A stretch of DNA of 64,000 nucleotides from Krischvirus LF73P4. The DNA lies in the sequence record OZ035795.1; one strand, written 5' to 3'. Below are positions 1 to 64,000 of this stretch, piece after piece. A model generated the notes under the pieces. It was not told the origin of the DNA. It saw only the letters and a program-made list of their open reading frames with translations, and did no database searches. The position numbers were made by a program, and so were the translations under genes. Numbering within the stretch: the stretch's first letter is position 1; each line of letters begins with the position of its first letter.

Positions 1-224
1 GTTGTATTAGTGCAATGAAGCTACTGGATGATCTGGGTATTCCGTATACACTTAAACCAGTATTCAAGCAGGTCGGGGTTGACATTATTCCCGACCGTGA
101 TATGATTGAAGAACTGGCGGGGAGGCTAAACTCAAAGAGCCTCCGGTTTGTATACCCCCAGATATTCATTGACAACGAGCACATTGGAGGCTATAAAGAA
201 CTGAGGGCGATTTATGATTATTGA
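1..224 (+). CDS. glutaredoxin/thioredoxin-like protein (NrdC-like), 5' partial; N-terminus lies upstream of the window
   Basis: Frame is open from the window edge; translation ...CISAMKLLDDLGIPY...YPQIFIDNEHIGGYKEL matches the glutaredoxin pattern (second Cys of the CxxC site, then the PQIFI..HIGG motif). Confidence 0.6.
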   Translation, partial: CISAMKLLDDLGIPYTLKPVFKQVGVDIIPDRDMIEELAGRLNSKSLRFVYPQIFIDNEHIGGYKELRAIYDY

Positions 225-264
225 GAATTTAGTTTCGGTGTTCATTATTGCTTTATTTGCTATA

Positions 265-372
265 ATGGCTTTACCGTTGAAGAAGTGTAAACACTGTAAC
301 GGAACAGGATTGCGTGGTGATGGGTGTTGCGCTCATTGTCACGGATCTGGTAAAGTAAGTATCATTAAGTAA
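265..372 (+). CDS. 35-aa zinc-finger mini-protein with two CxxCxGxG (DnaJ-type) motifs
   Basis: Not in supplied track (<60 aa); ATG at about 265, translation MALPLKKCKHCNGTGLRGDGCCAHCHGSGKVSIIK; an in-frame GTG at about 238 would add a hydrophobic N-terminus. Confidence 0.35.
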   Translation: MALPLKKCKHCNGTGLRGDGCCAHCHGSGKVSIIK

Positions 373-393
373 TTCTTGAGTGAGGAATATATT

Positions 394-681
394 ATGTTAG
401 TACACAATGCAATCGCACACATGGTTTATTCTCGATTTGGGCGCATGGAAGAAATCAATATTACCGATGCAGATTTAGATCTGATGCAAGTCGAAGGCCA
501 GACATATCTGAAAAATAACGGCGTGAATATCGGTAAAGCGCGTGTGCGTGAATTGTTGGTTGAATATATTCTCTCTGAATTTGGCATTAGTGCTTTCGGT
601 GTGAAAGAGATTGCACCTAAGCGCGAAATTTCTGATAAAATGATCAAGAAATGCCAGAAAGCACGACGTAAGGGTTTCTAA
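394..681 (+). CDS. hypothetical protein
   Basis: Track ORF 376..681; internal ATG at 394 preceded by GAGGAA chosen as start. Confidence 0.5.
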   Translation: MLVHNAIAHMVYSRFGRMEEINITDADLDLMQVEGQTYLKNNGVNIGKARVRELLVEYILSEFGISAFGVKEIAPKREISDKMIKKCQKARRKGF

Positions 682-2150
682 TGAAGATTGAAACATTAAT
701 CGCATTGCCAGCGGCGGGGAAAACTGATGCTATACTTTCCCACGTCCTAGAGACAAAAGAAAAAGCGGTTATTGCTTCGCCATCTCGTGTTTTAAGTGAA
801 CAATCTTACAATAAGTTTAAAAGAATGGGCGGTCGTGCTGTCTTGATTGATAGCACCAGACTAAGAAGCCTTAAGACAGTGCAAGCGTCGATAATGCAAT
901 CAGTTAAAGACGGTGCTGATGTGATATTCATTACACATACAGCGTTATCTAATATGGAACGTTCAAAAATGTTTGGTGATTATGCTCTTTACATTGATGA
1001 AGTTCCTCAACTGGTTGAATTTAATGAGTATCCGTTTAAGTCTAATCTTGAACTTATCACGAAGCATTGCGAACCAATCGCCGACGAATCGGAATGCCTA
1101 CAGAACTTAGTTCTAAAAGACTCTGAGAAGGCCGCTATCAAAGAAAAGATAGAAAGTGCAAAGGATGGTACTGATATGATCGATTCTTCTCTTAGAGGGC
1201 TTTATGAGGCGTTATTAGAGAAGAAAATCAACGTTATGGTAAAACATAACGAAGGACACCGGAAGAATGGGTCGAAAATTGTTTTCTTGAACGATAACAA
1301 ACACGGTACGTGGGGAGACTTTAAAAAAGTTACGATAGCATGTGCAAATCTCTTTGATACATATAGTGGGAAGTATCTACGATACTATGCAAATTGCGAT
1401 TTTGTTCCGAGTGCGCTAGAATCCAGACTATATTTCAAAGAGTATAAAAATACAGATAGAGTTAACATCATCCTTATGACGGACTCCGAACGATGGTCGC
1501 GTCACCAGTCAGAAACAAACAATACCTTTGAACGTCTTGTTGATATGGTTAAAAATGAATGTGGTGATGACTTCATTTATACCGTGAATCGGGACCGTGA
1601 AGCGTGCACAAATGGTATTGGTGAGCGGATACCTTACGGATCTTATGGTCTTAACTCTTACATTCATCATAAAAATGTTGCTGTGATGTTCAGCTTTAAC
1701 CCTCAACGATGGGAGATTGATATTTTAAAAGGTCTTGCTAATAGTTGTGATCTCCCGACAAACGAGTTTTTGAAAGCGCGTCATGTGTCTGATTATCTGG
1801 AACCAGCATTTCAATTATGTTTGCGTTGTAACCTGAGAGACAACGAGAGCAAGGAGAATGTTAATCTATATGTTCCTGATTGGGCGTTGGTGGATTATCT
1901 AAAAACGTTTCTACCTAATGCCAATGTAATAACAGACCGAATGATTCCGCTAGAATGTGGTGAGCGTAAAGGGAGAAAATCATTTAAAAAGATGTTCGAC
2001 TTTAACGAGCAAGAGAATGCAAGATTTAACGGATTTAAGTATCGCATGAAGAAAAAAGGAAAAACTCTTGATCCGTCTGACGGCGAATCTGTAGAGATGG
2101 TTAGAGTGTGGATAACTAAGCAAAGAAAGTATAATGGCAATGGGGAATAG
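681..2150 (+). CDS. P-loop NTPase with helicase-like N-terminal motifs, function unknown
   Basis: 489-aa ORF; Walker A-like ALPAAGKT at residues about 9-16, PSRVL resembling SF2 motif Ia, Walker B-like ALYIDEV about 90 residues later; start overlaps upstream stop. Confidence 0.55.
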   Translation: MKIETLIALPAAGKTDAILSHVLETKEKAVIASPSRVLSEQSYNKFKRMGGRAVLIDSTRLRSLKTVQASIMQSVKDGADVIFITHTALSNMERSKMFGDYALYIDEVPQLVEFNEYPFKSNLELITKHCEPIADESECLQNLVLKDSEKAAIKEKIESAKDGTDMIDSSLRGLYEALLEKKINVMVKHNEGHRKNGSKIVFLNDNKHGTWGDFKKVTIACANLFDTYSGKYLRYYANCDFVPSALESRLYFKEYKNTDRVNIILMTDSERWSRHQSETNNTFERLVDMVKNECGDDFIYTVNRDREACTNGIGERIPYGSYGLNSYIHHKNVAVMFSFNPQRWEIDILKGLANSCDLPTNEFLKARHVSDYLEPAFQLCLRCNLRDNESKENVNLYVPDWALVDYLKTFLPNANVITDRMIPLECGERKGRKSFKKMFDFNEQENARFNGFKYRMKKKGKTLDPSDGESVEMVRVWITKQRKYNGNGE

Positions 2151-2190
2151 CCCGAAAGGGTTATTTCCTAAATAATAGCGAGGGTGCGAA

Positions 2191-2724
2191 GTGTCTGATT
2201 ATGTAAACAATAAAGAGCTTTACGAAGAAATTTGCCGTTGGAAACAACGAATTGCAGCAGAAGGTCGGCAAGTGCCAATGAGCGATCAAATCGGCCTGGC
2301 AATTATGCAAATCTCTAAAAATCTATCACGGCGTTTTAACTTTTCTGGCTATAGTCAAACATGGCGCGAAGAAATGATCGACGATGGAATCGAAGCGGCG
2401 GTCAAGGGTTTGATTAATTTTGACGAGACAAAGTATAAAAATCCTCATGCTTACATCACGCAAGCGTGCTTTAATGCTTTTGTACAGCGCATTAAAAAAG
2501 AGAGAACAGCGACAGCCGCAAAATACAAATATTTTGTGCATCATGTATATGACGAACGCGACGCTGATATGTGCCAGATTGCTGATGAGGCATTCATACA
2601 GGACATTTACGATAAAATCAACAACTACGAGGAATCGGTCAATAAACCGAAAGCGCCAAAGGTTGAAGATGTATTGACCGAGGAATTGCCTAGCTTGGAC
2701 CAATTTTATGAGATTGAAAATTAA
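2191..2724 (+). CDS. 55: late-transcription sigma factor gp55
   Basis: 177 aa; ...YVNNKEL...[48 protein letters not shown] matches recalled T4 gp55; GTG start after GAGGGTG. Confidence 0.85.
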
Positions 2725-2941
2725 CATTTCCCGTTTGCTGGAAGAAGCAGAGTTTGAAACTGACCTTGTGCCGTATTTCGCCAAATTATTTTTGAGAGAT
2801 TGCGGCGTTCCGGTGATTATCGATCCGTGCAATATCAAATCACCGGATCTTGAGGTCTTGACGGGTACAATCTCACATAGCTATAATGTATCAGAAGATG
2901 AATTTTCTTTAATCATCGACTATATCCCAGAAGGAAAATAA
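2708..2941 (+). CDS. hypothetical protein
   Basis: 77-aa ORF overlapping the end of gene 55. Confidence 0.4.
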
Positions 2942-2942
2942 C

Positions 2943-3230
2943 ATGACTTACGATGAACAGCATGACCAGATTGCAGTGAATGAAGTAGACAAAGTACAAG
3001 CAGAACTAGAGGCTAAAGCCGCTAAGAAAGCGGAAAAGATCTTGCGTAAGAACTCGCGAGAGATTGCACGCCTTAAGCGGTGGGCGGAACAAGCTATCAT
3101 CGATGATAATCGTGATGCGTATATCTACGCTATCGGAAAGTTACGTGATATCTACAAACAGCCACACACGCCAGAACTGCTTTCTGCTATGTGGATTAGT
3201 ACACGGCAAACGGTATTAAGTATGCTGTAA
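2943..3230 (+). CDS. hypothetical protein
   Basis: 95-aa ORF, Lys/Ala-rich helical N-terminal half; followed by a hairpin and T-run. Confidence 0.45.
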   Translation: MTYDEQHDQIAVNEVDKVQAELEAKAAKKAEKILRKNSREIARLKRWAEQAIIDDNRDAYIYAIGKLRDIYKQPHTPELLSAMWISTRQTVLSML

Positions 3231-3320
3231 TGGCTTTATAAGGGAGACTCTGAAAGGGGTTTCCCTTTTTATTTTTCTGTGATATAGTGAGAGCATCGAA
3301 AACGAAGAGAGGAAGAGACT

Positions 3321-4346
3321 ATGAAAATTTTGCTTTTAGGTGATCTGCATACTGGTATCGGTGGCGATGATCCGTGGGTGCATGAGTATATTCTTGATAC
3401 CATCAAGAAAGCGGTTGAATACTCCAAAGAGCATAATATTAAGACATGGATTCAAACAGGGGATTGGTTTGATTGCCGAAAAGCAATTACCCATGAAACC
3501 ATGAAATTTAACCGTACTAAGGTCATCCCGTTACTGGAAGAGGCTGATATTACTTGTTATATCACGGTCGGGAATCATGATATGTTTAAACGAAACAAGA
3601 TCCAGCCTAACGCACCGCGCGAAGTGTTAAGCCAGTATGATTGCATTAAGGTTATCGATAAACCGGAAACAGTTACCTTTGATGGTGTATCATTTGATCT
3701 GTTCCCGTGGTTTTGTGATGACAATAAATCAGAGGTTTTAGAGTTTATTCAAAACTCATTCAGCGAATATTGTGTAGGCCATTGGGAATTGTCCGGTTAC
3801 TATTTCTATAAAGGGCTAAAATCCGAAGGTTATAGCTCGGACTTCCTCAAGAAATACCGTGAAGTGTTTTCGGGTCACTTTCATACTATCAGTGATGGCG
3901 GTAACGTAACGTATATTGGTACACCATACACACTAACGGCGGGTGACGAAAACGATCCGCGTGGTTTTTGGGTATTCGATACCGATACACACAAAAAAGA
4001 GTTTATTCAGAATGACAAAACTTATCATGTGCGTATCACTTACCCGTCAGATGATAAAATCGATGTAGAACGCTTTAAAGGGCTTAGTGTGCGTCTTATC
4101 GCAACGGTCGCTGATAATGGATTAACTAAGTTAGAAAGCGCGTTAGAGGCCGTTGTACACAAGCTAAAAGTGGTCCATAAACTGGAGAGTAGCGCATCAC
4201 AGGAAACAGGTGTTATTGAAGTTAAAAGCACTATTCAGATGGTCTATGAATATCTGGAAGAACAAAACCTAGAACCGGAAGAACTTGCGGCGGTCAAGCG
4301 TATTTCTGATGAACTTTTAGCCGAAGTAAATAACGCAAAAAGTTAG
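3321..4346 (+). CDS. 47: recombination endonuclease subunit gp47 (Mre11-like phosphoesterase)
   Basis: 341 aa; MKIL.LGD.H.G...D.W; TWIQ.GD.FD.RKAITH; GNHD; GHWEL.G.YFYKG; GHFHT match recalled T4 gp47. Confidence 0.9.
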   Translation: MKILLLGDLHTGIGGDDPWVHEYILDTIKKAVEYSKEHNIKTWIQTGDWFDCRKAITHETMKFNRTKVIPLLEEADITCYITVGNHDMFKRNKIQPNAPREVLSQYDCIKVIDKPETVTFDGVSFDLFPWFCDDNKSEVLEFIQNSFSEYCVGHWELSGYYFYKGLKSEGYSSDFLKKYREVFSGHFHTISDGGNVTYIGTPYTLTAGDENDPRGFWVFDTDTHKKEFIQNDKTYHVRITYPSDDKIDVERFKGLSVRLIATVADNGLTKLESALEAVVHKLKVVHKLESSASQETGVIEVKSTIQMVYEYLEEQNLEPEELAAVKRISDELLAEVNNAKS

Positions 4347-4375
4347 TTGACGCGGGGAGAAATCCCCGTTATACT
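4347..4375 (+). promoter_or_regulatory. sigma70-type early promoter TTGACG-N17-TATACT with GGGGA/TCCCC hairpin in the spacer
   Basis: Hexamers with 17-nt spacing downstream of gene 47 stop. Confidence 0.4.
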
Positions 4376-4400
4376 CTCTAAAAATTGATTGGAGGTTGTT

Positions 4401-4652
4401 ATGATTACTAATGCACTGAAAGAAATCAACGAAGGTTTATCGAAATTCACTAAGATCCATGTATTTGAGGTTGTGCGAGATGGTCAGTATATGCTATCAT
4501 TTCGGTCTAACTATGGTTTGTGGACTCATGACGAAATCCCATTTGATCGTGAAAATATCACCAAAGAGGGGCTAACAAACATCGTATCTCGTAAGGTTGC
4601 TGATATTACCCAGAATGTTATTGCTCGTGGGTCTATGGGGTCTGTACGATGA
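4401..4652 (+). CDS. hypothetical protein
   Basis: Track ORF 4389..4652; ATG at 4401 after GGAGG. Confidence 0.45.
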   Translation: MITNALKEINEGLSKFTKIHVFEVVRDGQYMLSFRSNYGLWTHDEIPFDRENITKEGLTNIVSRKVADITQNVIARGSMGSVR

Positions 4653-4966
4653 AAACACTTGCACAAAAAGTAATGGAATTTAATGCCGCGTTGCCTATGT
4701 TTGCTCGACGCAAGGGGATCTCCGTTGATGTATGGTATTCCAAAGAGCATGAAGAAGTTCGGATGATGGTCGAAAAGCGACTCACCGATACTACTGTTAA
4801 GTGTAAGATTCGCTCTATTCCTCGCGCGGAAATAGAATTTGATGAAAGCTATTACTTTACGCTACGTCATACACTGAAACAAGCAGTGGATGAACTTTTA
4901 GAAGACCTGAAACAATATGAAATTGAACGAGGAACATATTATGAATACGACTATGGTCGCGGCTGA
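4649..4966 (+). CDS. hypothetical protein
   Basis: 105-aa ORF, ATGA overlap with upstream stop. Confidence 0.45.
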   Translation: MKTLAQKVMEFNAALPMFARRKGISVDVWYSKEHEEVRMMVEKRLTDTTVKCKIRSIPRAEIEFDESYYFTLRHTLKQAVDELLEDLKQYEIERGTYYEYDYGRG

Positions 4967-5513
4967 TCCTGATTCGATAGCAATGGAATATTTTATTGAA
5001 TTGGTGCACGCGTACACACTAAAACAATCATATTACAAGAATCCGATCTATGGTTATCTGAAAGCGCGTATTGCTAAAATGTGGGGTCAGCCAGTGGTTA
5101 AGCTGTGGTATGATGACGGCTACCGTCGTTACCTTAAAGTGATTCACCCACAAGAATTGATGGTGACTATGGGCATTGGCGACTTTGTAAAAGACAAAGT
5201 AGAATCCATTATTAAGAGTGTGGTTGGTGAATATAATCCGATTGTATATGGTGCTTTCGTCCAGTGGAAACAATCCAGCAAATATTATTTTCCGAATACT
5301 CCATTGACGCTAACAGGTTGGATCTCTGTCATGCATAGTGGGGTATTCCTGGAAGCGTCAGAGACGATGTATAAAGGGTATATTCTCCCACATCGACTGG
5401 TGAAGTGTGATTATCGCTTGACTGTAGGTGAATTTCGCGATATTCTGGAACAACAAGCGGAAGACCTGCAAGGTGAAATTGAAGAATTTTTAGAGGAACA
5501 TAAACTAAAATGA
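4941..5513 (+). CDS. hypothetical protein
   Basis: Track ORF 4917..5513; ATG at 4941 after GAGGAA preferred. Confidence 0.45.
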   Translation: MNTTMVAADPDSIAMEYFIELVHAYTLKQSYYKNPIYGYLKARIAKMWGQPVVKLWYDDGYRRYLKVIHPQELMVTMGIGDFVKDKVESIIKSVVGEYNPIVYGAFVQWKQSSKYYFPNTPLTLTGWISVMHSGVFLEASETMYKGYILPHRLVKCDYRLTVGEFRDILEQQAEDLQGEIEEFLEEHKLK

Positions 5514-5773
5514 TTCTATCGATGACCTACCTTAGACACAGGGTTATAGAAGGTCTTCGCGAATATCTGGCATTGAATAAAGGGATTTATGTTGATCCCT
5601 TTATGACATATGATCCGGCGACACTGGATTATGTGATCATGTTGCCAGATCGCAGAGACACACTAGTTAAAGTGAAGGCGGCAAGTGTTTACAACATTGA
5701 TGAAGATGTGTTAGCATTTAATATTATGGAATGTGTGATTGCGGAGTGGATTAATGGCAAAGTTAAATTTTAA
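5510..5773 (+). CDS. hypothetical protein
   Basis: 87-aa ORF, ATGA overlap with upstream ORF. Confidence 0.4.
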   Translation: MILSMTYLRHRVIEGLREYLALNKGIYVDPFMTYDPATLDYVIMLPDRRDTLVKVKAASVYNIDEDVLAFNIMECVIAEWINGKVKF

Positions 5774-7436
5774 AACCTTGCGCTATCAAAATATAATGAG
5801 CGTGGGTGCTGAACCTGTTGAGATTCAGCTAGACGGATTCAAAAAGACACTAATCACTGGTGTTAACGGTGCTGGTAAATCAACAATGATCGAGGCGCTT
5901 TGCTTTGTGTTGTTCGGTAAACCGTTTCGTAGTATCAAGAAAGGCCAATTGATTAACAGCGTCAACAAAAAGAAACTGTTAGTCGAAGTCTGGTTTGAAC
6001 TGGACGGGAAAGAGTTTTATATAAAACGTGGTCAAAAACCGGAAGTATTCGAAGTGCATCGCGACGGTCAAAAGATCGACGAGAGCGCAAGCACCAAAGA
6101 CTTTCAGGAATATTTTGAAGGTATCATAGGCATGAACCTAGCCAGCTTCAAACAGATCGTTGTTTTAGGCACTGCTGGTTATGTTCCGTTTATGAGTCTT
6201 CCGGCAGCGGGTCGCCGTAAACTGGTCGAGGATTTGCTTGATATTGCTACGCTAGGCGAAATGGATAAACTGAATAAAGCGTATGTGCGCGAGATTACCC
6301 AGAATATCCAAATGCAGGAAATGAAAGCTAATCACGTTCAGCAACAAATCAACACTCATAAAAAGTACATAGAAGACGCTAGCAAGGCGAGTGCCGAGAA
6401 TCTCCAGCGTTTACAGAATATGTATGATAAAGAGGTAGAATCGGCTAAAGCATTTAAAGCCGAAGAAACGCGCTTGACCGATGAGCTATTGGCTGTTGTT
6501 ATGCCGGAAGATCCTAGCGCGGTATTGGCTAAAATTAATACTGCTATCGCACAGATTGGTGCGCAGATCCAGAACTTTGACCGTGTTATCCATATGCACG
6601 AGAAAGGCGGGATCTGTCCTACGTGCACACAACCGATCATTCAGGGTAATGATCAGACTGTACGCGAACAAAAAGCACAAGCGGAACATAAACTGTTTCT
6701 GATTGACGAGAAACGCGTAGAATACGCCGAGAAAGCAAATTCTTTCCAGGCAGCACAAACTAAGGTCTTGGAAATTAAACGCGCTATAGAGTCACAGAGA
6801 GCGAATTTAACGGCATCTGTAGGTCGTGCTAAACAGATCCAGAAAGCAATGCAGGAATTGCAAAAAGAAAGGGTTGACAATTCCGAAGAACTTGCTAAAC
6901 TGGAACACGAACTGGTAGAGATTACTAATGAAAAATCAAAGCTAGTTCTTGAAAAATATCACCGTGGATTTGTAACAGAAATGTTGAAGGATTCCGGTGT
7001 TAAGGCGTCTATCGTCAAGAAATATATTCCATATTTCAATGATCGGATTGCGTATTATCTTGATATTATGGAAGCGGATTATATCTTTACGCTAGATGAA
7101 GAGTTTAACGAAACAATCAAATCACGGGGGCGTGAATCGTTTTCGTATACATCGTTCAGTCAAGGCGAAAAGGCACGTATTGACCTTGCGATGCTCTTTA
7201 CATGGCGTGATGTTGCTGGTAAAGTATCTGGTACTAATATTTCTTTGTTGGTACTCGACGAAATTTATGATGGGGCTACGGACGTTCAGGGCGTAAAAGC
7301 ACTTGATTCCATCATTGACAAGTTAGATGATAACGTGTATATTATCAGCCATCGTGACCATAACCCTGATGATTTTAGCCGTCATCTCAAGATGGTTAAA
7401 CGTGGGCGATTCACTGAAATGAATGTTAACATTTGA
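5754..7436 (+). CDS. 46: recombination endonuclease subunit gp46 (Rad50/SbcC-like ATPase)
   Basis: 560 aa from ATG 5754; Walker A GVNGAGKST, long coiled-coil middle, CPTC zinc hook, C-terminal ...FSQGEKARIDLAMLF...LVLDE match recalled T4 gp46. Confidence 0.9.
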   Translation: MAKLNFKTLRYQNIMSVGAEPVEIQLDGFKKTLITGVNGAGKSTMIEALCFVLFGKPFRSIKKGQLINSVNKKKLLVEVWFELDGKEFYIKRGQKPEVFEVHRDGQKIDESASTKDFQEYFEGIIGMNLASFKQIVVLGTAGYVPFMSLPAAGRRKLVEDLLDIATLGEMDKLNKAYVREITQNIQMQEMKANHVQQQINTHKKYIEDASKASAENLQRLQNMYDKEVESAKAFKAEETRLTDELLAVVMPEDPSAVLAKINTAIAQIGAQIQNFDRVIHMHEKGGICPTCTQPIIQGNDQTVREQKAQAEHKLFLIDEKRVEYAEKANSFQAAQTKVLEIKRAIESQRANLTASVGRAKQIQKAMQELQKERVDNSEELAKLEHELVEITNEKSKLVLEKYHRGFVTEMLKDSGVKASIVKKYIPYFNDRIAYYLDIMEADYIFTLDEEFNETIKSRGRESFSYTSFSQGEKARIDLAMLFTWRDVAGKVSGTNISLLVLDEIYDGATDVQGVKALDSIIDKLDDNVYIISHRDHNPDDFSRHLKMVKRGRFTEMNVNI

Positions 7437-7653
7437 CAGAGTAACGCAGCCGGAGTTAGAATTGTATACCTTAATCAATCTATATTCCGGTGAAGAATAT
7501 GTAGTTAGTATGGGGGACATGAAAAACAGCATATACAGCGATGCAGACATAACAAAAATGTTGTCTTGTCGTCATCATGAGTTTATGCTGGTCCCCAAAT
7601 TTGATAAACTTGATTACCCTGATGCTGGGGTTGCAACAAACTTTAGAACGTGA
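7423..7653 (+). CDS. hypothetical protein
   Basis: 76-aa ORF overlapping the gene 46 stop. Confidence 0.4.
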   Translation: MLTFDRVTQPELELYTLINLYSGEEYVVSMGDMKNSIYSDADITKMLSCRHHEFMLVPKFDKLDYPDAGVATNFRT

Positions 7654-7683
7654 TATACTGATTTTATTTTGGAGATTAATATT

Positions 7684-8061
7684 ATGACTACTTCCGCAAA
7701 CCTGGCTAAAATTACTGTAGCAGACATTCAGAACAAGAAAACCAGCCTCGAATTTGACCGAGCAATGAACAAGATCCGTAAAGCGTGGGTACTGCAAATG
7801 CCGGAAAGCGAGAAAGCTAAAATGAAGGTTATCCCGCAGCAAGCACGCTTTGAACTGTACGCGCATATTGATGATATGGTGCAAAAAGAATGGATCGCTG
7901 CAATGCGCAAGTATTACGATGATTCAATTGCTAAAGGCGCTAAAACTATTCGAGGTAAAGATATTCTCGAAAAGGGTTATCAGATTGACACTGATGAACT
8001 GCTGATTGAAGCCGCTAGCGTAGTAGTAACTCGTCTGATCGCAATTGCTGATGGGAAGTGA
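7684..8061 (+). CDS. hypothetical protein (occupies the T4 rpbA position between 46 and 45)
   Basis: Track ORF 7669..8061; ATG 7684 after GGAGATTAA; positional inference only. Confidence 0.4.
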   Translation: MTTSANLAKITVADIQNKKTSLEFDRAMNKIRKAWVLQMPESEKAKMKVIPQQARFELYAHIDDMVQKEWIAAMRKYYDDSIAKGAKTIRGKDILEKGYQIDTDELLIEAASVVVTRLIAIADGK

Positions 8062-8065
8062 TAGA

Positions 8066-8443
8066 ATGAAACGTATGAGCTTAAAAGAACAAATGCTATT
8101 CATCCTACAAAATAGTAAATTATGTCATATTCCGTTTGACTATATCAAAGATAATGATGTAATGAACTACCGTCACGGGATAGAGTGTATTGAGTGGTAT
8201 TTTGTCCTAGATAAATTTGTTGATGATGTGATTCGTCGTAAACTTGCGTTTGATGTTCGTGGTGATCTGGTATATCTCGACGGAAAAAAGACCGCAAAGA
8301 ATCCTGTTACTGTCTATGCTCTGCAACAATACTTGACAGCTTACATTGGATTGAAGTATACTCACTCATCCGATAAGGAAGCCGAGAAAAAATTTATCGA
8401 AAGAATGCTAAAGATTCAAAATGAGCACGAAGTAAACCCGTAA
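8066..8443 (+). CDS. hypothetical protein
   Basis: Track ORF 8045..8443; alternative ATGs at 8051 and 8066. Confidence 0.4.
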   Translation: MKRMSLKEQMLFILQNSKLCHIPFDYIKDNDVMNYRHGIECIEWYFVLDKFVDDVIRRKLAFDVRGDLVYLDGKKTAKNPVTVYALQQYLTAYIGLKYTHSSDKEAEKKFIERMLKIQNEHEVNP

Positions 8444-8473
8444 TTAATTGATTAACATGATAAAGGTGATTTG

Positions 8474-9160
8474 ATGAAACTGACTAAAGAAACCATTGCT
8501 ACCCTGAAAAACTTTTCCGCTATTAACCCAGGTATCATCCTGAAAAAAGGAAACGTCCTAATCACCAAAAACATGACAAACGTTGTATATGGTGAAGCGA
8601 CTCTGAATCAAGAACTGGAACACGAAATCGGGATCTATGATCTTAACTCTTTCCTGGGCATTCTGAATCTGGTGGGCGATGAAGCAGATATTACGGTTGA
8701 TAACCGCACCGGAAACATTCGTGTGTCTAATGATCGTCTGAAAATTAATTATCCTGGTGCTAGTGCTGCTGCTATCGTATCACCGAAAGGCCGAGTTACT
8801 CCACCTGCAAGCGATGTAGATTACGAACTGAGCAACGACGATCTGAAACAGCTTATGAAAATGAGCAATCAGCTTAAAGTGGATCGCCTTGAATTTCTAC
8901 CGATTGATGGTCGTCTGATGATCAAAGGCTGGGAAGAGATTGACAAAAATAATCCTAATGAGATGTTTTGTCTTGATATGGGCGAATATACCGGAACCGC
9001 AGACTTCCATTTCTTTATTCGTAAAGATAACATGAAACTGGTTGCTACTGACTTCGGCGATTACAAACTGAGCTTCACTCGCCGTAAGGCTGTATGGCTG
9101 GCAAGTGAAACCGTATCTTATATGATCGCGTGTGACCTTGACTCCAGCTACACCGACTAA
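8474..9160 (+). CDS. 45: sliding clamp gp45
   Basis: 228 aa; MKL.K.T.A.LKNF..IN.GI.LK ... IYDLN.FLGIL.LV.D.A.I matches recalled T4 gp45. Confidence 0.9.
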   Translation: MKLTKETIATLKNFSAINPGIILKKGNVLITKNMTNVVYGEATLNQELEHEIGIYDLNSFLGILNLVGDEADITVDNRTGNIRVSNDRLKINYPGASAAAIVSPKGRVTPPASDVDYELSNDDLKQLMKMSNQLKVDRLEFLPIDGRLMIKGWEEIDKNNPNEMFCLDMGEYTGTADFHFFIRKDNMKLVATDFGDYKLSFTRRKAVWLASETVSYMIACDLDSSYTD

Positions 9161-9192
9161 TATAATGTTTGTGGGGAGTGTAAATACTCCCC
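9138..9192 (+). promoter_or_regulatory. early promoter TTGACT-N17-TATAAT followed by stem-loop GGGGAGT-gtaaat-ACTCCCC
   Basis: Perfect -10 with 17-nt spacer inside 3' end of gene 45; 7-bp hairpin immediately downstream. Confidence 0.5.
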
Positions 9193-9225
9193 GTTTTAAT
9201 GATGTAATTTGTGAGAGGTGATTAT

Positions 9226-10200
9226 ATGCTGAGTGTTAATGAAAATGAGTTTCAGTGGGAACAGAAATACCGTCCGAAATCAATTTCTGAATGTATTCTG
9301 CCGGAAGCAGATAAAAAGATCTTCGCGCAGATTGTTAAGCAAGGCCGAATCCCTTCTATGATCCTGCATAGCCCATCGCCGGGTACTGGTAAAACAACCG
9401 TTGCTAAGGCGCTTTGCGAAGATGTGGGTGTTGATTATCTGTTTGTTAACGGCGCAGATTGTAAGATTGATTTTATCCGCGATGAGATTACACGCTTTGC
9501 GCAGAGTGTATCACTCGATGAAGAAAAACGAGAAAAAGGCAAAGTTGTTATTATCGATGAGTATGACCGAGCGGGGTTGGCTGACGCTCAAAGACACTTG
9601 CGTAGTTTCTCTGAGGCATACTCAAACAACGTGACATTCATTATCACAGCAAACGATCTAGAAGGTATTATCCCAGCGTTACGATCTCGATTTGATCCCA
9701 TCACGTTTGGATCTCCGACTAAAGATGATCAGCTTCGCATGATGAAAGAAATGATCGTCCGGTGTAAAGCAATTCTTGATAAAGAAGGTGTGCCAGTAGA
9801 AGAAATGCGCGTATTAGCGGAACTGGTTAAACAGAACTTCCCAGACTTCCGACGCGTAATGAAACTTTTGGACCGCTACGCTAAACATGGTAAAATTGAT
9901 GCTGGCGTATTGAGCATGGTTATCGAAAGTAGCAATACCGAAGTAACCGATGTGGTGGAAGCACTTAAAACTAAACAGTTTGCTAATGTGCGTAAACTTG
10001 CACCGCGATATACCAATACATACGCTCAATTTGTCAAGAAACTTTATAATGAGTTGTATACTCAAGTTAAGCCAGCTTCTATTATTCGTCTGACCGAGAT
10101 TATCGGTGAAAATAATCAGATGTTTGCGCACGCGGCTGATAAAGAGATTCACATTGTCTTTTTGTTAATGCAATTAATGGTTGAATTGGAGTTCGTATAA
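9226..10200 (+). CDS. 44: clamp-loader large subunit gp44 (AAA+ ATPase)
   Basis: ATG 9226; EQKYRP....ECILP, Walker A HSPSPGTGKTTVAKALC, DE Walker B (IIDEYDR), sensor ...ITAN match recalled T4 gp44. Confidence 0.9.
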   Translation: MLSVNENEFQWEQKYRPKSISECILPEADKKIFAQIVKQGRIPSMILHSPSPGTGKTTVAKALCEDVGVDYLFVNGADCKIDFIRDEITRFAQSVSLDEEKREKGKVVIIDEYDRAGLADAQRHLRSFSEAYSNNVTFIITANDLEGIIPALRSRFDPITFGSPTKDDQLRMMKEMIVRCKAILDKEGVPVEEMRVLAELVKQNFPDFRRVMKLLDRYAKHGKIDAGVLSMVIESSNTEVTDVVEALKTKQFANVRKLAPRYTNTYAQFVKKLYNELYTQVKPASIIRLTEIIGENNQMFAHAADKEIHIVFLLMQLMVELEFV

Positions 10201-10778
10201 TGTTAGGTCAATTTTTCGGTGAAGATGATACACAATTAAACGAGCATGAAATTGCATGGCGCTCTCGTGATTGGGAAAAGGTGTCTGAATTAGCTGACAC
10301 ATTCACCGAGAAAACCGACAATGCATTATTTGCTCTGATGGATCATATCACCTTAGATAAACAGCGCGTTAATGTTGGGAACAATTCTGCATATAACCAG
10401 AGATGGATTAATACCGCTCTTTCCCAGCACGCAGATTGCCTATATAGCGCGTATGTGATGAATTTAATCGGTCATGGCCTCCCAGATCAAATGCATTTTG
10501 ATTATCTCTTACAGAGTATTTCTAAGGGGAAACGATACGGTAAATGGGCTAAACTAACAGAAGAATTGGACCAAAAATTGGTTTTAATGGCAGTGGCGAA
10601 AGCATATTGTGTAAATATGGATGACGCCCGGTTTTATCTCGATTTGGCTAATGAAAAGGGATATATGGACAAGTTATTGAAGCACATTAAACCGTATGCG
10701 ACCGATGAACTTTTGGCGGGTGTTACTAAGAATCAGACAGAAAGGAAACGACTTAAAAAGATTATAGAAAGGTGGTAA
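10200..10778 (+). CDS. 62: clamp-loader small subunit gp62
   Basis: 192 aa, TAATG overlap with gene 44, size and position as in T4. Confidence 0.75.
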   Translation: MLGQFFGEDDTQLNEHEIAWRSRDWEKVSELADTFTEKTDNALFALMDHITLDKQRVNVGNNSAYNQRWINTALSQHADCLYSAYVMNLIGHGLPDQMHFDYLLQSISKGKRYGKWAKLTEELDQKLVLMAVAKAYCVNMDDARFYLDLANEKGYMDKLLKHIKPYATDELLAGVTKNQTERKRLKKIIERW

Positions 10779-10779
10779 A

Positions 10780-11142
10780 ATGATTGAAATTAATTTGATT
10801 AGTCCTGAAAACTTCCTTAAAATTAAGGAGACTTTAACCCGCTGCGGCATTGCCAACAATCGAGACAAGACGCTGTATCAGTCTTGTCATATTCTCCAGA
10901 AGAAAGGGCGCTATTACATCGTTCATTTCAAGGAGTTGTTGAAATTAGATGGTCGTAGTGTTAAAATGACGTGGGAAGATGAATTACGCCGTAATAACAT
11001 TGCAAAACTTCTGGCGCAGTGGAATCTGTGTACCCTGATTGATAGTGATTTTGAAACTACCGAAGTTAATAATTTCCGTGTATTGTCTTTCAAACAGAAA
11101 GAAGAGTGGACGCTGATCGAGAAATATCAGATCGGACGATAA
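10780..11142 (+). CDS. regA: translational repressor RegA
   Basis: 120 aa; MIEI.L..PE.FLK.KETLTR.GIAN..DK.LYQSCHILQKKG.YYIVHFKE matches recalled T4 RegA. Confidence 0.85.
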   Translation: MIEINLISPENFLKIKETLTRCGIANNRDKTLYQSCHILQKKGRYYIVHFKELLKLDGRSVKMTWEDELRRNNIAKLLAQWNLCTLIDSDFETTEVNNFRVLSFKQKEEWTLIEKYQIGR

Positions 11143-11163
11143 GATACTGATGGGATAGGGGTA

Positions 11164-11192
11164 TTGACAAACTAAGTCGATTCCCCTATAAT
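11164..11192 (+). promoter_or_regulatory. early promoter TTGACA-N17-TATAAT upstream of gene 43
   Basis: Consensus hexamers, 17-nt spacer. Confidence 0.6.
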
Positions 11193-11224
11193 GAGTGTCT
11201 TTCGTAAGTGAAGGAGTTTATATT

Positions 11225-13903
11225 ATGTATTTTCTGTCATGTGAGCGAGTGGGTGATAAGATCTACGAGCGTTATATTGATGATGCTGGACAAGAACAAG
11301 AGCGTTACGTTGAATATACGCCAACTTTATTTCATCATGCCGCGCCCGGTATGGTTACGAATTATAAAGATATCTATGGCAAGCCTTGCATTGCTAAAAA
11401 ATTCCCATCTATGAACGAGGCCAACAAATGGCGTAAAAAGATGGGAGAAATGGGGCAGGAGGCACTAGGGATGGATGATTTTATCATCTCCTATCTGTCC
11501 GATACATATAAAGGCGAGATTCGATATGACCGAAATAAAATCCGTGTAGCCTGGGTTGATATTGAGGTCACTGCACCGGAATTTCCTAAACCAGAAGAAG
11601 CGAAATATCCTATCGATGCTATTACGCATTATGATTCCGTACATGATCGTTTCTTTGTATTTGATTTGAAAGGAAAAAACGGTGAAATCTGGGAAGCAAG
11701 CAAGTCTATTCTTCGACCTGATATTGTAGAGCGCGTTGTTTATAACGTCTATGACACAGAAGATGAATTGCTGTTAGAATACATCCGATTCTTTGAGGAA
11801 AACCGACCCGTTGGTTTCACTGGCTGGAACACAGAAACATTCGATATTCCATATATCATTAAACGTATCAGTAATAAGTTCGGAAGTAGAACCGCTAACC
11901 GTCTAAGCCCATGCGGTAAGATTAAATCCCGAATCTCGCAGGATGATTTTGGCAACGAGCGTGAAGCATTTACGATCATGGGGATCGAAAGCCTTGATTA
12001 TATTGACCTGTACAAGAAATTTAGCTTTACGACTCAACCAACATATGCATTAGATTATGTTGCTGAATATGAGACCGGAATCGGTAAGGTTGATTATGAT
12101 GGTCCGTTAAAGAAATTGCGTGATGACAACCATCAACTTTACATCGATTATAACATCGGCGACGTTGATCGTGTGCTGGCGATTGATAAAAAGCGTGGAT
12201 TTATCGATCTTGTGTATAGTCTATGTTTCTATGCAAAGATTAAATTTAACCATGTTTATAACCCGATGAAAGTATGGGATGCTATTATCTTCGGATCTCT
12301 GAAAGCAGAGGGTAAAGTAGTACCGGAAAATAAGATACAGCCTAAGCAGACTTATCCTGGCGCATTCGTAAAAGAACCTGTACCGAATGCTTACCGTTGG
12401 ATGATGAGCTTTGACTTAACAAGTCTGTACCCATCTATTATTCGACAGGTTAATATTTCTCCTGAAACAATCGCTGGATCTTTTGATGCTGCACCGATGC
12501 ACGAGTATATCAATAAAACTGCACCACGTCCGAGTGATGAGTATTCTTGCTCGCCTAACGGATGGATGTATAGAAAAGATATTCACGGTATCGTACCGAT
12601 TGAGATTAAAAAGGTATTCGATCAGCGTAAGCAGTACAAAAACATGATGTTGGCATGTGATCGCAATGCTGAACTCTGTAAAGCGATTCTACACGATGAA
12701 AATCATGTTTATGGGGGAACCATTAGCTATAGCGTTGAAGTGCGTCACGACTTCGATGAAGCGTTTAAATCGATGCTTTCTGAATTGAGCAAAGATGCCT
12801 TAGAGAAATTGCTGGAAGAATGTAAAGACGAGTCGATCTTGTGCAATACAAACCAGCTTTCTCGAAAAGTTTTGATCAACTCCCTTTATGGTGCGTTGGG
12901 GAATCCTAAATTCCGTTTTTATGATCTCCGTAACGCTAGTGCGATCACACTGTTCGGTCAGCTTGCAATTCAGTGGATTGAGCGTAAGATTAACGAATAC
13001 TTAAACGAGCTTTGCGGAACGACTGATTTTGCATATGTTCGTTATTGTGATACTGACTCCGTTTATGTGCTGGTTAACAATGTTATTGATAAGGTTGGCG
13101 GGGAAGACCGTTTCGACGATACCGAAAAACTTGTTGACTTCCTTGATAATTTCGGTAAACATCGAATGGAACCTATTATCGACAAGGGATATCGCGAGTT
13201 ATGCGAGTACATGAACAACTATGAGCACTTGATGTTTATGGACCGTGAGGCAATTGCTGGTCCTCCGTTGAAATCTGCGGGTATCGGTGGATTCTGGACT
13301 GGTAAAAAGCGTTATGCTCTTAATGTTTGGGATATGGAAGGAACGCGCTTTGCTGAACCTAAGCTAAAAATCATGGGCTTGGAAACGCAACGTAGCTCCA
13401 CCCCTAAAGCATGTCAGAAATCACTGAAAGAATGTATTCGCCGTATGTTGCAGGAAGGTGAAGAGTCATTGCAGGAATACTACGGTATTTTTGAGCAAGA
13501 ATTTAGAAAACTTGACTATCTTGATGTTGCTGCGGTATCATCTGCAAACAACCTACAGAAATACAGCGATTCAAACGGGTATCCGATTAAGGGTTGTCCG
13601 TATGCGGTTAAGAGTGTATTGTGTTATAATCGTAATGCTCGAAAATTCGGACTAGACCCGATTCGTGAGGGTGAGAAGGTTATGATTGTACCGCTTAAAG
13701 ACCGAAATCCGTTTGGAGAAATCTGTTTTGGTTGGTTGTCTGGTACTCGTATTCCACCAGAAATTGAATCAGAGGTGTTGAAGTGGTTGGACTGGCCTTT
13801 GTTGTTTAATAAGACTTTCGTCAAACCACTGGAGAACATTACCACGGCTGCAAAGCTGCAATATGAAAAAGTTGCTTCACTGACTGACCTGTTTGACATT
13901 TAA
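11225..13903 (+). CDS. 43: DNA polymerase gp43 (family B)
   Basis: ATG 11225 after AAGGAG; ...ERYIDD.G.E; exo motifs; SFDLTSLYPSIIRQVNISPET; NSLYGALGN; YCDTDSVYV match recalled T4 gp43. Confidence 0.95.
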   Translation: MYFLSCERVGDKIYERYIDDAGQEQERYVEYTPTLFHHAAPGMVTNYKDIYGKPCIAKKFPSMNEANKWRKKMGEMGQEALGMDDFIISYLSDTYKGEIRYDRNKIRVAWVDIEVTAPEFPKPEEAKYPIDAITHYDSVHDRFFVFDLKGKNGEIWEASKSILRPDIVERVVYNVYDTEDELLLEYIRFFEENRPVGFTGWNTETFDIPYIIKRISNKFGSRTANRLSPCGKIKSRISQDDFGNEREAFTIMGIESLDYIDLYKKFSFTTQPTYALDYVAEYETGIGKVDYDGPLKKLRDDNHQLYIDYNIGDVDRVLAIDKKRGFIDLVYSLCFYAKIKFNHVYNPMKVWDAIIFGSLKAEGKVVPENKIQPKQTYPGAFVKEPVPNAYRWMMSFDLTSLYPSIIRQVNISPETIAGSFDAAPMHEYINKTAPRPSDEYSCSPNGWMYRKDIHGIVPIEIKKVFDQRKQYKNMMLACDRNAELCKAILHDENHVYGGTISYSVEVRHDFDEAFKSMLSELSKDALEKLLEECKDESILCNTNQLSRKVLINSLYGALGNPKFRFYDLRNASAITLFGQLAIQWIERKINEYLNELCGTTDFAYVRYCDTDSVYVLVNNVIDKVGGEDRFDDTEKLVDFLDNFGKHRMEPIIDKGYRELCEYMNNYEHLMFMDREAIAGPPLKSAGIGGFWTGKKRYALNVWDMEGTRFAEPKLKIMGLETQRSSTPKACQKSLKECIRRMLQEGEESLQEYYGIFEQEFRKLDYLDVAAVSSANNLQKYSDSNGYPIKGCPYAVKSVLCYNRNARKFGLDPIREGEKVMIVPLKDRNPFGEICFGWLSGTRIPPEIESEVLKWLDWPLLFNKTFVKPLENITTAAKLQYEKVASLTDLFDI

Positions 13904-13947
13904 GATAAAGTGTGTATAATGGCGGGTGTTGGGTGACGATACCCGCC
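13893..13947 (+). promoter_or_regulatory. early promoter TTGACA-N16-(TG)TATAAT followed by stem-loop GGCGGGT...ACCCGCC
   Basis: Hexamers overlapping gene 43 stop; 7-bp stem just after -10. Confidence 0.5.
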
Positions 13948-13964
13948 AATGTGAGAAATATATT

Positions 13965-14153
13965 ATGAGAGACATTGAAAAGATTAAACGTGAACGTGAG
14001 GAAGGCATAGAGCATTTCAAGAAAGTTCACGGAAATCACAGCAACGAAGTATTTGTGACGATCAATGTTGATGCGATGAAAAAGTTAATTCAAGAGCACT
14101 ACAAAGATCGAATAACAATGAAGCAATTAAAGTATTACGGATTAACTGAATAG
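13965..14153 (+). CDS. hypothetical protein
   Basis: Track ORF 13926..14153; ATG 13965 downstream of promoter/stem-loop. Confidence 0.4.
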   Translation: MRDIEKIKREREEGIEHFKKVHGNHSNEVFVTINVDAMKKLIQEHYKDRITMKQLKYYGLTE

Positions 14154-14164
14154 AGGTATTAATA

Positions 14165-15235
14165 ATGTCTGTACTGGAAAAACTGAAAAAGAACTCTACC
14201 CTGAAAACTACTGCGGTACTGTCTAAATCCAGCTTCTTTAACGAAAAAACAAATACTCGCACTAAGATCCCGATGCTGAATATTGCGTTTTCAGGTGATC
14301 TTAAAAAGGGCTTTCAATCTGGTCTGATTTTCTTTGCTGGTCCGTCTAAGCACTTTAAATCAAACATGGGATTAACTTGTGTTAGTGCATACATGAAACA
14401 GAATCCTGATGCGGCGTGTTTGTTCTTTGATTCTGAGTTCGGTATTACACCCGCTTATCTTGAATCTATGGGTGTAGATCCTGATCGCGTGGTGCATGTT
14501 CCAATCAAGAACATCGAAGAACTTAAATTTGAAATCATGAACCAGCTTGAGCAAATTACCCGTGAAGATAAAGTGATCATCTTTATTGACTCAATCGGTA
14601 ACTTAGCAAGTAAAAAAGAAGTTGAAGACGCGATTAATGAGAAATCCGCACAGGATATGACGCGAGCTAAAGCACTTAAAGGCTTGTTCCGTATGGTGAC
14701 GCCATATCTGACTATGAATGATATCCCGTGCATCGCTATTAACCACACTTACGAAACGCAAGAAATGTTTAGTAAGACCGTTATGTCCGGCGGTACGGGC
14801 GCGATGTATTCAGCCAATGAAGTTTTCATTATTGGTCGTCGTCAGCAGAAAGAAGGAACCGAAATTACTGGTTATGATTTTATCCTGAATGCGGAAAAAT
14901 CACGAACCGTTAAAGAAAAATCTAAGTTCCCGATTAGCGTAACATTTAGCGGTGGTATCGATCCTTATTCCGGCTTGCTGGAATTGGCTGTAGAGTTAGG
15001 CTGGGTAGTGAAACCGTCAAACGGCTGGTATTCTCGTTCAATCCTAAATACCGAGACCGGAGAGATGGAAACCGAAGAACGCAAGTTCCGTGCTAAAGAA
15101 ACCAATAGCATTGAGTTCTGGAAACCACTTCTGACAAACGATAAGTTTAACGAAGCAATCAACGATCATTATAAGCTGGGGCAAGTGATCAGCGACGAAG
15201 CAGTTGACAAAGAAATCGAAGATATGTTAGCATAA
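14165..15235 (+). CDS. uvsX: recombinase UvsX (RecA-like)
   Basis: 356 aa; ...KFFNEK...RTKIPM.NIA.SG; GPSK.FKSN; DSEFGITPAYL.SMGVDP.RV.H; CIAINHTYETQEMFSKTVM.GGTG match recalled T4 UvsX. Confidence 0.9.
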   Translation: MSVLEKLKKNSTLKTTAVLSKSSFFNEKTNTRTKIPMLNIAFSGDLKKGFQSGLIFFAGPSKHFKSNMGLTCVSAYMKQNPDAACLFFDSEFGITPAYLESMGVDPDRVVHVPIKNIEELKFEIMNQLEQITREDKVIIFIDSIGNLASKKEVEDAINEKSAQDMTRAKALKGLFRMVTPYLTMNDIPCIAINHTYETQEMFSKTVMSGGTGAMYSANEVFIIGRRQQKEGTEITGYDFILNAEKSRTVKEKSKFPISVTFSGGIDPYSGLLELAVELGWVVKPSNGWYSRSILNTETGEMETEERKFRAKETNSIEFWKPLLTNDKFNEAINDHYKLGQVISDEAVDKEIEDMLA

Positions 15236-15247
15236 CAATGGTAGTAA

Positions 15248-15272
15248 AGGGGCTACGTGCCCCTTTTTCATA
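15248..15272 (+). terminator. intrinsic terminator after uvsX
   Basis: AAAGGGGCTACGTGCCCCTTTTTC: GC stem plus T-run. Confidence 0.5.
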
Positions 15273-15290
15273 TCTAGAGAGGATTATATT

Positions 15291-15608
15291 ATGGATAAGA
15301 AACCAACAAGTTTAGAAGAAGCACACAGCTTGATTCAAGAAGCAATGAAGACAGTTATCCAGGAACTGATAATTGTTGATGAAGAGGGAGAACATCATAT
15401 TGTCTATATTCATAATGTTGAATACGATCCAGACACTAAAGGTATTATGGTCGACTACTCCACGCCGTCAGATCGTGATGTGGTATATCCACACGTCATT
15501 AAGGCGTTAACCGCGCAGATCAAAGAAGCAGAAGAAAAGTTGAAAAAAGAAACTTTCTGGTATAAACTCAAGACCTTTGTTATGCGTGTAGTTGGGGGCT
15601 ATGTATGA
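15291..15608 (+). CDS. hypothetical protein (between uvsX and 41, where T4 has gene 40)
   Basis: 105-aa ORF, overlaps gene 41 start; positional inference only. Confidence 0.45.
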   Translation: MDKKPTSLEEAHSLIQEAMKTVIQELIIVDEEGEHHIVYIHNVEYDPDTKGIMVDYSTPSDRDVVYPHVIKALTAQIKEAEEKLKKETFWYKLKTFVMRVVGGYV

Positions 15609-17017
15609 TTAAAACTATCTTTTCACAGTTGATTTACAATGGCGCATTCTTTACGAATGTATGGCCTCACCTTAAAGCGGACTACTTCACCGAAGACGAA
15701 GAAAAACTGATTTATAAGCTGATTAAAAAGCACGTAGACGAATATTCCAATATTCCTACGCCAACAGCATTACAGATTGCTTTAGACAAGGAGAGAGGCA
15801 ATCAGACAACATATGAAGGGGCGAAAACTCTTCTTGATTCGCTTGAGAATACACCGGAAGACCTTGATTGGTTAATGAAGGAAACCGAAAAATTTATTCG
15901 TGACCGCGCTATGTATAATGCAATGTCACGGGCGCTAGAGATTCAGGCGAACGCACAACTACCAAAAGAGAAACAGAATAAGAAATTGCCTAGTGAGGGC
16001 GCTATTCCTGAAATTATGCAGGAAGCACTATCCATTACGTTTGATTCTGATGTAGGTCATGACTGGTTTAATGACTTTGAAAAACGATTCTTGCTATATC
16101 AGACTAAGGCGAATAAGATCCCATTTAAGCTGCCGATGTTGAATAAAATCACGAAAGGAGGGGCGGAAAGAAAAACGCTAAATGTGTTGCTTGCTGGTGT
16201 AAACGTTGGTAAATCGCTTGGATTGTGTTCTCTTGCTGCGGATTATATGGAATGTGGTTATGATGTATTGTATATCTCAATGGAGATGGCAGAGCATGTC
16301 GTAGCCAAACGTATCGACGCAAACTTGCTTGACATTACATTAGATGAATTGGATAATGGTAATGTTTCTTTTGCGGAATATTCCGCACGCATGAAGCGTG
16401 TTAAGAATAAGAAGATCGGGGATCGTCCGGTTGGAAAATTGATGATCAAGCAGTATCCGACTGGTGGCGCGAACTCCAATCACTTTGAGGCGTTAATGAA
16501 TGAATTGCGACTCAAGAAACAGTTTAAACCTGATGTTGTGATTGTTGACTATCTTGGGATTTGCGCATCGTCTCGCTTGCGTGTATACTCTGAAAATAGT
16601 TACACACTAGTTAAGGCGATTGCGGAAGAACTGCGAGGATTTTTTGTTAAGTGGGATGTTGTTGGTTGGACTGCGGCACAGACTACCCGCGCTGGTTGGG
16701 ATGCTTCCGACCTTAACATGAGTGATACCGCTGAATCAGCAGGTCTTCCGGCTACAGCCGACTTTATGTTGGGTGTTATCGAAACCGAAGACCTGGCTAA
16801 AATGGGCGTCCAACTCATGAAGCAGATCAAGTCTCGTTACGGTGATAAGAACTATTATTCACGGTTTAACGTTGGTGTGAAGAAAGGCAATCAGCGTTGG
16901 TATGAAGTACCAAACCAGATCGCAGATCAGGAGAACGCACAAGTTAAACCACAAAGCGCACAGCAAGCCGAGAAACGCGAAAAACTCGACGAGCTAGCAA
17001 ATACCATGACTTTCTAA
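15605..17017 (+). CDS. 41: replicative DNA helicase gp41 (DnaB-like)
   Basis: 470 aa; KIPFKLPMLNKITKGGAE..TLNVL.AGVNVGKSLGLCSLAADY; DYLGIC; SRYGDKN match recalled T4 gp41. Confidence 0.9.
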   Translation: MIKTIFSQLIYNGAFFTNVWPHLKADYFTEDEEKLIYKLIKKHVDEYSNIPTPTALQIALDKERGNQTTYEGAKTLLDSLENTPEDLDWLMKETEKFIRDRAMYNAMSRALEIQANAQLPKEKQNKKLPSEGAIPEIMQEALSITFDSDVGHDWFNDFEKRFLLYQTKANKIPFKLPMLNKITKGGAERKTLNVLLAGVNVGKSLGLCSLAADYMECGYDVLYISMEMAEHVVAKRIDANLLDITLDELDNGNVSFAEYSARMKRVKNKKIGDRPVGKLMIKQYPTGGANSNHFEALMNELRLKKQFKPDVVIVDYLGICASSRLRVYSENSYTLVKAIAEELRGFFVKWDVVGWTAAQTTRAGWDASDLNMSDTAESAGLPATADFMLGVIETEDLAKMGVQLMKQIKSRYGDKNYYSRFNVGVKKGNQRWYEVPNQIADQENAQVKPQSAQQAEKREKLDELANTMTF

Positions 17018-17026
17018 TAAAATGCG

Positions 17027-17045
17027 CCCTACGGGGCGCTGGTGA
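17027..17045 (+). terminator. stem-loop after gene 41
   Basis: GCGCCCTACGGGGCGC hairpin; weak U-tract. Confidence 0.35.
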
Positions 17046-17067
17046 ATGATTTGATAGGAGATATAAC

Positions 17068-17703
17068 ATGATCGCTAATGCTTTACCGCCAAAATGGATC
17101 GTAAGTCGCTTTTATACTCTCAAGGAAGGTAACGCACCTGATGGTCGTCCGATCCGAGATCTGTTTCTGGAGATGACTACAGCCGAAGCACAGTTTTATA
17201 ATGATCTGACAGACGATAAGCCATTTCTCGTAAATTCGGTGGACCTCGATGGCAATGTCACATCAATCATCACACATGGTGGGGGAGTGAAAAATATTAC
17301 TTCTCTGCGTGATCACGGTTGGGAAATTGCTTGTGTATTTCCTGCGGATGTACGCGGATTCTTTGATGAGGTATCTGATATTAAAGTAAATGCACTGGAA
17401 CCATATGACGAGATCCCACCACTGAAAGAAGAAAAAGAGTTGACACCGGAAGATGTAGATAGTACACTACACCCCGACCTATTTAAGAAGATTAGCGGTT
17501 TATGGACTGTTACCCTGTATCCAACCGCATTAGGTCTAGAATTGGGTATGCCAACTTATTCTGATATTGATAATTGGACTAAGCATATTGATAAAGATGT
17601 TGAAAAACAGCGAAATAATGCTAAAATGCAACTTAAAGAGAAACGCAAAGATCTTGAACGACAACTGAAAGAAACAAAACGTTTGCTTTCTACATTCGCT
17701 TGA
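17068..17703 (+). CDS. hypothetical protein
   Basis: 211-aa ORF between 41 and 61, coiled-coil C-terminus. Confidence 0.5.
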   Translation: MIANALPPKWIVSRFYTLKEGNAPDGRPIRDLFLEMTTAEAQFYNDLTDDKPFLVNSVDLDGNVTSIITHGGGVKNITSLRDHGWEIACVFPADVRGFFDEVSDIKVNALEPYDEIPPLKEEKELTPEDVDSTLHPDLFKKISGLWTVTLYPTALGLELGMPTYSDIDNWTKHIDKDVEKQRNNAKMQLKEKRKDLERQLKETKRLLSTFA

Positions 17704-17733
17704 TCTATAATGAAACTCTAAGGAGACTATATT

Positions 17734-18111
17734 ATGAAAAATATGATTACGCCGGAAGATGTAGCATTCAAAACCGCATTCAACGGAGATATTCTTATTT
17801 TTATCGACGGTAAACACGCCGGAATGATTGAACAGGAAGGTCGCTGGGGTGTTGCTGAACTATATAACGTGGCGGGTGTAGAAGGTCATAAAACAGCACT
17901 TGTTTTCTTGTCGGATAAAGATCAAATGCGTCGAAAAATTGCTGCGCTCTATAATGAAGCAGTATATTTCTACGAACCGTTTCATCGTATTAAAACGATC
18001 TCCCGCGTGACTCGAAAAGATGTTAATGCTTGTGTTATCAAGATTGTAGAGAATCAGGATAAACTGACGAAAGACCAGATTGTTGACTTACTGAAAGAGA
18101 TTATTCTATGA
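17734..18111 (+). CDS. hypothetical protein
   Basis: 125-aa ORF, TATAAT -10 about 25 nt upstream. Confidence 0.5.
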   Translation: MKNMITPEDVAFKTAFNGDILIFIDGKHAGMIEQEGRWGVAELYNVAGVEGHKTALVFLSDKDQMRRKIAALYNEAVYFYEPFHRIKTISRVTRKDVNACVIKIVENQDKLTKDQIVDLLKEIIL

Positions 18112-18284
18112 TTGGATTTAAACAGTTTGTTGAAGAAAATAAACTCAAAGAAGATATGACCGCTGGCGATGCTGGCGGCAATCCTGAGAAGATCGCAGCA
18201 GGTGAAACGAGCGGATCTATTACCAATCGTGGACCTAGTGTAGCGGGTAAAGAAAAACGCAAAAAGGAGAAAGACGGTGCTTAG
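18108..18284 (+). CDS. hypothetical 58-aa protein
   Basis: Not in track; ATGA overlap with upstream stop; MIGFKQFVEENKLKEDMTAGDAGGNPEK... Confidence 0.3.
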   Translation: MIGFKQFVEENKLKEDMTAGDAGGNPEKIAAGETSGSITNRGPSVAGKEKRKKEKDGA

Positions 18285-18291
18285 TATCATC

Positions 18292-18435
18292 ATGTTTATC
18301 GTTGGCTTGCTGTCCGCTATTATCGGTGTTGTTATTTTCGGATTATCTGGACACAAAACAAAAACAGAAAAGTTATCCGAGATCACAATGTATGTTGGTG
18401 TAGTTCTCATTCTGTTGTCGGTGGCGCTTAAATGA
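18292..18435 (+). CDS. hypothetical 47-aa membrane peptide (two hydrophobic segments)
   Basis: Not in track; MFIVGLLSAIIGVVIFGLSGHKTKTEKLSEITMYVGVVLILLSVALK; stop overlaps next ATG. Confidence 0.3.
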   Translation: MFIVGLLSAIIGVVIFGLSGHKTKTEKLSEITMYVGVVLILLSVALK

Positions 18436-18635
18436 TTACGATGAAATGTCTTAAAAGCACATATGCACTTTTTGAAGCCGGAAAAGAATATGAATTTACA
18501 GAACTTGACCCGGTAGGCCGTTTTCGTGTATTCTCTTACACATCGCCAGATGGTAGTGTCTACAAATTTGGATTAGATGAGAACGGAGAGAATGAAAATG
18601 AAAGTGTAGGAACTTTCATGAAATTTGAGCTATAA
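18432..18635 (+). CDS. hypothetical protein
   Basis: 67-aa ORF. Confidence 0.4.
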   Translation: MITMKCLKSTYALFEAGKEYEFTELDPVGRFRVFSYTSPDGSVYKFGLDENGENENESVGTFMKFEL

Positions 18636-18644
18636 GAGGTTATT

Positions 18645-19673
18645 ATGATTTACTACGCAGATTATGAAATAGCGGAAAAAGCCATATACGGCGAACGAAA
18701 TTTTAAACGGTTGCATACTAGCTCATTTACGCTGGTCTGTAGTTGTCCGATCTGCGGTGACTCAAAGAAAAATCATACTCAAGCGCGATTCCGTATCTAT
18801 ACCTATAAGGATAGTTTGCGTTGTGGTTGTTTCAACTGTAACTACAATCAGCCGTTAGGTGAATTTCTCAAACAGTATAAACCGGACCTATTCAGGGAAT
18901 GGCTTATGGAGAGACGGAAGGAACAAGGCGACCACAAGAACACCACGTTCAAGCCACTGAAAAAGGTAGAAAAGCCGGAGATTAAGAAAGTGCAAACATT
19001 GCCTTTCTGCGAGAGATTAGATACTCTTCCGGCTAATCATCCTATAATAAAGTATGTCAGTGATCGTTGCATCCCTCACGATAAATGGGATCTTCTGTAT
19101 TTCACGAGAGAATGGCAAAAGGTAGCAAATCACATTAAGGCTGATACTTTCAAGAACCCACAACCTGAACCGCGTTTAGTGATTCCTATCTTTAACCGCG
19201 AGAACAAGATAGAATCCATTCAGGGGCGAGCATTGAGAAAGGATTACGGAAAGACCAAATATATGACGATTAAAACTCATGAGTTAGCGAGTAAGGTCTA
19301 TGGTCTTGAACGCGCCGATCCGAGTAAGCCAGTGTATTTCTTAGAAGGTCCGATCGATTCATTGTTTATTGATAACGGGTGTGCAATTACTGGCGGTACT
19401 TTGGGATTAGATGAAATACCTTTCCCAGACCAGCGAGTGTTTGTACTTGATGCGGAACCACGGTCTGCCGATACAATGCACCGACTGGAAAAGTTTATCA
19501 ATGCAGGGGAAAAGATTGTATTGTGGGACCGTTGCCCGTGGCATTCTAAAGACGTTAACGCCATGATTCAGGACGAGGGCGCTACACGCGACCAGATCAT
19601 GGAATATATCAAAGAGAACACCGTACAAGGTCTGATGGCTAAAATGCGGTTTATGAAATATTGTAAATTTTAA
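18645..19673 (+). CDS. 61: DNA primase gp61
   Basis: 342 aa; N-terminal zinc-binding CPICGDSKK..H...C..C, TOPRIM-like C-terminal half; follows 41 as in T4. Confidence 0.85.
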   Translation: MIYYADYEIAEKAIYGERNFKRLHTSSFTLVCSCPICGDSKKNHTQARFRIYTYKDSLRCGCFNCNYNQPLGEFLKQYKPDLFREWLMERRKEQGDHKNTTFKPLKKVEKPEIKKVQTLPFCERLDTLPANHPIIKYVSDRCIPHDKWDLLYFTREWQKVANHIKADTFKNPQPEPRLVIPIFNRENKIESIQGRALRKDYGKTKYMTIKTHELASKVYGLERADPSKPVYFLEGPIDSLFIDNGCAITGGTLGLDEIPFPDQRVFVLDAEPRSADTMHRLEKFINAGEKIVLWDRCPWHSKDVNAMIQDEGATRDQIMEYIKENTVQGLMAKMRFMKYCKF

Positions 19674-19687
19674 TTAATGAGGTGAAT

Positions 19688-20206
19688 ATGTCAGAATTTA
19701 ATTCTTGTGCTGGTCTGGTTAACGAAAAAGATATTAACGCGGCTATCGCCGCATATCATCACGCTATTGCAGAAGGTAAAGATCCGTTTCAGGTGATGCT
19801 CGAAATGCAAACTGGTTTGCAGGTTGCATTATCCGAAAAATTTGATTGGGTCCCAAATCCAACTAAGCTAGAGACTTGCGGTGAAATGCTGGATTGGATG
19901 CAACGGATGGATGACGCTATCGCAGACGAAACACGAGAGCTTTACACATCGCTGGGTGGAATGTCCAATGGTAAAGATGCAAGTGCAATCTGGAAAATGT
20001 GGAAAAAGAACCACGGAGAAGCGCGAGCGCGTAAATTCTCTGAACTGTCACCGGAAGATCAGCTTGAAGTGAAATTTGAATTTGTGGACGCGATCCACTT
20101 CATTCTGTCAAAGATGATCCCGCTGGGTATTGACGCTCAAGAACTCTTTATTCTGTACTATCTGAAAAATGCTGAAAACTTCGCCCGTCAAGAACGCGGC
20201 TACTAA
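19688..20206 (+). CDS. 56: dCTP pyrophosphatase gp56-like (MazG-type)
   Basis: 172 aa from ATG 19688; KDP.QVML.MQ; KLET.GE...WM; SPEDQLE.KFE.VD; LYYLKN.ENFARQ.RGY match recalled T4 gp56. Confidence 0.75.
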   Translation: MSEFNSCAGLVNEKDINAAIAAYHHAIAEGKDPFQVMLEMQTGLQVALSEKFDWVPNPTKLETCGEMLDWMQRMDDAIADETRELYTSLGGMSNGKDASAIWKMWKKNHGEARARKFSELSPEDQLEVKFEFVDAIHFILSKMIPLGIDAQELFILYYLKNAENFARQERGY

Positions 20207-20213
20207 AAATTAG

Positions 20214-20272
20214 TTGACACTAATCTATAATGGTTTTATTATGCCTCCCGTCGAAAGATTGGAGGCTTTTTT
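20214..20272 (+). promoter_or_regulatory. promoter TTGACA-N17-TATTAT overlapping terminator-like hairpin GCCTCC-N12-GGAGGC plus T6
   Basis: Hairpin 3' arm GGAGG doubles as Shine-Dalgarno for ORF 20276. Confidence 0.45.
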
Positions 20273-20275
20273 ATT

Positions 20276-20779
20276 ATGCAATTTACACCAGAAGAACTTA
20301 ACATCATTGATGAAGTGATGAACTCTAAAGAAAATATCGATATGTCGATCCTTAATGGATTGATCGAAAAGACTGAGCGGTTAGTGCATCATGAAGCCTT
20401 GTATCGCGGTGTGAGCAAAAGAGAAGGCCGTAAGCTGGATACCTTAATTGTAGGTGATTCTTTCGTTGTAGAGCGTCCTATGAGCTTTACGCCACTGAAA
20501 TCAACAGCAGAGGACTTTGCAACCGATGTTTATGCAACAGGAAAGATTATTGCAATAAAACCTACCAAGCCTTGCATGAATTATTACGAACATGCTATTG
20601 ACCGAGTGGTGTCTAAAGAGTATGACAATCCGACTACTCGACTGTCTTTGTATGCTATGTTGGCAGATGAGCGCGAGTGCATATACAAGACAGGGACGAC
20701 CATGATCCTTGATGAGATCGAGGAAGTTTACGCGTGTAATGGCGAGCTGATAGAGATTTACAAATTTTCTTTAATTTAA
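20276..20779 (+). CDS. hypothetical protein; possible ADP-ribosyltransferase-like R-S-ExE motif
   Basis: 167 aa; LYRG (R44), MSFT (S70), DERE (E132/E134) in the order of ART motifs; weak motif evidence only. Confidence 0.45.
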   Translation: MQFTPEELNIIDEVMNSKENIDMSILNGLIEKTERLVHHEALYRGVSKREGRKLDTLIVGDSFVVERPMSFTPLKSTAEDFATDVYATGKIIAIKPTKPCMNYYEHAIDRVVSKEYDNPTTRLSLYAMLADERECIYKTGTTMILDEIEEVYACNGELIEIYKFSLI

Positions 20780-20840
20780 GTGTTGACAGCACAAACCAGA
20801 TAGACAATAATACACACATACCAACTAAGGAGAATCAATT

Positions 20841-21596
20841 ATGAAACTGTTTGCTTTTAAATCTAACGAAGAATTGGCGCTGGTTGTTTTCCGGCTGAAC
20901 TCTATCATGGCTGGTGCTTCACGTCGCAACAAAGACTTCTCTATGAGCTTAGTCACTGTGCGTAACATTTACCGACAGACTCATTGCGCCTATTCCGGTG
21001 AGGCTTTCGGTGAAGGTGATGATGGACTCTCCTTAGAGCGCATTGATTGCAATCTAGGATATGTTGATGGCAATGTAATTCCGGTTAAACTGAAATACAA
21101 TTCTTTCCGTGGCAATCACACTATCGAATCTCTTAAAGAGATCCAGGAACTAGGAACTAACGGTAAACTTTCTGATGATGAAATTGCCCTACGTGCGAAG
21201 TACATCGAGTGGATCGAACTTAACGAGAATCGCATCAAAAATCAGGAACTGGCAATCGAAGAAAAGAAATTAGCAATCGAGCGCCACAAAAAGCACAACG
21301 AACCTGAGAAAGCAGAGGCAGTCGAGCGAGCTATTAAAAATACTCTCTTCCGTATGGAAGAACGTTATCAGAAAATTGCAGATCTCAAGCAAGCCCTTAG
21401 CGAAATCAACAAGAAAGAAGAAAAACTTAAGGCTATTGCAAACAATACCGAAGTCGTGCTAAAATATACCAGCGTTTTGATTGAATCTCTTTCTAAGTAT
21501 GAGAACTTAACGCCAGCACAAAAAGAACGCGTGAAATACGGGCTTCCGATTGATGCGTCGTGGATTGAATTGATGAAAGCGAAGGTAGGTTTATAA
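20841..21596 (+). CDS. hypothetical protein with degenerate HNH-like segment and long coiled-coil C-terminus
   Basis: 251 aa; HCAYSGE....LSLERIDCNLGYVDGNVIPV resembles a His-Me finger with substitutions; C-terminal 130 aa heptad-rich. Confidence 0.5.
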   Translation: MKLFAFKSNEELALVVFRLNSIMAGASRRNKDFSMSLVTVRNIYRQTHCAYSGEAFGEGDDGLSLERIDCNLGYVDGNVIPVKLKYNSFRGNHTIESLKEIQELGTNGKLSDDEIALRAKYIEWIELNENRIKNQELAIEEKKLAIERHKKHNEPEKAEAVERAIKNTLFRMEERYQKIADLKQALSEINKKEEKLKAIANNTEVVLKYTSVLIESLSKYENLTPAQKERVKYGLPIDASWIELMKAKVGL

Positions 21597-21910
21597 TGCA
21601 TGTATTTGCTGTATGTTATCGTGATAAAGACGGATTCTTTCAATACTCAGTGGACGCGAAGGGTCGCGTCCTAACTTGCGAAACACATGATGCTGCGTTA
21701 GCGTCAATGTGTGATCAGATAGATTATTGTGAGAGTCTATTGGCAGGTGAACCGAAATACAAGGTTGTACCTAAACGAAAATTTGGCATAATCCGGTCTT
21801 CTGAAATTGTTCGGGATGGTATCGAATATAAAATTCCTGAATATGAAAAAGAACGGGTACGGCGAGAACTCAATACTATCTGTGTTCGCAAGGTGAGGAT
21901 TTTAGGATAA
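21596..21910 (+). CDS. hypothetical protein
   Basis: 104-aa ORF overlapping flanking genes by 1 nt. Confidence 0.45.
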   Translation: MHVFAVCYRDKDGFFQYSVDAKGRVLTCETHDAALASMCDQIDYCESLLAGEPKYKVVPKRKFGIIRSSEIVRDGIEYKIPEYEKERVRRELNTICVRKVRILG

Positions 21911-23301
21911 TGAGCAGAGTATTAACTTTCGATATGTTAACAGACGGGCAAAAACATGCTTTTGATGTTCTAATGAAACGCATTGAACAAAAGAAGCATA
22001 CAACTGTCCGTGGTGCGGCGGGTACTGGTAAAACCGCAATGATGAAATTCATTGTTCAGGAAATGGTCCGCCGTGGTGTAACTGGTGTGGTTTTGGCAAC
22101 GCCTACCCACCAGGCTAAAAAAGTTTTGAGTAAAGCGGTAGGTCGTCAAGCATTTACTTTACATGCACTACTGCGACTAAACCCGACCAACTATGAAGAT
22201 ACTCAAGTATTTGAGCAAAAAGATACTCCTAAGCTAGATGATGTTCAGATCATCATTGTTGATGAAGCGAGTATGGTCGATAAGAAACTATTTGATATTC
22301 TCATGAAGAGTATCAACGGTCGAATTGTTGTTATTGCAGTTGGCGATCCGCACCAGTTACGACCAGTTGATCCGAGCGGTGCAACGTCGATCTCTCCTTT
22401 CTTCACGGATGAAAATTTTCAAAACGTGGAGTTGACAGAAATTAAACGATCTAATGCACCGATCATTGATGTGGCGACCGCTGTCCGTAATGGTAAATGG
22501 GTATTCGAAAAGCAGTGCGGCAACGAGGGTGTATTCCATAGCTCAACTCTGCCGGAGTTTATGAAGCATTATTTCGAAACCGTTAAAACGCCGGAAGACC
22601 TGCTAGAAAACCGTATTCTGGCCTACACTAACAAGAGCGTCGAAAAACTCAATGAAATTGTGCGTAAGCGCGTTTATAACACCGATGAACCAGTGATTGT
22701 AGATGAAATTCTGGTTACTCAGGAACCATTGATCGAATATCTGCGAGATGAACGCGGGAAGAAGATTCCCAATGTTATTTTTAACAATGGTGAGATGATC
22801 CGAGTTAAAGAGGTCATCCCGCGCGAATTTACATTACGTTGCACGGGGGTAGATCCGCAACCAGTTTTAGGCTATACTCTGAAAGTGGAAAGCGTCGATG
22901 ATGACGAAGACAAAGAAATCCTAAATCAGAAAGTCGGTTTAGATGCAGTCGGAATCACTACAGATAAACCAGATTTAGTAGAAATCAACATTCTGACAGA
23001 ACAACGTCAGAAGAACATTTTCTCTATCTATCTGAATACGGTCGCCGGACAATATCGCGAAATGAAGAAAGAGAATCCAAAATTTAAACCAGATTGGGAT
23101 TCCTTCTGGACGATGAAGCGTATGTTCTTGAATGTAAAAGCATTACCAGCTTGCACCATTCATAAGTCACAAGGGATCAGCGTAGACCGCGTGTTCCTGT
23201 ATACTCCTTGCATGTGTACAGACAATGTTGACTTTGAATTGGCAATGCAGTTATTATATGTGGGTGTTACCCGTGCGCGGTATCGAGTAGACTATATTTG
23301 A
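21910..23301 (+). CDS. dda: Dda DNA helicase (SF1)
   Basis: 463 aa; F..LT.GQK.AF...MK.I..KKH; Walker A GAAGTGKT; ATPTH.AKK.LSK; KRSNAPIIDVATAVRNGKW; LLYVGVTR.RY match recalled T4 Dda. Confidence 0.9.
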   Translation: MSRVLTFDMLTDGQKHAFDVLMKRIEQKKHTTVRGAAGTGKTAMMKFIVQEMVRRGVTGVVLATPTHQAKKVLSKAVGRQAFTLHALLRLNPTNYEDTQVFEQKDTPKLDDVQIIIVDEASMVDKKLFDILMKSINGRIVVIAVGDPHQLRPVDPSGATSISPFFTDENFQNVELTEIKRSNAPIIDVATAVRNGKWVFEKQCGNEGVFHSSTLPEFMKHYFETVKTPEDLLENRILAYTNKSVEKLNEIVRKRVYNTDEPVIVDEILVTQEPLIEYLRDERGKKIPNVIFNNGEMIRVKEVIPREFTLRCTGVDPQPVLGYTLKVESVDDDEDKEILNQKVGLDAVGITTDKPDLVEINILTEQRQKNIFSIYLNTVAGQYREMKKENPKFKPDWDSFWTMKRMFLNVKALPACTIHKSQGISVDRVFLYTPCMCTDNVDFELAMQLLYVGVTRARYRVDYI

Positions 23302-23311
23302 GGAAATTATT

Positions 23312-23479
23312 ATGATTATGCGAAGTATCCCAGAATTTAATGATGTGACGGTAAGCCGTCACAATGGAACTGTTACCATGTGCTTTAGATGGGGTCTATA
23401 CGGCTGGAACGTGTCCGGCGATAGTGAAGCTGCATGTATCAATAAAATGATCGAGCATTTCACTAAGCGAGGGTTTTGA
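23312..23479 (+). CDS. hypothetical 55-aa protein
   Basis: Not in track; ATG 23312 after AGGAAA. Confidence 0.3.
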   Translation: MIMRSIPEFNDVTVSRHNGTVTMCFRWGLYGWNVSGDSEAACINKMIEHFTKRGF

Positions 23480-23480
23480 T

Positions 23481-23723
23481 ATGGTTGTTATTAATAATGT
23501 GGCTAATGTAATACATCTACAATCAATTGTCGCGTGGAACCGTCAAAAGATTCATTGTGACTATGCACAACATGTAATGAATTTTAACAACAAAGTACGC
23601 GCATACATGGCAACGGAACGACTGTTAACCGATAATTACGGTAACGGGATTATTGATTGTAGCGGTTTCATTCTGGATAAAAACGATCTGGAGTTGTTCC
23701 GGCATATCGCGGAGGATATTTAA
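23481..23723 (+). CDS. hypothetical protein
   Basis: 80-aa ORF. Confidence 0.4.
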   Translation: MVVINNVANVIHLQSIVAWNRQKIHCDYAQHVMNFNNKVRAYMATERLLTDNYGNGIIDCSGFILDKNDLELFRHIAEDI

Positions 23724-23724
23724 A

Positions 23725-24393
23725 ATGCTTCCAGTGGATTTAATGATTGACTTTGAAAGTTTAGGTTATCCGCCCGATGGGGCGGTTATCAATATGGCGG
23801 CAATCGGATTTAAAGAAGATCCGCACAATCCACCTACATTTAAAGAACTGGTCGACAATTCCTTTCTGGTAAAATTTGATATTCCTTCCCAGAAAGGTGT
23901 AAGGGTGTTTGATCATGGTGTGGTTGAATGGTGGAAGAATACCGCCTCAGAAGGTATGAGAAAGCAATTAATCACAAATGGTACGGAAGTATCAACTAAA
24001 GAAGGTTTAGCGCGTTTTAACGCATTCTGTGAAGCCGTAGGGGTAGATCCGGTTAAATCCGTAATGTGGTCACGCGGTAATGCGTTTGATATTCCGTTAC
24101 TAGTTGATATGATCCGCCGTGCACACAATACACGAGAGACGTTCAGCCTTGAACCTGTGCGATTCTGGAATATCCGAGATGTTCGCACCGCCATTGAGCG
24201 TACATTGATGCATCGCGGGATGTGTGAGTGTCCGTTACCAATGGGTACGCTAGATGGTTTTATCGCACATGATGCAATTCATGATTGCGCTCGCGATATT
24301 CTTATGCTAATCTATGCACAACGTTATGCTATGGGTCTGGAAGACCTACCAGAAAATCCAGATCCAAATTCAGTTAAGAAACAAAGGGGATAA
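23725..24393 (+). CDS. dexA: exonuclease A DexA
   Basis: ATG 23725 after GGAGGA; IDFE..G; KFD...QKG.R.F....VEWWKN; FD.P.LVD.IRR; FW..RD.RT; GTLDGF.AHD.IHDCA.DILM..YA.RYAMGLED match recalled T4 DexA. Confidence 0.85.
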   Translation: MLPVDLMIDFESLGYPPDGAVINMAAIGFKEDPHNPPTFKELVDNSFLVKFDIPSQKGVRVFDHGVVEWWKNTASEGMRKQLITNGTEVSTKEGLARFNAFCEAVGVDPVKSVMWSRGNAFDIPLLVDMIRRAHNTRETFSLEPVRFWNIRDVRTAIERTLMHRGMCECPLPMGTLDGFIAHDAIHDCARDILMLIYAQRYAMGLEDLPENPDPNSVKKQRG

Positions 24394-24394
24394 T

Positions 24395-24568
24395 ATGCCA
24401 TTATACGATTATTCTTGTGAAGAACACGGTCAATTTCAGAAAATCCGCAAAATTTCCGAGCGTGAAAAGGCAGAATGCCCTGAATGCGGTAAAGAATGCA
24501 AACAGGGATTGACTGCCCCGCGCGGGATTAATGGCGGGTACTATGATAAAAATGTGCGCGTGTCATGA
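24395..24568 (+). CDS. zinc-ribbon protein (FmdB-like)
   Basis: MPLYDYSCEEHGQF....CPECGK; ATG 24395 after AAAGGGGA, 1 nt after dexA stop. Confidence 0.55.
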   Translation: MPLYDYSCEEHGQFQKIRKISEREKAECPECGKECKQGLTAPRGINGGYYDKNVRVS

Positions 24569-24666
24569 GTCATATACTTGACAATCACTCAATTTTAATA
24601 TGATTGTTGCAGCCGTCTTTGTGGCGGTTGCAGTAAGTTATGGTTATGTTATGAAGAGGTTTAATA

Positions 24667-26490
24667 ATGAGTGAGTTTCGCATTTTATCTGATCGTGAGC
24701 ATGTCCTTAAGCGTGCAGGAATGTATATAGGATCAACAACTTACGAAGAACATCAACGTTTCCTGTTCGGTAAATGGACAAAAATTTCATATGTTCCTGG
24801 ACTGGTGAAAATCATTGATGAGATCATCGACAACTCTGTAGACGAGGCGATTCGCACTAATTTTGAATTTGCCAATGTGATTAGCGTCGATATCCAAAAC
24901 AATATTGTTACGGTAACAGACAACGGTCGCGGTATTCCTCAACATATGGTTACTACCCCAGAGGGCACGCAGATTCCGCAACCTGTAGCCGCATGGACAC
25001 GAACAAAAGCAGGGTCTAACTTTGATGATACCAATCGATTAACGCAAGGGATGAACGGTGTAGGGTCGTCGTTGTCAAATTTCTTTAGCGATTGGTTTAC
25101 TGGTGTGACCTGTGACGGCGAAACAGAAATGACCGTTCAATGTACAAACGGTGCTGAAAATATCACATGGTCATCGAAACCATCAAAATTGAAGGGAACA
25201 AAGGTTACATTTTGCCCAGACTTCGACCACTTCGAAGGTTATATGATGGACAACTCTGTTTTAGATATTGTTCATGATCGTCTGCAATCATTGAGCGTAA
25301 TATTTCCTAAGATCACGTTTAAGTTTAATGGTAAACGTATTGTTAGTAAGTTCAAGGATTATGCTAAACTATACAATGATGATCCGTTTGTCATTGAAGA
25401 TAAAAACTTTTCACTTGCCCTAGTTCCTGCGGTCGAGGGAGAAGGTTTTAAATCAGTATCCTTTGCTAATGGTCTGTTTACCAAAAACGGGGGAACACAC
25501 GTAGACTACGTGACAGATGATCTTTGTGAAGAGATTGTAAAACGAATCAAGAAAGAATATAAGGTTGATGTTACTAAAGCTGCGGTTAAATCTGGATTGA
25601 CCTGTATTCTTATTGTTCGTGAATTGCCTAACCTTCGTTTTGATTCACAGACAAAAGAACGATTGACTAATCCAACTGGTGATATCAAGCGTCATATTGA
25701 TCTTGATTTTAAAAAGCTGGCTAAAGTCATTGCGAAGAAAGAAAACATTATCATGCCTATTATTGCTGTAGTCCTGGCACGCAAAGAGGCAGCAGATAAA
25801 GCGGCAGCGACTAAGGCAGCAAAGGCAGCGAAACGGGCTAAGGTAGCAAAACACGTTAAAGCTAACCTTATTGGAACTGACGCAGAAACTACCCTGTTTT
25901 TGACGGAAGGTGATTCCGCGATCAACTATCTGATCTCTGTACGTGATCAAGATTTACATGGCGGTTTCCCGTTGCGAGGCAAAACTCTTACAACGTGGGA
26001 ACAACCGGAGGCAAAGATCGTTAAGAACGCCGAAATTTTTAACATCATGGCGATCACTGGCTTGCAATTTGGTGTTGATGCATTGGAAGTTATGCAATAC
26101 AAAAATATTGCGATTATGACAGACGCTGATACTGACGGGATCGGGTCTATTAAACCTAGTCTGATCTCTTTCTTTGCTCGTTGGCCTGAATTGTTCGAAG
26201 ATGGACGAATCCGGTTTATCAAAACACCTATTATCATTGCGGAACCAAAGAAAGGTGATGATGTTCGATGGTATTATGACCTAGAAGATTTTGAGAACGA
26301 CCGAGATAATATCAAAGGTTACAACATTCGATATATCAAAGGTTTAGCATCGCTCACAGAATCAGACTATCATCGCGTGATCAACGATCCTGTCATGGAG
26401 ATCATCACGTTACCGGAAAACTATAAAGAGCTATTCGATTTGCTCTATAGTGAAGATTCAGACATGAGGAAGGCATGGATGGCGTCATAA
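24667..26490 (+). CDS. 39: DNA topoisomerase II large subunit gp39 (GyrB-like ATPase), apparently fused 39+60
   Basis: 607 aa; GHKL ATPase motifs (IIDEIIDNSVDEA, TVTDNGRGIP), TOPRIM-like C-terminal part; length exceeds recalled T4 gp39 alone. Confidence 0.85.
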   Translation: MSEFRILSDREHVLKRAGMYIGSTTYEEHQRFLFGKWTKISYVPGLVKIIDEIIDNSVDEAIRTNFEFANVISVDIQNNIVTVTDNGRGIPQHMVTTPEGTQIPQPVAAWTRTKAGSNFDDTNRLTQGMNGVGSSLSNFFSDWFTGVTCDGETEMTVQCTNGAENITWSSKPSKLKGTKVTFCPDFDHFEGYMMDNSVLDIVHDRLQSLSVIFPKITFKFNGKRIVSKFKDYAKLYNDDPFVIEDKNFSLALVPAVEGEGFKSVSFANGLFTKNGGTHVDYVTDDLCEEIVKRIKKEYKVDVTKAAVKSGLTCILIVRELPNLRFDSQTKERLTNPTGDIKRHIDLDFKKLAKVIAKKENIIMPIIAVVLARKEAADKAAATKAAKAAKRAKVAKHVKANLIGTDAETTLFLTEGDSAINYLISVRDQDLHGGFPLRGKTLTTWEQPEAKIVKNAEIFNIMAITGLQFGVDALEVMQYKNIAIMTDADTDGIGSIKPSLISFFARWPELFEDGRIRFIKTPIIIAEPKKGDDVRWYYDLEDFENDRDNIKGYNIRYIKGLASLTESDYHRVINDPVMEIITLPENYKELFDLLYSEDSDMRKAWMAS

Positions 26491-26491
26491 T

Positions 26492-27055
26492 ATGAAAAGT
26501 GCGAAATTTTGGAATACTGAAATTCAAGAGGAATTAAAACGAAGATTTGGACACACGGAAGGTGTTCTATATCACAAAACAAATAGTCCGTCTTTTAATG
26601 GTCTGCCAGAGGGATATTTCTACCAAGTCGGTGATAAAGTAAAAACAAAAAAGTTAAATTACGGTCATTTGGCAATAGATGTTTACAATAAGGTTAAAAA
26701 GAGAACATCTACATATCTTGTACATAGAATTGTCTGGTTTCTTGAATATGGAACACAGGTTAAGGTAATAGACCACATAGACGGGAATCCAGAAAACAAC
26801 AATCCACCAAATTTACGGGAGGCAACACAACAACAAAACATGTACAATAAAAAGAAAATGGACGGGTGCACGAGCATATATAATGGTGTTACTCATCGCA
26901 AAGGATCTAGCAAAAGACCGTGGCAAGCACAAATAAGGATAAACGGATACAGAAAATACATAGGATCGTTTGCTACTCAGGAGGAAGCCGCTAGAGCATA
27001 TGATGAATATGCAAAAATTCATCATGGGGAGTTTGCATCTTTAAATTTTAGTTGA
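26492..27055 (+). CDS. HNH-AP2 homing endonuclease
   Basis: 187 aa; HNH segment HRIVWFLEYG...IDHIDGNPENNNPPNLREATQQQN followed by AP2-like YNGVTHRKGS.RPWQAQIRINGYRKYIGSFATQEEAARAYDEYA; starts 1 nt after gp39 stop. Confidence 0.75.
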   Translation: MKSAKFWNTEIQEELKRRFGHTEGVLYHKTNSPSFNGLPEGYFYQVGDKVKTKKLNYGHLAIDVYNKVKKRTSTYLVHRIVWFLEYGTQVKVIDHIDGNPENNNPPNLREATQQQNMYNKKKMDGCTSIYNGVTHRKGSSKRPWQAQIRINGYRKYIGSFATQEEAARAYDEYAKIHHGEFASLNFS

Positions 27056-27091
27056 CACACAAGGGAGATTCTCTATAATGGGAGTCTCCCT
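27052..27091 (+). promoter_or_regulatory. early promoter TTGACA-N16-TATAAT with AGGGAGA/TCTCCCT stem around the -10
   Basis: Immediately after HNH gene stop. Confidence 0.5.
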
Positions 27092-27113
27092 TTTCTTTTA
27101 TGAGGATTTAACG

Positions 27114-27413
27114 ATGAGCAAAAAGAATAACATGATGATGAGTATGGCAAAGTTCATGGAAGCAGACCTGATCAAAAATACAGTACAGCATGAACGCCAG
27201 CGAGAAGCCGCAGTGATTGCAGAACAAGGTTTTCAGGTTATCCGCAATCCACCTAAAGATACGATTAAATCGAAATACAGAGACGATCTGAAAGACCATG
27301 AAGTACGGGAACTGGTTAATGATCTGCGTGACATTGCCATCAAATATCATGGTTATCAGTGCTTACGAGAACTGATCGCAGAGCGAGTAATGGATGCCCT
27401 GAAAAAAGATTAA
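27114..27413 (+). CDS. hypothetical protein
   Basis: Track ORF 27078..27413; ATG 27078 lies inside the -10 hexamer, ATG 27114 after GAGGA preferred. Confidence 0.45.
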   Translation: MSKKNNMMMSMAKFMEADLIKNTVQHERQREAAVIAEQGFQVIRNPPKDTIKSKYRDDLKDHEVRELVNDLRDIAIKYHGYQCLRELIAERVMDALKKD

Positions 27414-27420
27414 AAATCTG

Positions 27421-27455
27421 TTGACGCTGGATCGGGGATATATCATAATGTCCCC
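27421..27455 (+). promoter_or_regulatory. early promoter TTGACG-N17-CATAAT with GGGGA/TCCCC stem around the -10
   Basis: Hexamers and inverted repeat seen directly. Confidence 0.45.
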
Positions 27456-27479
27456 ATCGAAAACAAAAGGTTGACTTAT

Positions 27480-27674
27480 ATGAAACCGTTTAAGAATGAA
27501 GAAACTCAAAAATTTTGTGAAAAAATTGCAGAAATCTACTTGACAGGGGAAAAGGAAAAAGCTAATATTATGTTCAAAGAGTCGGTTTCTATGATGAAAG
27601 TAGCACGCTGGGAACTGATCGCAATGCAAGACCAAATTCGTTATCTAGTAACAAAGGAGAATCAAAATGCGTAA
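27480..27674 (+). CDS. hypothetical protein
   Basis: Track ORF 27471..27674 (TTG); ATG 27480 after AAAAGG. Confidence 0.4.
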   Translation: MKPFKNEETQKFCEKIAEIYLTGEKEKANIMFKESVSMMKVARWELIAMQDQIRYLVTKENQNA

Positions 27675-27861
27675 CCATTACATCGAACTGGCAAGCCGTA
27701 AAGTTTCAGACCTGAAAGGCGTAATTGCTTACTATGAAGAAGTCCTGAAAAACGAAATTGCGGAGTGGGAACGTAAAGAATACAGCAAGTGCTTAGAGAA
27801 AAGCCGCGCTGAACTGGTTGACGCAGAAGCCCATCTGCAATGGGTGATTGAAAATGTATAA
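27667..27861 (+). CDS. hypothetical protein
   Basis: 64-aa ORF overlapping upstream stop. Confidence 0.4.
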   Translation: MRNHYIELASRKVSDLKGVIAYYEEVLKNEIAEWERKEYSKCLEKSRAELVDAEAHLQWVIENV

Positions 27862-27871
27862 GGAGTAGAAA

Positions 27872-28129
27872 ATGAGTCGAAGTTTTGATTTTCTGATCGC
27901 CAAGTGTCATCGAGAAAAGAAATCGATGGACCTGTTTATGAAATGTTTGAGGTATGAATATGCACACCTTCGTAAACACAAAATTGATCCGCAAGTTTCC
28001 TACGAAAACATCAAGAAATATGCGAAAGAAGTGATTGACAACGATTGCACCGTGACATATAATGCGTTTATTGATTTATGGGCGTGGGATGTAATCTACG
28101 CAGAGATGGACAAAGAAGATTTTAATTAA
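27872..28129 (+). CDS. hypothetical protein
   Basis: 85-aa ORF. Confidence 0.4.
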   Translation: MSRSFDFLIAKCHREKKSMDLFMKCLRYEYAHLRKHKIDPQVSYENIKKYAKEVIDNDCTVTYNAFIDLWAWDVIYAEMDKEDFN

Positions 28130-28143
28130 GTGAGGATTATATT

Positions 28144-30252
28144 ATGAAAATGCATATCGATAATGAAGAAGTATTTGGCAGTGACCTGAGCGGTGCGGTT
28201 GATTTTTCACTGAAAGCAAGTAGCAAGGCTTTTATGGTGCTTTCTAAGAACACTTATCAATATTGTGAGCGTGCTTGCGTCCGTGAGTATTCGTGCAATG
28301 CTACCGACACTCACAAAGAAGCCGGAACCTTAGATCGTCCGTTTGATATTCATTTACCGACTGCAATCGAACCGTATTTTTCTGTGCGTGATTATGGTAC
28401 GGGTATTCCGTCTAAGAAAGAATTAGAACAACTGTTTACGGTTTACTTTGAATCAACAAAAGACCAGACTAATGATTATATCGGATCTTTTGGTTTAGGT
28501 GCGAAGTCTGCTTATAGCTATACTGACACCTTTACAATCGTAAACTACTACAATGGTCGCGCTTATGGCTTTACTGCATTTGTGCAAAACTCTATGCCGA
28601 AAATGGTGCAGATTTTCGACGAACCGACCTATGAAGACAACGGTCTGAAAATCACTATTCCGGTGAAAGAAAAAGACATTCAGACATGGCATCGAGAAGC
28701 ACAATTTGTACTTCGTCATTTTGGGGAACACAAACCTAATATCAATGCAATCGAAATTAATTATTTCCCTAGCTTTGATAATTATTATGTTTGCAATGGG
28801 CGTGATAACGATTCCTATGTAGTATATGCAATCATGGGTAAGATCCAGTATCCGATCCCGTATGAATATGTTCGCGGAACATGGTTAGAAGCTGTAAACC
28901 GCCAGCACCAGACCATTTACATTAATTTTGATTTGGGTGATCTGGACCTGATGCCATCGCGCGAAGAAGTTCACTTGTCAATCGAGACTAAAGCGAACAT
29001 CGAAAAACGTATTGCAGAAATCAATGAAATGATGTTGGAAAAGGTTAAAGAAAAGATCGCCAACATTAAAACAGAGCGTAAACTTGCGCAATTTATGAGC
29101 GAGTATTCATCGACTCAACGCAATATTATTAGCAAGATGGGTAAGATCGGGCAGTGGGATGATCCGGTAGCAATCTATAATAAGTTTGTGAATGCGGGTA
29201 AAGATTCGCCTAGTGACGTAGAAGGTCAGGTGTATACTCTGTATCGTACTCGTCACACAATCAGTAAATTGCGCCCTGCTTTCGTTAGCAGTCAATACAA
29301 CATTACGCATTTTGTATGGATGCATAAAGAAGATATTCTGTGTGTAATTGATGATACCGATAAACCGAAACTGCGTGCACTGACTCTTAACGGCATGGTC
29401 CAGGAATACGGAATCAATAAAAAGGTACTGGTGTTCCGTCAGCGCAACGAAAAACATATGGAGACTTTCGAGTACATCAAACAGTATTATGATGAATCTG
29501 AAATGACCGTGATTAAGGTATCAGAGGCCGATGATCTGCGTGCTAAAGCAGTTAAACCGGAAAAGACCGAGCGTACACAACGTGAAGCGACTCCCAAGCT
29601 GCCTAACGTGTATATCATGGAAAAGATTGGTGACAGTTGGCATAAAACCAGCCATCACATGAAAGCGGCAGAGATTCGCGAGTTATCAGGCTTGCACATG
29701 TTCCGCGTAGGTGATGCATTCGAAAGCCGTAGTCGTAAATCGATCTATAGTGAAAATACATTACACACGGCGCTTGACTACTTCGGGGTAACAAAGTATA
29801 TTATTACTCGAAACGAGACACAAAAATATCTCGTTGACGAACAATTGGAATGTGCGCTAGAATTTGTTCGCGGTAAGCTGGCTGGTCTGGCTAAGAAGGT
29901 TAAGACCAATCATCTGGGGTATGGCGAATATCTGGGTGTGATCACTATGTTGTTTCATGACGATGAACTAGAACGCTGTGTTCCAGAATTTATTGACAGA
30001 CTGTACGGTCGTCATTATAATAAAGAGGTTTCCAAGTTACTCCTTCGTACTCGTTGGATTATGGACGAAGAAACTAAAAAGATCTGTGATGAAAAATTCA
30101 CGGCAGCAAACGAACGAATTAAAGCAGTTTGTGCGAAGTTTAAAGAGAATAGCCCGTTACTGTATGATATTGTAGATAACTGGTATCGTATTCTGCATAA
30201 CGACAAACGCGCACAAGACTTTATGAAACTGGTTAAGAATGTTAAATTTTAA
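28144..30252 (+). CDS. rIIA: rIIA protein (histidine-kinase-like ATPase fold)
   Basis: 702 aa; NDYIGSFGLGAKSAYSYTDTFTIVNYY and the Bergerat-fold segment match recalled T4 rIIA; followed by rIIB. Confidence 0.85.
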   Translation: MKMHIDNEEVFGSDLSGAVDFSLKASSKAFMVLSKNTYQYCERACVREYSCNATDTHKEAGTLDRPFDIHLPTAIEPYFSVRDYGTGIPSKKELEQLFTVYFESTKDQTNDYIGSFGLGAKSAYSYTDTFTIVNYYNGRAYGFTAFVQNSMPKMVQIFDEPTYEDNGLKITIPVKEKDIQTWHREAQFVLRHFGEHKPNINAIEINYFPSFDNYYVCNGRDNDSYVVYAIMGKIQYPIPYEYVRGTWLEAVNRQHQTIYINFDLGDLDLMPSREEVHLSIETKANIEKRIAEINEMMLEKVKEKIANIKTERKLAQFMSEYSSTQRNIISKMGKIGQWDDPVAIYNKFVNAGKDSPSDVEGQVYTLYRTRHTISKLRPAFVSSQYNITHFVWMHKEDILCVIDDTDKPKLRALTLNGMVQEYGINKKVLVFRQRNEKHMETFEYIKQYYDESEMTVIKVSEADDLRAKAVKPEKTERTQREATPKLPNVYIMEKIGDSWHKTSHHMKAAEIRELSGLHMFRVGDAFESRSRKSIYSENTLHTALDYFGVTKYIITRNETQKYLVDEQLECALEFVRGKLAGLAKKVKTNHLGYGEYLGVITMLFHDDELERCVPEFIDRLYGRHYNKEVSKLLLRTRWIMDEETKKICDEKFTAANERIKAVCAKFKENSPLLYDIVDNWYRILHNDKRAQDFMKLVKNVKF

Positions 30253-30263
30253 GAGGTGATATT

Positions 30264-30395
30264 ATGACTAAACTGACCGCTATCCAGAAAGAAACCATCC
30301 GTAAACAATACGCTCGCGGCTTGACTAAAGGCGAACTGGCACGAATCTATAATGTATCAGACCGCACAATCCGCAAGGTTGTAGAAGCAAAATAA
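30264..30395 (+). CDS. 43-aa helix-turn-helix mini-protein, paralogous to the rIIB N-terminus
   Basis: Not in track; MTKLTAIQKETIRKQYARGLTKGELARIYNVSDRTIRKVVEAK; G.T..ELA....VS.RT..RV pattern shared with rIIB residues about 30-55. Confidence 0.45.
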   Translation: MTKLTAIQKETIRKQYARGLTKGELARIYNVSDRTIRKVVEAK

Positions 30396-30457
30396 TTCTG
30401 GTATAATGATGTGAATCGGGCGGCGATAGTCGCCCAACTAATAGAGGAATGAATACT

Positions 30458-31450
30458 ATGACTAAAGCAAAAATCACCGTCTCTGACCGTAACGTTCAAT
30501 GCCTGGATTCTGCGAAACAAATCAAACTGGCTAAACAGTGGGGCGAAGGTAAGTTTACTACCCGCGAAGCACTTGCGGCAGCATTTGGTGTATCTCGTCG
30601 CACTGCCTCCCGTGTATTACTGATTCAGAAAGACGCAGTAGCGGAAGGTCGCAAGGCACTAGAAAAACGTAAAGCACGCCGTAAAACCAGTAAAGGAAAA
30701 GGCGGTGAACGCGCAAAAAAGCCCGTGACTACTTCCTCAAAAATCGTAGCCATAGCCTCAACTAAGTTTATTACTATTACATGTGGTGACATTGTTTATA
30801 CTGCTGATCCATCACATGTTAACTTTAATGAAGCACTGGAAGCGATTAAACATAATGATTTCATCAAAGCTATTACGCTGATTGACATTAAGAAAGCGGT
30901 TGAAGTATATTATCACGGCGCTTTCCGTATCGAAAATGGTATTGTGTATTATCATAATATTGTTCTTGATAATAATCTGACTCGTCGAGTTGTGGAGTCG
31001 ATTAAAGAGAATAAGCCATATACGCACTATCTGAACTTCTTTGAGAAGTGCAAGAAAAACCCTAGCCGTAAGGCCGTAGATCGTCTATTTGACTTCTTAG
31101 AGCACAACGACATTGAGATCGTGGAAGATGGTTGTTTCTATGCATGGAAACGTGTTGATGTTGATTATAAAGATTTCTTTACGCATACGTTTGATAATAG
31201 CCCAGGTCGCACGGTTAAAATGAAGCGTAAAGACGTGGACCCAGATGATGATCGCACTTGCTCTAATGGCCTCCACGTTGCAGCGAAACACTATATTCCG
31301 CACTATGGCGGTGGACGAGGCCGAATCATTAAATGTAAAGTTGATCCGCGTCACGTTGTAAGTATCCCGAAAGATTATGCGAATGCCAAAATGCGCTGTC
31401 ATCGTTACTATGTGGTTGAAGATGTAACCGAAGGTTTTAGCCATTACTAA
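30458..31450 (+). CDS. rIIB: rIIB protein
   Basis: Track ORF 30449..31450; NPSRKAVDRLFDFL..NDIEI.EDG.FYAWK; TFDN.PG..VKM.R..V; C..GLHV..K.YI.H.G; VSIP.DY..AKMR...Y.VVEDVTE.F match recalled T4 rIIB. Confidence 0.85.
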   Translation: MTKAKITVSDRNVQCLDSAKQIKLAKQWGEGKFTTREALAAAFGVSRRTASRVLLIQKDAVAEGRKALEKRKARRKTSKGKGGERAKKPVTTSSKIVAIASTKFITITCGDIVYTADPSHVNFNEALEAIKHNDFIKAITLIDIKKAVEVYYHGAFRIENGIVYYHNIVLDNNLTRRVVESIKENKPYTHYLNFFEKCKKNPSRKAVDRLFDFLEHNDIEIVEDGCFYAWKRVDVDYKDFFTHTFDNSPGRTVKMKRKDVDPDDDRTCSNGLHVAAKHYIPHYGGGRGRIIKCKVDPRHVVSIPKDYANAKMRCHRYYVVEDVTEGFSHY

Positions 31451-31464
31451 CAGAGGAATTAATT

Positions 31465-31791
31465 ATGGTTGATATGAAAGTTACTTGCGAAAGTGCACAT
31501 GTTGAAGTTGAAAGTAGCCAATATTCATTGCGTCCGTCCGGTCGTGTTACTGTGACTATGGATGATGTTGATTTGGTTAATAATGTTAGTGTTGAAGATA
31601 TCGTTAATGAGTATGATCATAGCGAACTGCTAGACGCAATTCCTGAACATGTTGTTATCCAGCACGTAGTAAGCAATAATGATCCATCGACTTTCATTAA
31701 AGAATATGGCGCTGATGAAATGCTCGATGAAATTGGCGAAAAGATTGTTATTGCATGGCTTGAAAACAACGGTTATACTGTAGAACAATAA
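31465..31791 (+). CDS. hypothetical acidic protein
   Basis: 108-aa ORF followed by GC-rich hairpin. Confidence 0.45.
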   Translation: MVDMKVTCESAHVEVESSQYSLRPSGRVTVTMDDVDLVNNVSVEDIVNEYDHSELLDAIPEHVVIQHVVSNNDPSTFIKEYGADEMLDEIGEKIVIAWLENNGYTVEQ

Positions 31792-31836
31792 TCAACATAG
31801 GCCGCTTTGCGCGGCCTTTCTTAGAGGGAATACATT

Positions 31837-32130
31837 ATGACAGTCACGGTTATTACCAAATACGACGACGAAAATGTGATTTACGGTGATGTGGTTGTTG
31901 TTCACGGTCGTAGCATGAAAGTTACTGGCAATTGTAAAGATGGTGCTATTATTTGCGGTGAATTGGTGAGAACAGTCAATCCTATCACCGACGAACAAAA
32001 GCGAGTCATTATCAGAAAACTTAAAGACAGTGGATATTGTAACGTCGTGGTGATTCAAGAAAAAATTGAAGTAGGCCAATTATACACAAATCAGAAAACA
32101 ATTCCGGTATCAATGGTTAAAGGCGGTTAA
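31837..32130 (+). CDS. hypothetical protein
   Basis: 97-aa ORF. Confidence 0.45.
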   Translation: MTVTVITKYDDENVIYGDVVVVHGRSMKVTGNCKDGAIICGELVRTVNPITDEQKRVIIRKLKDSGYCNVVVIQEKIEVGQLYTNQKTIPVSMVKGG

Positions 32131-32132
32131 TA

Positions 32133-32495
32133 ATGCTAGGTCATTCTAAAATAGAAGATTGCTCATTCAGAGCAATGAAAGATGATTTTTCGGTCCTGTA
32201 CGCGTCTATCCGAGAGTTGTTTGTAGATTTTAAGCAATTCAGAGAATACAAAGGAGTTAAGATGCGGGAGTGGGTATTCTGGCCTTTCTATATCATTACT
32301 CTGTTTTCTATGGTATTTTGTTTTGTCGGGATCACTATCGCTAGTTTTGTCACTTGCGTTTTCCTGATTATCAGGTGTATCATGTTTGCTTTGATTGCTG
32401 CCCCGTTTATTGTGTCAATCCTTCCGTTAAAATGGCTATTGGATTGGGCTGATAAATCTGATAAAGTAAAGAATGTGATTTGTAAGCGTGTATGA
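32133..32495 (+). CDS. hypothetical integral membrane protein
   Basis: 120 aa; two long hydrophobic segments (FWPFYIITLFSMVFCFVGITIASFVTCVFLII and IMFALIAAPFIVSILPL). Confidence 0.45.
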   Translation: MLGHSKIEDCSFRAMKDDFSVLYASIRELFVDFKQFREYKGVKMREWVFWPFYIITLFSMVFCFVGITIASFVTCVFLIIRCIMFALIAAPFIVSILPLKWLLDWADKSDKVKNVICKRV

Positions 32496-32502
32496 GGTGA
32501 AG

Positions 32503-33849
32503 ATGAATAAATCAGTTACTTACCGCAGCCTTGAAAGCATTGTACATAATGAAGCTAAGGAATATGCGATCTATTCTGCCGAGGAACGCGGGATTCCTCA
32601 ATTAGTAGATGGGCTTAAACCAGTGCAACGCTTTGTTATGGAATGTGCTTTGCAAAAGAGTAAAGGCGACCGTAAGAAATTCCGTAAGATGGCAGATATT
32701 GGATCTGGTGTTGCTGAGTTGGGTTATCACCACGGGGAAACTAATGCCGTAGAAGCCGGATCACTCATGGCGAATACATGGAGCAATAATACTCCACTGC
32801 TTGACGGTCAAGGTAACTTCGGATCTCGTTTAGTCCAGAAAGCAGGTGCAGCACGTTATATCTTTGCTCGTGTGCATGAAAACTTCTTTAAAATCTATAA
32901 AGATATGAATTGCGCACCTAAGCACGAAGATCTGGAACACATCCCGCCAGCGTTCTACTTGCCAGTTGTGCCAATGGTATTGGCTAATGGTATTAGTGGT
33001 ATTGCTACAGGGTATAAAACTGACATTTTACCGCATTCACTGGAAAGCCTCATTGAATGCACAGAGCTAGCACTTGCCGGAAAACTGGATAAAGAACCTA
33101 GTGTTCAATTCCCGAAATTCACGGGTAAAGTTATCCCGCGAGATGATCGCGATGGTGTGATTCTTGAGGGTACATATGAACTAAACGGCAAGACTAAACT
33201 GACAATATCAGAAGTTCCTTATAAGTTCGACCGTGAAGAATATGTAGCGGTACTGGATGCACTGGAAGAAAAAGATCTGATTGTATCGTATAATGACCGT
33301 TGCTCTAAGGACGGATTCAGATTTGAAGTAACACTGAAACGCGATTATTTCAAAAGCGAAGATGAATCCGCTCGACATGAGCAAATCATGAAGGATTTTA
33401 AACTAACGCAGTTAGTAGCCCAGAATATCGTAGTGGTTAATGAACGTGGTTTAGTAGAAGTATTCGAGAAAGCGAGCGATCTGATCCGTCGATTCGTCGA
33501 AATCCGATTAGGGTATGTTGATAAACGCATTGAATTGATGCAAGCGGAAACGCTGGAAGCATACAATTATGCAATGGCTAAAGCCGAATTTATCGATCGC
33601 GTAATTAAGGGCGAAATCGAGCTACAGGGCAAGAAAAAGGCCGAGGTAATGCAATCCATCAATGGACATGAAAAACTGCGTCCATACGCCGATAAGCTAG
33701 TTTCTATGCCATTGTATAGCGTTACTCAAGAAGAGTATGATCGACTGGTCAAAGATGCCAATAAACATCATAGTGAATATGAGTATTGGACAAAGACGAC
33801 AGCAATGAAGGAATATAAGAAAGATCTTAAAGAACTTAAGAAGGGTTGA
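32503..33849 (+). CDS. 52: DNA topoisomerase II medium subunit gp52 (GyrA-like)
   Basis: ATG 32503 after GAGGTGA; DG.KPVQRFV, GDRKKF.K.A.I.G.VA.LGYHHGE, LLDGQGNFGSR.VQKA.A.RYIFARV match recalled T4 gp52. Confidence 0.9.
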   Translation: MNKSVTYRSLESIVHNEAKEYAIYSAEERGIPQLVDGLKPVQRFVMECALQKSKGDRKKFRKMADIGSGVAELGYHHGETNAVEAGSLMANTWSNNTPLLDGQGNFGSRLVQKAGAARYIFARVHENFFKIYKDMNCAPKHEDLEHIPPAFYLPVVPMVLANGISGIATGYKTDILPHSLESLIECTELALAGKLDKEPSVQFPKFTGKVIPRDDRDGVILEGTYELNGKTKLTISEVPYKFDREEYVAVLDALEEKDLIVSYNDRCSKDGFRFEVTLKRDYFKSEDESARHEQIMKDFKLTQLVAQNIVVVNERGLVEVFEKASDLIRRFVEIRLGYVDKRIELMQAETLEAYNYAMAKAEFIDRVIKGEIELQGKKKAEVMQSINGHEKLRPYADKLVSMPLYSVTQEEYDRLVKDANKHHSEYEYWTKTTAMKEYKKDLKELKKG

Positions 33850-34055
33850 TTATGAAAGAATATCCAGAAGGCGGTTATATTGCATTTGTGTACAACAATA
33901 AAAAGATTGTGCCAATGGTCGTTGAGACTATGGAAGAAGCCAACCGGATCACTATTGAATCTCTGAATAAGTTAGCAGAGATAACAAACACACCAGAACA
34001 CAGAGCAACGATAGACTATTTGATGAAAGAATTTTTGGAGGGAAAGTATGACTGA
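33846..34055 (+). CDS. hypothetical protein
   Basis: 69-aa ORF, ATGA overlap with gene 52. Confidence 0.4.
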   Translation: MIMKEYPEGGYIAFVYNNKKIVPMVVETMEEANRITIESLNKLAEITNTPEHRATIDYLMKEFLEGKYD

Positions 34056-34440
34056 ACGACGCATCACTTCAAATGGTTTGGGTACTCATCATGCCTGGAT
34101 GGTTAATCCAGACAAAAATCCTTATAAACTTTACGATACAACGATTAAACCGTGGAATAATGACGTATGGAAATCATCACCATCAATTAATCCGATGACT
34201 GATCCGAGACCGATTAGCCCAATGGCGGACCCAGTACAGATCAAGCCGTTGCCTTACCAGATAACGACGAATAGCATAGCCAACAAACAAGAAAATGATA
34301 TTGATATGATCTACGAGATGATTAAACTTTGGCGTGATGTTTATCTGGGTGTTCTATGCAACACAGATAAAAGTGCACATGCGGCAGCGGTGCTGGCATC
34401 TCATGCAGTAGACGAAGCCAAAAAGAAATTTAGTAAGTAA
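34048..34440 (+). CDS. hypothetical protein (Pro-rich middle)
   Basis: 130-aa ORF followed by intrinsic terminator. Confidence 0.45.
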   Translation: MTERRITSNGLGTHHAWMVNPDKNPYKLYDTTIKPWNNDVWKSSPSINPMTDPRPISPMADPVQIKPLPYQITTNSIANKQENDIDMIYEMIKLWRDVYLGVLCNTDKSAHAAAVLASHAVDEAKKKFSK

Positions 34441-34450
34441 CTGACTATTA

Positions 34451-34519
34451 AGCCGATCCTTGTGGTCGGCTTTTTTATTTGAAAAGTTGTTTGACTTCCA
34501 TAATCCAGCATTGCATAAT
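34451..34519 (+). promoter_or_regulatory. intrinsic terminator (AAGCCGATCC..GGTCGGCTTTTTT) followed by promoter TTGACT-N17-CATAAT
   Basis: GC stem plus U-tract after ORF 34048..34440; promoter 10 nt downstream. Confidence 0.5.
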
Positions 34520-34550
34520 ACACACAGTGAAACAAAAAGGAGATTCAAAA

Positions 34551-34757
34551 ATGAAAGTACGTTGCATTGAAACAGATCACATCAATTATAGCTTTAGTGT
34601 TGGGTGTGATTATGATGTTGATGTATTCACGGACAATAGCGGAAACACATTTGATGTAGTTCATGGTGACTATATTTGGTTTTACTTTGACAAACAACAA
34701 CTTACTGCAACCAAACGAAACGGTGATCCGGTAGCAAAATTTGAAATAATCGAATAA
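34551..34757 (+). CDS. hypothetical protein
   Basis: Track ORF 34479..34757; ATG 34551 after AAAGGAGA downstream of promoter. Confidence 0.45.
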   Translation: MKVRCIETDHINYSFSVGCDYDVDVFTDNSGNTFDVVHGDYIWFYFDKQQLTATKRNGDPVAKFEIIE

Positions 34758-34763
34758 AGTCTA

Positions 34764-34823
34764 TTGACACCAGAACAAGGGAGTAGTAACATACTCCCAT
34801 ACCAAACAAAAGGAGAATCAAAG
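34764..34823 (+). repeat. PeSL-like cassette B: TTGACA-N17-TAACAT, stem-loop GGGAGTA-gtaaca-TACTCCC, RBS AAAGGAGAATCA
   Basis: About 60-bp module, near-identical to cassette D. Confidence 0.6.
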
Positions 34824-35096
34824 ATGAACAACGAAAACAGCAAGGTGTTAGCAATTGCCGATAAAGTAGGTTACTGGAAATGCTGGGATGATATGGAGAA
34901 ATTAGGCGGTCGCTATCTCGATAACTTAGAGTTGCATTATTGCCAAGCGCGTAATGCAGAAGTTGCGGGAGTAGCAATCGAAGATATTCCGTCTAAAGTC
35001 TTCGGATTCTCTAAAGATGATACTCTAGAATATGTTTTCAAGGCTGTTATGGATCAAGCATGGGAAGACGCAGAGACACGCGCTCTTGATTGGTGA
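34824..35096 (+). CDS. hypothetical protein (downstream of repeat cassette B)
   Basis: Track ORF 34764..35096; ATG 34824 after AAAGGAGAATCA. Confidence 0.45.
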   Translation: MNNENSKVLAIADKVGYWKCWDDMEKLGGRYLDNLELHYCQARNAEVAGVAIEDIPSKVFGFSKDDTLEYVFKAVMDQAWEDAETRALDW

Positions 35097-35100
35097 TAAT

Positions 35101-35271
35101 ATGAACTGGTATAAAATTTGGAAAAATCAGGTGGAGGCTTATCTAGGGTATAAGCCCACCGACGAAGAATTACTTGAAGCAATGTACGAAGACGGAATAA
35201 ATCCGAAAGTAGCCGCGCAAGAATACGCGGAATGGATGAAGGTCGAAGATAACATAAAGGGGAAACTATGA
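35101..35271 (+). CDS. hypothetical 56-aa protein
   Basis: Track ORF 35032..35271; ATG 35101. Confidence 0.35.
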   Translation: MNWYKIWKNQVEAYLGYKPTDEELLEAMYEDGINPKVAAQEYAEWMKVEDNIKGKL

Positions 35272-35468
35272 AGAAAATGATTGCAATTGCTTTGCTGGCT
35301 AGTGCATGTACTGTAAATGCTAATACCGCAGCGATGGTCGCGGCTGTAACTGCCGCAAATGCTTCCGTTATGGCATCGCAAGAGGCAGCACGCCAGCAAG
35401 CACAACAAGAAGCCCAGCGAAAAGCGCATGAGGCGACGAAAAAATTTCACGAAAATAACAAAAATTAG
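35268..35468 (+). CDS. small secreted protein or lipoprotein
   Basis: 66 aa; MKKMIAIALLASAC|TVNA: signal peptide with lipobox-like LASAC (or AxA cleavage); Ala/Gln-rich mature part. Confidence 0.45.
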   Translation: MKKMIAIALLASACTVNANTAAMVAAVTAANASVMASQEAARQQAQQEAQRKAHEATKKFHENNKN

Positions 35469-35530
35469 TTGACTCCAAAGGTCATCGGTAGTATTATACT
35501 CCCATACCGAAACGAACTGGAGGAATTAAA
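35469..35530 (+). repeat. PeSL-like cassette C (diverged): TTGACT-N17-TATTAT, GGTAGTA..TACTCCC, RBS GGAGGAA
   Basis: Same architecture, one stem mismatch. Confidence 0.5.
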
Positions 35531-35773
35531 ATGGTTAAAGTTAATGTTATCGAAGTTGCACTGTATGACGCTGGTATCTTCCTGAATGAAAAAGAAGCTG
35601 CCGTTCTCGATGAACTGAAAACTGTTTTTGTTCCTGTAGTAGAAGACGTAGAAGCAATCAAAATCGCTTCTCGTAAACTGTCCCGCGAAGCATTCGATAT
35701 GATTGATCCGGTTTTCAAAGTTATGCACGAATGCGCGGTTATGATGACCGAAGAAGAAGCGAAAAATTTCTAA
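35531..35773 (+). CDS. hypothetical acidic protein (downstream of repeat cassette C)
   Basis: 80-aa ORF after GGAGGAA. Confidence 0.45.
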   Translation: MVKVNVIEVALYDAGIFLNEKEAAVLDELKTVFVPVVEDVEAIKIASRKLSREAFDMIDPVFKVMHECAVMMTEEEAKNF

Positions 35774-35780
35774 AAACTAG

Positions 35781-35838
35781 TTGACGTAAAGATAAGGGAG
35801 TAGTAACATACTCCCATACCAAACGAAAGGAGAATCAC
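35781..35838 (+). repeat. PeSL-like cassette D: TTGACG-N17-TAACAT, stem-loop GGGAGTAGTAACATACTCCC, RBS AAAGGAGAATCA
   Basis: Shares with B the run AAGGGAGTAGTAACATACTCCCATACCAAAC.AAAGGAGAATCA. Confidence 0.6.
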
Positions 35839-36051
35839 ATGAAATCTATCGAGCAAGTAGTAACAGAGTTTATGAGCTACGAAGGAAACCGCATCTTTGG
35901 ACGTTCTCAAGTTCGCGAGATCGTAGAAGAAGTTGCGGGAGAGTTTGCGGAATCTGGTCACGTTATCACGCAAGAACGTAAAGAAGAAGCAGTAAGCCAG
36001 ATCATGGCTATGCAGAAAATGCGTATTAATGCACGAGCGGGTAAAAATTAA
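35839..36051 (+). CDS. hypothetical protein (downstream of repeat cassette D)
   Basis: 70-aa ORF after AAAGGAGAATCA. Confidence 0.45.
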   Translation: MKSIEQVVTEFMSYEGNRIFGRSQVREIVEEVAGEFAESGHVITQERKEEAVSQIMAMQKMRINARAGKN

Positions 36052-36062
36052 AAAATAGTTGT

Positions 36063-36124
36063 TGACACAGGATTAAGGGAGTAGTAAGATACTCCCATCA
36101 AGACAAAACATTGAGGAATATATT
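36063..36124 (+). repeat. PeSL-like cassette E: TTGACA-N17-TAAGAT, stem-loop GGGAGTAGTAAGATACTCCC
   Basis: Same module upstream of DUF1311 ORF. Confidence 0.55.
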
Positions 36125-36883
36125 ATGAAAAACATTATCGCTGCTATCGTTCTTTCCGCTACTGCTTTCGGTGCTAATGCTGCGTCCTTTGATTGCGCTA
36201 AAGCTACTACCAAATCAGAGAAGTTTATTTGTGCTAATGAGTCTATCTCCGCACTGGACTCTAAACTTCATGAAGTGTATGTTAAGGCTGTTAAGATTGA
36301 TCCGTCTCTGAAACAAGAGCAACGAAACTGGAATAAAACTGTTCGTGATACAATGATCAATATCGGGCAGATTCAGCCACTGGAGGCTGTATACAACGCT
36401 CAAATCCAAAACTTGATGAATGTATTACCTAAAGAAGAAACCGCGTCAGAAAGCGATTCAGAGACTTCTGCGAAGGTTGAAGAAGAACAACCGAAACAGG
36501 AAGCAAAAGTGGTAGAAGAACCGAAGGTCGAAACTTTTACCTATCAATGCACCGTTCGTTATGAGTGGAGTATGAAAGATGGAATTTCCACAAAAATTAA
36601 AGAAGCGCCACTGTATGCCAAATATGGAAATCAACCAGGAGATCTTAAAGTAACCATTAAAAATGGGAAGATGGTTGATTTTGTATACATTGATGAATAC
36701 AACGTACACAAAGCAAACGTACAAGAAACCGTTATGACTAAAGGCGGGTTTTATAAGAATGTTGGCAAGAAAGATCTATATGAATACTCCGTTTTCGAAC
36801 CAAACGACGGAACTATTCGATTCGAAAAACGTCATCCTACATTCGGTGGCGCAATTGATGTAGATCAATACGTTTGCAAGTAA
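36125..36883 (+). CDS. secreted DUF1311/LprI-like protein (putative periplasmic lysozyme-inhibitor fold)
   Basis: 252 aa; signal peptide MKNIIAAIVLSATAFGANA; then SFDCAKATTKSEKFICANESISALDSKLHEVY.......Q.W pattern typical of the DUF1311 N-terminal domain; downstream of repeat cassette E. Confidence 0.5.
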   Translation: MKNIIAAIVLSATAFGANAASFDCAKATTKSEKFICANESISALDSKLHEVYVKAVKIDPSLKQEQRNWNKTVRDTMINIGQIQPLEAVYNAQIQNLMNVLPKEETASESDSETSAKVEEEQPKQEAKVVEEPKVETFTYQCTVRYEWSMKDGISTKIKEAPLYAKYGNQPGDLKVTIKNGKMVDFVYIDEYNVHKANVQETVMTKGGFYKNVGKKDLYEYSVFEPNDGTIRFEKRHPTFGGAIDVDQYVCK

Positions 36884-36894
36884 GAGGTTAAATT

Positions 36895-37182
36895 ATGAAA
36901 TTCAATAACATGAAGATCACAAAAGATTGGTGGGATGCGATGCGAGATACTCCAGAAACCAAATTGAATGAGACCACAACAACAATACAAGTTGATTACG
37001 AAGATCCGAAAGACATATACAGAGAGATTTTAATCAGAGATCTTATAAAAGCTGGAAACTATCAAACACCAGATGGCCTTATTGACATGATGGTTAAAGG
37101 TCTGTATAGTGGTAAAAATACAGATATTTTACCGTGGTACGAGGGATATTTTAAAACATATCGTGACCACAACCGAAAATAA
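36895..37182 (+). CDS. hypothetical protein
   Basis: 95-aa ORF. Confidence 0.4.
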   Translation: MKFNNMKITKDWWDAMRDTPETKLNETTTTIQVDYEDPKDIYREILIRDLIKAGNYQTPDGLIDMMVKGLYSGKNTDILPWYEGYFKTYRDHNRK

Positions 37183-37205
37183 TTTGTTGACGTGAGGATT
37201 ATATT

Positions 37206-37397
37206 ATGGTAATTTTTAATCGTGATGGTATTATAGTTCGACAGCATCCATTCCTTGAATACTATCAGGTTGAACAATGGGGATATGGAGATTGCAACCG
37301 CTCATACGGTCAAAGCTGGGGATACCGTACAGTTTTTGAATCAACTAATATTGACAAAGTACGACAGAAAGTTTTAGAACTTCTTAACGATAAGTGA
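37206..37397 (+). CDS. hypothetical protein
   Basis: 63-aa ORF. Confidence 0.35.
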   Translation: MVIFNRDGIIVRQHPFLEYYQVEQWGYGDCNRSYGQSWGYRTVFESTNIDKVRQKVLELLNDK

Positions 37398-37407
37398 GGA
37401 TTACATC

Positions 37408-37776
37408 ATGGAAATTCAAAACAATTACGAAAAATGTGTTATTATCAATGATTTGCAACGTCAATTGCATCATTACGAAACCGATTATAAAACAGCAACC
37501 AAAACCGGAAAGTTGAAAGTGTGGGAAGTATGGTATAACCGAAACTATCTGGGAAGTATCCACAAACTTGATCGCAGTGATGTTTATACAATGCATGTAG
37601 GCGCTTGTGGTGAATCGGATGTAGCATCTAATTTCATGGAAGCACTTGCATTCTATGTAGAATATCTGGTAGACTATATCGAGTTGGAAGAGGAAGTGGT
37701 AGAATTGCTTCCTCCACCGGAAGAAGCGCCGGAAGCAACGATCCTGAAAGCATTAAAGAAAATCTTTGTTAAGTGA
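37408..37776 (+). CDS. hypothetical protein
   Basis: 122-aa ORF. Confidence 0.45.
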   Translation: MEIQNNYEKCVIINDLQRQLHHYETDYKTATKTGKLKVWEVWYNRNYLGSIHKLDRSDVYTMHVGACGESDVASNFMEALAFYVEYLVDYIELEEEVVELLPPPEEAPEATILKALKKIFVK

Positions 37777-37784
37777 GGTGAACT

Positions 37785-38117
37785 ATGAAAAATGTACTGA
37801 TTGTGTGGGAACTGATTCCAGAAACTACTGAATTATACATGGTACAGGTTGATAATAAAGAATTTGAAATTCTGAAACGCGTCAACTGCAAATATATTAA
37901 CATTGATGACATGACCCCAGAAATGGACTATGTAAACTATGCTCTCATGCAGCCTAGTTGGATTATGGATGAAACCAAAGCAGACGCCGAATCGCTGGGT
38001 GTACCGGAAGAAGTATTAGCGAAATGGCATCAATTCAAAGTTGAAATAAAAGAGGGCGAACCGTTTATTCCTAGCGGTATGATCGATGCGGTGATCGTAA
38101 CAGGTTTTCATCTGTAA
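37785..38117 (+). CDS. hypothetical protein
   Basis: 110-aa ORF. Confidence 0.45.
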   Translation: MKNVLIVWELIPETTELYMVQVDNKEFEILKRVNCKYINIDDMTPEMDYVNYALMQPSWIMDETKADAESLGVPEEVLAKWHQFKVEIKEGEPFIPSGMIDAVIVTGFHL

Positions 38118-38129
38118 GGAGATTATACA

Positions 38130-38462
38130 ATGTTTAACTATGACAAATATGAATCATGGAAAGCGACCGAATTGAAAGAGGCAGCGCGGTTAATCACACC
38201 GCGTCTTTATCCGGTGTTGTTTAGCGCCGATAAAGTAACAAGGGAAGTAAACGAGGCGCTATCGGTTTTAGGCTATCTGATCGATAAAGTAGAGAAAACA
38301 TCGGTATTCACAAATAGCGTAGAATATACCCGGTATCGAGTGTTTTTAGATTCCTTGCTCGTTGTCATTAAAGCACTAAATGATCATAACTACACCATGA
38401 ACATGACGAAAATAATCGACGAAGCAAGAATTATGACAGAGAATATTTTCGGTAAATTTTGA
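38130..38462 (+). CDS. hypothetical protein, paralog A of a tandem pair
   Basis: 110 aa; C-terminus ...DEARIMTENIFGKF aligns with 38571..38900. Confidence 0.45.
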   Translation: MFNYDKYESWKATELKEAARLITPRLYPVLFSADKVTREVNEALSVLGYLIDKVEKTSVFTNSVEYTRYRVFLDSLLVVIKALNDHNYTMNMTKIIDEARIMTENIFGKF

Positions 38463-38570
38463 TTATGAAAGATGATGAATCATTGAAAATTGCACTGGTT
38501 ATGCTATTACAAGGTATAGAATTAGCAAACCACGAAAAAATGTTGACACAACAGCGTGAAATTATGAGAG

Positions 38571-38900
38571 GTGATTATGATCGAGTTTGAAATTGACAAC
38601 TTTCACGAAAAAGCAGAAGACTTAACCAAAATTTTGATTAGTCGAGGTGCATATAATACGAAAGATATTATAAAAGAAGTTAATGTAGCGATGGACGCGA
38701 TCCAAAAGGAATTTAAACATATTTCAGCGATTGGAGAAAATGGTCATCTTGAAGATGTTGAGCTGGTAGCACTGCGACGCTATTACTTCTTTGTTGATTG
38801 CATCATTGATCTAGCTAAAAATTATAGTCATTACATGAAAGATATTGTAAACGATGCACGTAAGTTGGCAGAGAATGTTTACGGGAAGTTTCCAGAATGA
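38571..38900 (+). CDS. hypothetical protein, paralog B of a tandem pair
   Basis: 109 aa; C-terminus ...NDARKLAENVYGKFPE; shared EVN..A...........Y.F.D..I.....Y...M..I...AR...EN..GKF. Confidence 0.45.
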   Translation: MIMIEFEIDNFHEKAEDLTKILISRGAYNTKDIIKEVNVAMDAIQKEFKHISAIGENGHLEDVELVALRRYYFFVDCIIDLAKNYSHYMKDIVNDARKLAENVYGKFPE

Positions 38901-39145
38901 AATTAGAACAAGCGATTGTATACTTTGAGATGGGCTATGATATTGCTCGTGTAGAGTGGGAAGATGGTGATTTTGTCCGATTGATTGATCTTCCAGAAAC
39001 AGCTATTGCACTGGTCAAAGTAGAAAACGGCATACAACGAAATTACGCGTTTTCTGACGAAGACAAACAAGCCGATGACTGGTACGCTACATGTTTTCAT
39101 CATACAGCGTCAAAATGCGATTCAGGCGCGTCTATGCGTCAATAA
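38897..39145 (+). CDS. hypothetical protein
   Basis: 82-aa ORF; last gene of plus-strand block before convergent terminator. Confidence 0.4.
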   Translation: MKLEQAIVYFEMGYDIARVEWEDGDFVRLIDLPETAIALVKVENGIQRNYAFSDEDKQADDWYATCFHHTASKCDSGASMRQ

Positions 39146-39159
39146 ATGCGTCAATAAAA

Positions 39160-39190
39160 AAGAAGGGGAGGCCGAAAGGCTTCCCCTTTA
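39160..39190. terminator. bidirectional terminator between convergent plus-strand block and holin t
   Basis: AAAAAAGAAGGGGAGGCCGAAAGGCTTCCCCTTTA: GC stem flanked by A-run and T-run. Confidence 0.6.
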
Positions 39191-39192
39191 AG

Positions 39193-39849
39193 TTATCTAA
39201 TCCTTCCGAGGATTCTGGCAGATTGATTGCAAAGAGTATCTAAATTCTCAATGTCAATATCCGGTTTATTCTTCCATGCAATGGAGATACTACCAGAATA
39301 GACATTATCGAGATTGAATATAGGGCAAGAATACATAAACCCTATATCGATACTCTCTAATTTCTTTTCTCTTGATGGAATATACTGGAAATCTTTATCG
39401 GTAAAATATGATTTACCTAAAAGATGCCTACGATATTCTTCACTCGTTTTATTGATAGGGAATCCGCCTAAATTTTTTTCATCGATTGTATGCGGTAACT
39501 TTCCTTCATATGCCACCAAATCAACAAAATAGTTTAGGTTTTTCGGACGAAAACTAAAAACAGCAGAAAAATCGGCATCAGCCGACACATGAACTATCTG
39601 TAACTGCTCCTGTGCTGCATTATCAAAATTGCGGTCTTTCTCTACCTGGAGAACGTGAGCATAAGTCTCATAACGAGTCTCTTTATAAAGCGCAAATAAC
39701 TCGTTTTTACTATAAACGACAAATGCTAATATAGACAACACGACGGCAGCAAAAACACGAAGTACGAGCAACTCCGTGCTTTTAGTTGTGAAAATAGCGC
39801 GCAGGACATTTGAGATAGCAAAGTCTTTCCCTTTTTCAGAAACTTGCAT
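39193..39849 (-). CDS. t: holin T
   Basis: 218 aa; N-terminal TM segment; YETY; EQLQIVHVSADADFSAVFSFRPKNLNYFVDLVAYEGKLP; MYSCP.FNLDN.Y.G.I; ARILGR match recalled T4 holin. Confidence 0.85.
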   Translation of the reverse strand: MQVSEKGKDFAISNVLRAIFTTKSTELLVLRVFAAVVLSILAFVVYSKNELFALYKETRYETYAHVLQVEKDRNFDNAAQEQLQIVHVSADADFSAVFSFRPKNLNYFVDLVAYEGKLPHTIDEKNLGGFPINKTSEEYRRHLLGKSYFTDKDFQYIPSREKKLESIDIGFMYSCPIFNLDNVYSGSISIAWKNKPDIDIENLDTLCNQSARILGRIR

Positions 39850-39882
39850 ATAATGCCCTAAGATAACTATGACAGTGTACTC

Positions 39883-40122
39883 TTATTTAGGTAGTTGACT
39901 ATCACTATTTTTATTTTGCTCGTTGCTATCTTCTGACTGATCTTTATTAAACTCCTTATAAAGTTCTTCCACAAAACGATCATCAATTGGCGTATTGGTA
40001 TAAGCCGCAAGACGACGAGCGCAATAGAAGAAAATTTTAGTGAGCATCTTTTCACTAATTAACTTTGACAATAGTTTCATTCCGAAATTAGACAAAGCAC
40101 CAATGACGATATTATAGACCAT
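39883..40122 (-). CDS. hypothetical protein between gene 38 and t
   Basis: 79-aa ORF with AAGGAG RBS on minus strand; hydrophobic/amphipathic N-terminus, acidic tail. Confidence 0.4.
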   Translation of the reverse strand: MVYNIVIGALSNFGMKLLSKLISEKMLTKIFFYCARRLAAYTNTPIDDRFVEELYKEFNKDQSEDSNEQNKNSDSQLPK

Positions 40123-40185
40123 AGCCGTTTCTCCTTAGTAGTTCCCTTCCGTGGGAGTTTTCCTTAATTCTTTTTATAATTGCGT

Positions 40186-40968
40186 CTAAACAGCCGGTCC
40201 GTAAATAGCTCCGCGATTTTGCCACGTTGGAGAAGACCCTATAACAGCATATCCAGAATCGCCGCCATTATATTCAGATCCTTGACCACGAATATTACAT
40301 CTACCTCCTGCGGCGCCTACCTCACCACCGCTTCCACCATTATAGATACCGTTCACGGACCCCGAACCGGGCGCATAAAGAGTACCAGCAGTTGCGCCTG
40401 ATTGCATATCAATAGATCCGCCCGGCGCACCAAACGGACGCCCACCGCCACCGCCAAAGGTTAATCTCATTTGTGAAAAAGGAGAATAATACCCGCCACC
40501 GCCACCGCCACCGCCACCTGCAATAGCTCCACCATTATTAATTCTTAGTCTCCCACCAATATCATTTTGAATACAATGCCCCCCGGCTGATCCAGGACCA
40601 TTGCTACCGCCATTCCCGCCACGACCATACATCGTTACGCCATGTATATTCAACTGAACATATTCATTCGGTGTATCTCCGTACATAAAGAATAAAGGAA
40701 CATCTTTAGAATATGATACTAAATCTCCAGTGATATTAAACACTATAGGTGTACTACCTGCTTCAAAGCATCTATCACGGAACCACTGACCGTTGAAGTT
40801 ATGGTCTGCACCAAGTGTATGAATAATTTCTCGCGAGCGACCTGCAAATTGACTCATCCAGCAAGGAACACCCAATCTTAATTGACCAGCCGCTTGACTC
40901 ATCCATCGTTGTCCTGTTTCATTTGCGGCTGAACTTCCAATCCAACCAGGAACACCAACTACTGCCAT
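40186..40968 (-). CDS. 38: tail-fibre adhesin gp38 (T2-type, glycine-rich motifs)
   Basis: 260 aa directly downstream of gene 37; conserved N-terminal part then poly-Gly blocks ([30 protein letters not shown]) separating short variable segments. Confidence 0.75.
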
Positions 40969-40976
40969 AATTTATA

Positions 40977-41002
40977 CTCCAAAGGGGGCAACGCCCCCTT
41001 GT
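40977..41002 (-). terminator. hairpin between gene 37 and gene 38
   Basis: AAGGGGGCAACGCCCCCTT palindrome in 36-nt intergenic spacer. Confidence 0.35.
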
Positions 41003-41004
41003 TG

Positions 41005-43785
41005 TTAGAATTTAAAATATTTACTAATTTTGCGAGCAATTTTAGTAAAGAAAGGAGTTTTCAATTCTTTAATTTCTTCACTCATTTCCTGAATAGCCTT
41101 AATTAAAAGAGCATTCACTGCCGAGTTAGAAATTGTCAGAACATCAGATCCATCAACTTCAACTTTAGATACAGCTTCCGGCAATTCTTTTTCAAGATCC
41201 TGAGCAATAATACCAGCTTCACGTTTAATCACACTACGATCTTTAATAGACTTAACTTTATCGTAAGTATAAACTTTCAGACGGCATACTTTTTCAAGTG
41301 CTCCGTTTTCTAACTCTTCTTTATTAATCTTAAGACGGGAGTCAGAACGAATATACACATCGCTAAAGCTACCATTTCCTGGTGTATAAAAGAACCCATC
41401 ATGATGGAATTCAAACACAGCTTGTGGGTGTCCAGCATCAGGAGAAGCCTCCGTGGATCCGACACGAATGATTGCTTGCCCCCACTGTGATGGAATACGA
41501 CGCATACCAAAGTCAACAGCGGTGCTATATCCTTGATTGGTTATAACGCTTCTTGCTTTAAGAATAGGATAATAACTATCTTGACCAACATAACCATGAT
41601 CAACGAATAATGGAGCTTCTACTCGCCATTGGTTGCCCCAATCACCTGGTTGTCTGGCAACCCAACTTGCACCATTGATATACATACGATCGCGGTTAAC
41701 GTTAACCATTAAGGTATTTTGCGGGTTTAAAGATATCTCGCCAGAATTTGTAATATAAATTGCAGAATTACTAGCATAACTAAAAAACCCTAATCCGTTA
41801 TCAGCGCCTCCTTTCCCTATATACCAATTATTATTACCATCACAACTACCCAACAAATAAACCGAATCTCCAGATGACGGAGCATTCAAAACTATTGCGT
41901 CCGAACCACGATTAACAGTTATTTTATCGGAAGATTCTATTTGACCAAAGAATTTAGTTTTAATTGCACCAGTCGCTAAAGTACGTTCAGTGGAAAAATG
42001 AGCGCCTTTGCTATCTTCTAACTGAATAATGTTATCACGAGCGTTATTGCTATCACCCCAATGGTTAAATTTAAAATAATCTCGTGATCCTAAACGTCCG
42101 GCGTCAAAAGTCATCAAGCCTTTCATGTTAATATCACCACCAAAAAATGCGGTGAGAGAATCACGTTTTAATTTTAAAACGTTAGCACCACTAGTACCAC
42201 CCAAAGTAACATCACCAGTTCTTAATTCATAACGGAAAGGTCTATTTGTATTAAAGTTTCCATCTTGATCATTTTCGTCGGTGGAAAGAATATAAAGACT
42301 CTCTCCATCATTACGTAAAAATGCACCAAATTTTCCGCCATACATACGGAATGCATTCAACGAGCGGAATTTAACTTCTGTTTTAAATGTGGTAGTGTTA
42401 TTAAGGTTAACAGTAGAGTTAAAGTTAACTGCGCCATTAAAATCTTGTTTAGCAGTCCAAGTATGTGATCCGTCTTCAAGAACAACACGGCGAACTGTAC
42501 AAGTTCTATTTCCCGGATTACCAGCAACACGAACGACAAAATAACGGTAGTTTGTCTGGGATACAGTACCACGCCAAACCTGAACAGTACGCCCTGTGCC
42601 AGTGTGTTCGCTAGGACCGACAGAAAACATAACCAAGTTTCCGTCAATCGCACCCCAATCCATATTTGCTGGCATGTTCTTTATTTTGTTCAAAGGAACA
42701 CTAAACATACTACCAGGGACAAAATCAAAGGTTTGCCAGTCTAGCTCCGCTAATTGAGATTTAACACCACCCATACCCAGAGTGATCGGCATAGAATAGG
42801 ACGTATATACTTCGTACCAATTTCCCCAGATGTTATTTGTCATCGCACGTTCAAACACGCGAGATCGCGTAGTTGCACCCGTTCCTGCGGTAGTGAAACG
42901 TTGGAAAATAGCGGCACCGGAAGCACGCTGTTTAACCTCAAGCAATCCGGTCATCTCAACCGGAACACCTTCTGCAACTGGACGGTTAATAACGGCATCA
43001 GTCCCTAAAATGTTATACAAGCCAGGAGAACGAAAATTATTAAGATCCCCGTCATAGAATGTGTTTGGAGTAACCATACCTACTTGTTGCCACGGTCCCC
43101 AATTCGGAGCTTCTGGATCCCATGCACCAGCAAGACAACGAACATATACAACACCCATTCGGGTAGTATAACGTTGCGTGCGAGAATAGTTACCACCTTC
43201 ATAAATTTCTAAAAGACCTTGCGCGAGACCACCTTCTTCTGGGTAATTTCGAGAAAATGATGCAATGGAACTTAAACTATTTCGCCATAACCCAAAATGA
43301 GAAGCATCACCTAAAGTATTCAAGTCTAGTGTAGTTGATAGTGGACGTGTGCCAGTTTGAATATTGCGCCACGGACCCCATGGACCATCTACGCCATTCC
43401 ATTTAGCAGACAAAGAACGGATATAAACGTTACCAGACCGAACAGTATAACGCTGAGTGCCAGCAAATTGACCAGCCACAAATACTTCTAATACACCTAC
43501 AGCATTCTCTTCTGGGAATTTATTTGCTGGCTGCGCATTTGTTGAAGTTGATTTAGACCAAACGCCAGTAAATTTACCAGTAGGTCCATAATTATCTAAA
43601 TTTGCATCAGATGGCAACTCACCGCGAAAGTGTCCCAAAGTAATTACATTATTGCTGTCATCTTTTGTATATAGTTCTCGATCCGCTAGGTTAATAGCAA
43701 GTTCACCCGGAGTTAGAATATTCGCATCCGGCTTGCGACCTGCCGTACTTGTTCTTTTAAATTGGATTCTCTGTAAATCTGCCAT
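41005..43785 (-). CDS. 37: long tail fibre distal subunit gp37 with C-terminal intramolecular chaperone domain
   Basis: 926 aa; N-terminus MADLQRIQFKRTSTAGRKPDANILTPGELAINLADRELYTKDDSNNVI matches recalled gp37 N-terminus; C-terminal ...RSDSRLKINKEEL... carries the SD.R.K motif of S74-type auto-cleaving chaperone domains. Confidence 0.8.
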   Translation of the reverse strand: MADLQRIQFKRTSTAGRKPDANILTPGELAINLADRELYTKDDSNNVITLGHFRGELPSDANLDNYGPTGKFTGVWSKSTSTNAQPANKFPEENAVGVLEVFVAGQFAGTQRYTVRSGNVYIRSLSAKWNGVDGPWGPWRNIQTGTRPLSTTLDLNTLGDASHFGLWRNSLSSIASFSRNYPEEGGLAQGLLEIYEGGNYSRTQRYTTRMGVVYVRCLAGAWDPEAPNWGPWQQVGMVTPNTFYDGDLNNFRSPGLYNILGTDAVINRPVAEGVPVEMTGLLEVKQRASGAAIFQRFTTAGTGATTRSRVFERAMTNNIWGNWYEVYTSYSMPITLGMGGVKSQLAELDWQTFDFVPGSMFSVPLNKIKNMPANMDWGAIDGNLVMFSVGPSEHTGTGRTVQVWRGTVSQTNYRYFVVRVAGNPGNRTCTVRRVVLEDGSHTWTAKQDFNGAVNFNSTVNLNNTTTFKTEVKFRSLNAFRMYGGKFGAFLRNDGESLYILSTDENDQDGNFNTNRPFRYELRTGDVTLGGTSGANVLKLKRDSLTAFFGGDINMKGLMTFDAGRLGSRDYFKFNHWGDSNNARDNIIQLEDSKGAHFSTERTLATGAIKTKFFGQIESSDKITVNRGSDAIVLNAPSSGDSVYLLGSCDGNNNWYIGKGGADNGLGFFSYASNSAIYITNSGEISLNPQNTLMVNVNRDRMYINGASWVARQPGDWGNQWRVEAPLFVDHGYVGQDSYYPILKARSVITNQGYSTAVDFGMRRIPSQWGQAIIRVGSTEASPDAGHPQAVFEFHHDGFFYTPGNGSFSDVYIRSDSRLKINKEELENGALEKVCRLKVYTYDKVKSIKDRSVIKREAGIIAQDLEKELPEAVSKVEVDGSDVLTISNSAVNALLIKAIQEMSEEIKELKTPFFTKIARKISKYFKF

Positions 43786-43852
43786 TTTATAAAATCCTTA
43801 ACGGTTGTTAGAATAATATTATTTAGAAAAGCGGGGATTATCCCCGCTAGAA

Positions 43853-45343
43853 TTAGAAAGTACCAAAATCAATTACCGCATTAAGCGGAACAGCGCCAAC
43901 ATCATCAGGAGTTGGTTTGTGTCCTTCGTGGTATAATTCAAATGTATCGGTGTCCTGAGTATTGTTGCGTGATTTAACGAAAATAATTTTAGAATCATGT
44001 GTGATGCCTAGTTTCTCGTGCGCTTTAATATCACTAACACGATGAATCATTGCTGTGCCATCTAAGCTATTAAGTCCAGCGTAGCAATTATCACCATTAT
44101 AGTTAGCTTTTGCGGTACGAACGCCGTTTGCAGCGGGAACTGTCAAAGCACCTCTCATGGTATCGCCAGTCACATTAACATAGCGAGCATCAGCCAATTT
44201 ACGGTGATCTACATAGTTCCATGCGGTCCATGATTCATTAGAACAAGAACGCCAGCACATCGGATGATCAATAGATTCAGGATAGTATACCTGAACAATT
44301 CGACGAGTACCGACCGCATCTTCTGGGCGATATACCATCAAAACGCCGTTATAATAGCTATCAGACGGTTTATTAGTACCTGATCCAGCATTTTCCACAC
44401 GATAGATACCGCGATTAATAAGAGTGTTCCAATCAACGTTTCCAATGATTGTTGGATTTGCTACCATTGATTTTTTCTCAAAGTAGCTCAAACGAACCAA
44501 TTCATTAGGACCAGCAGGATCGTTTGTCGCCAACATTCTAGGCGCTTGCAAGTTACCTTCCATAATATCACCAGCACGTTTAACCTGTGCATCATTGGTG
44601 ACATTACCTAGTCCAACATCGGCTTTAGTCGGTTTATTGTTGGTGTGGTAGAATCTACCTGCCTTGCCATTAACAGAAATTGTCGGCTCGTTTTTGCTAC
44701 TGAATGCCAAAGTATCAAGACTATTTCCAAAATAAATGGCATTAGAATCGAAAGCAATGAAACCACGATCCCGCGCAAGTATTTTCGAATTAACATCAAG
44801 TTTAAATGTAGCCGTGTTTAAATTATACGTTCCCGTGAGAGTATCACCGCGACGAGACACCAAATCCAAATCATTGTTTGTCGGCTTATTAACAGGACTA
44901 TAGACGCGTTGACCAGTGTCTTTAATGGTTGTCCCTTCGATGGTCCCTTTAGTTTTAAAATCACCTGTGGTAGTGTCAATATAAGCCATGATAACATCAT
45001 CACGAGCATTAACAAAACCAATAGATTTCCACGAATGCAAACCCCAACTTACACCATCAAAGTTAGCCGCATCGCTCTTTCCTTTAAAGATCCCGTTCTT
45101 TTTGGTTTCTCCACCGGATGCGCTACCTACGCTTAAACCTTCCTCAAAATGGACCAGTTTCTGAAATGTACCACCCTCAGATGCACTAACAGCATCAAAA
45201 TCGGCAGCCGAAGGTTTATCAAAAGCGGTATAGATTTTATGACCTTTATAGAAAAGCTGATCACCCGCTGGCTGGATCGTCAAGTTTCCTTGCGTCCAAA
45301 TGGGAGATCCGCCTACAGTAGATCCATGTTTCAAATCTGCCAT
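43853..45343 (-). CDS. 36: long tail fibre connector gp36-like protein
   Basis: 496 aa upstream of 37 on minus strand; N-terminus MADLKHGSTVGGSPIWTQGN resembles recalled gp36 N-terminus; longer than recalled T4 gp36. Confidence 0.55.
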   Translation of the reverse strand: MADLKHGSTVGGSPIWTQGNLTIQPAGDQLFYKGHKIYTAFDKPSAADFDAVSASEGGTFQKLVHFEEGLSVGSASGGETKKNGIFKGKSDAANFDGVSWGLHSWKSIGFVNARDDVIMAYIDTTTGDFKTKGTIEGTTIKDTGQRVYSPVNKPTNNDLDLVSRRGDTLTGTYNLNTATFKLDVNSKILARDRGFIAFDSNAIYFGNSLDTLAFSSKNEPTISVNGKAGRFYHTNNKPTKADVGLGNVTNDAQVKRAGDIMEGNLQAPRMLATNDPAGPNELVRLSYFEKKSMVANPTIIGNVDWNTLINRGIYRVENAGSGTNKPSDSYYNGVLMVYRPEDAVGTRRIVQVYYPESIDHPMCWRSCSNESWTAWNYVDHRKLADARYVNVTGDTMRGALTVPAANGVRTAKANYNGDNCYAGLNSLDGTAMIHRVSDIKAHEKLGITHDSKIIFVKSRNNTQDTDTFELYHEGHKPTPDDVGAVPLNAVIDFGTF

Positions 45344-45376
45344 AAAGTAACCTCAAAAATTAGTTATAGTTCCGAG

Positions 45377-45384
45377 TATTTATA
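45377..45384 (-). promoter_or_regulatory. T4-type late promoter TATAAATA (minus strand) upstream of gene 36-like
   Basis: Plus strand reads TATTTATA about 34 nt upstream of the minus-strand start at 45343. Confidence 0.45.
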
Positions 45385-45553
45385 GAATGTTAACAAAATA
45401 TCGCTTCGCGACGTGCCGTAGGCACTGACTACTTTTTAACCGAAACAAATTTTCTATTATTCTAAAGATCTTTCTTCGTTTTGGTTATGTTTTAACCAAT
45501 AACTATATTTTTATACAGTAATAAATAAAACGGGTACTATACGAGGACTTCTT

Positions 45554-45808
45554 ATGACAGAAGACATTTTGTTAAAACTCTATGATCGTCTGGATAACGA
45601 ATTAGCAACATTGCGGGGTGAAGTTCTCTATTTGTCTAAATGCAATACAGATCTGCTTAAGCAGATTGCAGAAAGGGATGATCAAATAAAATCCCTTTCA
45701 GGTGCATTACGTGATCGCGACAAGGCATTAGAGATTTTACAGCGTGTTACCAATAAGGAAGAATTAAAAGACTTCTTACATGGTTATGCTCATGCCATCG
45801 ATCTATAA
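45554..45808 (+). CDS. hypothetical coiled-coil protein
   Basis: 84-aa plus-strand ORF between two minus-strand blocks; preceded by 210-bp AT-rich spacer, followed by bidirectional terminator. Confidence 0.4.
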   Translation: MTEDILLKLYDRLDNELATLRGEVLYLSKCNTDLLKQIAERDDQIKSLSGALRDRDKALEILQRVTNKEELKDFLHGYAHAIDL

Positions 45809-45811
45809 TAA

Positions 45812-45838
45812 AAAAGCCCGTCAATGACGGGCTTAATG
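45812..45838. terminator. bidirectional terminator between ORF 45554..45808 and gene 2
   Basis: AAAAAAGCCCGTCAATGACGGGCTTAATGTT. Confidence 0.55.
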
Positions 45839-46660
45839 TTATGCATCCTTCCAAACTTTCCTTGCGTCGTATTTCTTGCCTTTTGACATAAACTGATATG
45901 TAGGCATATAGATAATATTGCTCCAGTCTTTCGGGCTAATCTCAACAAGTTTTGTTTTAATGTGTCCCGGTAGATATGCTTTGATCATGTGATCACTTCC
46001 ACGCATACCTTTTACATCGCTCCATTTGATTTTTAAGCGTGTTTTATTGCTCAAGGTAGGAGTAGATGCATATTGCTTTAAAAGTGCCTCTAAAAACTGC
46101 TGACGGGCTTTAGGCGTTACATAGTGTAAGTTAAGACCCAGCATTACAGTATTACCCGCCTTTGTCTTAGAATCACCCAGACAAATGATCAGCGGGAAAA
46201 CATCCCAATATGGTAAAGTGTCTTTATACTTCGCATCATACATAAAGGTATAGATTCGCCCTACTTGCGGTTTTACAATCTGGTGTCCCTTTATTCCCGC
46301 TTTTATTGTTTTAGTAAACCACTCCTGTGATTTTTCTTTAGGACGACTCTTTGATACAGCACGCATAGACGCACGAAAATCATTAATCATCATCATTGCG
46401 CGTTGCTGCTTATTGAGACCCTTTGCACCTTTCCCTTTTAGTTTTTCAACTTCTATTGCTGTTTTAATTTCGCTGGCATAACGAGACATACTTTTAGTGA
46501 AAGTCGCATAGGCTATTCCCTTAGAATCTGCAAATGCTTTAGCTGTCATGCCTTTGGCTTTTGCTTTCGCAAATTCTACACCCAATTCGACCCACTGTTT
46601 AGACTTTCTTTTTTGGGGAGACGGCTTTTCGTCTTCTGTGATTATTTCAAATACGCTCAT
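45839..46660 (-). CDS. 2: DNA end-protector protein gp2-like
   Basis: 273 aa, adjacent to gene 4 on the same strand as in T4; size matches recalled T4 gp2; basic N-terminus. Confidence 0.6.
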   Translation of the reverse strand: MSVFEIITEDEKPSPQKRKSKQWVELGVEFAKAKAKGMTAKAFADSKGIAYATFTKSMSRYASEIKTAIEVEKLKGKGAKGLNKQQRAMMMINDFRASMRAVSKSRPKEKSQEWFTKTIKAGIKGHQIVKPQVGRIYTFMYDAKYKDTLPYWDVFPLIICLGDSKTKAGNTVMLGLNLHYVTPKARQQFLEALLKQYASTPTLSNKTRLKIKWSDVKGMRGSDHMIKAYLPGHIKTKLVEISPKDWSNIIYMPTYQFMSKGKKYDARKVWKDA

Positions 46661-46671
46661 AATATTATCCT

Positions 46672-47145
46672 CTATTTGTTAAGCCCTTTAAAGCCAAACA
46701 CTTTCTTTAATGCATGTTCGGTGATGATCTTAAACTCCATGTTATGCTTTTGGCATAATTTCACGGCAGCTAACCATTTTTCAGTATTTTTTGTGTATGT
46801 CCATACTTCATGCATATATCGTTGCTTTGTCTTCGCGGTCATTCTTTTTGGCTTTTCCGGTGGCCTTGTCTCTTTAGCTGGTTTAACTTCCCATAAATGC
46901 TCCTTGCCATCATCAAACTTAACGTAAAAATCCATAAAGTATCTGTGTCTTTTTCCGTCTGTTGATGACTCATAAGGAATTACTACGGTCTCAGATCCCC
47001 ATTTTGCAACTCTAGGATTGCGGTCTAGCCACTGCATGATCCATCTTTCCCAGCTTGAACGGTATGTGATCTTACGTATATCCCCTTTATACTTTTCCTT
47101 ATTCTCAGGAACATACTTGCCCTTATAAGTGTTAGATCCTCCCAT
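46672..47145 (-). CDS. 4: head completion protein gp4
   Basis: 157 aa; MGG.NTY.GKY.PEN..KY.GDI.KI.YRS.WER ... EVKP.KE..PP.KPKR matches recalled T4 gp4. Confidence 0.7.
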   Translation of the reverse strand: MGGSNTYKGKYVPENKEKYKGDIRKITYRSSWERWIMQWLDRNPRVAKWGSETVVIPYESSTDGKRHRYFMDFYVKFDDGKEHLWEVKPAKETRPPEKPKRMTAKTKQRYMHEVWTYTKNTEKWLAAVKLCQKHNMEFKIITEHALKKVFGFKGLNK

Positions 47146-47160
47146 TTTAGCACCCTTTAT

Positions 47161-47168
47161 TATAAATA
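47161..47168 (+). promoter_or_regulatory. T4-type late promoter TATAAATA upstream of gene 53
   Basis: Exact octamer about 33 nt before ATG 47201. Confidence 0.55.
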
Positions 47169-47200
47169 CATAATACTATTTATCAATTGAGGGTGCTAAA

Positions 47201-47755
47201 ATGCTCTTTTCTTTCTTCCCTGCCATTGAATACAATGGCAAGATGATTACTGACATTGTGCGCAATTACCGCGCATATTTCAACGCAATAATTTCTGATT
47301 ATAACATACAAACATATTACATTCAAGGTAGTCCACGACCGGAACAAGTTGCATATGAAGTATACGGAAACCAGCAACTTTATTGGATCTTGCTGATGCT
47401 TAATGACGTATACGATCCGTTTCATGACTGGATCACTGATCAAGAGACAGCATATGAATCAGCCGAACAGCGATATGCAAATGTAGGAGGAAATCAAGTA
47501 TTATACCACGTTGATATTGACGGAAACAAGTATTGGAATCTTACCGAATATCCGAAAGGATCAAGCAATTGGTATGATAAAGGGGATATTCATCACCGTT
47601 ATTTGCAGTTTCAGGGTGCATTATCGGCAGTAGACACACTGGAAGATGCGATCCTCCGTAATGAGGAACGACGCAAGATCAAGATCATAGATCCTACACA
47701 AATTAAACAATTTATTAACGCATTCATTCGAGAAATGGAAAAGGCTGATGTGTAA
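47201..47755 (+). CDS. 53: baseplate wedge protein gp53
   Basis: 184 aa; MLFSFF..IEY N-terminus and position before gene 5; late promoter TATAAATA about 35 nt upstream. Confidence 0.7.
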   Translation: MLFSFFPAIEYNGKMITDIVRNYRAYFNAIISDYNIQTYYIQGSPRPEQVAYEVYGNQQLYWILLMLNDVYDPFHDWITDQETAYESAEQRYANVGGNQVLYHVDIDGNKYWNLTEYPKGSSNWYDKGDIHHRYLQFQGALSAVDTLEDAILRNEERRKIKIIDPTQIKQFINAFIREMEKADV

Positions 47756-47766
47756 GGTGATTAATT

Positions 47767-49566
47767 ATGCTAATGTTTAATAACTCCGTTAAATGGTTTA
47801 CCGGAATTGTAGAAAACAGGGAAGATCCATTAATGTTAGGCCGAGTTCAGGTTAGGATTCATGGTATACATCCCTCGCTATCCGCACACGGTGACATTCA
47901 AGGTCTTCCAACCGAAGATCTACTATGGATTACGCCAGTACAAGATATTACAAGCGCGGCGATCTCCGGTATAGGTCAAAGCCCTACTGGTATTGTTGAA
48001 GGTTCAATGGTATTTGGTTTGGCTTTAGATGAACGTTATTTAAACTGCGTTATTCTTGGTACTATTGCCGGACAATATACAGAGAAACCACTCACTACAG
48101 AAGGTTTTTGCGACCCTTCTGGTGCATATCCTCGTTATATTGGTAATGATGTTAATATTCTTGCTCGTGGCGGTATTAACCCAGAAACCGGGCAAACAAC
48201 AAAACCTGATAGTGTCTATATTCGAGATGAAAACACTGGAGTTGCAGTAAATCCAGACGACGAGCCATTAGATCAAATTCCGGTTGATGATAATCCTGAT
48301 TTTACAATAGAAAAAATGCTGCGTGGCGATGAGGGGTATCGCGAGAAATGGTATCTTGATTCAGAAGGATATCCGACAATAGGCATCGGGCATCTGATCA
48401 TTTATAAGAAAACCAGTGATCTTGGTATTATCAATAATGAACTTTCTAAGCTGGTAGGGCGTGAAGTTACAAACGGAAGACTTACTGCCGAAGAAGTTAG
48501 TAAAGTATTTGCTGACGATATAGAAAAGACTCGTCGTGATATGCGCAAACATCCACGAATTGCACCTGTCTATAATAAATGTAATGCCTCACGTCGTATG
48601 GCATTAGAAAATATGGCGTTTCAAATGGGTGTTGGTGGATTGGGTAAATTTAAGAATAGTCTTGCTGCGATGTTAGCGGAAGAATGGAAACAAGCCTATG
48701 ATGGATTACGTCAATCTGTATGGGCTAACCAAACTCCAGGACGATCCAGCCGTGTTTCTAAAATTATTTTAACTGGTAACTTAGAATCATATGGCGTAAT
48801 TGCTCCAAAGAAAGAGGAATCAATTTCGGATGATCCGCGAGCACGTTTAAGAAATGCCCGTATTGCTGCCTATAAGACGCAGAGAGCAGAAGAAGACCCA
48901 GAAGCACCGTTTACCCCACAAGACACACGAATCATGTTTAAAGAGCCTAAGAGTTCGTATTCTGCAAGGTATCCTTATAACCATGTGTACGAGTCAGAGA
49001 GCGGTCATATTATCGAGATTGATGATACTCCTTCTCATGAGCGATATCATCGTAAACATCCTTCTGGTACATTTGAAGAAACCAGACCGGACGGAACGAG
49101 GGTAGAAAAGATTGAAGGTGATGACTATTTGATCGTTAAGCAAGGCCGCAAAGTCAACGTTAAAGGCAATCTGCAAGTTGTTGTTGAAGGTGACGCGCAA
49201 GTTTATTATATGGGTAATGTAATGCAAACCGTTGATGGTAACGTCACGGAATTTATTCGTGGCAATGTTAATCAGACCGTTGAGGGTACAGCTAATATGC
49301 ATGTTGTAGGTGATGTTACCGCACAGCTTGACGCTAATTTGACGGCTAACGTCAAGGGTAATGCTGAATTAATGATCGAGGGTAACACTACCGAAACAAT
49401 TAAAGGTAACTATGATTTAACCGTTGAGGGTAATTTTAATATGACCGTCAATGGCACTAAATCAGATCAGGTTAATGGTGACTGGTCCCGTAATTGTGGT
49501 GCAAGCGTTAAAGATATTGCATCTGGTACAGTTAAAATTGATGGTAGCCGTATTGATCTTGGGTGA
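47767..49566 (+). CDS. 5: baseplate central spike/lysozyme gp5
   Basis: 599 aa; N-terminal OB domain, central lysozyme domain (EGYREKWYLDSEGYPTIGIGHLI), C-terminal V.G....-type beta-helix repeats (VKGN, VEGD, VDGN, VEGT, VKGN, IEGN, VEGN, VNGT). Confidence 0.9.
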   Translation: MLMFNNSVKWFTGIVENREDPLMLGRVQVRIHGIHPSLSAHGDIQGLPTEDLLWITPVQDITSAAISGIGQSPTGIVEGSMVFGLALDERYLNCVILGTIAGQYTEKPLTTEGFCDPSGAYPRYIGNDVNILARGGINPETGQTTKPDSVYIRDENTGVAVNPDDEPLDQIPVDDNPDFTIEKMLRGDEGYREKWYLDSEGYPTIGIGHLIIYKKTSDLGIINNELSKLVGREVTNGRLTAEEVSKVFADDIEKTRRDMRKHPRIAPVYNKCNASRRMALENMAFQMGVGGLGKFKNSLAAMLAEEWKQAYDGLRQSVWANQTPGRSSRVSKIILTGNLESYGVIAPKKEESISDDPRARLRNARIAAYKTQRAEEDPEAPFTPQDTRIMFKEPKSSYSARYPYNHVYESESGHIIEIDDTPSHERYHRKHPSGTFEETRPDGTRVEKIEGDDYLIVKQGRKVNVKGNLQVVVEGDAQVYYMGNVMQTVDGNVTEFIRGNVNQTVEGTANMHVVGDVTAQLDANLTANVKGNAELMIEGNTTETIKGNYDLTVEGNFNMTVNGTKSDQVNGDWSRNCGASVKDIASGTVKIDGSRIDLG

Positions 49567-49574
49567 GGTAACTA

Positions 49575-50141
49575 ATGGTTGAAATTCTTCCGATGAGTTC
49601 AAAATTGGAGGATATCAGCGAGCGAGAAATCTTTGAGGTGGTGTTCTCTTATAAAGCAACGCCACCGGATGCAAATACCACATACACGATTAAAGAGTTT
49701 AAGATCAGCGAGTATCGCCCTAATAAGGGCGTTACCGTTGAAGAAACTAAAATATCTGGTGAGTATCGGGATAGTTTTTCGCTTGGCGCGGATTCTCTTA
49801 AATATATAACGAAAGATAGAATTAAAAAATCTGCCGGAAGTTTTGATGATTTACCAGATCCAACTACCGCAGATCTATATTATTTTAACGCTCCTACACG
49901 TCTACAGGAGGTTTATACTTATAAAGTAACCCTAACCTATATCCAATCTGTTTCAGAGTCTTCTGGTGGTTCTGATGAAGGAAATAGTGGTGGTTCCAAT
50001 AGCCGAGAGGGTGCTGGTGAAACTAATCCGCCTCCGGTAGTAACCGAGCACACAATAGAGAAAGTTTATACTCAAACCGTTTTTGGAAATTGGGATGTGT
50101 GGGCGCAGCAACTAAGAGATTATGTACATAGGGGTGTTTAA
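49575..50141 (+). CDS. hypothetical protein (gene 5.1 position)
   Basis: 188-aa ORF between 5 and 5.4; Gly/Ser-rich linker. Confidence 0.5.
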
Positions 50142-50434
50142 TGGCTGGATTATCCTACGATAAAGCTAAAACTACAGGGCACGGAAACTACCCACCTACG
50201 GTAATTAATGCAACTCAATCTAAGGTATTTGTTGAGGGTATCCCTGTATTAGTCGAAGGAGACCCAATTACACCACATACAAAAACAACAAAGCCTTATG
50301 ATACACACGGGGGAACTACGGTCGCCAGTACCCCGAAAGTATTTGTTACCGGAAAGAAAGCAATTCAAATGGCAGATCGTATTAGCTGTGGCGATACCGT
50401 CGCTATGGCATCACCGAAGGTATTCATAAAATGA
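50141..50434 (+). CDS. 5.4: PAAR-repeat spike tip protein gp5.4
   Basis: 97 aa; three PAAR-like repeats ([29 protein letters not shown]) with Cys/His metal ligands. Confidence 0.7.
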
Positions 50435-52335
50435 CAAAGCAAAAGATTACACAAATTCCTGATATTTTTAATGCTGCTACGTTTGATGAAATTAAAAGCG
50501 CATTAACAGACTGGATGAGAAACCAGGAAGAATTTAAAGATTTTGATTTTAATGGTGCTGGCATTAACGTATTGATGGACTTGCTCGCATATAACACTCT
50601 GTATATTCAGCAATTCGCTAACGCCGCGCTATATGAATCTTTTATCAGAACGGCAATTAAGCGTAGTTCAGTTGTTCAAGCCGCGCAAGATTTAGGATAT
50701 TTGCCAGCAAGTAAAACTAGTGCATCGACCACAATTATGTTGCACGTATCACATCCGCGAAATCCGGCAAGTATTCGAATCCCACGAGGAACTAAATTTA
50801 TTGCAAGTGTGGATCGCCAGACTTCTTACCCATTTGTTACTACAGAGGACGTCGTAAGCGTTTTAGGTTCAAATGGTTTATATACGCCTATGCTTAAAGT
50901 CGCACAAGGTCGTATTGTTCGTACAGAAATGTTATTTGATCCGAAGAAACAAATTCTGATCCGTGATCCTGATATTGACCGCGCTCAGGTTAAGTTGTGG
51001 GTAGATGGTGCTGAATGGAAAGACTGGACGCGAGAAAGTATTGTTAATGCAACTGGCGCTAGTAATATTTTCTATATGCGTGAAACCGTAGACGGACATA
51101 CTGAAATTTTCTTTGGTGAGGGTGAATCAACTTTATCTGCCGCTGGCGGTGCACTGGAAGCAAATTATATTGGTGGACTTAAGCCGTCAACTGGTGCTAA
51201 TATTGTTATCGAATATATCAGCACTAAAGGCGCGGAAGCAAACGGTTCAGTTAATTTCACATACGCGGATACATTGGCATCAATTTCTATTGTTAAAATT
51301 ATTGAGAATCCGACAAATGATCGTGATTATGTCGGTGCAGATGGTGGTGGTGATCCTGAATCAATCGAACGTATCCGTGAACTTGCTCCGGTAATGCGTG
51401 AATCTCAGCGTCGTTGTGTGACTGCTTCCGACTATGAGGCTTTTGTGTCTAGCCGTTTTGGTAGTATTGTTCAGGCGGTACAATGTTTCACCGACCGAGA
51501 AAAACCGGGTTATGCTTTTGTTGCTGTTAAGCCTAAATCTGGCTTGCGCTTGACAACCGTTCAAAAAGAAGATATGCGGGATTATCTGGCAAAATATAAC
51601 CTTGCCCCTATCACGCCGAGCATCATTGACCCTAACTATCTGTATATTAAACAGAATATTAAAGTTTCCTATTCAATCAACGACTTGTCAGAATCAGAGC
51701 AGTGGTTGCGCGGTGCGGTTATTGATCAGATTGATGCATATTATACCGACGAAGTGGAAATTTTTAACCAGACATTTAGTAAGTCTAAAATGCTTGCTCG
51801 TATTGACAAAGCTGATGTATCTGTGATAGGTTCTAGTGCAGAAATCGAGATGGTGCGAGAGATCGACAACTTCTATAAAGCACCGATGGCGGGAATCAAG
51901 TTTTTAAACCAGTATAAGAGCGGAATCAAGTCTAGTTCATTCAACTTCGAAAAGGACGACAAGCAATATCCGATCCATTATGTAAGTACAGAAATGAACA
52001 AAGAATCCGGTTTAGCTAAATTGCTGGTTGGACCTTTCCCTGTTGATTCTACAATCGCTTTACCGCACTATTCCGGCACTGATTTTGATAAAGAGATTAT
52101 CGACGGTGCGGACCTATACTTTGAGGTTGGAGAGGTTCAGCATTATGAAGACCTTATTTCATGGGATCTGGGTAAACTGAATATCAATAGCGATCGCTTT
52201 ACTGGTTCATATATTGAGTTGACAGCTAAACCGATTGCTGATAACATTTTTACTAAAGACGGTTCTTTGATCGTGTTTGAAAACGATCTCCGTCCTCAGT
52301 ACACAACTATTAGTCTGGAGGCAATTGCTCAATGA
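50431..52335 (+). CDS. 6: baseplate wedge protein gp6
   Basis: 634 aa (T4 gp6 recalled as about 660), position 5.4->6->7, overlapping starts. Confidence 0.8.
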
Positions 52336-55300
52336 TTAAAGCGCCTAGTGTAACTAGCTTGACAATAGAAAAATTGTCTGCTAATCAGGCGTATATCACA
52401 TGGGATGACGTAGGCGAAAACTTCTTTTATTTTGTGGAGTTAGCCGAAACCAGAACACGAGACGGGGAGATCATCCCCGTCGATGAGTTAAGCTGGGTAA
52501 ACCTGGGATATACTGCCGACCAAAACTGGTTTGAGGATAAAAACCTTTTTCCAGAATATTATTACAAGTTTCGTGTAGCAGTAGCCGCAGAAGGATTTGA
52601 ACAAAGTAAATGGGTTGAAACAGAAGAGTTTCAGACATTTAAAACAAACGCATATAATTTTTCTATGATGCGAGAGTTCAACCTTGCAAACGAGTTTATA
52701 AAGGAAAAATTTACATACGATAATCGAGAGTATGTCAAGTTTAATACTGACCTGATTCAAGCATCATTAATGAAGGAAGATTTTGTCTTTAGTCCTGAAT
52801 ATGCAAACATGACAAATATCTCAAACTACATTGTAGTGGATGAGAACTTTCATGAAATACAGGATCACATAGAAAAAGTTTGTACTGATATAAACCGCAC
52901 TATGTTAGCGGAAATGAACGGTGTTTTGTACCTTTTCGAACGGTTCCAGCCGATCGTGAAAGTGTCAAATGATAAAGGCCAATCATGGAAAGCATACAAG
53001 GCTTTTAATGACCGTGTAGGGAATCCGGTTTCCCGTACATGCGTTTATCAGTCTAAAACCACTACTTACGTTTTAGGATATGACCGAATCTTTTACGGAC
53101 GACAAGCGAGCGATACTCGATGGAGCGCGGACGATGTTCGATTTAGTGATGATACGATCACTTTTGCAAAGGTCGGTGACGAAAACGATTTAGGCTTTGA
53201 CGTTGAGGTCTTTGGTGTATTTTCCAGATTAACAGGTGATACCACAAAATACGCCGAAGCTATGGCGTGTAGTGATGACTATTTGTGGGTTGGTGCTAAA
53301 GATGTTATTCGCAGGATTCGTCTTAAGAATACTCCTGTTGATACCGTACAGGGTTCGCCTACGTTTGGAGAAAAAATATTCGATCCTGATGTTATCCGAG
53401 TAACAGGAAATGATAAAGCTGTCATTCAGAAAATGGATGTGATCGACGGTAAATTGCTTGTATTTGTTACGGGTGAAGTTAAACAGCGTTATCAAGATCC
53501 AACTAAACCAGAAAACGTTGTTCCGTCAGATGATGCGGGTGTATACTTAATAGGGAGTGATGGTCTGTCTTTTCAGAGAGTATTTGGCAACACTCCGCAG
53601 GAAAGGGAATATATTCAGCATGGGTTCAGTAATATGTCAACCAATGGTGATGAGGTGTTCATAAGCCATTATAATCATCACTTCGAAAGCATTTTACCTG
53701 ATCCAGAAACTGCCGAGAAATATGAATTGGGCGAAGCTGTAAAATATTCTCAGGAGCCAACTTATCTAACTGATAAGAAAATACATCAAACTACTTTCAG
53801 AGCAAGTTATGATGATTTGCGTATTTGGGAGTTAGGACCGCAAGCGTATTATAACGAGGCTGATTATACATGGATGCGTCGAAACGGTGTCCGTGTGTGG
53901 ATCACAAATGATAATCGCCCGTTGGTTGTTTATCCAGAAGTTGTCTATACGCAGGAAGTTGATACTTCCGGCATTCTTGATAAAAACAGAATTAACCGTG
54001 AAGTTTATGATAAAGGGACCGTGACCTGTTATCTTAACAATGTTAAATTTGAAGGATTCAAACAATATGCATCCGGTGTAATGTTCCATAAAAACACGGG
54101 AGAGATCATAGGATTCTATCAATTTAACTATCGCGTTCGTGATCAGGTTGGTGTATATTGGAAACCTACAAATGTAGCATTTGTTGCTGAATTGCAAAAT
54201 CAGGTTCGAGAGGTTCCCTGGGTTCCGGTTCACTACGATCGAGAACAAGACCCAGATTTGCGACCTTTACTGAATAAGATGACACCGGATAGCTTTTTAC
54301 TTGAGAACGAAAATTTCAGAAAATTCTCTGAATATTATCTGCAATTCTTAAGTGATGGTTCTGGAACATATTATAATAAACTAAAAAATCTGATTAAAAA
54401 CAAATATCCACGCGAGCAAGATGCATATGAGTATCTTTGGTCAGAGATGAACAAACGAAACATCTATGCAGATAAAAACAAGCGAGATGCGGTCGTAAGA
54501 TTCTTTGAATCCCGCAAATCAGATTTTTATTCCACTAAGGGCGTGGAGGCTTCTTATAAGTTCTTGTTTAAGTTACTTTATAATGAAGATGTGGAAATTG
54601 AGGTTGAATCACAAGCCGGACTAGAGTATGATATTGTTGTTAGTTCAACGAACATTGACGAGGATATCGTAGGTCGCACGATTTATACCCCGACCGGACG
54701 GGCTAACGTGACTTATCTTGAAAGGGAATATGAAGGTGGACGTCTACGCTGGCGAGTAACCATTCATAACCTGATCGGGCGGTTCGAAGAAGGTCAAGTG
54801 ATCAAATCAGAGAAAACAGCGTTTGAAGGGATGATCCTTGTTGGTGTACGTGGTAAAGAGTTGCTGAGTAGTTCAATCGACTATATCAACCGATCACGAA
54901 GCCAATACACCATGAAGATTAAAAGTGCATTGCCAGTTTCGCGCTATGCAAATGATGTAATGCGATTCGTTCATCCTGTCGGCTTTGGGTTTATCGGTGT
55001 TACCCTGCTTACGATGTTCATTAACAGCGGGTTGAGCATGAAGCACACCGAGACTATAATTCAATCTCTGAAAAATTATAAGTTTGACAGCGGATTGCCT
55101 AGCGTGTATCCTGATCGGGTGGCAGACCTTGATGTTGATGGAAATATTAAGATTGACCCACTAACAGGGAAACCATTATACTTAACGTCACCGACAATTG
55201 GCGAAGAGTTCCCTGTTCCTCCTGAATATGATCAGGAGAACAGCGAATTGTTCCACGGACTTAAAGCAAGCGAACGAAGATTTGCAATGAGTCCACTGTT

Positions 55301-55418
55301 TGACCAGTCGGCGGTAACATTCTCTATGTTCCGTGAACTTGTAGATAAAAGGTTGAAGGATAATATAGGGAATCCACGCGATCCGAAGAATCCGACACAG
55401 AGGAAAATTAATGGCTAA
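52332..55418 (+). CDS. 7: baseplate wedge protein gp7
   Basis: 1028 aa (T4 gp7 recalled as about 1032), synteny. Confidence 0.8.
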   Translation: MIKAPSVTSLTIEKLSANQAYITWDDVGENFFYFVELAETRTRDGEIIPVDELSWVNLGYTADQNWFEDKNLFPEYYYKFRVAVAAEGFEQSKWVETEEFQTFKTNAYNFSMMREFNLANEFIKEKFTYDNREYVKFNTDLIQASLMKEDFVFSPEYANMTNISNYIVVDENFHEIQDHIEKVCTDINRTMLAEMNGVLYLFERFQPIVKVSNDKGQSWKAYKAFNDRVGNPVSRTCVYQSKTTTYVLGYDRIFYGRQASDTRWSADDVRFSDDTITFAKVGDENDLGFDVEVFGVFSRLTGDTTKYAEAMACSDDYLWVGAKDVIRRIRLKNTPVDTVQGSPTFGEKIFDPDVIRVTGNDKAVIQKMDVIDGKLLVFVTGEVKQRYQDPTKPENVVPSDDAGVYLIGSDGLSFQRVFGNTPQEREYIQHGFSNMSTNGDEVFISHYNHHFESILPDPETAEKYELGEAVKYSQEPTYLTDKKIHQTTFRASYDDLRIWELGPQAYYNEADYTWMRRNGVRVWITNDNRPLVVYPEVVYTQEVDTSGILDKNRINREVYDKGTVTCYLNNVKFEGFKQYASGVMFHKNTGEIIGFYQFNYRVRDQVGVYWKPTNVAFVAELQNQVREVPWVPVHYDREQDPDLRPLLNKMTPDSFLLENENFRKFSEYYLQFLSDGSGTYYNKLKNLIKNKYPREQDAYEYLWSEMNKRNIYADKNKRDAVVRFFESRKSDFYSTKGVEASYKFLFKLLYNEDVEIEVESQAGLEYDIVVSSTNIDEDIVGRTIYTPTGRANVTYLEREYEGGRLRWRVTIHNLIGRFEEGQVIKSEKTAFEGMILVGVRGKELLSSSIDYINRSRSQYTMKIKSALPVSRYANDVMRFVHPVGFGFIGVTLLTMFINSGLSMKHTETIIQSLKNYKFDSGLPSVYPDRVADLDVDGNIKIDPLTGKPLYLTSPTIGEEFPVPPEYDQENSELFHGLKASERRFAMSPLFDQSAVTFSMFRELVDKRLKDNIGNPRDPKNPTQRKING

Positions 55419-56406
55419 TGAAAATAGTGTGATCTATCGCTCAATCATTACTAGCAAATTCAGAACAGAAAAACTTCTGAACTTCTATAATTCTGTAGGC
55501 GATGGAGCAAATCAAATTACAATTTATGGAACGTTTGGACGTTCGGAGCCGTGGTCAGAAAACGAAAAAGAGGTGGGCTTTGCCCCACCTTATCCGACCG
55601 ATTCAACGGCTGGTGTTGTTGACATGTGGACCCATATGATGGGGGCGGTTAAGATTAACAAATCACTTCTTGATGCGGTTATCCCTCGTAAAGATTGGGG
55701 TGATACCGGACAGGATAACCCGCGCACGTTCTTTATCAATGACATTGTTGTCGTAAACTCAGCACCATATAACCGTACAGATGTTGGTAGCGGCTGGATG
55801 GTTTACCGTGTAACTGATGTTCCTGATCGCGGTTACTGCTCGATTTCAAGCATTGACGCTAAAGTAGAGTGTTTGAAGTTGGGCGGAAAGTGGACACCTA
55901 CCCATGAATCAATTGCGCCACCTGTAGGAAAGGGCGATTCTATTGATATGGGTGATGGGTATCGTTGGGAATATCTGTACACAATTCCGCCTGATGCGGC
56001 GATCAACCGTTGCACCAATGAACATATTGTTGTACCGTTCCCCGATGAACTGCGACAAGATCCGGCGCGTTGGGGCTATGACAATGTGATCACCTGGTAT
56101 AATGACTATAATCTGCTTTATCGGCTGAAAGTAGTAACTTTGCGTTTTCAGGCTTATATGGACTCTGCGCAATTCCCAACTACCGCGTTAGTGGGTAATA
56201 CTGGTTTCCGTCAGTTAAGCATTATCCTTAACCCATTGGAAAAGAAAGCACGCCCTAGCGATCCAGACGTTAAAGCGGTTAAATATAAGTACCGACCGCA
56301 AGACTTAGAGCCACACTCAGGAGAAATGATCTACATGGAAAACCGACAACCTATCGTTCGGTCATTAGATCAAACAGAACTTGTTTCTGTATTGTTTGAG
56401 TTCTAA
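55411..56406 (+). CDS. 8: baseplate wedge protein gp8
   Basis: 331 aa (T4 gp8 recalled as about 334), synteny; followed by intrinsic terminator. Confidence 0.75.
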   Translation: MANENSVIYRSIITSKFRTEKLLNFYNSVGDGANQITIYGTFGRSEPWSENEKEVGFAPPYPTDSTAGVVDMWTHMMGAVKINKSLLDAVIPRKDWGDTGQDNPRTFFINDIVVVNSAPYNRTDVGSGWMVYRVTDVPDRGYCSISSIDAKVECLKLGGKWTPTHESIAPPVGKGDSIDMGDGYRWEYLYTIPPDAAINRCTNEHIVVPFPDELRQDPARWGYDNVITWYNDYNLLYRLKVVTLRFQAYMDSAQFPTTALVGNTGFRQLSIILNPLEKKARPSDPDVKAVKYKYRPQDLEPHSGEMIYMENRQPIVRSLDQTELVSVLFEF

Positions 56407-56417
56407 GTGTATGATTT

Positions 56418-56458
56418 TAAAAGCCAATTCGAGAGAGTTGGCTTTTTCCATTTTTGGT
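56418..56458 (+). terminator. intrinsic terminator after gene 8
   Basis: AAAAGCCAATTCGAGAGAGTTGGCTTTTTCCATTTTT. Confidence 0.55.
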
Positions 56459-56459
56459 G

Positions 56460-56487
56460 TTGACAATATTATTTGGTAAGGTATAAT
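56460..56487 (+). promoter_or_regulatory. sigma70-type promoter TTGACA-N16-TATAAT inside the baseplate gene cluster
   Basis: Consensus hexamers about 30 nt upstream of ORF 56517, just after gene 8 terminator. Confidence 0.55.
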
Positions 56488-56516
56488 GCTCACATCTAAA
56501 CAACGGAGGATAAATT

Positions 56517-56774
56517 ATGGCACGTCGTAAATTTACAGATAATTGTGAAGCAATTCAGGTATCCCCTTGCGGTTGGTATGTGATCGCGAACGGTGAAAAG
56601 ATCGGAGAGATCATCGATCATACTCATTCATCACTAGCCGATTACACCGATGAACTATGGGAGGGTATCAACTTCATGAATGACACTAAACGATTCAAGA
56701 CTATCGACGAAGCTATCTATTTTGTGTATAATCCAACTTTCGGTATGTGGGGAACTAGAAAATGGCACGCGTAA
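56517..56774 (+). CDS. hypothetical protein, first gene of inserted early cassette
   Basis: 85 aa, starts MARRK; RBS GGAGGA; two Cys (DNCEAIQVSPCGW). Confidence 0.5.
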   Translation: MARRKFTDNCEAIQVSPCGWYVIANGEKIGEIIDHTHSSLADYTDELWEGINFMNDTKRFKTIDEAIYFVYNPTFGMWGTRKWHA

Positions 56775-57091
56775 ATATTAAACTGCATTATACAATGGGT
56801 AAACCAAAACATCCAATGCATAAAGTGTTTTGGGGCTTGCATCTTCAAGAAAAATGGCATGATAACTATTGGTTTTGTGACCATGATAAGAAGTGGCATT
56901 CTCAAGATGAAGTTAATGCGATGATGGAACATGGTATAAAATTTAATTACTCTAATTATGACCATAGCATTACTTGTATTCGAAAATTGAAACGGTTTAT
57001 TCGAAAGAATCCGCAATTTAAAAACTTTGTGTTCTTTATGTCTCATGTTTATTTGGGGCATAGCGTTACCGTAACAGCAAAGGTTAAATAA
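56762..57091 (+). CDS. hypothetical His/Trp-rich protein, second gene of inserted cassette
   Basis: 109 aa, starts MARVN; His/Trp-rich segment HYTMGKPKHPMHKVFWGLHLQEKWHDNYWFCDHDKKWH; overlaps flanking genes. Confidence 0.5.
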   Translation: MARVNIKLHYTMGKPKHPMHKVFWGLHLQEKWHDNYWFCDHDKKWHSQDEVNAMMEHGIKFNYSNYDHSITCIRKLKRFIRKNPQFKNFVFFMSHVYLGHSVTVTAKVK

Positions 57092-57930
57092 TGGCACGAC
57101 TTTCTAAACAAGAGCAAAAATTACACGATCGGGCGATGGAGCTAATCAATTCAGATCGCCCATTGACCTATGAAGAAAAAGAATTTTGCTATAACAACTA
57201 TCATGGCGATGGGCTAGGTGGTTCCGGTGCATTCTTTACCCCAGAAGGGCTTGCCTGGGATTTTACCATTGATGCACACTGCACCGGAAAAGTATTGGAC
57301 CTTTGTGCTGGGATCGGTCGTTTATCTTTTTGTATGTTGCATCGCTGTAAGCCAGAAAAGATCGTATGCGTCGAACTCAATCCAGAATTTGCGAGGATTG
57401 GCAAGCGACTATTACCGGAGGCAGAATGGATCACCAGCGATGTATTCGAATTTGAGTCAAACGAGAAATTCGATGTTGTAATTAGCAATCCACCTTTCGG
57501 GAAAATCAATACAACCGACACAAAGGATGTATTTGAGTACACTGGCGGCGAATTTGAATTTAAGGTTATGACATTAGGCCAGAAGTTTGCCGATGTAGGT
57601 TATTTTATTGTTCCTACTGGTTCCGCTGGTTTTGCCTATTCCGGTAGACCTTATTATGATGGATCAGTGAAGTCTAATAAATATCTAAAATGGAGCAAAC
57701 AAACTGGTTTGGTGACTTATGCCGGATGTGGGATCGATACATCAATCTATCGCGATGAATGGCACAGTACCAACGTTTTAACAGAAGTGGTTGAGGTTCG
57801 GTATTACGAGAAAGAAGCCGTAGAAGCGCCTAAATCGCGTCCTAACGAACAAATAGAAGAAAGTAAGGAGATTACCTTACCGGAACAAGAAACAGCGTCT
57901 GGGACGCTCTCAGACTTGTTTGACATTTAA
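57091..57930 (+). CDS. putative N6-adenine-specific methyltransferase (gamma-class motif order)
   Basis: 279 aa, starts MARLS; motif X-like AFFTPEG, SAM-binding motif I VLDLCAGIGRL, catalytic motif IV VVISNPPFG in that order; followed by intrinsic terminator. Confidence 0.55.
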   Translation: MARLSKQEQKLHDRAMELINSDRPLTYEEKEFCYNNYHGDGLGGSGAFFTPEGLAWDFTIDAHCTGKVLDLCAGIGRLSFCMLHRCKPEKIVCVELNPEFARIGKRLLPEAEWITSDVFEFESNEKFDVVISNPPFGKINTTDTKDVFEYTGGEFEFKVMTLGQKFADVGYFIVPTGSAGFAYSGRPYYDGSVKSNKYLKWSKQTGLVTYAGCGIDTSIYRDEWHSTNVLTEVVEVRYYEKEAVEAPKSRPNEQIEESKEITLPEQETASGTLSDLFDI

Positions 57931-57939
57931 TTATAAGCC

Positions 57940-57968
57940 GTCCTCCTGGGCGGCTTTTTTGTATGTAT
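57940..57968 (+). terminator. intrinsic terminator after methyltransferase gene
   Basis: AAGCCGTCCTCCTGGGCGGCTTTTTTGT. Confidence 0.55.
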
Positions 57969-57970
57969 TT

Positions 57971-57978
57971 TATAAATA
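57971..57978 (+). promoter_or_regulatory. T4-type late promoter TATAAATA upstream of gene 9
   Basis: Exact octamer about 28 nt before ATG 58006. Confidence 0.55.
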
Positions 57979-58005
57979 ATACATCATAACATGAGGAATT
58001 AAACA

Positions 58006-58860
58006 ATGGCACAAGTTCCAAAGAAAAGAATAGACACAGGTACGGTCGGCAATCCATCGACTGGCGATATCTTATATGATGGCGGTAATAAAATTAACGA
58101 TAACTTTGATTCAATATATGACGCATTTGCTGATCAACGTCTAAAAGAGATTGATCATGGTGCTGGTCGAATGGTTATTCATGCCACGGGATACTATCAG
58201 AAACACCCACGACAAAGCTATGCAGGATCGGCGGTAGAGATTGGTAGCTTACATGATATTGACACAACTCAAGGCGCATTAATAGCAATTCTTCCTAAAG
58301 CTAAAGTTGGTGAGGGTGTTGTGTTCATAAATAGTAACGGTAGCTTTTCGGCAACAACACCACTAAACATTAGAACTCAAGCAGGAGATTCTATTAGCGG
58401 GTATTCCGGTGACGCGGTAATAACTCAACCTTTCTCAAAAGTCACCGTCTGGTGTACTGCCGTCGAAGGTAGTAGAGTTACCTGGCGGCTGGGCATCGAA
58501 AGTATGTTTACCGACACAACCACACCACTAGATAGGACAGTTAATGTAACTGGAGTTGCAACCAACGTTGCTATTGCAGCAAAAACAGAATATGTATCAA
58601 TTAAACTATTAACAACCGCTAGCAATACGACGGGTTCAAAAATGCGCTCAAGCGAAACTCTATTGATGATTGATGCCAGAGCCGGAAAAGTTTACGCGAC
58701 AGAATATGCGGTTTTACAGAAAACAGAAGACGAATTATACACGGTTCGTTATTTCATTGGTTCCGGCGATAAAGTATATGCAGAGTATAAGGCTACTGGC
58801 GAAAATATTCGTTTAGCAGTTAAAGCCACAGACACTATTAAAATCGGGGTTGCTACATGA
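58006..58860 (+). CDS. 9: baseplate wedge protein gp9 (long tail fibre socket)
   Basis: 284 aa; PKK.IDTG..GN.STGDIL.DGGNKIN..F..IY.AF.DQR; HATGYYQKH match recalled T4 gp9; late promoter upstream. Confidence 0.85.
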   Translation: MAQVPKKRIDTGTVGNPSTGDILYDGGNKINDNFDSIYDAFADQRLKEIDHGAGRMVIHATGYYQKHPRQSYAGSAVEIGSLHDIDTTQGALIAILPKAKVGEGVVFINSNGSFSATTPLNIRTQAGDSISGYSGDAVITQPFSKVTVWCTAVEGSRVTWRLGIESMFTDTTTPLDRTVNVTGVATNVAIAAKTEYVSIKLLTTASNTTGSKMRSSETLLMIDARAGKVYATEYAVLQKTEDELYTVRYFIGSGDKVYAEYKATGENIRLAVKATDTIKIGVAT

Positions 58861-60659
58861 AACAATTAATTAATATCGGTAACGTTGTAGATGACGGTAC
58901 TGGTGATTATCTAAGAAAAGGCGGTCAAAAGATCAACGACAACTTTTCTGAACTTTATACTAAGCTGGGGGACGGCGATACCCCCCACGCATCCGGTGCA
59001 TGGAAAACGCATACAGCGCCATTATTAAAGCCTAATTTTGGTGATGCGTGGGCTATCAATACAACAAACAACGCGGTGTCGGTAGAGCTTCCTAAAGGTG
59101 GAGTTGGTGATTATAACAAGACAATTAAACTTCGTGATGTTTGGCGCTCGTGGGCGTCTCATAACGTAACACTTAAGCCAGCACAAGGCGATACAATTAA
59201 AGGATCACCAATTGACCGAGAATTGTATAAAGATTTTATGGATGTTGAACTGGTTTATTGTGCGCCTGGGCGCTGGGAATATATCGAAAACAAGCGAGTT
59301 GACACGATCACCACGTCTGACCTAAGCACAGTAGCTAAGGAAGTTTATATTGCCACAGAAGGGCAAACAGATTTCCCTAATGTATTTGGTTCTAACACAT
59401 ATAACACTCGAAATGTTGAAGTATATTATCGAGGAAACCTTTTATATTATGGTAAGTCTTTTAGTAATGACTCTAACTACGGTTCAATTGGTGAGGATGG
59501 ATCACTTGTTGAACTTGATGGCAAAAGCATAAAACTTCGTTTTCCTTGTTCGGCTGGGGACACCGTTCAAATTATTACATACATGGACGGAATTGCATCA
59601 TTCCGATCTAGTTATATCACACACACAATTAGAGTGTATGATACCGGAATGACAGCACTAGAAACTATTCCGGGTGAAGTGTGGGTAGGTGATTTATCGA
59701 CGAAAAAAGAATTTACCAATGCTGATTTGGGAGTTAGTAAACGTGATATAATTAACCCAAATTCATTTGAGTTATTAATAAATGGTACTCAAATGATTAA
59801 AGCTGGTGATGCTGATCTTCCTTCGTTTGTCTGTGAAGGTGCTGACGGAGAAACCGAAGAGAGTTGCGCACTTGCTGGCGGTCAGTGGGTACAGTCTGGA
59901 GAAGATTATTCACTGGTATTTGATGAGAATAGCATTGTAACAGGGATTAAATTAGCTAAAGCGTTGGACAATAGAGATACTATAACAATTCGTTGGTTTA
60001 ATAACGATATCGGAACTCTATTAGAATGGGATGGTGTCGGCGGAATTAAAGAAAAAGCAGACAAGATTTATCTCAATAACGAAGACGAAGTTAATTTAAC
60101 AAAACAAATTGAATATACAGACTTCCAGAATCCTAGTCAGAAAAACACTCGTCCGGCAGAAGAGTATTCAGGTCGAATTATGGATATATATTCACTGTTT
60201 GATATTTTTCATCCGGTCGGCACGATATACGAAAACGCACATAACCCAGCTAACCCAGCGACCTATATGGGGTTTGGTATCTGGGTTCGGTATGCGGAAG
60301 GAGAATTTCTTGCTGGTTGGTCTTCCGATGCCAGCGACCAGAATTTTGCATTAAACAATAACGATCTTGATATTCATGGACAACCTACACACACCGCTGG
60401 TGGTACTGGTGGTGAAGTTGCCTATCAAATCAAGAAAGATATGATTCCTGAATTACAATCCAGCGATCGTGTTTTGGTGAAAGACGATACAGGGTCAATT
60501 ATCATTGGTGGCTGTCAAGTTGATCCTGATGCGGCAGGTCCAGCGTTTACGAAATATAGAGAGGATATCGTAAAAGTTAATTCTGGAAATGCTGATCCAT
60601 CAATGATGGGTATTCTTCCTCCATATCGCACCGTTCATCGCTGGTTAAGGGTAGGTTAA
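58857..60659 (+). CDS. 10: baseplate wedge protein gp10
   Basis: 600 aa (T4 gp10 recalled as about 602), synteny 9-10-11-12. Confidence 0.8.
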   Translation: MKQLINIGNVVDDGTGDYLRKGGQKINDNFSELYTKLGDGDTPHASGAWKTHTAPLLKPNFGDAWAINTTNNAVSVELPKGGVGDYNKTIKLRDVWRSWASHNVTLKPAQGDTIKGSPIDRELYKDFMDVELVYCAPGRWEYIENKRVDTITTSDLSTVAKEVYIATEGQTDFPNVFGSNTYNTRNVEVYYRGNLLYYGKSFSNDSNYGSIGEDGSLVELDGKSIKLRFPCSAGDTVQIITYMDGIASFRSSYITHTIRVYDTGMTALETIPGEVWVGDLSTKKEFTNADLGVSKRDIINPNSFELLINGTQMIKAGDADLPSFVCEGADGETEESCALAGGQWVQSGEDYSLVFDENSIVTGIKLAKALDNRDTITIRWFNNDIGTLLEWDGVGGIKEKADKIYLNNEDEVNLTKQIEYTDFQNPSQKNTRPAEEYSGRIMDIYSLFDIFHPVGTIYENAHNPANPATYMGFGIWVRYAEGEFLAGWSSDASDQNFALNNNDLDIHGQPTHTAGGTGGEVAYQIKKDMIPELQSSDRVLVKDDTGSIIIGGCQVDPDAAGPAFTKYREDIVKVNSGNADPSMMGILPPYRTVHRWLRVG

Positions 60660-60660
60660 T

Positions 60661-61305
60661 ATGATTTCTAAAACACGTTCTAAAGCAAGCGTATTTTCTA
60701 GCGACGCAGCATTCATTTCATACGATCCGGGGTCGAAAGACCCCATTATTGGTGACATTCGCCCAATTGGTGGATTAAACGTAGACCAATCTCGCAAAGG
60801 TTCTTTTATTAACAACGTACAATCAGCCATTGATGATTTGTATAGCATTTCTATGCTTAATGTCGGTGATGTATTGGTAACTACAAATTCAACTCCACCG
60901 GAAGCGGCGGGACAAATAGAAACTCTTTCTTTCACTGGAACGGTAACAAATAAACACGATCCAGCCGCGACAAAAGTTGTAATTGAAGTTTTGGGTTATC
61001 CATTTGTTGTTAATGTTGGAACATCGAATGTTGCATTATGCGAAATGGTCACAACAAAATTTACTGAATTGAAAGACAAAAGTATCTTATTCTCTAGAGT
61101 TGAGAGGAAAGGTACTGGCAACGATAAAATAGAGATTCAGTATATTGATTCAAATGCACACGAAGCAACGGTCGTAGAAAAATATGGTATTAGCGTTCGT
61201 GGGGAAATAAATTCCCCTGCTCGTTATGGTTATGGTGCATGGTCCAGAATGGGAACGGAAGAAAAATTTGGTTCAACACTATTTTATTTTAAGCGTATTG
61301 CGTAA
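60661..61305 (+). CDS. 11: baseplate wedge protein gp11
   Basis: 214 aa (T4 gp11 recalled as about 219), synteny. Confidence 0.75.
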   Translation: MISKTRSKASVFSSDAAFISYDPGSKDPIIGDIRPIGGLNVDQSRKGSFINNVQSAIDDLYSISMLNVGDVLVTTNSTPPEAAGQIETLSFTGTVTNKHDPAATKVVIEVLGYPFVVNVGTSNVALCEMVTTKFTELKDKSILFSRVERKGTGNDKIEIQYIDSNAHEATVVEKYGISVRGEINSPARYGYGAWSRMGTEEKFGSTLFYFKRIA

Positions 61306-61315
61306 GGTGTAAATT

Positions 61316-62719
61316 ATGAATAACACTATTAATCACGTAAAAGACGATGCACAGTATGTTAAGTTTGACCCTACCGGAAATTGGCCTAGCAATATAAAAA
61401 ACGTACAAGCGGCATTAGCCGCTATTCAGGGGTTTGCTATTGCAGGTCTTCCAACGGCAACCGAAGAAACAGCGGGTATTGCTGAAATTGCTACTCAAAA
61501 AGAAGTAGATGATGGGTTGGATGGAACTAAAATTGTTACCCCAAAAACATTGGCTGTTAAGCTGTCAAGACCGGACGCAACAAAACTTGTCAAAGGGATC
61601 ACTCGCTATGCTAATAACGATGAAGCTATGGGCGATACTCCAAATATTGCAATTGGTCCTGATACATTAACCCATGTATTCGAGAAGAAGAAGGCAACGG
61701 AAACCGTACAGGGTACAATTAAAATCTGTTCTATGGATGCGGCAAAAATCGGTAGTGATGACACTATGGCGGTTACGCCTAAAAAGATGCACGCTGCTAT
61801 TGCTCAGATTGTTCCTGGATTGATCCCAGAGCAAAATACCGCTTCCGAATCCCGTGAGGGTCTAGTTAGGCTGGCAACAAGCCAACAAACGCTTGCTGGT
61901 ACTATCAGAGAAGGATTTGCCGTTAGCCCATATGCATTTTCCAACGCAAGAGCCAATGAAAATCAGGCGGGTACTGTTAAAATTGCGTCATCCCAACAAA
62001 TGATTGACGGTAATGACAACACAGTAGTAGTATCAGCACAAAAATTTGCGAACACTAAAGCAACCACTGGACAATTCGGTGTTGTTAAGCTAACAGATAA
62101 TCCCGGTTCCGGTGAAGCAAATGCTGCGTTATCTGCAAATGCTCGTGTATTGCCTCTAAGCGGTGGTGTCGTTACTGGTGATGTGTATCGTCATAGTGGA
62201 GGTGACGGAAACCAGTTTACCACTAAAAACGAAATGGATGCATGGTGTATGCCAATTGGTGCAATTATTCTAACTGCATTCAACAGCAATGATCATGGCG
62301 CATTTAAAATTTGTAACGGGCAATGGTTGAATAAACACCAATATCCTACGCTATTTGCTCGCATCGGATTTACATATGGTGGTGACGGTGGAGATCATTT
62401 CGCTGTTCCAGATATGCGCGGTCTTGTTGCTCGTGGGTGCGATTGGGGAAGAGGTTTAGACCCAGGTCGTGGATTTGGTACTTATCAAGACGACACCATG
62501 CAACATATGACAGGTAACTTCCCTGTAGCTAACCGTTGGCGCGGTTGGACTGGTGGTGCATTTGCCATCACAGGTGGTCAATGGAGCACGAACTATAAAA
62601 ACGGTGGTGGTGATGATTGGGGTAGTATTGTTAACTTTGACAGCGCAAGACAGGTTAGAACGTCTGGCGAAACTCGCGTTAAAAGCCTTGCATTAAACTA
62701 CGTTATAAGGGTACAATAA
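61316..62719 (+). CDS. 12: short tail fibre protein gp12
   Basis: 467 aa; YVKFDPT...P....NVQAA.AAI; repeats G..K..S; C-terminal CMPIGAII...; VPDMRGL.ARG; LNYVIRV match recalled T4 gp12. Confidence 0.85.
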   Translation: MNNTINHVKDDAQYVKFDPTGNWPSNIKNVQAALAAIQGFAIAGLPTATEETAGIAEIATQKEVDDGLDGTKIVTPKTLAVKLSRPDATKLVKGITRYANNDEAMGDTPNIAIGPDTLTHVFEKKKATETVQGTIKICSMDAAKIGSDDTMAVTPKKMHAAIAQIVPGLIPEQNTASESREGLVRLATSQQTLAGTIREGFAVSPYAFSNARANENQAGTVKIASSQQMIDGNDNTVVVSAQKFANTKATTGQFGVVKLTDNPGSGEANAALSANARVLPLSGGVVTGDVYRHSGGDGNQFTTKNEMDAWCMPIGAIILTAFNSNDHGAFKICNGQWLNKHQYPTLFARIGFTYGGDGGDHFAVPDMRGLVARGCDWGRGLDPGRGFGTYQDDTMQHMTGNFPVANRWRGWTGGAFAITGGQWSTNYKNGGGDDWGSIVNFDSARQVRTSGETRVKSLALNYVIRVQ

Positions 62720-64000
62720 TGATCGAACAATTAAACATTCGAAAGATCCCTAACGTCGATGGTGTCCCTGGAGAGGGACAACATTCTATTAGCTGGATTA
62801 AAAATGGTGAATGTCTAAGCGCAGCAACCACAGAAACAGGACACGAGGGGACGCTTAACCGCGCCCCTTATGCGATTCAAGAAAATATTGTTCGTTTGGA
62901 TGAAAATTCTAAGACAACGGTAACAAAAGTTAACGAAGTTGTTACAGCAGTTAATGATATTAAAACTACTTTAGGCGCGGTTGCTGATGGTAGTATTATT
63001 GATATTGTCAATCAAACTATTGCAAAGGTTGAGTCTGTAGAAGAAAATTTAGGAGAAACTTCAAGGACATTACAAACCACAGTAGATGAACTGGCGGAGA
63101 CAGGAAAGAAAATTGGTGTTCGTCCGGCAGCAGATCCGAGTACACGAACAATATATGATGATATTTCTTTCATCAAACAAGAATTGGGCGCTTTCCCTAA
63201 CTTCAATATCAACGGTTATCCAGATCCAGGTAGTTCCGGTTCCGGTATCAAATATAGAGTTATCCAGAATACGGAAGCATTAAACAACCACGGTCAGCGA
63301 ATCCGCCAACTAGAAAACGACTGGCAAGATTCTGACGTTGGAGAGCTAACAGAACAAGTTAACAAAATGCGAAGCGAGCTAGGAGACACATCACTAGCAA
63401 CACAGGACAATGTTTATCTTCGTCTTCGCACAAACACTCGCAATATCGCTAGTATATCAAACGAAGTTCAGGAAGTAAAGAAAGCGATTCTATTTGAATC
63501 AATTCCCGATATCGGGACTAAAGTAACTAAGCTACAATCTGATTATACACAGCTTAATGATGAAGTCAACGGCTTTGACGCTGGTATCCGTCCTCGTTTA
63601 ACTCTTCTGGAAAATAAGATCGGCAATCCTCAAGCCGCTGGAAGTATTGATTATCGATTGACCAATCAAGAACTGGAATTTGTAGATCTTAAATCTATTG
63701 TCGGTGTCAGTGGTGCTGATGGCCTACGTGGTGAGGTTGCACGAATCTCTAACACAGTTGGTACTGACAGTGAGCGTCATACTATCGCAGGTCGTCTAAA
63801 AATTGTAGAAAACACACAGGGACGACTAGAAGCTAGCGTACAGGATATCGAGCAAATGATCGGCGATCGAGATTCCGGTCTAACCGCCGGGGTTATTAAG
63901 CTGTCAAGCGACATGTACGGCAATCCAGAAGGAAGCACGCAGCTTGAACAAGATGGGATCGTGAAAACTGTTAAGGCATTGAGCACATCAAATGCAAGCA
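62719..64000 (+). CDS. wac: fibritin (wac), 3' partial; continues beyond window
   Basis: ATG overlaps gp12 stop (TAATG); MIEQLNIRKIPNVDGVPGEGQHSISWIKNGE.L matches recalled T4 fibritin N-terminus; coiled-coil heptads to window edge. Confidence 0.8.
   Translation, partial: MIEQLNIRKIPNVDGVPGEGQHSISWIKNGECLSAATTETGHEGTLNRAPYAIQENIVRLDENSKTTVTKVNEVVTAVNDIKTTLGAVADGSIIDIVNQTIAKVESVEENLGETSRTLQTTVDELAETGKKIGVRPAADPSTRTIYDDISFIKQELGAFPNFNINGYPDPGSSGSGIKYRVIQNTEALNNHGQRIRQLENDWQDSDVGELTEQVNKMRSELGDTSLATQDNVYLRLRTNTRNIASISNEVQEVKKAILFESIPDIGTKVTKLQSDYTQLNDEVNGFDAGIRPRLTLLENKIGNPQAAGSIDYRLTNQELEFVDLKSIVGVSGADGLRGEVARISNTVGTDSERHTIAGRLKIVENTQGRLEASVQDIEQMIGDRDSGLTAGVIKLSSDMYGNPEGSTQLEQDGIVKTVKALSTSNAS

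Follow-up and report, generated by a model that had tools for sequence, protein, structure and literature searches.

A probably mobile HNH-AP2 endonuclease gene directly behind topoisomerase gene 39 in some Krischviruses

An open reading frame that abuts the topoisomerase gene 39 of Krischvirus LF73P4 appears to be an active or recently active, free-standing homing endonuclease gene of the HNH-AP2 class, spreading by intronless homing. A probability of about 0.8 is assigned to this reading, which was built from sequence comparison and structure prediction. Three alternatives were weighed, a relic that no longer cuts, an ancestral gene lost many times over, and a gene domesticated for another function, and they are improbable even when combined. 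The window, that is the whole stretch of DNA analysed, comprises 64,000 nucleotides of record OZ035795.1. The genes at the centre of the analysis are the following.

26492..27055, + strand: HNH-AP2 endonuclease gene, free-standing, ATG start, 187 aa plus TGA
24667..26490, + strand: gene 39, large subunit of topoisomerase II in its unsplit form (39+60 fused), 607 aa, adjoining the endonuclease ORF
27114..27413, + strand: first downstream backbone gene, homologue of RB49p005, 99 aa, matching PHROG_15065 over its full length (E 4e-67)

The gene 39 locus

The gene order around the ORF in this Krischvirus, an RB49/JSE/Phi1-like T4-type coliphage, is dexA, 39.2, 39, four small ORFs and rIIA. By megablast the 64-kb window matches several Krischvirus records at 98-99% identity and is identical to none of them. 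Gene 39 matches PHROG_543 (topoisomerase II large subunit) from end to end with an E value of 1e-252, and the Pfam domains HATPase_c, DNA_gyraseB, Toprim and TOPRIM_C all lie within one uninterrupted ORF of 607 aa. It is therefore the unsplit "39+60" form, in agreement with the first-pass annotation, which had described an uninterrupted fusion with the endonuclease downstream. The same gene is annotated 39 or 60+39 in the records of RB49, JSE and Phi1.

The TAA stop of gene 39 occupies 26488-26490 and is followed by a single T at 26491 and by the ATG of the ORF at 26492, exactly the 1-nt spacing first reported. The ORF is free-standing, a gene of its own between the gene 39 stop and a promoter of the phage backbone. 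A tblastn search found no paralogue within the window, and NCBIfam has no model for the 187-aa protein. An intron- or intein-encoded endonuclease was also considered. It was ruled out because no Rfam intron or structured RNA matched within 24000-28500 at E values up to 1, because Hint domains are absent, and because the ORF lies outside gene 39.

Occupied and empty sites

A 3.6-kb query across the locus retrieved 58 Krischvirus records, and the ORF query matched eight of these at 98.9-99.5% identity. The eight records represent seven phages, JSE, kvi, pEJ01, W115, G37-3, G5211 and FL15, since JSE is present twice. A 201-nt query taken from the empty site of RB49 matched 50 records in one continuous piece and the eight carriers in two pieces, 558 bp apart. 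Comparison of the 39/60 locus across relatives, the check proposed at first pass, thus gives a precise empty site and a gene that is absent from 50 of the 58 records and is not universal.

The borders of the insertion can be placed to the nucleotide. Non-carriers read GAAGAT followed by 33 nt including the TAA, then CAC (or AAACAC or AACAC), then TTGACA. Carriers read TCAGACATGAGGAAGGCATGGATGGCGTCATAA-T-ATG...AGT after GAAGAT, followed by the same TTGACA, and the borders are identical in all eight. Strictly defined, the inserted or replaced DNA spans 26458-27051, with 594 bp standing in place of 36 bp, so that 558 bp are gained overall. The right border coincides exactly with the -35 hexamer of the backbone promoter, and this hexamer supplies the TGA stop of the endonuclease (27053-27055). 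The RB49p005 homologue downstream is found in carriers and non-carriers and lies outside the mobile element. The left end of the segment falls within gene 39.

26458..26490, + strand: recoded block linked to the endonuclease, comprising the final 10 sense codons of gene 39 and the stop

Scanning IMG/VR for exact matches to either junction type yielded no carrier and two non-carrier contigs, Krischviruses being too few there to add anything.

Presence and absence alone give no direction, and the same polymorphism would be seen if the ORF had been present in the Krischvirus ancestor and deleted in most lineages. However, in all 50 non-carriers the gene 39 stop is followed by 3-5 nt and then by TTGACA, a uniformity that independent deletions would not reproduce, and no ragged deletion scars were seen among them. 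In addition, the ORF is several times less diverse than the backbone and atypical in composition, and the carriers differ in their flanking haplotypes, as detailed below. Repeated loss is thus a very unlikely explanation of the pattern.

Domain structure and active site

From sequence profiles and a structure model, the 187-aa protein is predicted to begin with a sheet like that of I-HmuI, to continue with an HNH_3 core and to end in an AP2 domain.

26516..26719, + strand: N-terminal helix and beta-sheet region, aa 9-76, aligning with the N-terminal DNA-binding sheet of I-HmuI
26714..26848, + strand: HNH_3 (beta-beta-alpha-metal) nuclease core, aa 75-119
26873..27034, + strand: AP2-type DNA-binding domain, aa 128-181, three-stranded sheet plus helix

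The motif IDHIDGNPENNNPPNL corresponds to aa 93-108 of the protein and falls within the Pfam HNH_3 match at aa 75-118, which scores 51.8 bits (E 6.3e-14), above the cut-off of 24.8. PHROG_99, "HNH endonuclease", matches aa 8-186 with an E value of 2.4e-48. The Pfam AP2 match covers aa 130-175 (E 2.1e-5) and its 25.2 bits lie below the gathering score of 33.3. Searches of PDB sequences with phmmer matched the plant AP2/ERF proteins WRI1 (9e-6), ERF096 (3e-5) and ERF1 (3e-4), as well as I-HmuI (1U3E, E 4.8e-5), with aa 46-122 of the query on aa 26-102 of I-HmuI. Among relatives of the 187-aa protein, PF00847 (AP2) is a precomputed assignment, and Pfam NUMOD4, present in some of them, provides a basis for the N-terminal region.

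An AlphaFold2 model built with the homologue alignment replaced a single-sequence run (pLDDT 42) and reached a pLDDT of 95.2 and a pTM of 0.86. Its N-terminal region exceeds a pLDDT of 90 and contains strands at 19-28 and 60-76. The top Foldseek match in the PDB was again I-HmuI 1U3E (E 3e-4, probability 1.0). AP2 structures superpose on aa ~128-181 of the model, 1GCC with an rmsd of 1.6 Å over 61 columns (TM 0.78, normalised to the target), and the AP2 domain of TEM1 (7ET5) superposes on the C-terminal region with an rmsd of 1.4 Å. The AP2 assignment, although below the Pfam gathering score, is supported by this predicted structure. The combination of an HNH nuclease with an AP2 domain, already recognised at first pass, is borne out by Pfam HNH_3, PHROG_99, phmmer and the model superpositions.

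Residues D94, H95, N107 and N116 align with D74, H75, N87 and N96 of I-HmuI. In the I-HmuI structure, D74 and N96 are reportedly the metal-binding residues and H75 is said to act as the general base. Across 45 aligned homologues, D94, N107 and N119 are present in every sequence, H95 in 44 and N116 in 40. Thirteen IMG/VR relatives, all distant (<=57% identity, partial lengths) and used for residue conservation only, keep the same active-site residues as the 187-aa protein. By alignment to I-HmuI the active site thus appears complete, and the catalytic HNH residues, whose loss would have told against the first-pass identification, are intact. The eight copies of the ORF are all full-length, with no frameshift or stop; they differ at seven sites (four synonymous, three nonsynonymous), none of them catalytic and too few to judge selection.

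Transcription and translation

Two regulatory elements lie at the 3' end of the ORF.

27052..27079, + strand: sigma-70-type early promoter, TTGACA-16-TATAAT, 12/12 match, serving the downstream ORFs
27061..27100, + strand: intrinsic terminator, 13-bp stem (27061-27092) plus T-run, nested in the promoter

The promoter overlaps the stop of the ORF in carriers, directly follows gene 39 in endonuclease-minus phages and is annotated as a promoter in GEC-3S. The terminator hairpin folds with -24.4 kcal/mol (z -4.1) and is annotated in G5211, G2494, GEC-3S and Makalu. It ends the gene 39 transcript or, in carriers, the transcript of gene 39 plus the endonuclease. Both elements are pre-existing backbone and not a contribution of the element. 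The first-pass annotation had the ORF followed immediately by its own promoter; the promoter is there, at 27052-27079, but it is not owned by the element, being part of the backbone in endonuclease-minus phages as well.

No sigma-70-like site upstream of the ORF exceeds a score of 9/12, the late TATAAATA motif is absent there, and gene 39 and the ORF are not separated by a terminator. The ORF is therefore a promoter-less cassette. A GGAUGG some 9 nt before the start codon is its weak ribosome-binding signal, and a good Shine-Dalgarno sequence is lacking. Sequestration of the ribosome-binding site is unsupported, as the RNA around the start codon is unstructured (z 0.29). The ORF probably shares the transcript of gene 39 and relies on termination-reinitiation for its translation, as is described for many free-standing T4 homing endonuclease genes (HEGs), which typically lack a promoter and abut or overlap the upstream gene (PMC2988022).

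The position of the ORF raises the question of a domesticated function. AP2 is a bona fide sequence-specific DNA binder and the ORF ends inside a promoter, as might be expected of an AP2-based regulator at the adjacent promoter and terminator; yet no sign of regulation was seen, these elements being identical and functional-looking in the 50 phages that are without the protein. Alternatively, the protein might exclude competing Krischviruses by cutting their DNA, and partial exclusion of T2 by T4 through HEGs is documented (PMC2993671). Such exclusion would be an added benefit of homing and not a true rival to it, since mechanistically the two are the same act. With the gene present in only about one in seven phages, a needed function is not suggested, and domestication of either kind is highly improbable.

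Evidence of recent spread

Nucleotide diversity (pi) among the eight carriers is 0.0043 in the ORF versus 0.017-0.025 in the flanking genes, 4-6 times lower in the ORF. Phages G37-3 and G5211 are about 25% divergent from the window over the first ~650 nt of gene 39, yet their ORF is 99.3% identical. W115 and FL15 have Phi1/ECD7-type SNPs at 26336-26390, about 70 bp to the left of the cassette, and the other carriers have RB49/kaaroe-type flanks. The best matches to the window over 25 kb of backbone are the non-carriers KMB43 and kaaroe. The GC content of the ORF is 36.0% versus 40.6% for the window. The low diversity of the ORF, its AT-richness, the differing left-flank haplotypes and the linked recoded tail of gene 39 fit recent horizontal spread by intronless homing, and the endonuclease gene is, on these comparisons, probably mobile.

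Spread could also be passive, with the gene a relic of a past invasion that has ceased to cut and moves by ordinary homologous recombination between co-infecting Krischviruses. Such a fate would not be unusual, as defective HEGs are common in the T4 family; T4 mobA is annotated as one, and pseudogenised copies of MobA have been described (bioRxiv 10.1101/2022.08.31.505936); the weak translation signals of the ORF, with no structured or strong ribosome-binding site, also point this way. A relic is nevertheless hard to reconcile with eight full-length copies out of eight and with the presence of every residue that matches the I-HmuI active site. That the ORF varies so little while its flanks vary widely speaks for active spread in the recent past, and the tight linkage of the recoded block is difficult to explain without nuclease pressure. 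An inactive gene is thus considered unlikely.

In G5211 an Endonuclease_7-type ORF lies directly before the gene 39 start codon, linked to the 25%-divergent 5' segment.

The recoded end of gene 39

The last residues of gp39 are SDMRKAWMAS* in carriers versus ADQRKIWMQS* in the RB49-type allele. The underlying DNA differs at 13 of the 33 nt, including synonymous changes in Asp, Arg and Lys codons. The carrier allele is identical in all eight carriers and was never found without the ORF among the 15 non-carrier sequences in which the tail was read. The same 30 nt are hypervariable in non-carriers, with at least five alleles (RB49/Phi1 type; ECD7/FL20/FL37/Whisky type; JEP8; Makalu; SSG23), and invariant nucleotides directly adjoin the hypervariable block at both ends. 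Binned by 30 nt across ten sequences, pi is 0.176 at the recoded block versus about 0.03 nearby, a contrast inflated by the choice of three of the ten for low identity around the site, which leaves the localisation within the 201 nt unaffected. No donor of the recoded tail was matched among the sampled alleles. The JEP8 and ECD7-type tails share parts of the carrier recoded block.

We infer that the recoded block is the left end of the mobile cassette, a self-immunity version of the target site, or both. Gene 39 is the probable target gene of the endonuclease. The likeliest arrangement, as read from the alleles, is that the site recognised or cleaved by the enzyme overlaps the 3' end of gene 39 and that the carrier allele, and perhaps some of the non-carrier alleles, are resistant. 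For the narrower proposal that the target is the recoded tail itself, the odds are about even. The cut sites of free-standing HEGs can be tens to hundreds of bp away from the insertion, and for this reason recognition may take place outside the recoded block. Part of the hypervariability might also reflect weak constraint on the C-terminal tail of gp39.

The recoded block and the hypervariable tail provide candidate target and resistance alleles. A more far-reaching interpretation, tentative and on balance doubtful, takes the final 10 codons of gene 39 for a recognition site in an ongoing arms race among wild Krischviruses, in which the non-carrier alleles, with their synonymous recoding, would be cleavage-resistance variants and the carrier allele would be immune, and takes gene 39 for a multi-site HEG hotspot. 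If this were true, the hotspot would be occupied by MobA in the middle of the gene (T4), by an Endonuclease_7-type gene before the start (G5211) and by an HNH-AP2 gene after the stop, and the Krischviruses would offer a tractable natural system for the co-evolution of homing endonucleases and their targets.

Proposed mechanism of homing

The preferred reading, intronless homing by an active or recently active enzyme, can be set out as a sequence of steps. Transcription would run from gene 39 through the promoter-less cassette and stop at the backbone terminator. Termination-reinitiation would give a low level of translation, with a single nucleotide between TAA and ATG and a good Shine-Dalgarno sequence lacking. 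In a cell infected by both a carrier and a non-carrier, the enzyme would bind the non-carrier allele at or near the 3' end of gene 39 or the intergenic junction, through its AP2 domain and N-terminal sheet, and would then nick or cut it. Nicking is the activity of I-HmuI, MobA and MobE. The cassette would be copied from the carrier genome by T4-type recombination-dependent repair, with co-conversion of adjacent markers. The carrier allele would be shielded from its own enzyme by the recoded block and by the physically disrupted junction.

To our knowledge, AP2-guided HNH enzymes are a class with almost no biochemistry. Homing by such an enzyme is directly testable in this system, since cultured carriers (JSE, kvi, W115) and non-carriers (RB49, Phi1, kaaroe) exist.

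Comparison with T4 MobA and other homing systems

In T4 the order of the region is 39 - mobA - 60.1 - 60 - rIIA.1 - rIIA. MobA elements are about 1.1 kb long and encode a Mob-type HNH protein of 269-279 aa; they insert at aa 466-491 of Topo2L, split the gene, and add C- and N-terminal extensions and a 50-nt bypass (bioRxiv 10.1101/2022.08.31.505936). The equivalent position in the window, ~26060-26110, is uninterrupted and lies about 400 bp upstream of the present insertion. Like MobA, the ORF described here is an HNH-superfamily HEG that parasitises the large-subunit gene of a T4-type topoisomerase II; it is also promoter-less and probably coupled to the upstream ORF, as is described for MobA (PMC2988022). 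Unlike the 269-279-aa MobA with its "HH...N...H" motif, the 187-aa window protein combines HNH_3 with AP2. Furthermore, MobA splits its gene, whereas gene 39 of the window is intact and the insert follows the stop, after codon 607.

Kinship with T4 MobA was ruled out, as BLASTP against the T4 mobA product gave an E value of 22 and both the insertion site and the gene structure differ. By these comparisons, the ORF is an invasion independent of mobA, by another nuclease subfamily at another site of the same gene. Independence had been raised as a possibility at first pass, and the dissimilarity to MobA together with the unsplit gene 39 upholds it. Two related points need amendment. The two elements were said to share a hotspot, which is true only at the level of the gene, as the ORF follows codon 607 and lies some 400 bp downstream of the MobA position at aa 466-491. 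The T4 interval between 39 and 60 was taken as the homologous locus, but the T4 position homologous to the insertion is after gene 60. The ORF is thus a further, independent example of a T4-type topoisomerase gene with a mobile nuclease attached.

I-HmuI (1U3E), the HNH nicking endonuclease of the Bacillus phage SPO1, resembles the window protein in its N-terminal sheet and HNH_3 core. It differs in being intron-encoded and in having a helical linker and a helix-turn-helix C-terminal domain, whereas the window gene is free-standing and its product ends in a predicted AP2 domain. The closest parallel in mode of spread is the intronless homing of T4 SegF, SegG and MobE, which are free-standing HEGs beside conserved genes, with carrier alleles that differ at the target (PMC2988022, PMC2993671). 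These enzymes cleave the HEG-less allele and spread with co-conversion of flanking markers (PMC2988022, PMC2993671). In contrast to the window protein, the Seg enzymes are of the GIY-YIG type and MobE is a Mob-type HNH enzyme, and homing is experimentally shown for them and deduced from sequence here. The free-standing HNH-AP2 HEGs of T4-related phages share HNH_3 plus a C-terminal AP2 domain and the same host group with the window gene, with no difference in kind.

Full-length relatives of the endonuclease, at 46-51% identity, are free-standing genes in contigs of T4-like phages. The relative in Slopekvirus KLB3 lies directly after gene 46 with an 11-nt overlap, and others are found between rpbA and gene 45, next to gene 2, and before dsbA. 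One relative follows an ORF that, from its sequence, looks like the primase gp61. Three relatives are thus located directly behind identifiable replication or transcription genes (gene 46, rpbA and the gp61-like ORF). Among the relatives' contigs examined, none has a gp39-like gene beside a full-length relative. Free-standing relatives at such differing loci imply a subfamily that hops between loci.

Earlier descriptions and annotation

The 187-aa protein of the window is 100% identical to EpJSE_00005 in the RefSeq record of JSE (NC_012740), and a tabulation from 2010 already lists HNH-AP2 HEGs for RB49 and JSE (PMC2993671); the element is therefore not new. Table 5 of Petrov et al. 2010 counts one putative HNH-AP2 HEG in RB49, two in JSE, three in RB43, six in RB16 and one in KP15 (PMC2993671). 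Two tblastn matches to the window protein in JSE agree with the published count of two. The class is credited to Magnani et al. 2004 (Plant Cell 16:2265) as its first description, in the form in which that work is cited in PMC5029118. In the literature searched, which did not include Denou et al. 2009 (the JSE genome) or Magnani et al. 2004, no description was found of the site after the gene 39 stop, of the linked recoded block, or of the frequency of the element (7 of ~50 phages).

The finding has little import beyond annotation, where it permits the records now reading "hypothetical protein" to be confidently labelled HNH-AP2 homing endonuclease. In GenBank the ORF is labelled "HNH endonuclease" in W115 and G5211, "homing endonuclease" in FL15, and "hypothetical protein" in JSE, kvi, pEJ01 and G37-3.

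A second nuclease gene and a divergent segment at the 5' end of gene 39

Phage G5211 (MK327947.1) carries an additional free-standing nuclease ORF of 242 aa with a GTG start, at positions 1572-2300 of its retrieved sequence (L003, which is numbered differently from the window). The ORF product matches the Pfam family Endonuclease_7 with an E value of 5.6e-16 and the ORF has a GC content of 36.9%. It is an insertion directly 5' of the gene 39 ATG, the equivalent point in the window being just upstream of 24667, and thus gene 39 of G5211 has mobile-nuclease genes on either side. The true ATG of gene 39 in this phage is at L003:2308; the record places it 53 nt downstream of that point.

G5211 and G37-3 have in common a version of the 5' third of gene 39 (its initial ~650 nt; window 24700-25300) that is ~25% divergent. 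The remainder of the gene is 97-99% identical in both phages. The 5' segment is a sharp mosaic patch, and in G37-3 it occurs without the Endonuclease_7 ORF. It may be a co-conversion tract that this second nuclease gene left behind.

The gene 39 tail and the promoter/terminator element

Among the phages without the HNH-AP2 endonuclease gene, the final ten codons of gene 39 (window 26458-26490) form a hypervariable mini-block with at least five alleles, in which an Arg codon varies between CGC, CGA, CGT and AGA. Invariant sequence borders the block on the left and right.

A perfect consensus promoter, TTGACA-16-TATAAT, is found at the 3' end of the endonuclease gene. A strong intrinsic terminator hairpin is nested between and across its hexamers, and this dual element (window 27052-27100) is kept in all the Krischviruses compared. 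The first downstream ORF was called at 27078 with 111 aa, a start that falls inside the -10 region of the promoter. Its true start is most likely 27114, giving 99 aa; this shorter version matches PHROG_15065 over its full length.

Other loci from gene 39 to rIIA

One further ORF in this interval is

27471-27674, 67 aa, homologue of RB49p004

A ~180-bp stretch at window 27463-27650 is absent from JSE and FL15, so that this ORF is missing there, and is present in all other phages compared. The gene 39-rIIA interval thereby holds another small polymorphism of the presence/absence kind.

The rIIA product (window 28144-30252) has a weak match to Pfam HATPase_c_3 (E 0.0033, residues 77-140). The N-terminus of RIIA proteins is known to be distantly GHKL-ATPase-like; the match agrees with this and is unrelated to the endonuclease finding.

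Follow-up and report, generated by a model that had tools for sequence, protein, structure and literature searches.

The rIIA and rIIB genes are among the most famous in genetics. The B1 segment, the opening part of T4 rIIB, is the one reportedly used in the frameshift experiments of 1961; it tolerates gross changes in sequence with retention of rII function. Iyer et al. (2021; PMC7824862) regard RIIB as a putative transcription factor, and the protein acts as a counter-defence against RexAB and as a trigger of bacterial gasdermin systems (bioRxiv 10.1101/2023.05.28.542683). In almost all RIIB proteins the N-terminus is formed by a three-helix helix-turn-helix (HTH) domain (T4 rIIB residues ~7-45; the N-terminal part of PF26926 Phage_T4_rIIB and of phrog_609) that is continuous with a linker and core, and whose coding sequence in T4 starts directly after the rIIA stop codon, across a divide of 11 nt (TAA-TAAGGAAAATT-ATG). 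Some RIIB proteins contain several HTH modules in a single polypeptide, three in L003/P0009 and two in P0186, which marks the N-terminal HTH as a duplicable cassette. Simple tri-helical HTHs are found elsewhere as parts of larger enzymes or factors, including CENP-B_N, the HTH_7 domain of resolvase and Hin, IstA and Sigma70 region 4, and phage homing endonucleases (NUMOD4/HNH_3-HTH and GIY-YIG-HTH) carry an HTH module at their C-termini.

In the window, the whole 64,000-nt stretch of Krischvirus LF73P4 DNA analysed here (OZ035795.1), a domain of this kind is predicted to be encoded as a separate, free-standing cistron with its own stop codon, which we term the mini-ORF. The features of the locus are as follows.

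28144 to 30252, + strand: rIIA, 702 aa, with a GHKL-ATPase-like N-terminus (phrog_612 RIIA, E 2e-188)
29993 to 30021, + strand: candidate sigma-70 consensus promoter TTGACA-17-TATAAT within the 3' end of rIIA, 12 of 12 consensus matches
30253 to 30263, + strand: divide between rIIA and the mini-ORF, 11 nt, with the Shine-Dalgarno sequence GAGGTGA at 30253-30259
30264 to 30395, + strand: mini-ORF, 43 aa, predicted stand-alone three-helix HTH (RB49p274, PHROG 15481)
30379 to 30407, + strand: promoter-like site TTGTAG-17-TATAAT with an extended -10, TGgTATAAT (30399-30407), identified by consensus match
30418 to 30435, + strand: predicted RNA hairpin GGGCGGC-GAUA-GUCGCCC, 7 bp, present in both the MFE and the centroid fold
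30458 to 31450, + strand: rIIB, 330 aa (phrog_609, E 3e-106)

The assignment of rIIA is accompanied by a weak HATPase_c_3 match in a Pfam scan, and the same gene is annotated rIIA in RB49 and its relatives. Its stop codon (30250-30252) adjoins the Shine-Dalgarno sequence, which ends 4 nt before the mini-ORF ATG; the ATG thus occupies the canonical start position of rIIB, on the same strand as rIIA and with the same spacing as in T4. L004 shares the 11-nt spacing, L007 has 10 nt at this point, and in L003 the gap is reduced to 4 nt. The mini-ORF stop codon (30393-30395) is followed by a 62-nt spacer, beyond which rIIB lies in another frame. The first ATG of rIIB is at 30449, and its annotated start is the ATG at 30458, which is well placed for the Shine-Dalgarno sequence GAGGA at 30444-30448. 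The rIIB product consists of a diverged HTH at residues ~13-56, a disordered, lysine-rich linker (residues 78-95) and the conserved core. The locus has two HTHs, the free one of the mini-ORF and a more diverged one that remains part of RIIB. One homing endonuclease gene is present in the window, at 26492-27055. An earlier, sequence-only reading of this DNA had reported a 43-aa ORF between rIIA and rIIB with its own ribosome-binding site, and both are there: the sequence is exactly the one given, and the Shine-Dalgarno sequence is strong.

The mini-ORF is present in 58/58 Krischvirus genomes, and the window's copy matches phrog_15481 over its entire length (117.7 bits, E 3e-34; residues 1-43 on profile positions 1-43 of 43). 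Orthologues occur in three diverged metagenomic lineages (L003, L004/L005 and L007/L008), so that in four lineages including that of the window the gene is intact, encodes 43-45 aa and always lies between rIIA and rIIB. Across these lineages the mini-ORF product is 71-84% identical, compared with 55-63% for rIIB and 35-45% for rIIA, and the Shine-Dalgarno sequence is conserved. Values of pN are 0.10-0.25 against pS of 0.48-0.86, with synonymous sites near saturation, and dN/dS, where it can be estimated, is ~0.07-0.33. All four lineages of the rIIB clade nearest the window (54-63% identity) possess the mini-ORF, and in seven outgroups rIIB directly follows rIIA. A scan of IMG/VR with the mini-ORF alignment returned no new lineages, only two Krischvirus contigs and L021, an unrelated Xre-like protein of a high-GC phage, and our literature search found no paper that discusses the gene. 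Its integrity in four lineages, its conservation relative to both neighbours, its strong Shine-Dalgarno sequence and its presence in every Krischvirus genome together show that the mini-ORF is a selected gene and not a chance ORF.

The same observations bear on the idea of a non-functional relic, in which the mini-ORF would be the decaying 5' remnant of a former rIIB gene, left behind by recombination and either untranslated or without a role. That the gene is annotated as hypothetical in nearly all Krischvirus records would fit such a relic, as would the tolerance of the T4 B1 segment to gross change. A decaying fragment is nevertheless hard to reconcile with an ORF that has kept its length through saturating synonymous divergence, is better conserved than either flanking gene, retains its Shine-Dalgarno sequence and yields a confident fold prediction even with a shallow alignment, and we consider this explanation very improbable.

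The AlphaFold model of the mini-ORF product (pLDDT 90.7) has helices at residues 6-18, 22-28 and 33-41, the pattern also predicted for the RIIB N-domain (helices 18-29, 36-42 and 47-56 in a model of pLDDT 88.7). In Pfam the protein matches CENP-B_N (PF04218) with 26 bits against a gathering cut-off of 21.2, all other HTH families falling under their cut-offs, and the scan detected no nuclease domain. The proposal that the ORF encodes a small HTH is therefore well founded. The closest structures found by Foldseek are the DNA-bound HTHs of IstA, gamma-delta resolvase, Hin and CENP-B (TM 0.74-0.83), with E-values that are not significant given the small size of the domain (best 0.096) and so support no specific inference about targets. 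Searching PDB sequences with the mini-ORF or with rIIB gave nothing useful, the only match being 2lvs at E 0.13, and a Foldseek search of the PDB with the RIIB model returned no credible match for the core and hence no mechanistic lead. The protein is very basic (11 Lys/Arg against 4 Asp/Glu), and it is this composition, the conserved helix 3 and the likeness of the model to DNA-bound HTHs that point towards putative DNA binding.

How closely the mini-ORF is related to RIIB depends on the level of comparison. It had been described as a recognisable paralogue of the window's own rIIB, the two sharing the pattern G-x-T-x-x-E-L-A-x(4)-V-S-x-R-T-x-x-R-V. Read literally, this pattern fits neither sequence exactly: rIIB requires a 2-residue gap and has E-A-L-A, and the mini-ORF has T-I-R-K-V. 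BLASTP of the mini-ORF against the window's rIIB produced no meaningful alignment. Smith-Waterman alignment places the two HTHs in register, with 12 identities over 37 aligned residues and one 2-residue gap, and its score of 41 (z = 3.1-3.6) is equalled by 0.6-1.4% of shuffled sequences, a marginal outcome. A general family HMM that includes the window's own sequences is circular as a measure of specificity, and we relied instead on a profile of rIIB N-termini, 91 in number and all taken from phage lineages outside the window's clade. Among 1028 six-frame segments of the window this profile matches only two, the mini-ORF (47.3 bits, E 6e-14) and the rIIB N-terminus (30.0 bits, E 1.5e-8). When whole clusters were held out for cross-validation, genuine rIIB N-domains scored between 23 and 70 bits (median 58), and the mini-ORF (46.5) and the copy attached to RIIB (34) both fall within that range. 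Conversely, an HMM of the mini-ORF matches residues ~5-45 in 113/122 rIIB proteins, at up to 33.5 bits. A tblastn search with the mini-ORF of 50,697 phage genomes (2.3 Gb) found rIIB N-termini as the best non-orthologous matches, led by a Jiaodavirus rIIB (52.5% identity over residues 1-39, E 0.02), and ~300/383 of the weak matches appear, judged by genus names, to be T4-like rIIB. The RIIB N-domain and the mini-ORF have in common the motif L-x3-Q/E-K-x2-I...G-x-T/S-K-x-x-LA-x-x-[YF]-x-VS-x-[RD]-T-I-x-[RK]-V, and by inspection the near-invariant RIIB residues A40, S46, T49 and R52 correspond to A26, S32, T35 and K38 of the mini-ORF. On this evidence the mini-ORF product and the rIIB N-terminal domain belong to one HTH family. 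The paralogy that had been claimed thus holds in a restricted form: judged by these scores, the similarity to the window's own rIIB is clearly non-random at the profile level only, and the mini-ORF is not a close paralogue of that N-terminus but lies much nearer to the canonical N-termini of other genera, such as those of T4 and Jiaodavirus (47 bits, against 30 for the attached copy).

Membership of one family does not by itself establish descent, and the mini-ORF might instead be a generic HTH acquired independently, either the DNA-binding module left by or taken from a homing endonuclease that had inserted between rIIA and rIIB or a small phage transcription factor, and acting as a free-standing regulator unrelated to RII; its likeness to the RIIB N-terminus would then reflect nothing beyond shared membership of a large HTH family. 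In a search of 1.84 billion representative proteins with the mini-ORF profile, the highest single-domain scores (40-49 bits) went to small stand-alone HTHs, to an activator of the Mor type and to the C-terminal HTHs of endonucleases, among them P0144 (NUMOD4+HNH_3), P0162 (HNH_3), P0195 (GIY-YIG) and P0229 (Mor-type), and the best rIIB N-terminus reached 33.5 bits. The highest single-domain similarity found was to the homing endonucleases (22 identities over 39 aligned residues, 49 bits), which share with the mini-ORF the start '(A/S/T)KLT-x2-Q-x3-IR-x2-Y-x2-G'. The comparison is an uneven one: on one side are the very highest scorers out of 1.84 billion proteins, selected beforehand for their likeness to the mini-ORF, and on the other only ~120 rIIB proteins. 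Among PHROGs, 'DNA binding protein' (25.9 bits) and 'late transcriptional activator' (24.7) also outscore the RIIB phrog (14.9). The Mor/C-type activator family is matched at profile positions 60-93 of 107 only, and the score of 17.6 bits is below the cut-off of 24.9. Homing endonucleases are abundant in T4-type genomes, the window having the one noted above, and since RB49-type phages lack, to our knowledge, the MotA middle-mode system of T4, other small regulators could serve them.

When the profile is built from rIIB N-termini only, the picture changes: mini-ORFs hold six of the eight top places (ranks 1-3, 5, 7 and 8), and the endonuclease HTHs P0144, P0162, P0220 and P0228 stay below 31 bits. 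P0197, a small stand-alone HTH, nevertheless scores 48 bits on this profile, equal to the mini-ORF. It and P0253 had been candidates for further free HTHs at rII loci, which we rejected because neither adjoins rII genes; their contexts are in keeping with a generic HTH. Position argues in the other direction. The endonuclease HTHs are C-terminal, whereas the mini-ORF domain begins at its initiator methionine, exactly at the canonical rIIB start, and the 4-11 nt that separate the rIIA stop from the ATG in four lineages leave no room for a nuclease remnant; among phage genomes, moreover, rIIB N-termini are the best matches to the mini-ORF. We therefore regard independent acquisition as rather unlikely. 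Descent of the mini-ORF from rIIB, as judged from position and profile scores, is likely and falls short of proof because the HTH family is broad and the C-terminal modules of endonucleases score at least equally.

Given its HTH family membership, its position at the 5' end of rIIB and its character as a selected gene, the most economical origin of the mini-ORF is that the rIIB 5' end was partly duplicated or underwent fission. Severance of the first domain and nothing else does not fit every lineage, because L003 has the mini-ORF in addition to an rIIB with three tandem HTH modules that include a canonical N-terminal HTH. As the most likely course we envisage that the HTH module at the start of rIIB was multiplied in an ancestor of the RB49-like phages, that a stop codon, followed by a promoter, a hairpin and another ribosome-binding site, then set the first copy apart as its own cistron, and that the free copy would have kept a near-canonical sequence as the copy attached to RIIB diverged. 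The mini-ORF would differ in this respect from the extra modules of the multi-HTH RIIB proteins, which stay within one polypeptide. A relative in which a mini-ORF-like HTH is fused to rIIB, the comparison suggested by the sequence-only reading, was not found among the sequences of relatives and homologues searched.

That reading had offered a split gene as the alternative to duplication, in which a full-length RIIB with two HTHs would arise from the mini-ORF and rIIB together, by frameshifting, read-through or RNA processing. The two ORFs are indeed adjacent and on the same strand with a hairpin between them, and RIIB proteins with several HTHs exist. The start-to-start offsets, however, are 194 nt (window), 202 nt (L003), 190 nt (L007) and 197 nt (L004), corresponding to frames +2, +1, +1 and +2, and these differences exclude a single conserved recoding event. 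The spacer moreover holds a promoter-like site and a separate Shine-Dalgarno sequence for rIIB, and the hairpin varies between lineages both in sequence and in its placement relative to the promoter. A recoded split gene is accordingly scarcely credible.

The perfect promoter sequence in the 3' end of rIIA, 242 nt upstream of the mini-ORF, is by its consensus match a likely promoter for a transcript of the mini-ORF and rIIB. L007 has an equivalent perfect sigma-70 site 193 nt upstream of its mini-ORF, and L003 and L004 have 10/12 sites. In L011, where there is no mini-ORF, a 10/12 site lies 272 nt upstream of rIIB. The extended -10 promoter that had been noted after the mini-ORF was recovered as a candidate, with its -35 element overlapping the last mini-ORF codons and 50 nt upstream of the rIIB ATG. 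Phage GEC-3S carries a promoter annotation for this same site, and L003 has an identical TTCTGGTATAATG; L004 has TTGACA-17-TACAAT at the equivalent place, and L007 has no good match there.

The hairpin that had been seen before rIIB is likewise predicted by folding, as a GC-rich stem with a GAUA loop between the promoter-like site and the rIIB ribosome-binding site. L003, L004 and L007 have hairpins of 7-9 bp and of other sequence in the same intergenic region, and in L009 a hairpin follows rIIA. An intrinsic terminator was rejected, as there is no T-run and a terminator scan made no call. An operator for the HTH was also rejected, given that the hairpin sequence is fully different between lineages and the recognition helix is invariant; what is kept is the pairing of the stem, and the hairpin looks like an element that acts at the RNA level.

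According to the model that we propose, the peptide would be made from transcripts that read through from rIIA and from the strong promoter within the rIIA 3' end. Through its conserved helix 3 (S32-D-R-T-I-R-K-V39) it may bind nucleic acid, or the partner of the RIIB N-domain, and so supply in trans what the N-terminal HTH of RIIB supplies in cis in other phages. The mini-ORF product would thus serve the rII system as a DNA-binding module that acts in trans, with a function coupled to that of RIIA and RIIB. Taken as a whole, the reading that the mini-ORF is a translated early HTH gene, homologous to the RIIB N-domain, split off after multiplication of the module and acting in trans is one that we favour on balance, if with considerable reserve. 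The stronger proposal, that the ancestral rIIB 5' end itself has become a separate cistron, giving a three-gene rII system in which the free HTH is a trans-acting subunit that targets DNA or RIIA, is a tentative possibility. Should it be correct, the classically 'dispensable' first segment of rIIB would be an autonomous functional module with a selectable role of its own, and the free HTH could tune which host defences are blocked or triggered, among them RexAB-type exclusion and the gasdermin and NLR systems that sense RIIB.

Our analysis corrects the annotation of a 'hypothetical protein' found in all 58 sequenced Krischvirus genomes. The rIIA-HTH-rIIB arrangement of RB49-like phages is a modest variant of the classic locus and not a new kind of system. 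The N-terminal HTH of RIIB is a separable cassette that occurs in one to three copies and, in one clade, as a free-standing gene, and the free copy is better conserved than either RIIA or RIIB. These phages therefore offer a natural 'domain-in-trans' system for the role of the HTH, in which the peptide can be removed, tagged or provided on its own with the RIIB core untouched.

The sequence-only reading placed a 43-aa ORF with its own ribosome-binding site between rIIA and rIIB, and both the ORF, in the sequence it gave, and a Shine-Dalgarno (SD) sequence (GAGGTGA, 30253-30259, abutting the rIIA stop) are there. For the 600 bp around this mini-ORF there are 58 matching phage records (95-99.7% identity), every one a Krischvirus; among them are RB49, Phi1, JSE and GEC-3S, T4-type phages with E. 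coli and Shigella as hosts. The local order is rIIA, mini-ORF, rIIB, three small ORFs and topoisomerase II gene 52.

Genes and consensus promoters of the rII region
28035-28063, + strand: perfect 12/12 sigma-70 consensus promoter (TTGACA-17-TATAAT), upstream of rIIA
28144-30252, + strand: rIIA
29993-30021, + strand: perfect 12/12 sigma-70 consensus promoter (TTGACA-17-TATAAT), within the 3' end of rIIA, 242 nt ahead of the mini-ORF
30264-30395, + strand: mini-ORF, between rIIA and rIIB
30458-31450, + strand: rIIB, 330 aa, start set by SD and annotation

The rIIB start at ATG 30458, with SD GAGGA 9 nt upstream, is also annotated in RB49 and GEC-3S; SD position and these annotations favour it over ATG 30449, the first in-frame ATG (mechanical ORF, 333 aa).

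The mini-ORF is a gene. Among 5.8 billion proteins searched, its relatives were solely 43-aa proteins (69-98% identity), on contigs with the same rIIA, mini-ORF, rIIB arrangement; a fourth lineage, the metagenomic L007/L008, has a 45-aa version. Among lineages the mini-ORF is 71-84% identical, as against 55-63% for rIIB and 35-45% for rIIA, with synonymous differences near saturation (pS 0.48-0.86), nonsynonymous differences of 0.10-0.25 and the SD kept in all four; this conservation rules out a decaying relic. Its product has 11 Lys/Arg and 4 Asp/Glu. As had been proposed, it is a small helix-turn-helix (HTH): the AlphaFold model (pLDDT 90.7) has three helices (6-18, 22-28, 33-41), and the peptide passes the Pfam CENP-B_N cut-off (26 bits; cut-off 21.2). 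The nearest structures are the DNA-bound HTHs of IstA, gamma-delta resolvase, Hin and CENP-B (TM ~0.8, with E-values non-significant at such small size).

The description of this peptide as a recognisable paralogue of the window's rIIB holds at the level of profiles, weakly in Smith-Waterman comparison and not in BLASTP, which returned no alignment between the two. Smith-Waterman sets the HTHs in register (12 identities in 37 aligned residues, score 41), with z of 3.1-3.6 and about 1% of shuffles equalling the score; the residue pattern put forward, G-x-T-x-x-E-L-A-x(4)-V-S-x-R-T-x-x-R-V, exactly fits neither protein. An HMM from six mini-ORFs matches 113 of 122 rIIB proteins at residues ~5-45, scoring up to 33.5 bits, 11.4 on T4 and 2.2, among the weakest, on the window rIIB. 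In the reciprocal test, an HMM from 91 rIIB N-termini, with the RB49 clade left out, matched just two of 1028 six-frame window segments, the mini-ORF (47.3 bits, E 6e-14) and the window rIIB N-terminus (30.0 bits, E 1.5e-8). Cluster-held-out cross-validation gave 23-70 bits (median 58) for true rIIB N-domains, 46.5 for the mini-ORF and 34 for the HTH still attached to the window rIIB. When the peptide was searched against 50,697 phage genomes by tblastn, the top non-orthologous matches were rIIB N-termini, led by Jiaodavirus (52.5% identity over mini-ORF residues 1-39, E 0.02) and followed by Serratia X20, CC31 and others; about 300 of the 383 weak matches appear, going by genus names, to be T4-like rIIB, the remainder being mostly actinophage HTH proteins. 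The T4 rIIB start, MYNIKCLTKNEQAEIVKLYSSGNYTQQELADWQGVSVDTIRRVLK, is visibly nearer to the mini-ORF than is the window rIIB. Across 56 rIIB proteins, A40, S46, T49 and R52 are among the N-terminal residues conserved at 90% or more, and by inspection they align with mini-ORF A26, S32, T35 and K38. At the level of profiles, the mini-ORF and the RIIB N-terminus are clearly related.

Position points the same way. In T4, 11 nt separate the rIIA stop from the rIIB ATG (TAA-TAAGGAAAATT-ATG); in the window, 11 nt separate it from the mini-ORF ATG (TAA-GAGGTGATATT-ATG). An equivalent perfect promoter lies 193 nt upstream of the mini-ORF in L007, and in L011, a phage without the mini-ORF, a similar site precedes rIIB by 272 nt. 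The mini-ORF therefore takes the place of the rIIB 5' end, and the RB49 record is opened circularly at the rIIA/mini-ORF junction, following T4 convention. Promoter-like sites in the region number 17, with 9.8 expected.

The rIIB clade nearest the window (rIIB 54-63% identity) comprises four lineages, and each of them has the mini-ORF. The rIIB proteins of the window and of the metagenomic L004 and L007 (P0008 and P0007) have an unusual N-terminus, ~10 extra residues and then a diverged HTH ending ...GVSRRTASRV[LI]L. That of L003, a further metagenomic lineage, has 459 aa (L003:4685-6064, ENA contig ERZ27260015 k141_60519) and three tandem N-terminal modules, a canonical one and two diverged ones (residues ~6-42, 62-97 and 150-183), so that with the stand-alone mini-ORF upstream the locus holds four copies. 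In seven outgroups (two metagenomic lineages, Dhakavirus, Biquartavirus, Bragavirus, Lazarusvirus and Jiaodavirus) no gene intervenes between rIIA and a single-HTH rIIB. Thus the N-terminal HTH is a cassette that can be duplicated, and its free-standing copy is clade-specific. A giant RIIB variant, P0186 (775 aa), has two N-terminal RIIB-type HTHs, a ~400-residue insert and a C-terminal RIIB core (core profile E 8e-55).

The mini-ORF might instead have descended from another member of what is a large HTH family. When 1.84 billion representative proteins were scanned with an HMM, 304 matched at E <=0.001, and the best single-domain matches (40-49 bits) were HTHs at the C-terminus of NUMOD4/HNH_3 and GIY-YIG endonucleases, together with a T5orf172 protein, a Mor-type activator, small stand-alone HTHs and multi-HTH arrays; among the matches listed, one carried a RIIB core. 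No rII genes lay beside small stand-alone matches in the contexts of the two proteins checked. On the rIIB-only profile one non-rII protein, P0197 (48 bits), does as well as the mini-ORF. Given the size of the family and this comparable score, rIIB descent is beyond proof by sequence alone. However, these matches are extreme picks from a far larger pool, and on the rIIB-only profile mini-ORFs hold six of the top eight ranks, above nearly all of them. With position, distribution and module plasticity all pointing to rIIB, descent from rIIB is the most economical reading. With just 4-11 nt between it and rIIA, the mini-ORF shows no visible sign of being an endonuclease remnant. Nor is it a split part of rIIB rejoined by recoding, the start-to-start offsets of 194, 202, 190 and 197 nt giving different frames between lineages.

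The scan of representative proteins also recovered P0126, P0127 and P0128, with 4-7 tandem copies of the same KLT...Q..IR..Y..G module, several of them near-identical in P0128 (IELPxEQIKSEYESGMTQRELxxKYGVSxxTIRNRLIEAGVQTR). An HNH_3 ORF (26492-27055, + strand, 187 aa, 51.8 bits, AP2 match sub-threshold) lies ~1 kb upstream of rIIA and is homing-endonuclease-like.

The extended -10 promoter noticed after the mini-ORF (TGgTATAAT, 30399-30407, with TTGTAG 17 bp upstream) is annotated as a promoter in the GEC-3S record; it is identical in L003 and reads TTGACA-17-TACAAT in L004, and consensus comparison found no good match at this position in L007. The hairpin seen before rIIB also stands (7 bp, GGGCGGC-GAUA-GUCGCCC). 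A stable GC-rich hairpin of 7-9 bp occurs in every rIIA-to-rIIB intergenic region examined, unrelated in sequence and variable in placement.

Hairpin positions
Window: 30418-30435
L003: 4634-4653
L007: 3464-3481
L004: 2722-2745
L009 (outgroup): 3421-3440

The L004 hairpin has the -10 hexamer of the rIIB promoter in its loop; in L009 the promoter is downstream of the hairpin. Conservation of pairing without sequence, while the recognition helix of the peptide is invariant, argues against an operator and for a role that may lie at the RNA level, for instance in protecting or processing mRNA ends or in attenuating read-through.

Three small conserved ORFs (31465-32495, + strand; phrog_14049, 14759 and 16033, the last with predicted membrane-like hydrophobic stretches) lie between rIIB and gene 52, an interval that in T4 holds denB and ndd; L007 has one such ORF and L003 two. 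The phrog_609 profile ('RIIB lysis inhibitor', 1055 positions) matches rIIA over its first ~320 positions and rIIB over its last ~310, and window rIIA residues 20-314 match it at E 2e-62. Its sources evidently include rIIA-rIIB fusions or merged gene calls, and annotations resting on it can therefore mislabel rIIA as rIIB; in OR354875 both genes are named RIIB.

RIIB is regarded as a putative transcription factor (Iyer et al., PMC7824862), is required against RexAB and triggers bacterial gasdermin systems (bioRxiv 10.1101/2023.05.28.542683). We suggest that the mini-ORF is probably expressed early, both by read-through from rIIA and from the promoter near the end of that gene, and that helix 3 of the peptide probably contacts nucleic acid or else the partner of the RIIB N-domain. 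The peptide would then provide in trans what RIIB of other phages holds in cis, and the attached copy would have diverged once the other became free; its 34 bits, against the canonical median of 58, are consistent with relaxed or altered constraint. In the 1961 frameshift experiments the 'B1' segment, the beginning of T4 rIIB, was reportedly tolerant of gross change, which fits an autonomous, accessory module.

The original observation is thus confirmed in part and its interpretation partly supported. The mini-ORF was already annotated as a gene: it is RB49p274, the sole content of PHROG 15481, a 'hypothetical protein' in almost all records and once, in phage W115, a 'DNA binding HTH domain protein'. 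What is new is its recognition as a stand-alone copy of the HTH found at the RIIB N-terminus, one that is conserved throughout the clade and located at the canonical rIIB start.

What the first reader, a model, noticed from the sequence alone, without database searches (positions are those of the whole stretch)
34491..36124. Array of near-identical promoter/stem-loop/RBS cassettes (PeSL-like), each fronting a different small ORF
Four to five copies of a roughly 60-bp module recur within 1.6 kb: TTGAC(A/G/T), a 17-nt spacer, a weak -10 (TAACAT/TATTAT/TAAGAT) embedded in the loop of a 7-bp inverted repeat GGGAGTA-N6-TACTCCC, then CATACCAAAC.AAAGGAGAATCA and ATG. Copies at about 34764 and 35781 are almost identical over about 45 nt, while the ORFs they drive are unrelated. 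This matches the promoter-early-stem-loop mobile cassettes reported for RB49/phi1-type phages, proposed to shuffle gene modules by recombination between repeats. The stem-loops lack a U-tract, so they are not canonical terminators; they could be RNA processing or stability elements or recombination hotspots.
Basis: partly seen in the sequence, partly recalled or inferred. Interest (0 to 1): 0.65.

Follow-up and report, generated by a model that had tools for sequence, protein, structure and literature searches.

The report
Known PeSL promoter cassettes, RB49-like phage
This stretch of an RB49-like T4-type coliphage carries five copies of the already described "PeSL" promoter/stem-loop/ribosome-site cassette in front of small genes of unknown function, and comparison with related phages shows that those genes have been lost or gained by recombination inside the cassettes, as published in 2010.

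Summary
Five sigma70-type promoter cassettes lie at 34491, 34764, 35469, 35781 and 36062 on the + strand. Three carry a perfect 7-bp hairpin, GGGAGTA-N6-TACTCCC, around the -10. One has a degenerate stem. One has a true terminator upstream instead.

The window is a Krischvirus (RB49-like, 97.8% identical to vB-Eco-KMB43). This is the phage group in which PeSLs were defined (Arbiol et al. 2010). The copies align in register with published RB49 PeSLs.

Among 11 relatives the repeat-flanked ORFs vary combinatorially, and the junctions are chimeric cassettes:
- P0/P1 where ORF68 is absent.
- P2/P3 in UPWr_E1.
- Two different junction types at P4 where a 51-aa ORF cassette is absent.

phi1 ORFan263.1, listed in the 2010 paper, sits in the P4 slot. 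The finding is therefore real and correctly interpreted, but already known.

Caveats:
- Promoter and terminator activity are inferred, not measured.
- The hairpins have no U-tract, and neither does the one stem-loop tested in the paper.
- No ectopic transposition was seen.

Side observation: T1-like siphophages carry a cassette of the same design around their unexplained 21-nt repeat. One of these fronts an ORF68 homolog.

The parts
34450..34480 (+). Canonical intrinsic terminator (9-bp hairpin AAGCCGATC...GGTCGGCTT plus T-run) ending the upstream gp52-ORF69-ORF130 unit. It is the upstream stem-loop of cassette P0.
34491..34553 (+). Cassette P0: -35 TTGACT 34491-34496, -10 CATAAT 34514-34519, leader, GGAG 34539-34542, ATG 34551. 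There is no stem at the -10. This is the PeSL class with the stem-loop upstream of the -35, like RB49 PeSL195/194.
34551..34757 (+). ORF68 (68 aa, phrog_9122, function unknown). Variable cargo: present in 13 of about 58 Krischvirus records. A 60% identical homolog occurs in T1-like siphophages.
34764..34826 (+). Cassette P1: -35 TTGACA 34764-34769, stem arms 34779-34785 and 34792-34798, -10 TAACAT 34787-34792 in the loop and 3' arm, predicted +1 A at 34799, GGAG 34812-34815, ATG 34824.
34824..35468 (+). Mini-operon ORF90 (34824-35096), ORF56 (35101-35271) and ORF66 (35268-35468; the N-terminus looks like a signal or lipoprotein peptide). ORF66 is variable cargo.
35469..35533 (+). Cassette P2: -35 TTGACT 35469-35474, -10 TATTAT 35492-35497, 3' arm TACTCCC retained, 5' arm degenerate (ATCGGTA), ATG 35531.
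35531..35773 (+). ORF80 (80 aa, no family match). Variable cargo: present in 31 of about 58 Krischvirus records.
35781..35841 (+). Cassette P3: -35 TTGACG 35781-35786, stem arms 35796-35802 and 35809-35815, -10 TAACAT 35804-35809, ATG 35839.
35839..36051 (+). ORF70 (70 aa, phrog_14966, function unknown). Present in all 11 relatives examined.
36037..36127 (+). Cassette P4 with its AT-rich leader: -35 TTGACA 36062-36067, stem arms 36077-36083 and 36090-36096, -10 TAAGAT 36085-36090, ATG 36125. It is a chimera of the two cassettes that flank a 51-aa ORF in RB49, FL04 and others. This is also the slot of phi1 ORFan263.1.
36125..36883 (+). ORF252: predicted secreted protein with an N-terminal LprI (PF07007) domain. 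Its C-terminal half is replaced in GEC-3S, phi1 and UPWr_E1.

Best explanation
These are PeSLs (promoter-early stem-loops), the composite regulatory cassettes of RB49/phi1-type T4-like phages.

Each cassette is a host sigma70 early promoter. It has an AT-rich leader containing the stop codon of the upstream gene, TTGAC(N), a 17-nt spacer, a TAnnnT -10, and CCC at -3 to -1. A short unstructured A/C-rich 5' UTR with a GGAG Shine-Dalgarno follows. In P1, P3 and P4 a 7-bp G-run/C-run hairpin encloses the -10.

Transcription from a cassette's own promoter is predicted to start at the A just after the 3' arm, so its own mRNA lacks the hairpin. The hairpin exists only in read-through RNA from the upstream unit. 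There it lies about 20 nt after the upstream stop codon. It would act as an attenuator or 3'-end-forming element that insulates each small early unit.

The cassettes share 40-60 nt of near identity and are direct repeats 280-700 bp apart. The phage's homologous recombination system can therefore cross over between them. This deletes, and by the reverse reaction or by exchange between co-infecting phages inserts or swaps, the ORFan modules between them, each with its own expression signals.

Basis of each step:
- Shown here: the architecture, its family resemblance to published PeSLs, and the chimeric junctions.
- Inferred from the literature: promoter activity, start site and attenuation.
For: 1. 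Source. The window is 97.8% identical to Krischvirus vB-Eco-KMB43 and about 95% to RB49.

2. Architecture. The window copies align in register with RB49 PeSL211/210, 210/209, 206/205, 194/193 and 262/261. They match the definition in PMC2839356.

3. Context. All are intergenic on the coding strand, in front of ORFans in the region downstream of gp52. About seven more cassettes with other stems at other positions occur in the window. Two of them flank the family-B DNA polymerase, as the paper reports for g43.

4. Constraint pattern over about 33 copies from 12 genomes. Both stem arms are almost invariant, with two changes. One keeps a sense-strand G.U pair. T-12, A-11, A-8 and T-7 never change. 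The -10 positions 3-4 (the loop) and the 9-nt spacer upstream vary freely.

5. Recombination.
- Phages lacking ORF68 have the 5' half of P0 fused to the 3' half of P1, just after the -10.
- UPWr_E1 has the 5' half of P2 fused to the 3' half of P3, without ORF80.
- The window's P4 is the leader and -35 of one RB49 cassette joined to the body of the next, without the 51-aa ORF. MIZ4, GEC-3S and phiS lack the same ORF but have a different junction, in the AT-rich leader. These are independent events.
- All four presence/absence combinations occur for ORF68 x ORF51 and for ORF68 x ORF80.
- Census: ORF68 in 13, ORF80 in 31 and ORF51 in 36 of about 58 records.

6. phi1 ORFan263.1, listed in the 2010 paper as phi1-specific, lies in the P4 slot.

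7. The RB49 early-promoter consensus, including C at -3 to -1, was confirmed by 5'-end mapping according to PMC1524935.
Against: - No transcript data exist for this phage. Promoter strength, start site and termination are inferred.
- The -10 hexamers match the consensus at only 4-5 of 6 positions. A generic promoter scan of the region finds no more sites than shuffles do (19 versus 23). Only the top-scoring intergenic sites stand out.
- The hairpins have no U-tract (tails ATACCAAAC and ATCAAGAC).
- P2 has lost its stem yet is as conserved as the others. Conservation of the arms could therefore reflect promoter constraints (CCC at -3 to -1) or homogenisation between copies rather than selection for pairing.
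- No compensatory double changes were seen.
- Not every rearrangement is cassette-mediated. The left end of the ORF66+ORF80 deletion lies in the end of ORF56. phiS has an internal deletion at 35260-35418. The 36526-36865 replacement is inside a gene.
- Each cargo ORF was found once per genome and, in the 11 loci examined, always in the same slot. There is evidence for deletion and allelic exchange but none for insertion at ectopic cassettes.
Confidence: 0.85

Rival explanations
1. The repeats are only conserved early promoters and translation-initiation regions, kept similar by selection for expression. The gene-content differences arise by illegitimate recombination or by independent acquisition unrelated to the repeats.
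For: Some rearrangements in the same 1.6 kb do not end in cassettes: the left end of the ORF66+ORF80 deletion, the phiS deletion at 35260-35418, and the intragenic replacement at 36526-36865. Much of the shared sequence (TTGAC, TAnnnT, CCC at -3 to -1, GGAG) is what any RB49 early promoter needs.
Against: Three slots show chimeric cassettes whose 5' and 3' halves match the two flanking cassettes of the longer arrangement. The ORF51 slot shows two distinct crossover points inside the same cassette pair. The paper detected the predicted circular excision products experimentally for other PeSL pairs.
Confidence: 0.07
2. The inverted repeat GGGAGTA-N6-TACTCCC acts at the DNA level as the binding site of a dimeric phage or host protein. 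This could be an operator overlapping the -10 that shuts early promoters off, or a target that initiates recombination. On this view it does not act as an RNA hairpin.
For: The arms are conserved in sequence, not merely in pairing, and no compensatory changes were seen. The palindrome overlaps the -10, as operators do. There is no U-tract. The cassette's own transcript would not contain the hairpin. [quoted passage not shown]
Against: Other cassettes in the same genomes carry different stems: CGGGGA/TCCCCG, GGGGATCG/CGATCCCC and GGGGAGT/ACTCCCC. These lie at different positions relative to the promoter, which does not fit a single sequence-specific operator. The polarity is always G-run 5' and C-run 3' on the sense strand. 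The only pairing-preserving arm change gives G.U on the sense strand but C.A on the other (phi1). Both points suggest a strand-specific, RNA-type structure. Crossover points are spread over the cassette: AT leader, -35, after the -10, and between stem and SD. That fits general homologous recombination better than site-specific cleavage. P2 works as a recombination partner without an intact palindrome.
Confidence: 0.08

Closest known systems
PeSLs (promoter-early stem-loops) of coliphages RB49 and phi1 (Arbiol et al. 2010, PMC2839356; extended to other T4-like myoviruses by Comeau et al. 2014, PMC4122927)
   Same: Same phage genus and the same locus (downstream of gene 52; phi1 ORFan263.1 sits in the P4 slot). 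The layout is the same: AT-rich leader with the upstream stop codon, sigma70 -35 and -10, G-run/C-run stem-loop overlapping the -10 or upstream of the -35, conserved leader, SD and ATG. They front ORFans and mark indel junctions with chimeric cassettes.
   Different: Nothing essential. This isolate has its own combination of cargo: ORF68, ORF66 and ORF80 are present, while ORF51 and ORFan263.1 are absent. With about 58 genomes now available, the same slots can be seen to have recombined repeatedly. That could not be seen from the two genomes of 2010.
Morons of lambdoid phages (Hendrix et al. 2000, as discussed in PMC2839356)
   Same: Single small accessory genes carrying their own promoter and terminator, inserted between resident genes.
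   Different: Morons are not flanked by a conserved repeated linker. They are thought to arrive by illegitimate recombination and are often transcribed against the flow. Here the regulatory cassette itself is the repeated homology, and all units are co-oriented.
Integron gene cassettes
   Same: Arrays of small promoter-served ORFs that can be excised as circles (mini-circles were shown for other PeSL pairs in the 2010 paper).
   Different: No integrase and no attC-type site. Crossovers are spread along the cassette, as expected for general homologous recombination. Each cassette brings its own promoter rather than relying on a common Pc.
21-nt intergenic direct repeats of T1-like phages (aaATAGCACnnnTTGnTAAAA; TLS paper, PMC11447400)
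   Same: In Shfl1 the repeat is the 5' end of a roughly 75-nt unit of the same design: stop codon and conserved box, a G/C-clamped hairpin enclosing a -10-like hexamer, an A/C-rich leader, SD and ATG. It precedes small variable ORFs, one of them a homolog of ORF68.
   Different: A different phage family (Drexlerviridae). The conserved box lies a constant 22 nt from the -10, too far for a sigma70 -35, and most copies have an extended -10. There is no detectable DNA homology to the Krischvirus cassettes beyond a short leader resemblance. The published paper leaves the function open.

Membership tests
PeSL (Arbiol et al. 2010) | Located in a T4-type phage genome, intergenic, mostly in hyperplastic regions directly upstream of ORFans | tested here: met
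   The window is a Krischvirus. All five sites are intergenic. The downstream ORFs have no Pfam family except LprI in ORF252, and only unknown-function PHROGs.
PeSL (Arbiol et al. 2010) | Sigma70-like -35 and -10 boxes with an AT-rich region upstream that contains the stop codon of the preceding gene | tested here: met
   TTGAC(N), 17 nt, then CATAAT, TAACAT, TATTAT, TAACAT or TAAGAT, scoring 9-10 of 12. Leaders such as AAAAATTTCTAAAAACTAG carry the upstream stop codon.
PeSL (Arbiol et al. 2010) | A stable stem-loop, usually G-run then C-run, in one of five positions relative to the promoter | tested here: met
   P1, P3 and P4 have a perfect 7-bp stem overlapping the -10. The hairpin is in the predicted RNA minimum-free-energy fold of each segment, with whole-segment energies of -12 to -15 kcal/mol. 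P0 has its hairpin upstream of the -35. P2 has a degenerate stem of about 4 pairs, so the feature is not met for that copy.
PeSL (Arbiol et al. 2010) | Shine-Dalgarno sequence and start codon of the downstream gene at the 3' end | tested here: met
   GGAG or GAGG lies 7-9 nt before the ATG in all five copies.
PeSL (Arbiol et al. 2010) | Sequence similarity to the published RB49 and phi1 PeSLs | tested here: met
   Alignment A1 with five RB49 PeSLs has 17 invariant and 13 nearly invariant columns in common register. Orthologous copies are present in RB49 and phi1 themselves.
PeSL (Arbiol et al. 2010) | Insertions, deletions and replacements between related genomes end in the cassettes, leaving chimeric PeSLs | tested here: met
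   Three slots have chimeric junctions, one of them with two independent junction types. A minority of events do not involve cassettes.
PeSL (Arbiol et al. 2010) | Promoter activity in vivo | not testable with these tools
   The paper showed it for PeSL206/205 and indirectly for 193/192, but not for this subfamily. The RB49 early consensus was confirmed by 5'-end mapping according to PMC1524935.
PeSL (Arbiol et al. 2010) | The stem-loop lowers expression of downstream genes (terminator/attenuator) | not testable with these tools
   This was shown only for the stem-loop of PeSL211/210. That stem also lacks a U-tract.
PeSL (Arbiol et al. 2010) | Formation of circular excision products (mini-circles) by recombination between neighbouring cassettes | not testable with these tools
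   The paper showed it for ORF192 and ORF210 by inverse PCR. Nothing comparable can be computed here.
Canonical intrinsic (Rho-independent) terminator | G+C-rich hairpin immediately followed by a U-tract on the transcribed strand | tested here: not met
   The P1, P3 and P4 hairpins are followed by ATACCAAAC, ATACCAAAC and ATCAAGAC. Only the hairpin at 34450-34472 meets the definition. On the minus strand the P1 and P3 hairpins do have T-rich tails.
Known structured RNA families (Rfam 15) | Match to a curated covariance model at its gathering score | tested here: not met
   There are no matches in the whole window.

The most novel reading that the evidence does not exclude
The promoter/stem-loop/leader cassette design may not be confined to T4-like myoviruses. 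In T1-like siphophages (Drexlerviridae) the 21-nt intergenic repeat, whose function the literature lists as an open question, may be the 5' end of an analogous cassette. That cassette has a hairpin enclosing an extended -10 at a fixed 22-nt distance, an A/C-rich leader and an SD. It bounds variable small ORFs, and one of them is a homolog of this window's ORF68. If so, coliphages of unrelated families use the same linker strategy and draw on a shared pool of small early genes.
Probability: 0.35. Interest if true: 0.55.

Novelty: already known. Interest (0 to 1): 0.25.

Why it matters
PeSLs are one of the few concrete sequence mechanisms proposed for modular evolution in large virulent phages. 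The linker is itself the promoter and insulator, so any module that recombines in arrives ready to be expressed and does not disturb its neighbours. This window adds no new principle.

The roughly 58 Krischvirus genomes now available do show something the two genomes of 2010 could not. The same slots have recombined repeatedly, at different crossover points, and the cargo assorts almost freely. For annotation, the practical point is that these repeats should be labelled as early promoter cassettes and not as terminators or unknown repeats.

The side observation in T1-like phages would matter more if it holds. It offers a testable answer to a published open question about their 21-nt repeats.

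Tried and rejected
- Rfam scan of the whole window: no family matched.
- Generic promoter scan: the total number of promoter-like sites is not above shuffles. That statistic alone says nothing. Only the top intergenic, co-oriented sites are meaningful.
- Covariation: the arms hardly vary among about 33 copies. There is one G.U-preserving change, one pair-breaking change and no compensatory doubles. A covariation test would have had no power, so I did not build a covariance model.
- RNase III site: rejected on my own knowledge, because 7-bp stems are far shorter than known RNase III substrates.
- Cruciform extrusion: considered unlikely for 7-bp arms with a 6-nt loop. This is inference and was not tested.
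- Desplats et al. 2002 (PMC135041), the primary source for RB49 5'-end mapping, is not held in the library. I cite it only through PMC1524935.
- Ectopic copies of the cargo ORFs elsewhere in Krischvirus genomes: each was found once per record.
- Paralogy among the cargo ORFs: none.
- My first attempt at family searches failed because two start codons were mis-indexed. The searches were repeated correctly.
- An earlier reading of the P2 stem as 7 bp with one mismatch was a register error. At the homologous offsets only about 4 pairs form.
Full report
**What is there.**
The sequence between 34440 and 36130 contains five co-oriented cassettes on the + strand. I call them P0 to P4 and name each by the first base of its -35 box: 34491, 34764, 35469, 35781 and 36062. 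The repeat finder groups the last four as one 57-nt family, and links the 3' half of P0 to the 3' half of P1. The core GTAGTANNATACTCCCAT occurs four times in the 64-kb window against 0.02 expected. The 25-mer around the hairpin of P1 and P3 is identical in both, against 0 expected.

Every copy has the following parts:
- TTGAC(N), then exactly 17 nt.
- A -10-like hexamer: CATAAT, TAACAT, TATTAT, TAACAT or TAAGAT.
- ACACAC or ACTCCC.
- An A/C-rich leader.
- GGAG or GAGG, then ATG.

In P1, P3 and P4 a perfect 7-bp inverted repeat, GGGAGTA-N6-TACTCCC, encloses the -10. The hairpin appears in the predicted RNA minimum-free-energy fold of each surrounding 72-77-nt segment. Those segments have whole-segment energies of -12 to -15 kcal/mol. 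P2 keeps the 3' arm but has ATCGGTA as its 5' arm, so only about four pairs remain and the hairpin is not predicted. P0 has no stem at the -10. It is preceded by a textbook terminator, a 9-bp hairpin plus T-run at 34450-34480.

**What the cassettes serve.**
The ORFs behind them are 68 aa (P0), 90+56+66 aa (P1, a tightly packed mini-operon), 80 aa (P2), 70 aa (P3) and 252 aa (P4). They are unrelated to each other. None has a Pfam family except an N-terminal LprI domain in the 252-aa protein. PHROGs gives only unknown-function families, or none at all.

**Where the window comes from.**
The region is 97.8% identical to Escherichia phage vB-Eco-KMB43 and about 95% to RB49. All 58 matching records are Krischvirus-type coliphages. 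Upstream lies the topoisomerase II medium subunit gene. This is the phage group in which PeSLs were defined.

**Comparison with the definition.**
Arbiol et al. 2010 (PMC2839356) describe PeSLs as follows. They are repeated intergenic motifs, mostly in hyperplastic regions and mostly upstream of ORFans. They consist of an AT-rich stretch with the upstream stop codon, a sigma70-like -35 and -10, and a stem-loop often made of a G-run and a C-run. The stem-loop can take one of five positions, most commonly between the boxes or overlapping the -10. The SD and start codon of the next gene follow. There are about 51 in RB49 and 52 in phi1.

The window copies align in register with RB49 PeSL211/210, 210/209, 206/205, 194/193 and 262/261. 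P0 resembles RB49 PeSL195/194, which also has a terminator hairpin upstream of the -35.

The window holds about seven further intergenic cassettes with other stems at other positions:
- CGGGGA/TCCCCG between the boxes at 4347.
- GGGGAGT/ACTCCCC downstream of the -10 at 9138.
- Others at 11164, 13893, 20214, 27052 and 56460.

The cassettes at 11164 and 13893 flank a family-B DNA polymerase. The paper reports the same for gene 43.

**The comparative test.**
They do not. I fetched the locus from 11 relatives and mapped collinearity breaks and cargo.

Slot A.
- ORF68 is absent from RB49, phi1, GEC-3S, MIZ4, phiS, GoldenSnicker and Delraymugoa.
- In these phages one cassette remains. Its 5' half is P0 (TTGACTTCC...GCATAATACAC) and its 3' half is P1 (CCATACCAAACAAAAGGAGAATCAAAGATG, followed by ORF90).
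- The switch lies just after the -10.

Slot B.
- UPWr_E1 lacks ORF80. It has a cassette with the 5' half of P2 (CCAAAGGTCGTCGGTAG) and the 3' half of P3 (CGAAAGAAGGAGAATCACATG, followed by ORF70).
- RB49, phi1 and GoldenSnicker lack ORF66, P2 and ORF80 together.
- There the right junction is in the AT-rich leader of P3. The left one is in the end of ORF56, which is not a cassette.

Slot C.
- RB49, phi1, FL04, GoldenSnicker, UPWr_E1 and Makalu_001 carry an extra 51-aa ORF between ORF70 and ORF252. It has its own cassette with a different stem (GGGGATCGnCGATCCCC, between the boxes).
- The window and KMB43 lack it. Their P4 is the leader and -35 of the left cassette joined to the body of the right one.
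- MIZ4, GEC-3S and phiS also lack it, but their junction is further left, in the AT-rich leader.
- Whatever the ancestral state, at least one, and most simply two, independent cassette-by-cassette crossovers are needed.
- phi1 has yet another ORF in this slot: ORFan263.1, which the 2010 paper lists as phi1-specific. Delraymugoa has a relative of it.

Assortment and census.
- All four presence/absence combinations occur for ORF68 with ORF51 and for ORF68 with ORF80.
- In the phage collection ORF68 is present in 13, ORF80 in 31 and ORF51 in 36 of about 58 Krischvirus records.

Limits.
- Some changes do not involve cassettes: the phiS deletion at 35260-35418 and the replacement at 36526-36865 inside the 252-aa gene.
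- Each cargo ORF was found once per genome, and always in the same slot in the loci examined.
- The data therefore show deletion and exchange at homologous slots, not insertion at ectopic cassettes.

**How it most likely works.**
The promoter reading rests on three things. The first is the consensus match. The second is the pattern of constraint. Over about 33 copies from 12 genomes T-12, A-11, A-8 and T-7 never change, while hexamer positions 3 and 4 and the 9-nt spacer upstream of the stem vary freely. The third is the literature. The RB49 early-promoter consensus, including C at -3 to -1, agrees with 5'-end mapping of early transcripts according to PMC1524935. The paper also found PeSL206/205 to be a very strong promoter in a lacZ fusion.

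With the usual spacing, transcription would start at the A right after ACTCCC. A cassette's own mRNA would then begin with the unstructured leader AUACCAAAC...GGAG and would not contain the hairpin. The hairpin would exist only in RNA reading through from the upstream unit, about 20 nt after that unit's stop codon. That is the position of a terminator, attenuator or 3'-end stabiliser.

But the one stem-loop the paper tested (PeSL211/210) has none either: GGGGATCACGTATCCCC is followed by TATACTACAC. It still reduced downstream lacZ as much as rrnB T1. That assay does not separate termination from effects on RNA stability. I therefore treat "attenuates read-through expression" as likely by analogy, and the exact mechanism as open.

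Two points favour a strand-specific, RNA-type structure over a duplex protein site. First, the polarity is always G-run first on the sense strand, in every positional class. Second, the single pairing-preserving arm change (phi1 P4, TACTCTC) gives G.U on the sense strand but C.A on the other.

Two points count against strong selection for pairing. P2 has lost its stem yet is equally conserved. The CCC of the 3' arm is also part of the general promoter consensus.

The recombination role is the best supported part. It is read directly from the chimeric junctions. The spread of crossover points over the cassette fits general homologous recombination on short homology patches, as the authors proposed, rather than a site-specific enzyme. 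Those points are the AT leader, the -35, just after the -10, and between stem and SD.

**Verdict on novelty.**
It concerns the same element family, in the same phage genus, at a locus that the original paper already counted among its differential ORFs. What the present data add is breadth. With about 58 genomes, the same slots can be seen to have recombined repeatedly and the cargo to assort nearly freely.

**Side observation outside the window.**
ORF68 has a 60% identical homolog, Shfl1p10, in the T1-like siphophage Shfl1. Upstream of it lies a sequence with these parts:
- TAGCACTTTTTGTTAAAAC.
- A hairpin, GGGGTT-gcgatatagt-AACCCC, with a -10-like TATAGT in its loop.
- The leader ATCAACAACGAACGAGGA, then ATG.

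In the first 10 kb of Shfl1, eight of nine copies of this box are followed by the same arrangement. A -10-like hexamer lies a constant 22 nt after TTGnTA, and six of the eight have TGn in front of it. The hexamer is enclosed by a 6-9-bp G/C-clamped hairpin, and a similar leader and SD follow.

The box is the known 21-nt intergenic repeat of T1-like phages. The TLS paper lists its function as an open question and does not mention the hairpin and -10 arrangement in the passages I could search (PMC11447400). The 78-nt unit alone matches hundreds of Drexlerviridae genomes in different gene contexts.

Gene content varies at it. phi2013 lacks the ORF68 homolog, and there the cassette directly drives the next gene. 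phiL lacks two ORFs, with the junction at the stop codon and the start of the repeat.

This looks like an analogue of PeSLs in an unrelated phage family that shares at least one cargo gene. I could not check the original T1 genome paper, so I cannot say whether the arrangement was described there.

Noticed in passing
L014 (Shigella phage Shfl1, HM035024) 1000-7940; cassette in front of Shfl1p10 at L014:2896-2973: In this T1-like siphophage, eight of nine copies of the known 21-nt intergenic repeat (ATAGCACnnnTTGnTAAAA; function listed as an open question in PMC11447400) are followed by the same arrangement. A -10-like hexamer lies a constant 22 nt after the repeat's TTGnTA and is enclosed by a G/C-clamped hairpin. 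An A/C-rich leader (CATCAACAACGAAnGAGGA) and ATG follow. This is the PeSL design. The 78-nt unit alone matches hundreds of Drexlerviridae genomes in different contexts, and ORF content varies at it (phi2013, phiL).
   Followed up: partly
window 34551-34757: ORF68, a variable Krischvirus cargo gene (13 of about 58 records), has a 60% identical homolog (about 73-76% DNA identity over 95-113 nt) in T1-like Shigella and Escherichia siphophages (Shfl1, Sfin-1 to Sfin-6 and others). This indicates gene flow between unrelated phage families. The upstream cassettes are family-specific, not shared.
   Followed up: partly
window 34779-34798 and 35796-35815, minus strand: Read on the minus strand, the P1 and P3 hairpins are followed by T-rich tails (TTGTTCTGGT and TTATCTTTAC), and the scanner calls them terminator-like. 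They might stop antisense transcription. This is not a general property of PeSLs, because stems placed directly after the -35 lack such a tail.
   Followed up: no
window 9138-9200: A cassette with a consensus promoter (TTGACT, 17 nt, TATAAT) carries nearly the same hairpin as P1 (GGGGAGT-gtaaat-ACTCCCC). Here it lies downstream of the -10, so it would be in the 5' end of its own transcript, and it is followed by GTTTT.
   Followed up: no
window 11164-11225 and 13893-13965: Promoter and stem cassettes flank an 892-aa family-B DNA polymerase (gp43). This matches the 2010 paper's remark that g43 is bordered by PeSLs in RB49 and phi1.
   Followed up: partly
window 37082-37110: The best-scoring promoter-like site of the region (TTGACA, 17 nt, TATAGT; 11 of 12) lies inside the 3' end of ORF95 (36895-37182). 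It is about 95 nt upstream of the next ORF (37206) and has no stem-loop.
   Followed up: no
window 36125-36883 (breakpoints about 36526 and 36865): ORF252 has a signal-peptide-like N-terminus and an LprI (lysozyme inhibitor, PF07007) domain. Its C-terminal half, and the following ORF95 in some phages, is replaced by a diverged version in GEC-3S, phi1 and UPWr_E1 (about 65% aa identity overall). This is mosaicism inside a gene, not at a cassette.
   Followed up: partly
window 34958-34971 and 35928-35941: An exact 14-nt repeat, AGAAGTTGCGGGAG (encoding EVAG), lies inside the otherwise unrelated ORF90 and ORF70. Roughly 0.05 such pairs are expected in 5 kb. It may be chance or a recombination scar.
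   Followed up: no
records OZ035808.1 versus AY343333.1 (both named RB49): The record labelled 'Krischvirus RB49' (OZ035808, 162,105 bp) contains ORF80. The original RB49 sequence (AY343333) lacks it. The two records are therefore not the same isolate at this locus.
   Followed up: no
window 35260-35418 (relative to phiS, L006:2530-2748): phiS has a deletion that appears to fuse ORF56 to the 3' part of ORF66 (annotated as one 72-aa CDS). This rearrangement in the same locus has no cassette at either end.
   Followed up: no
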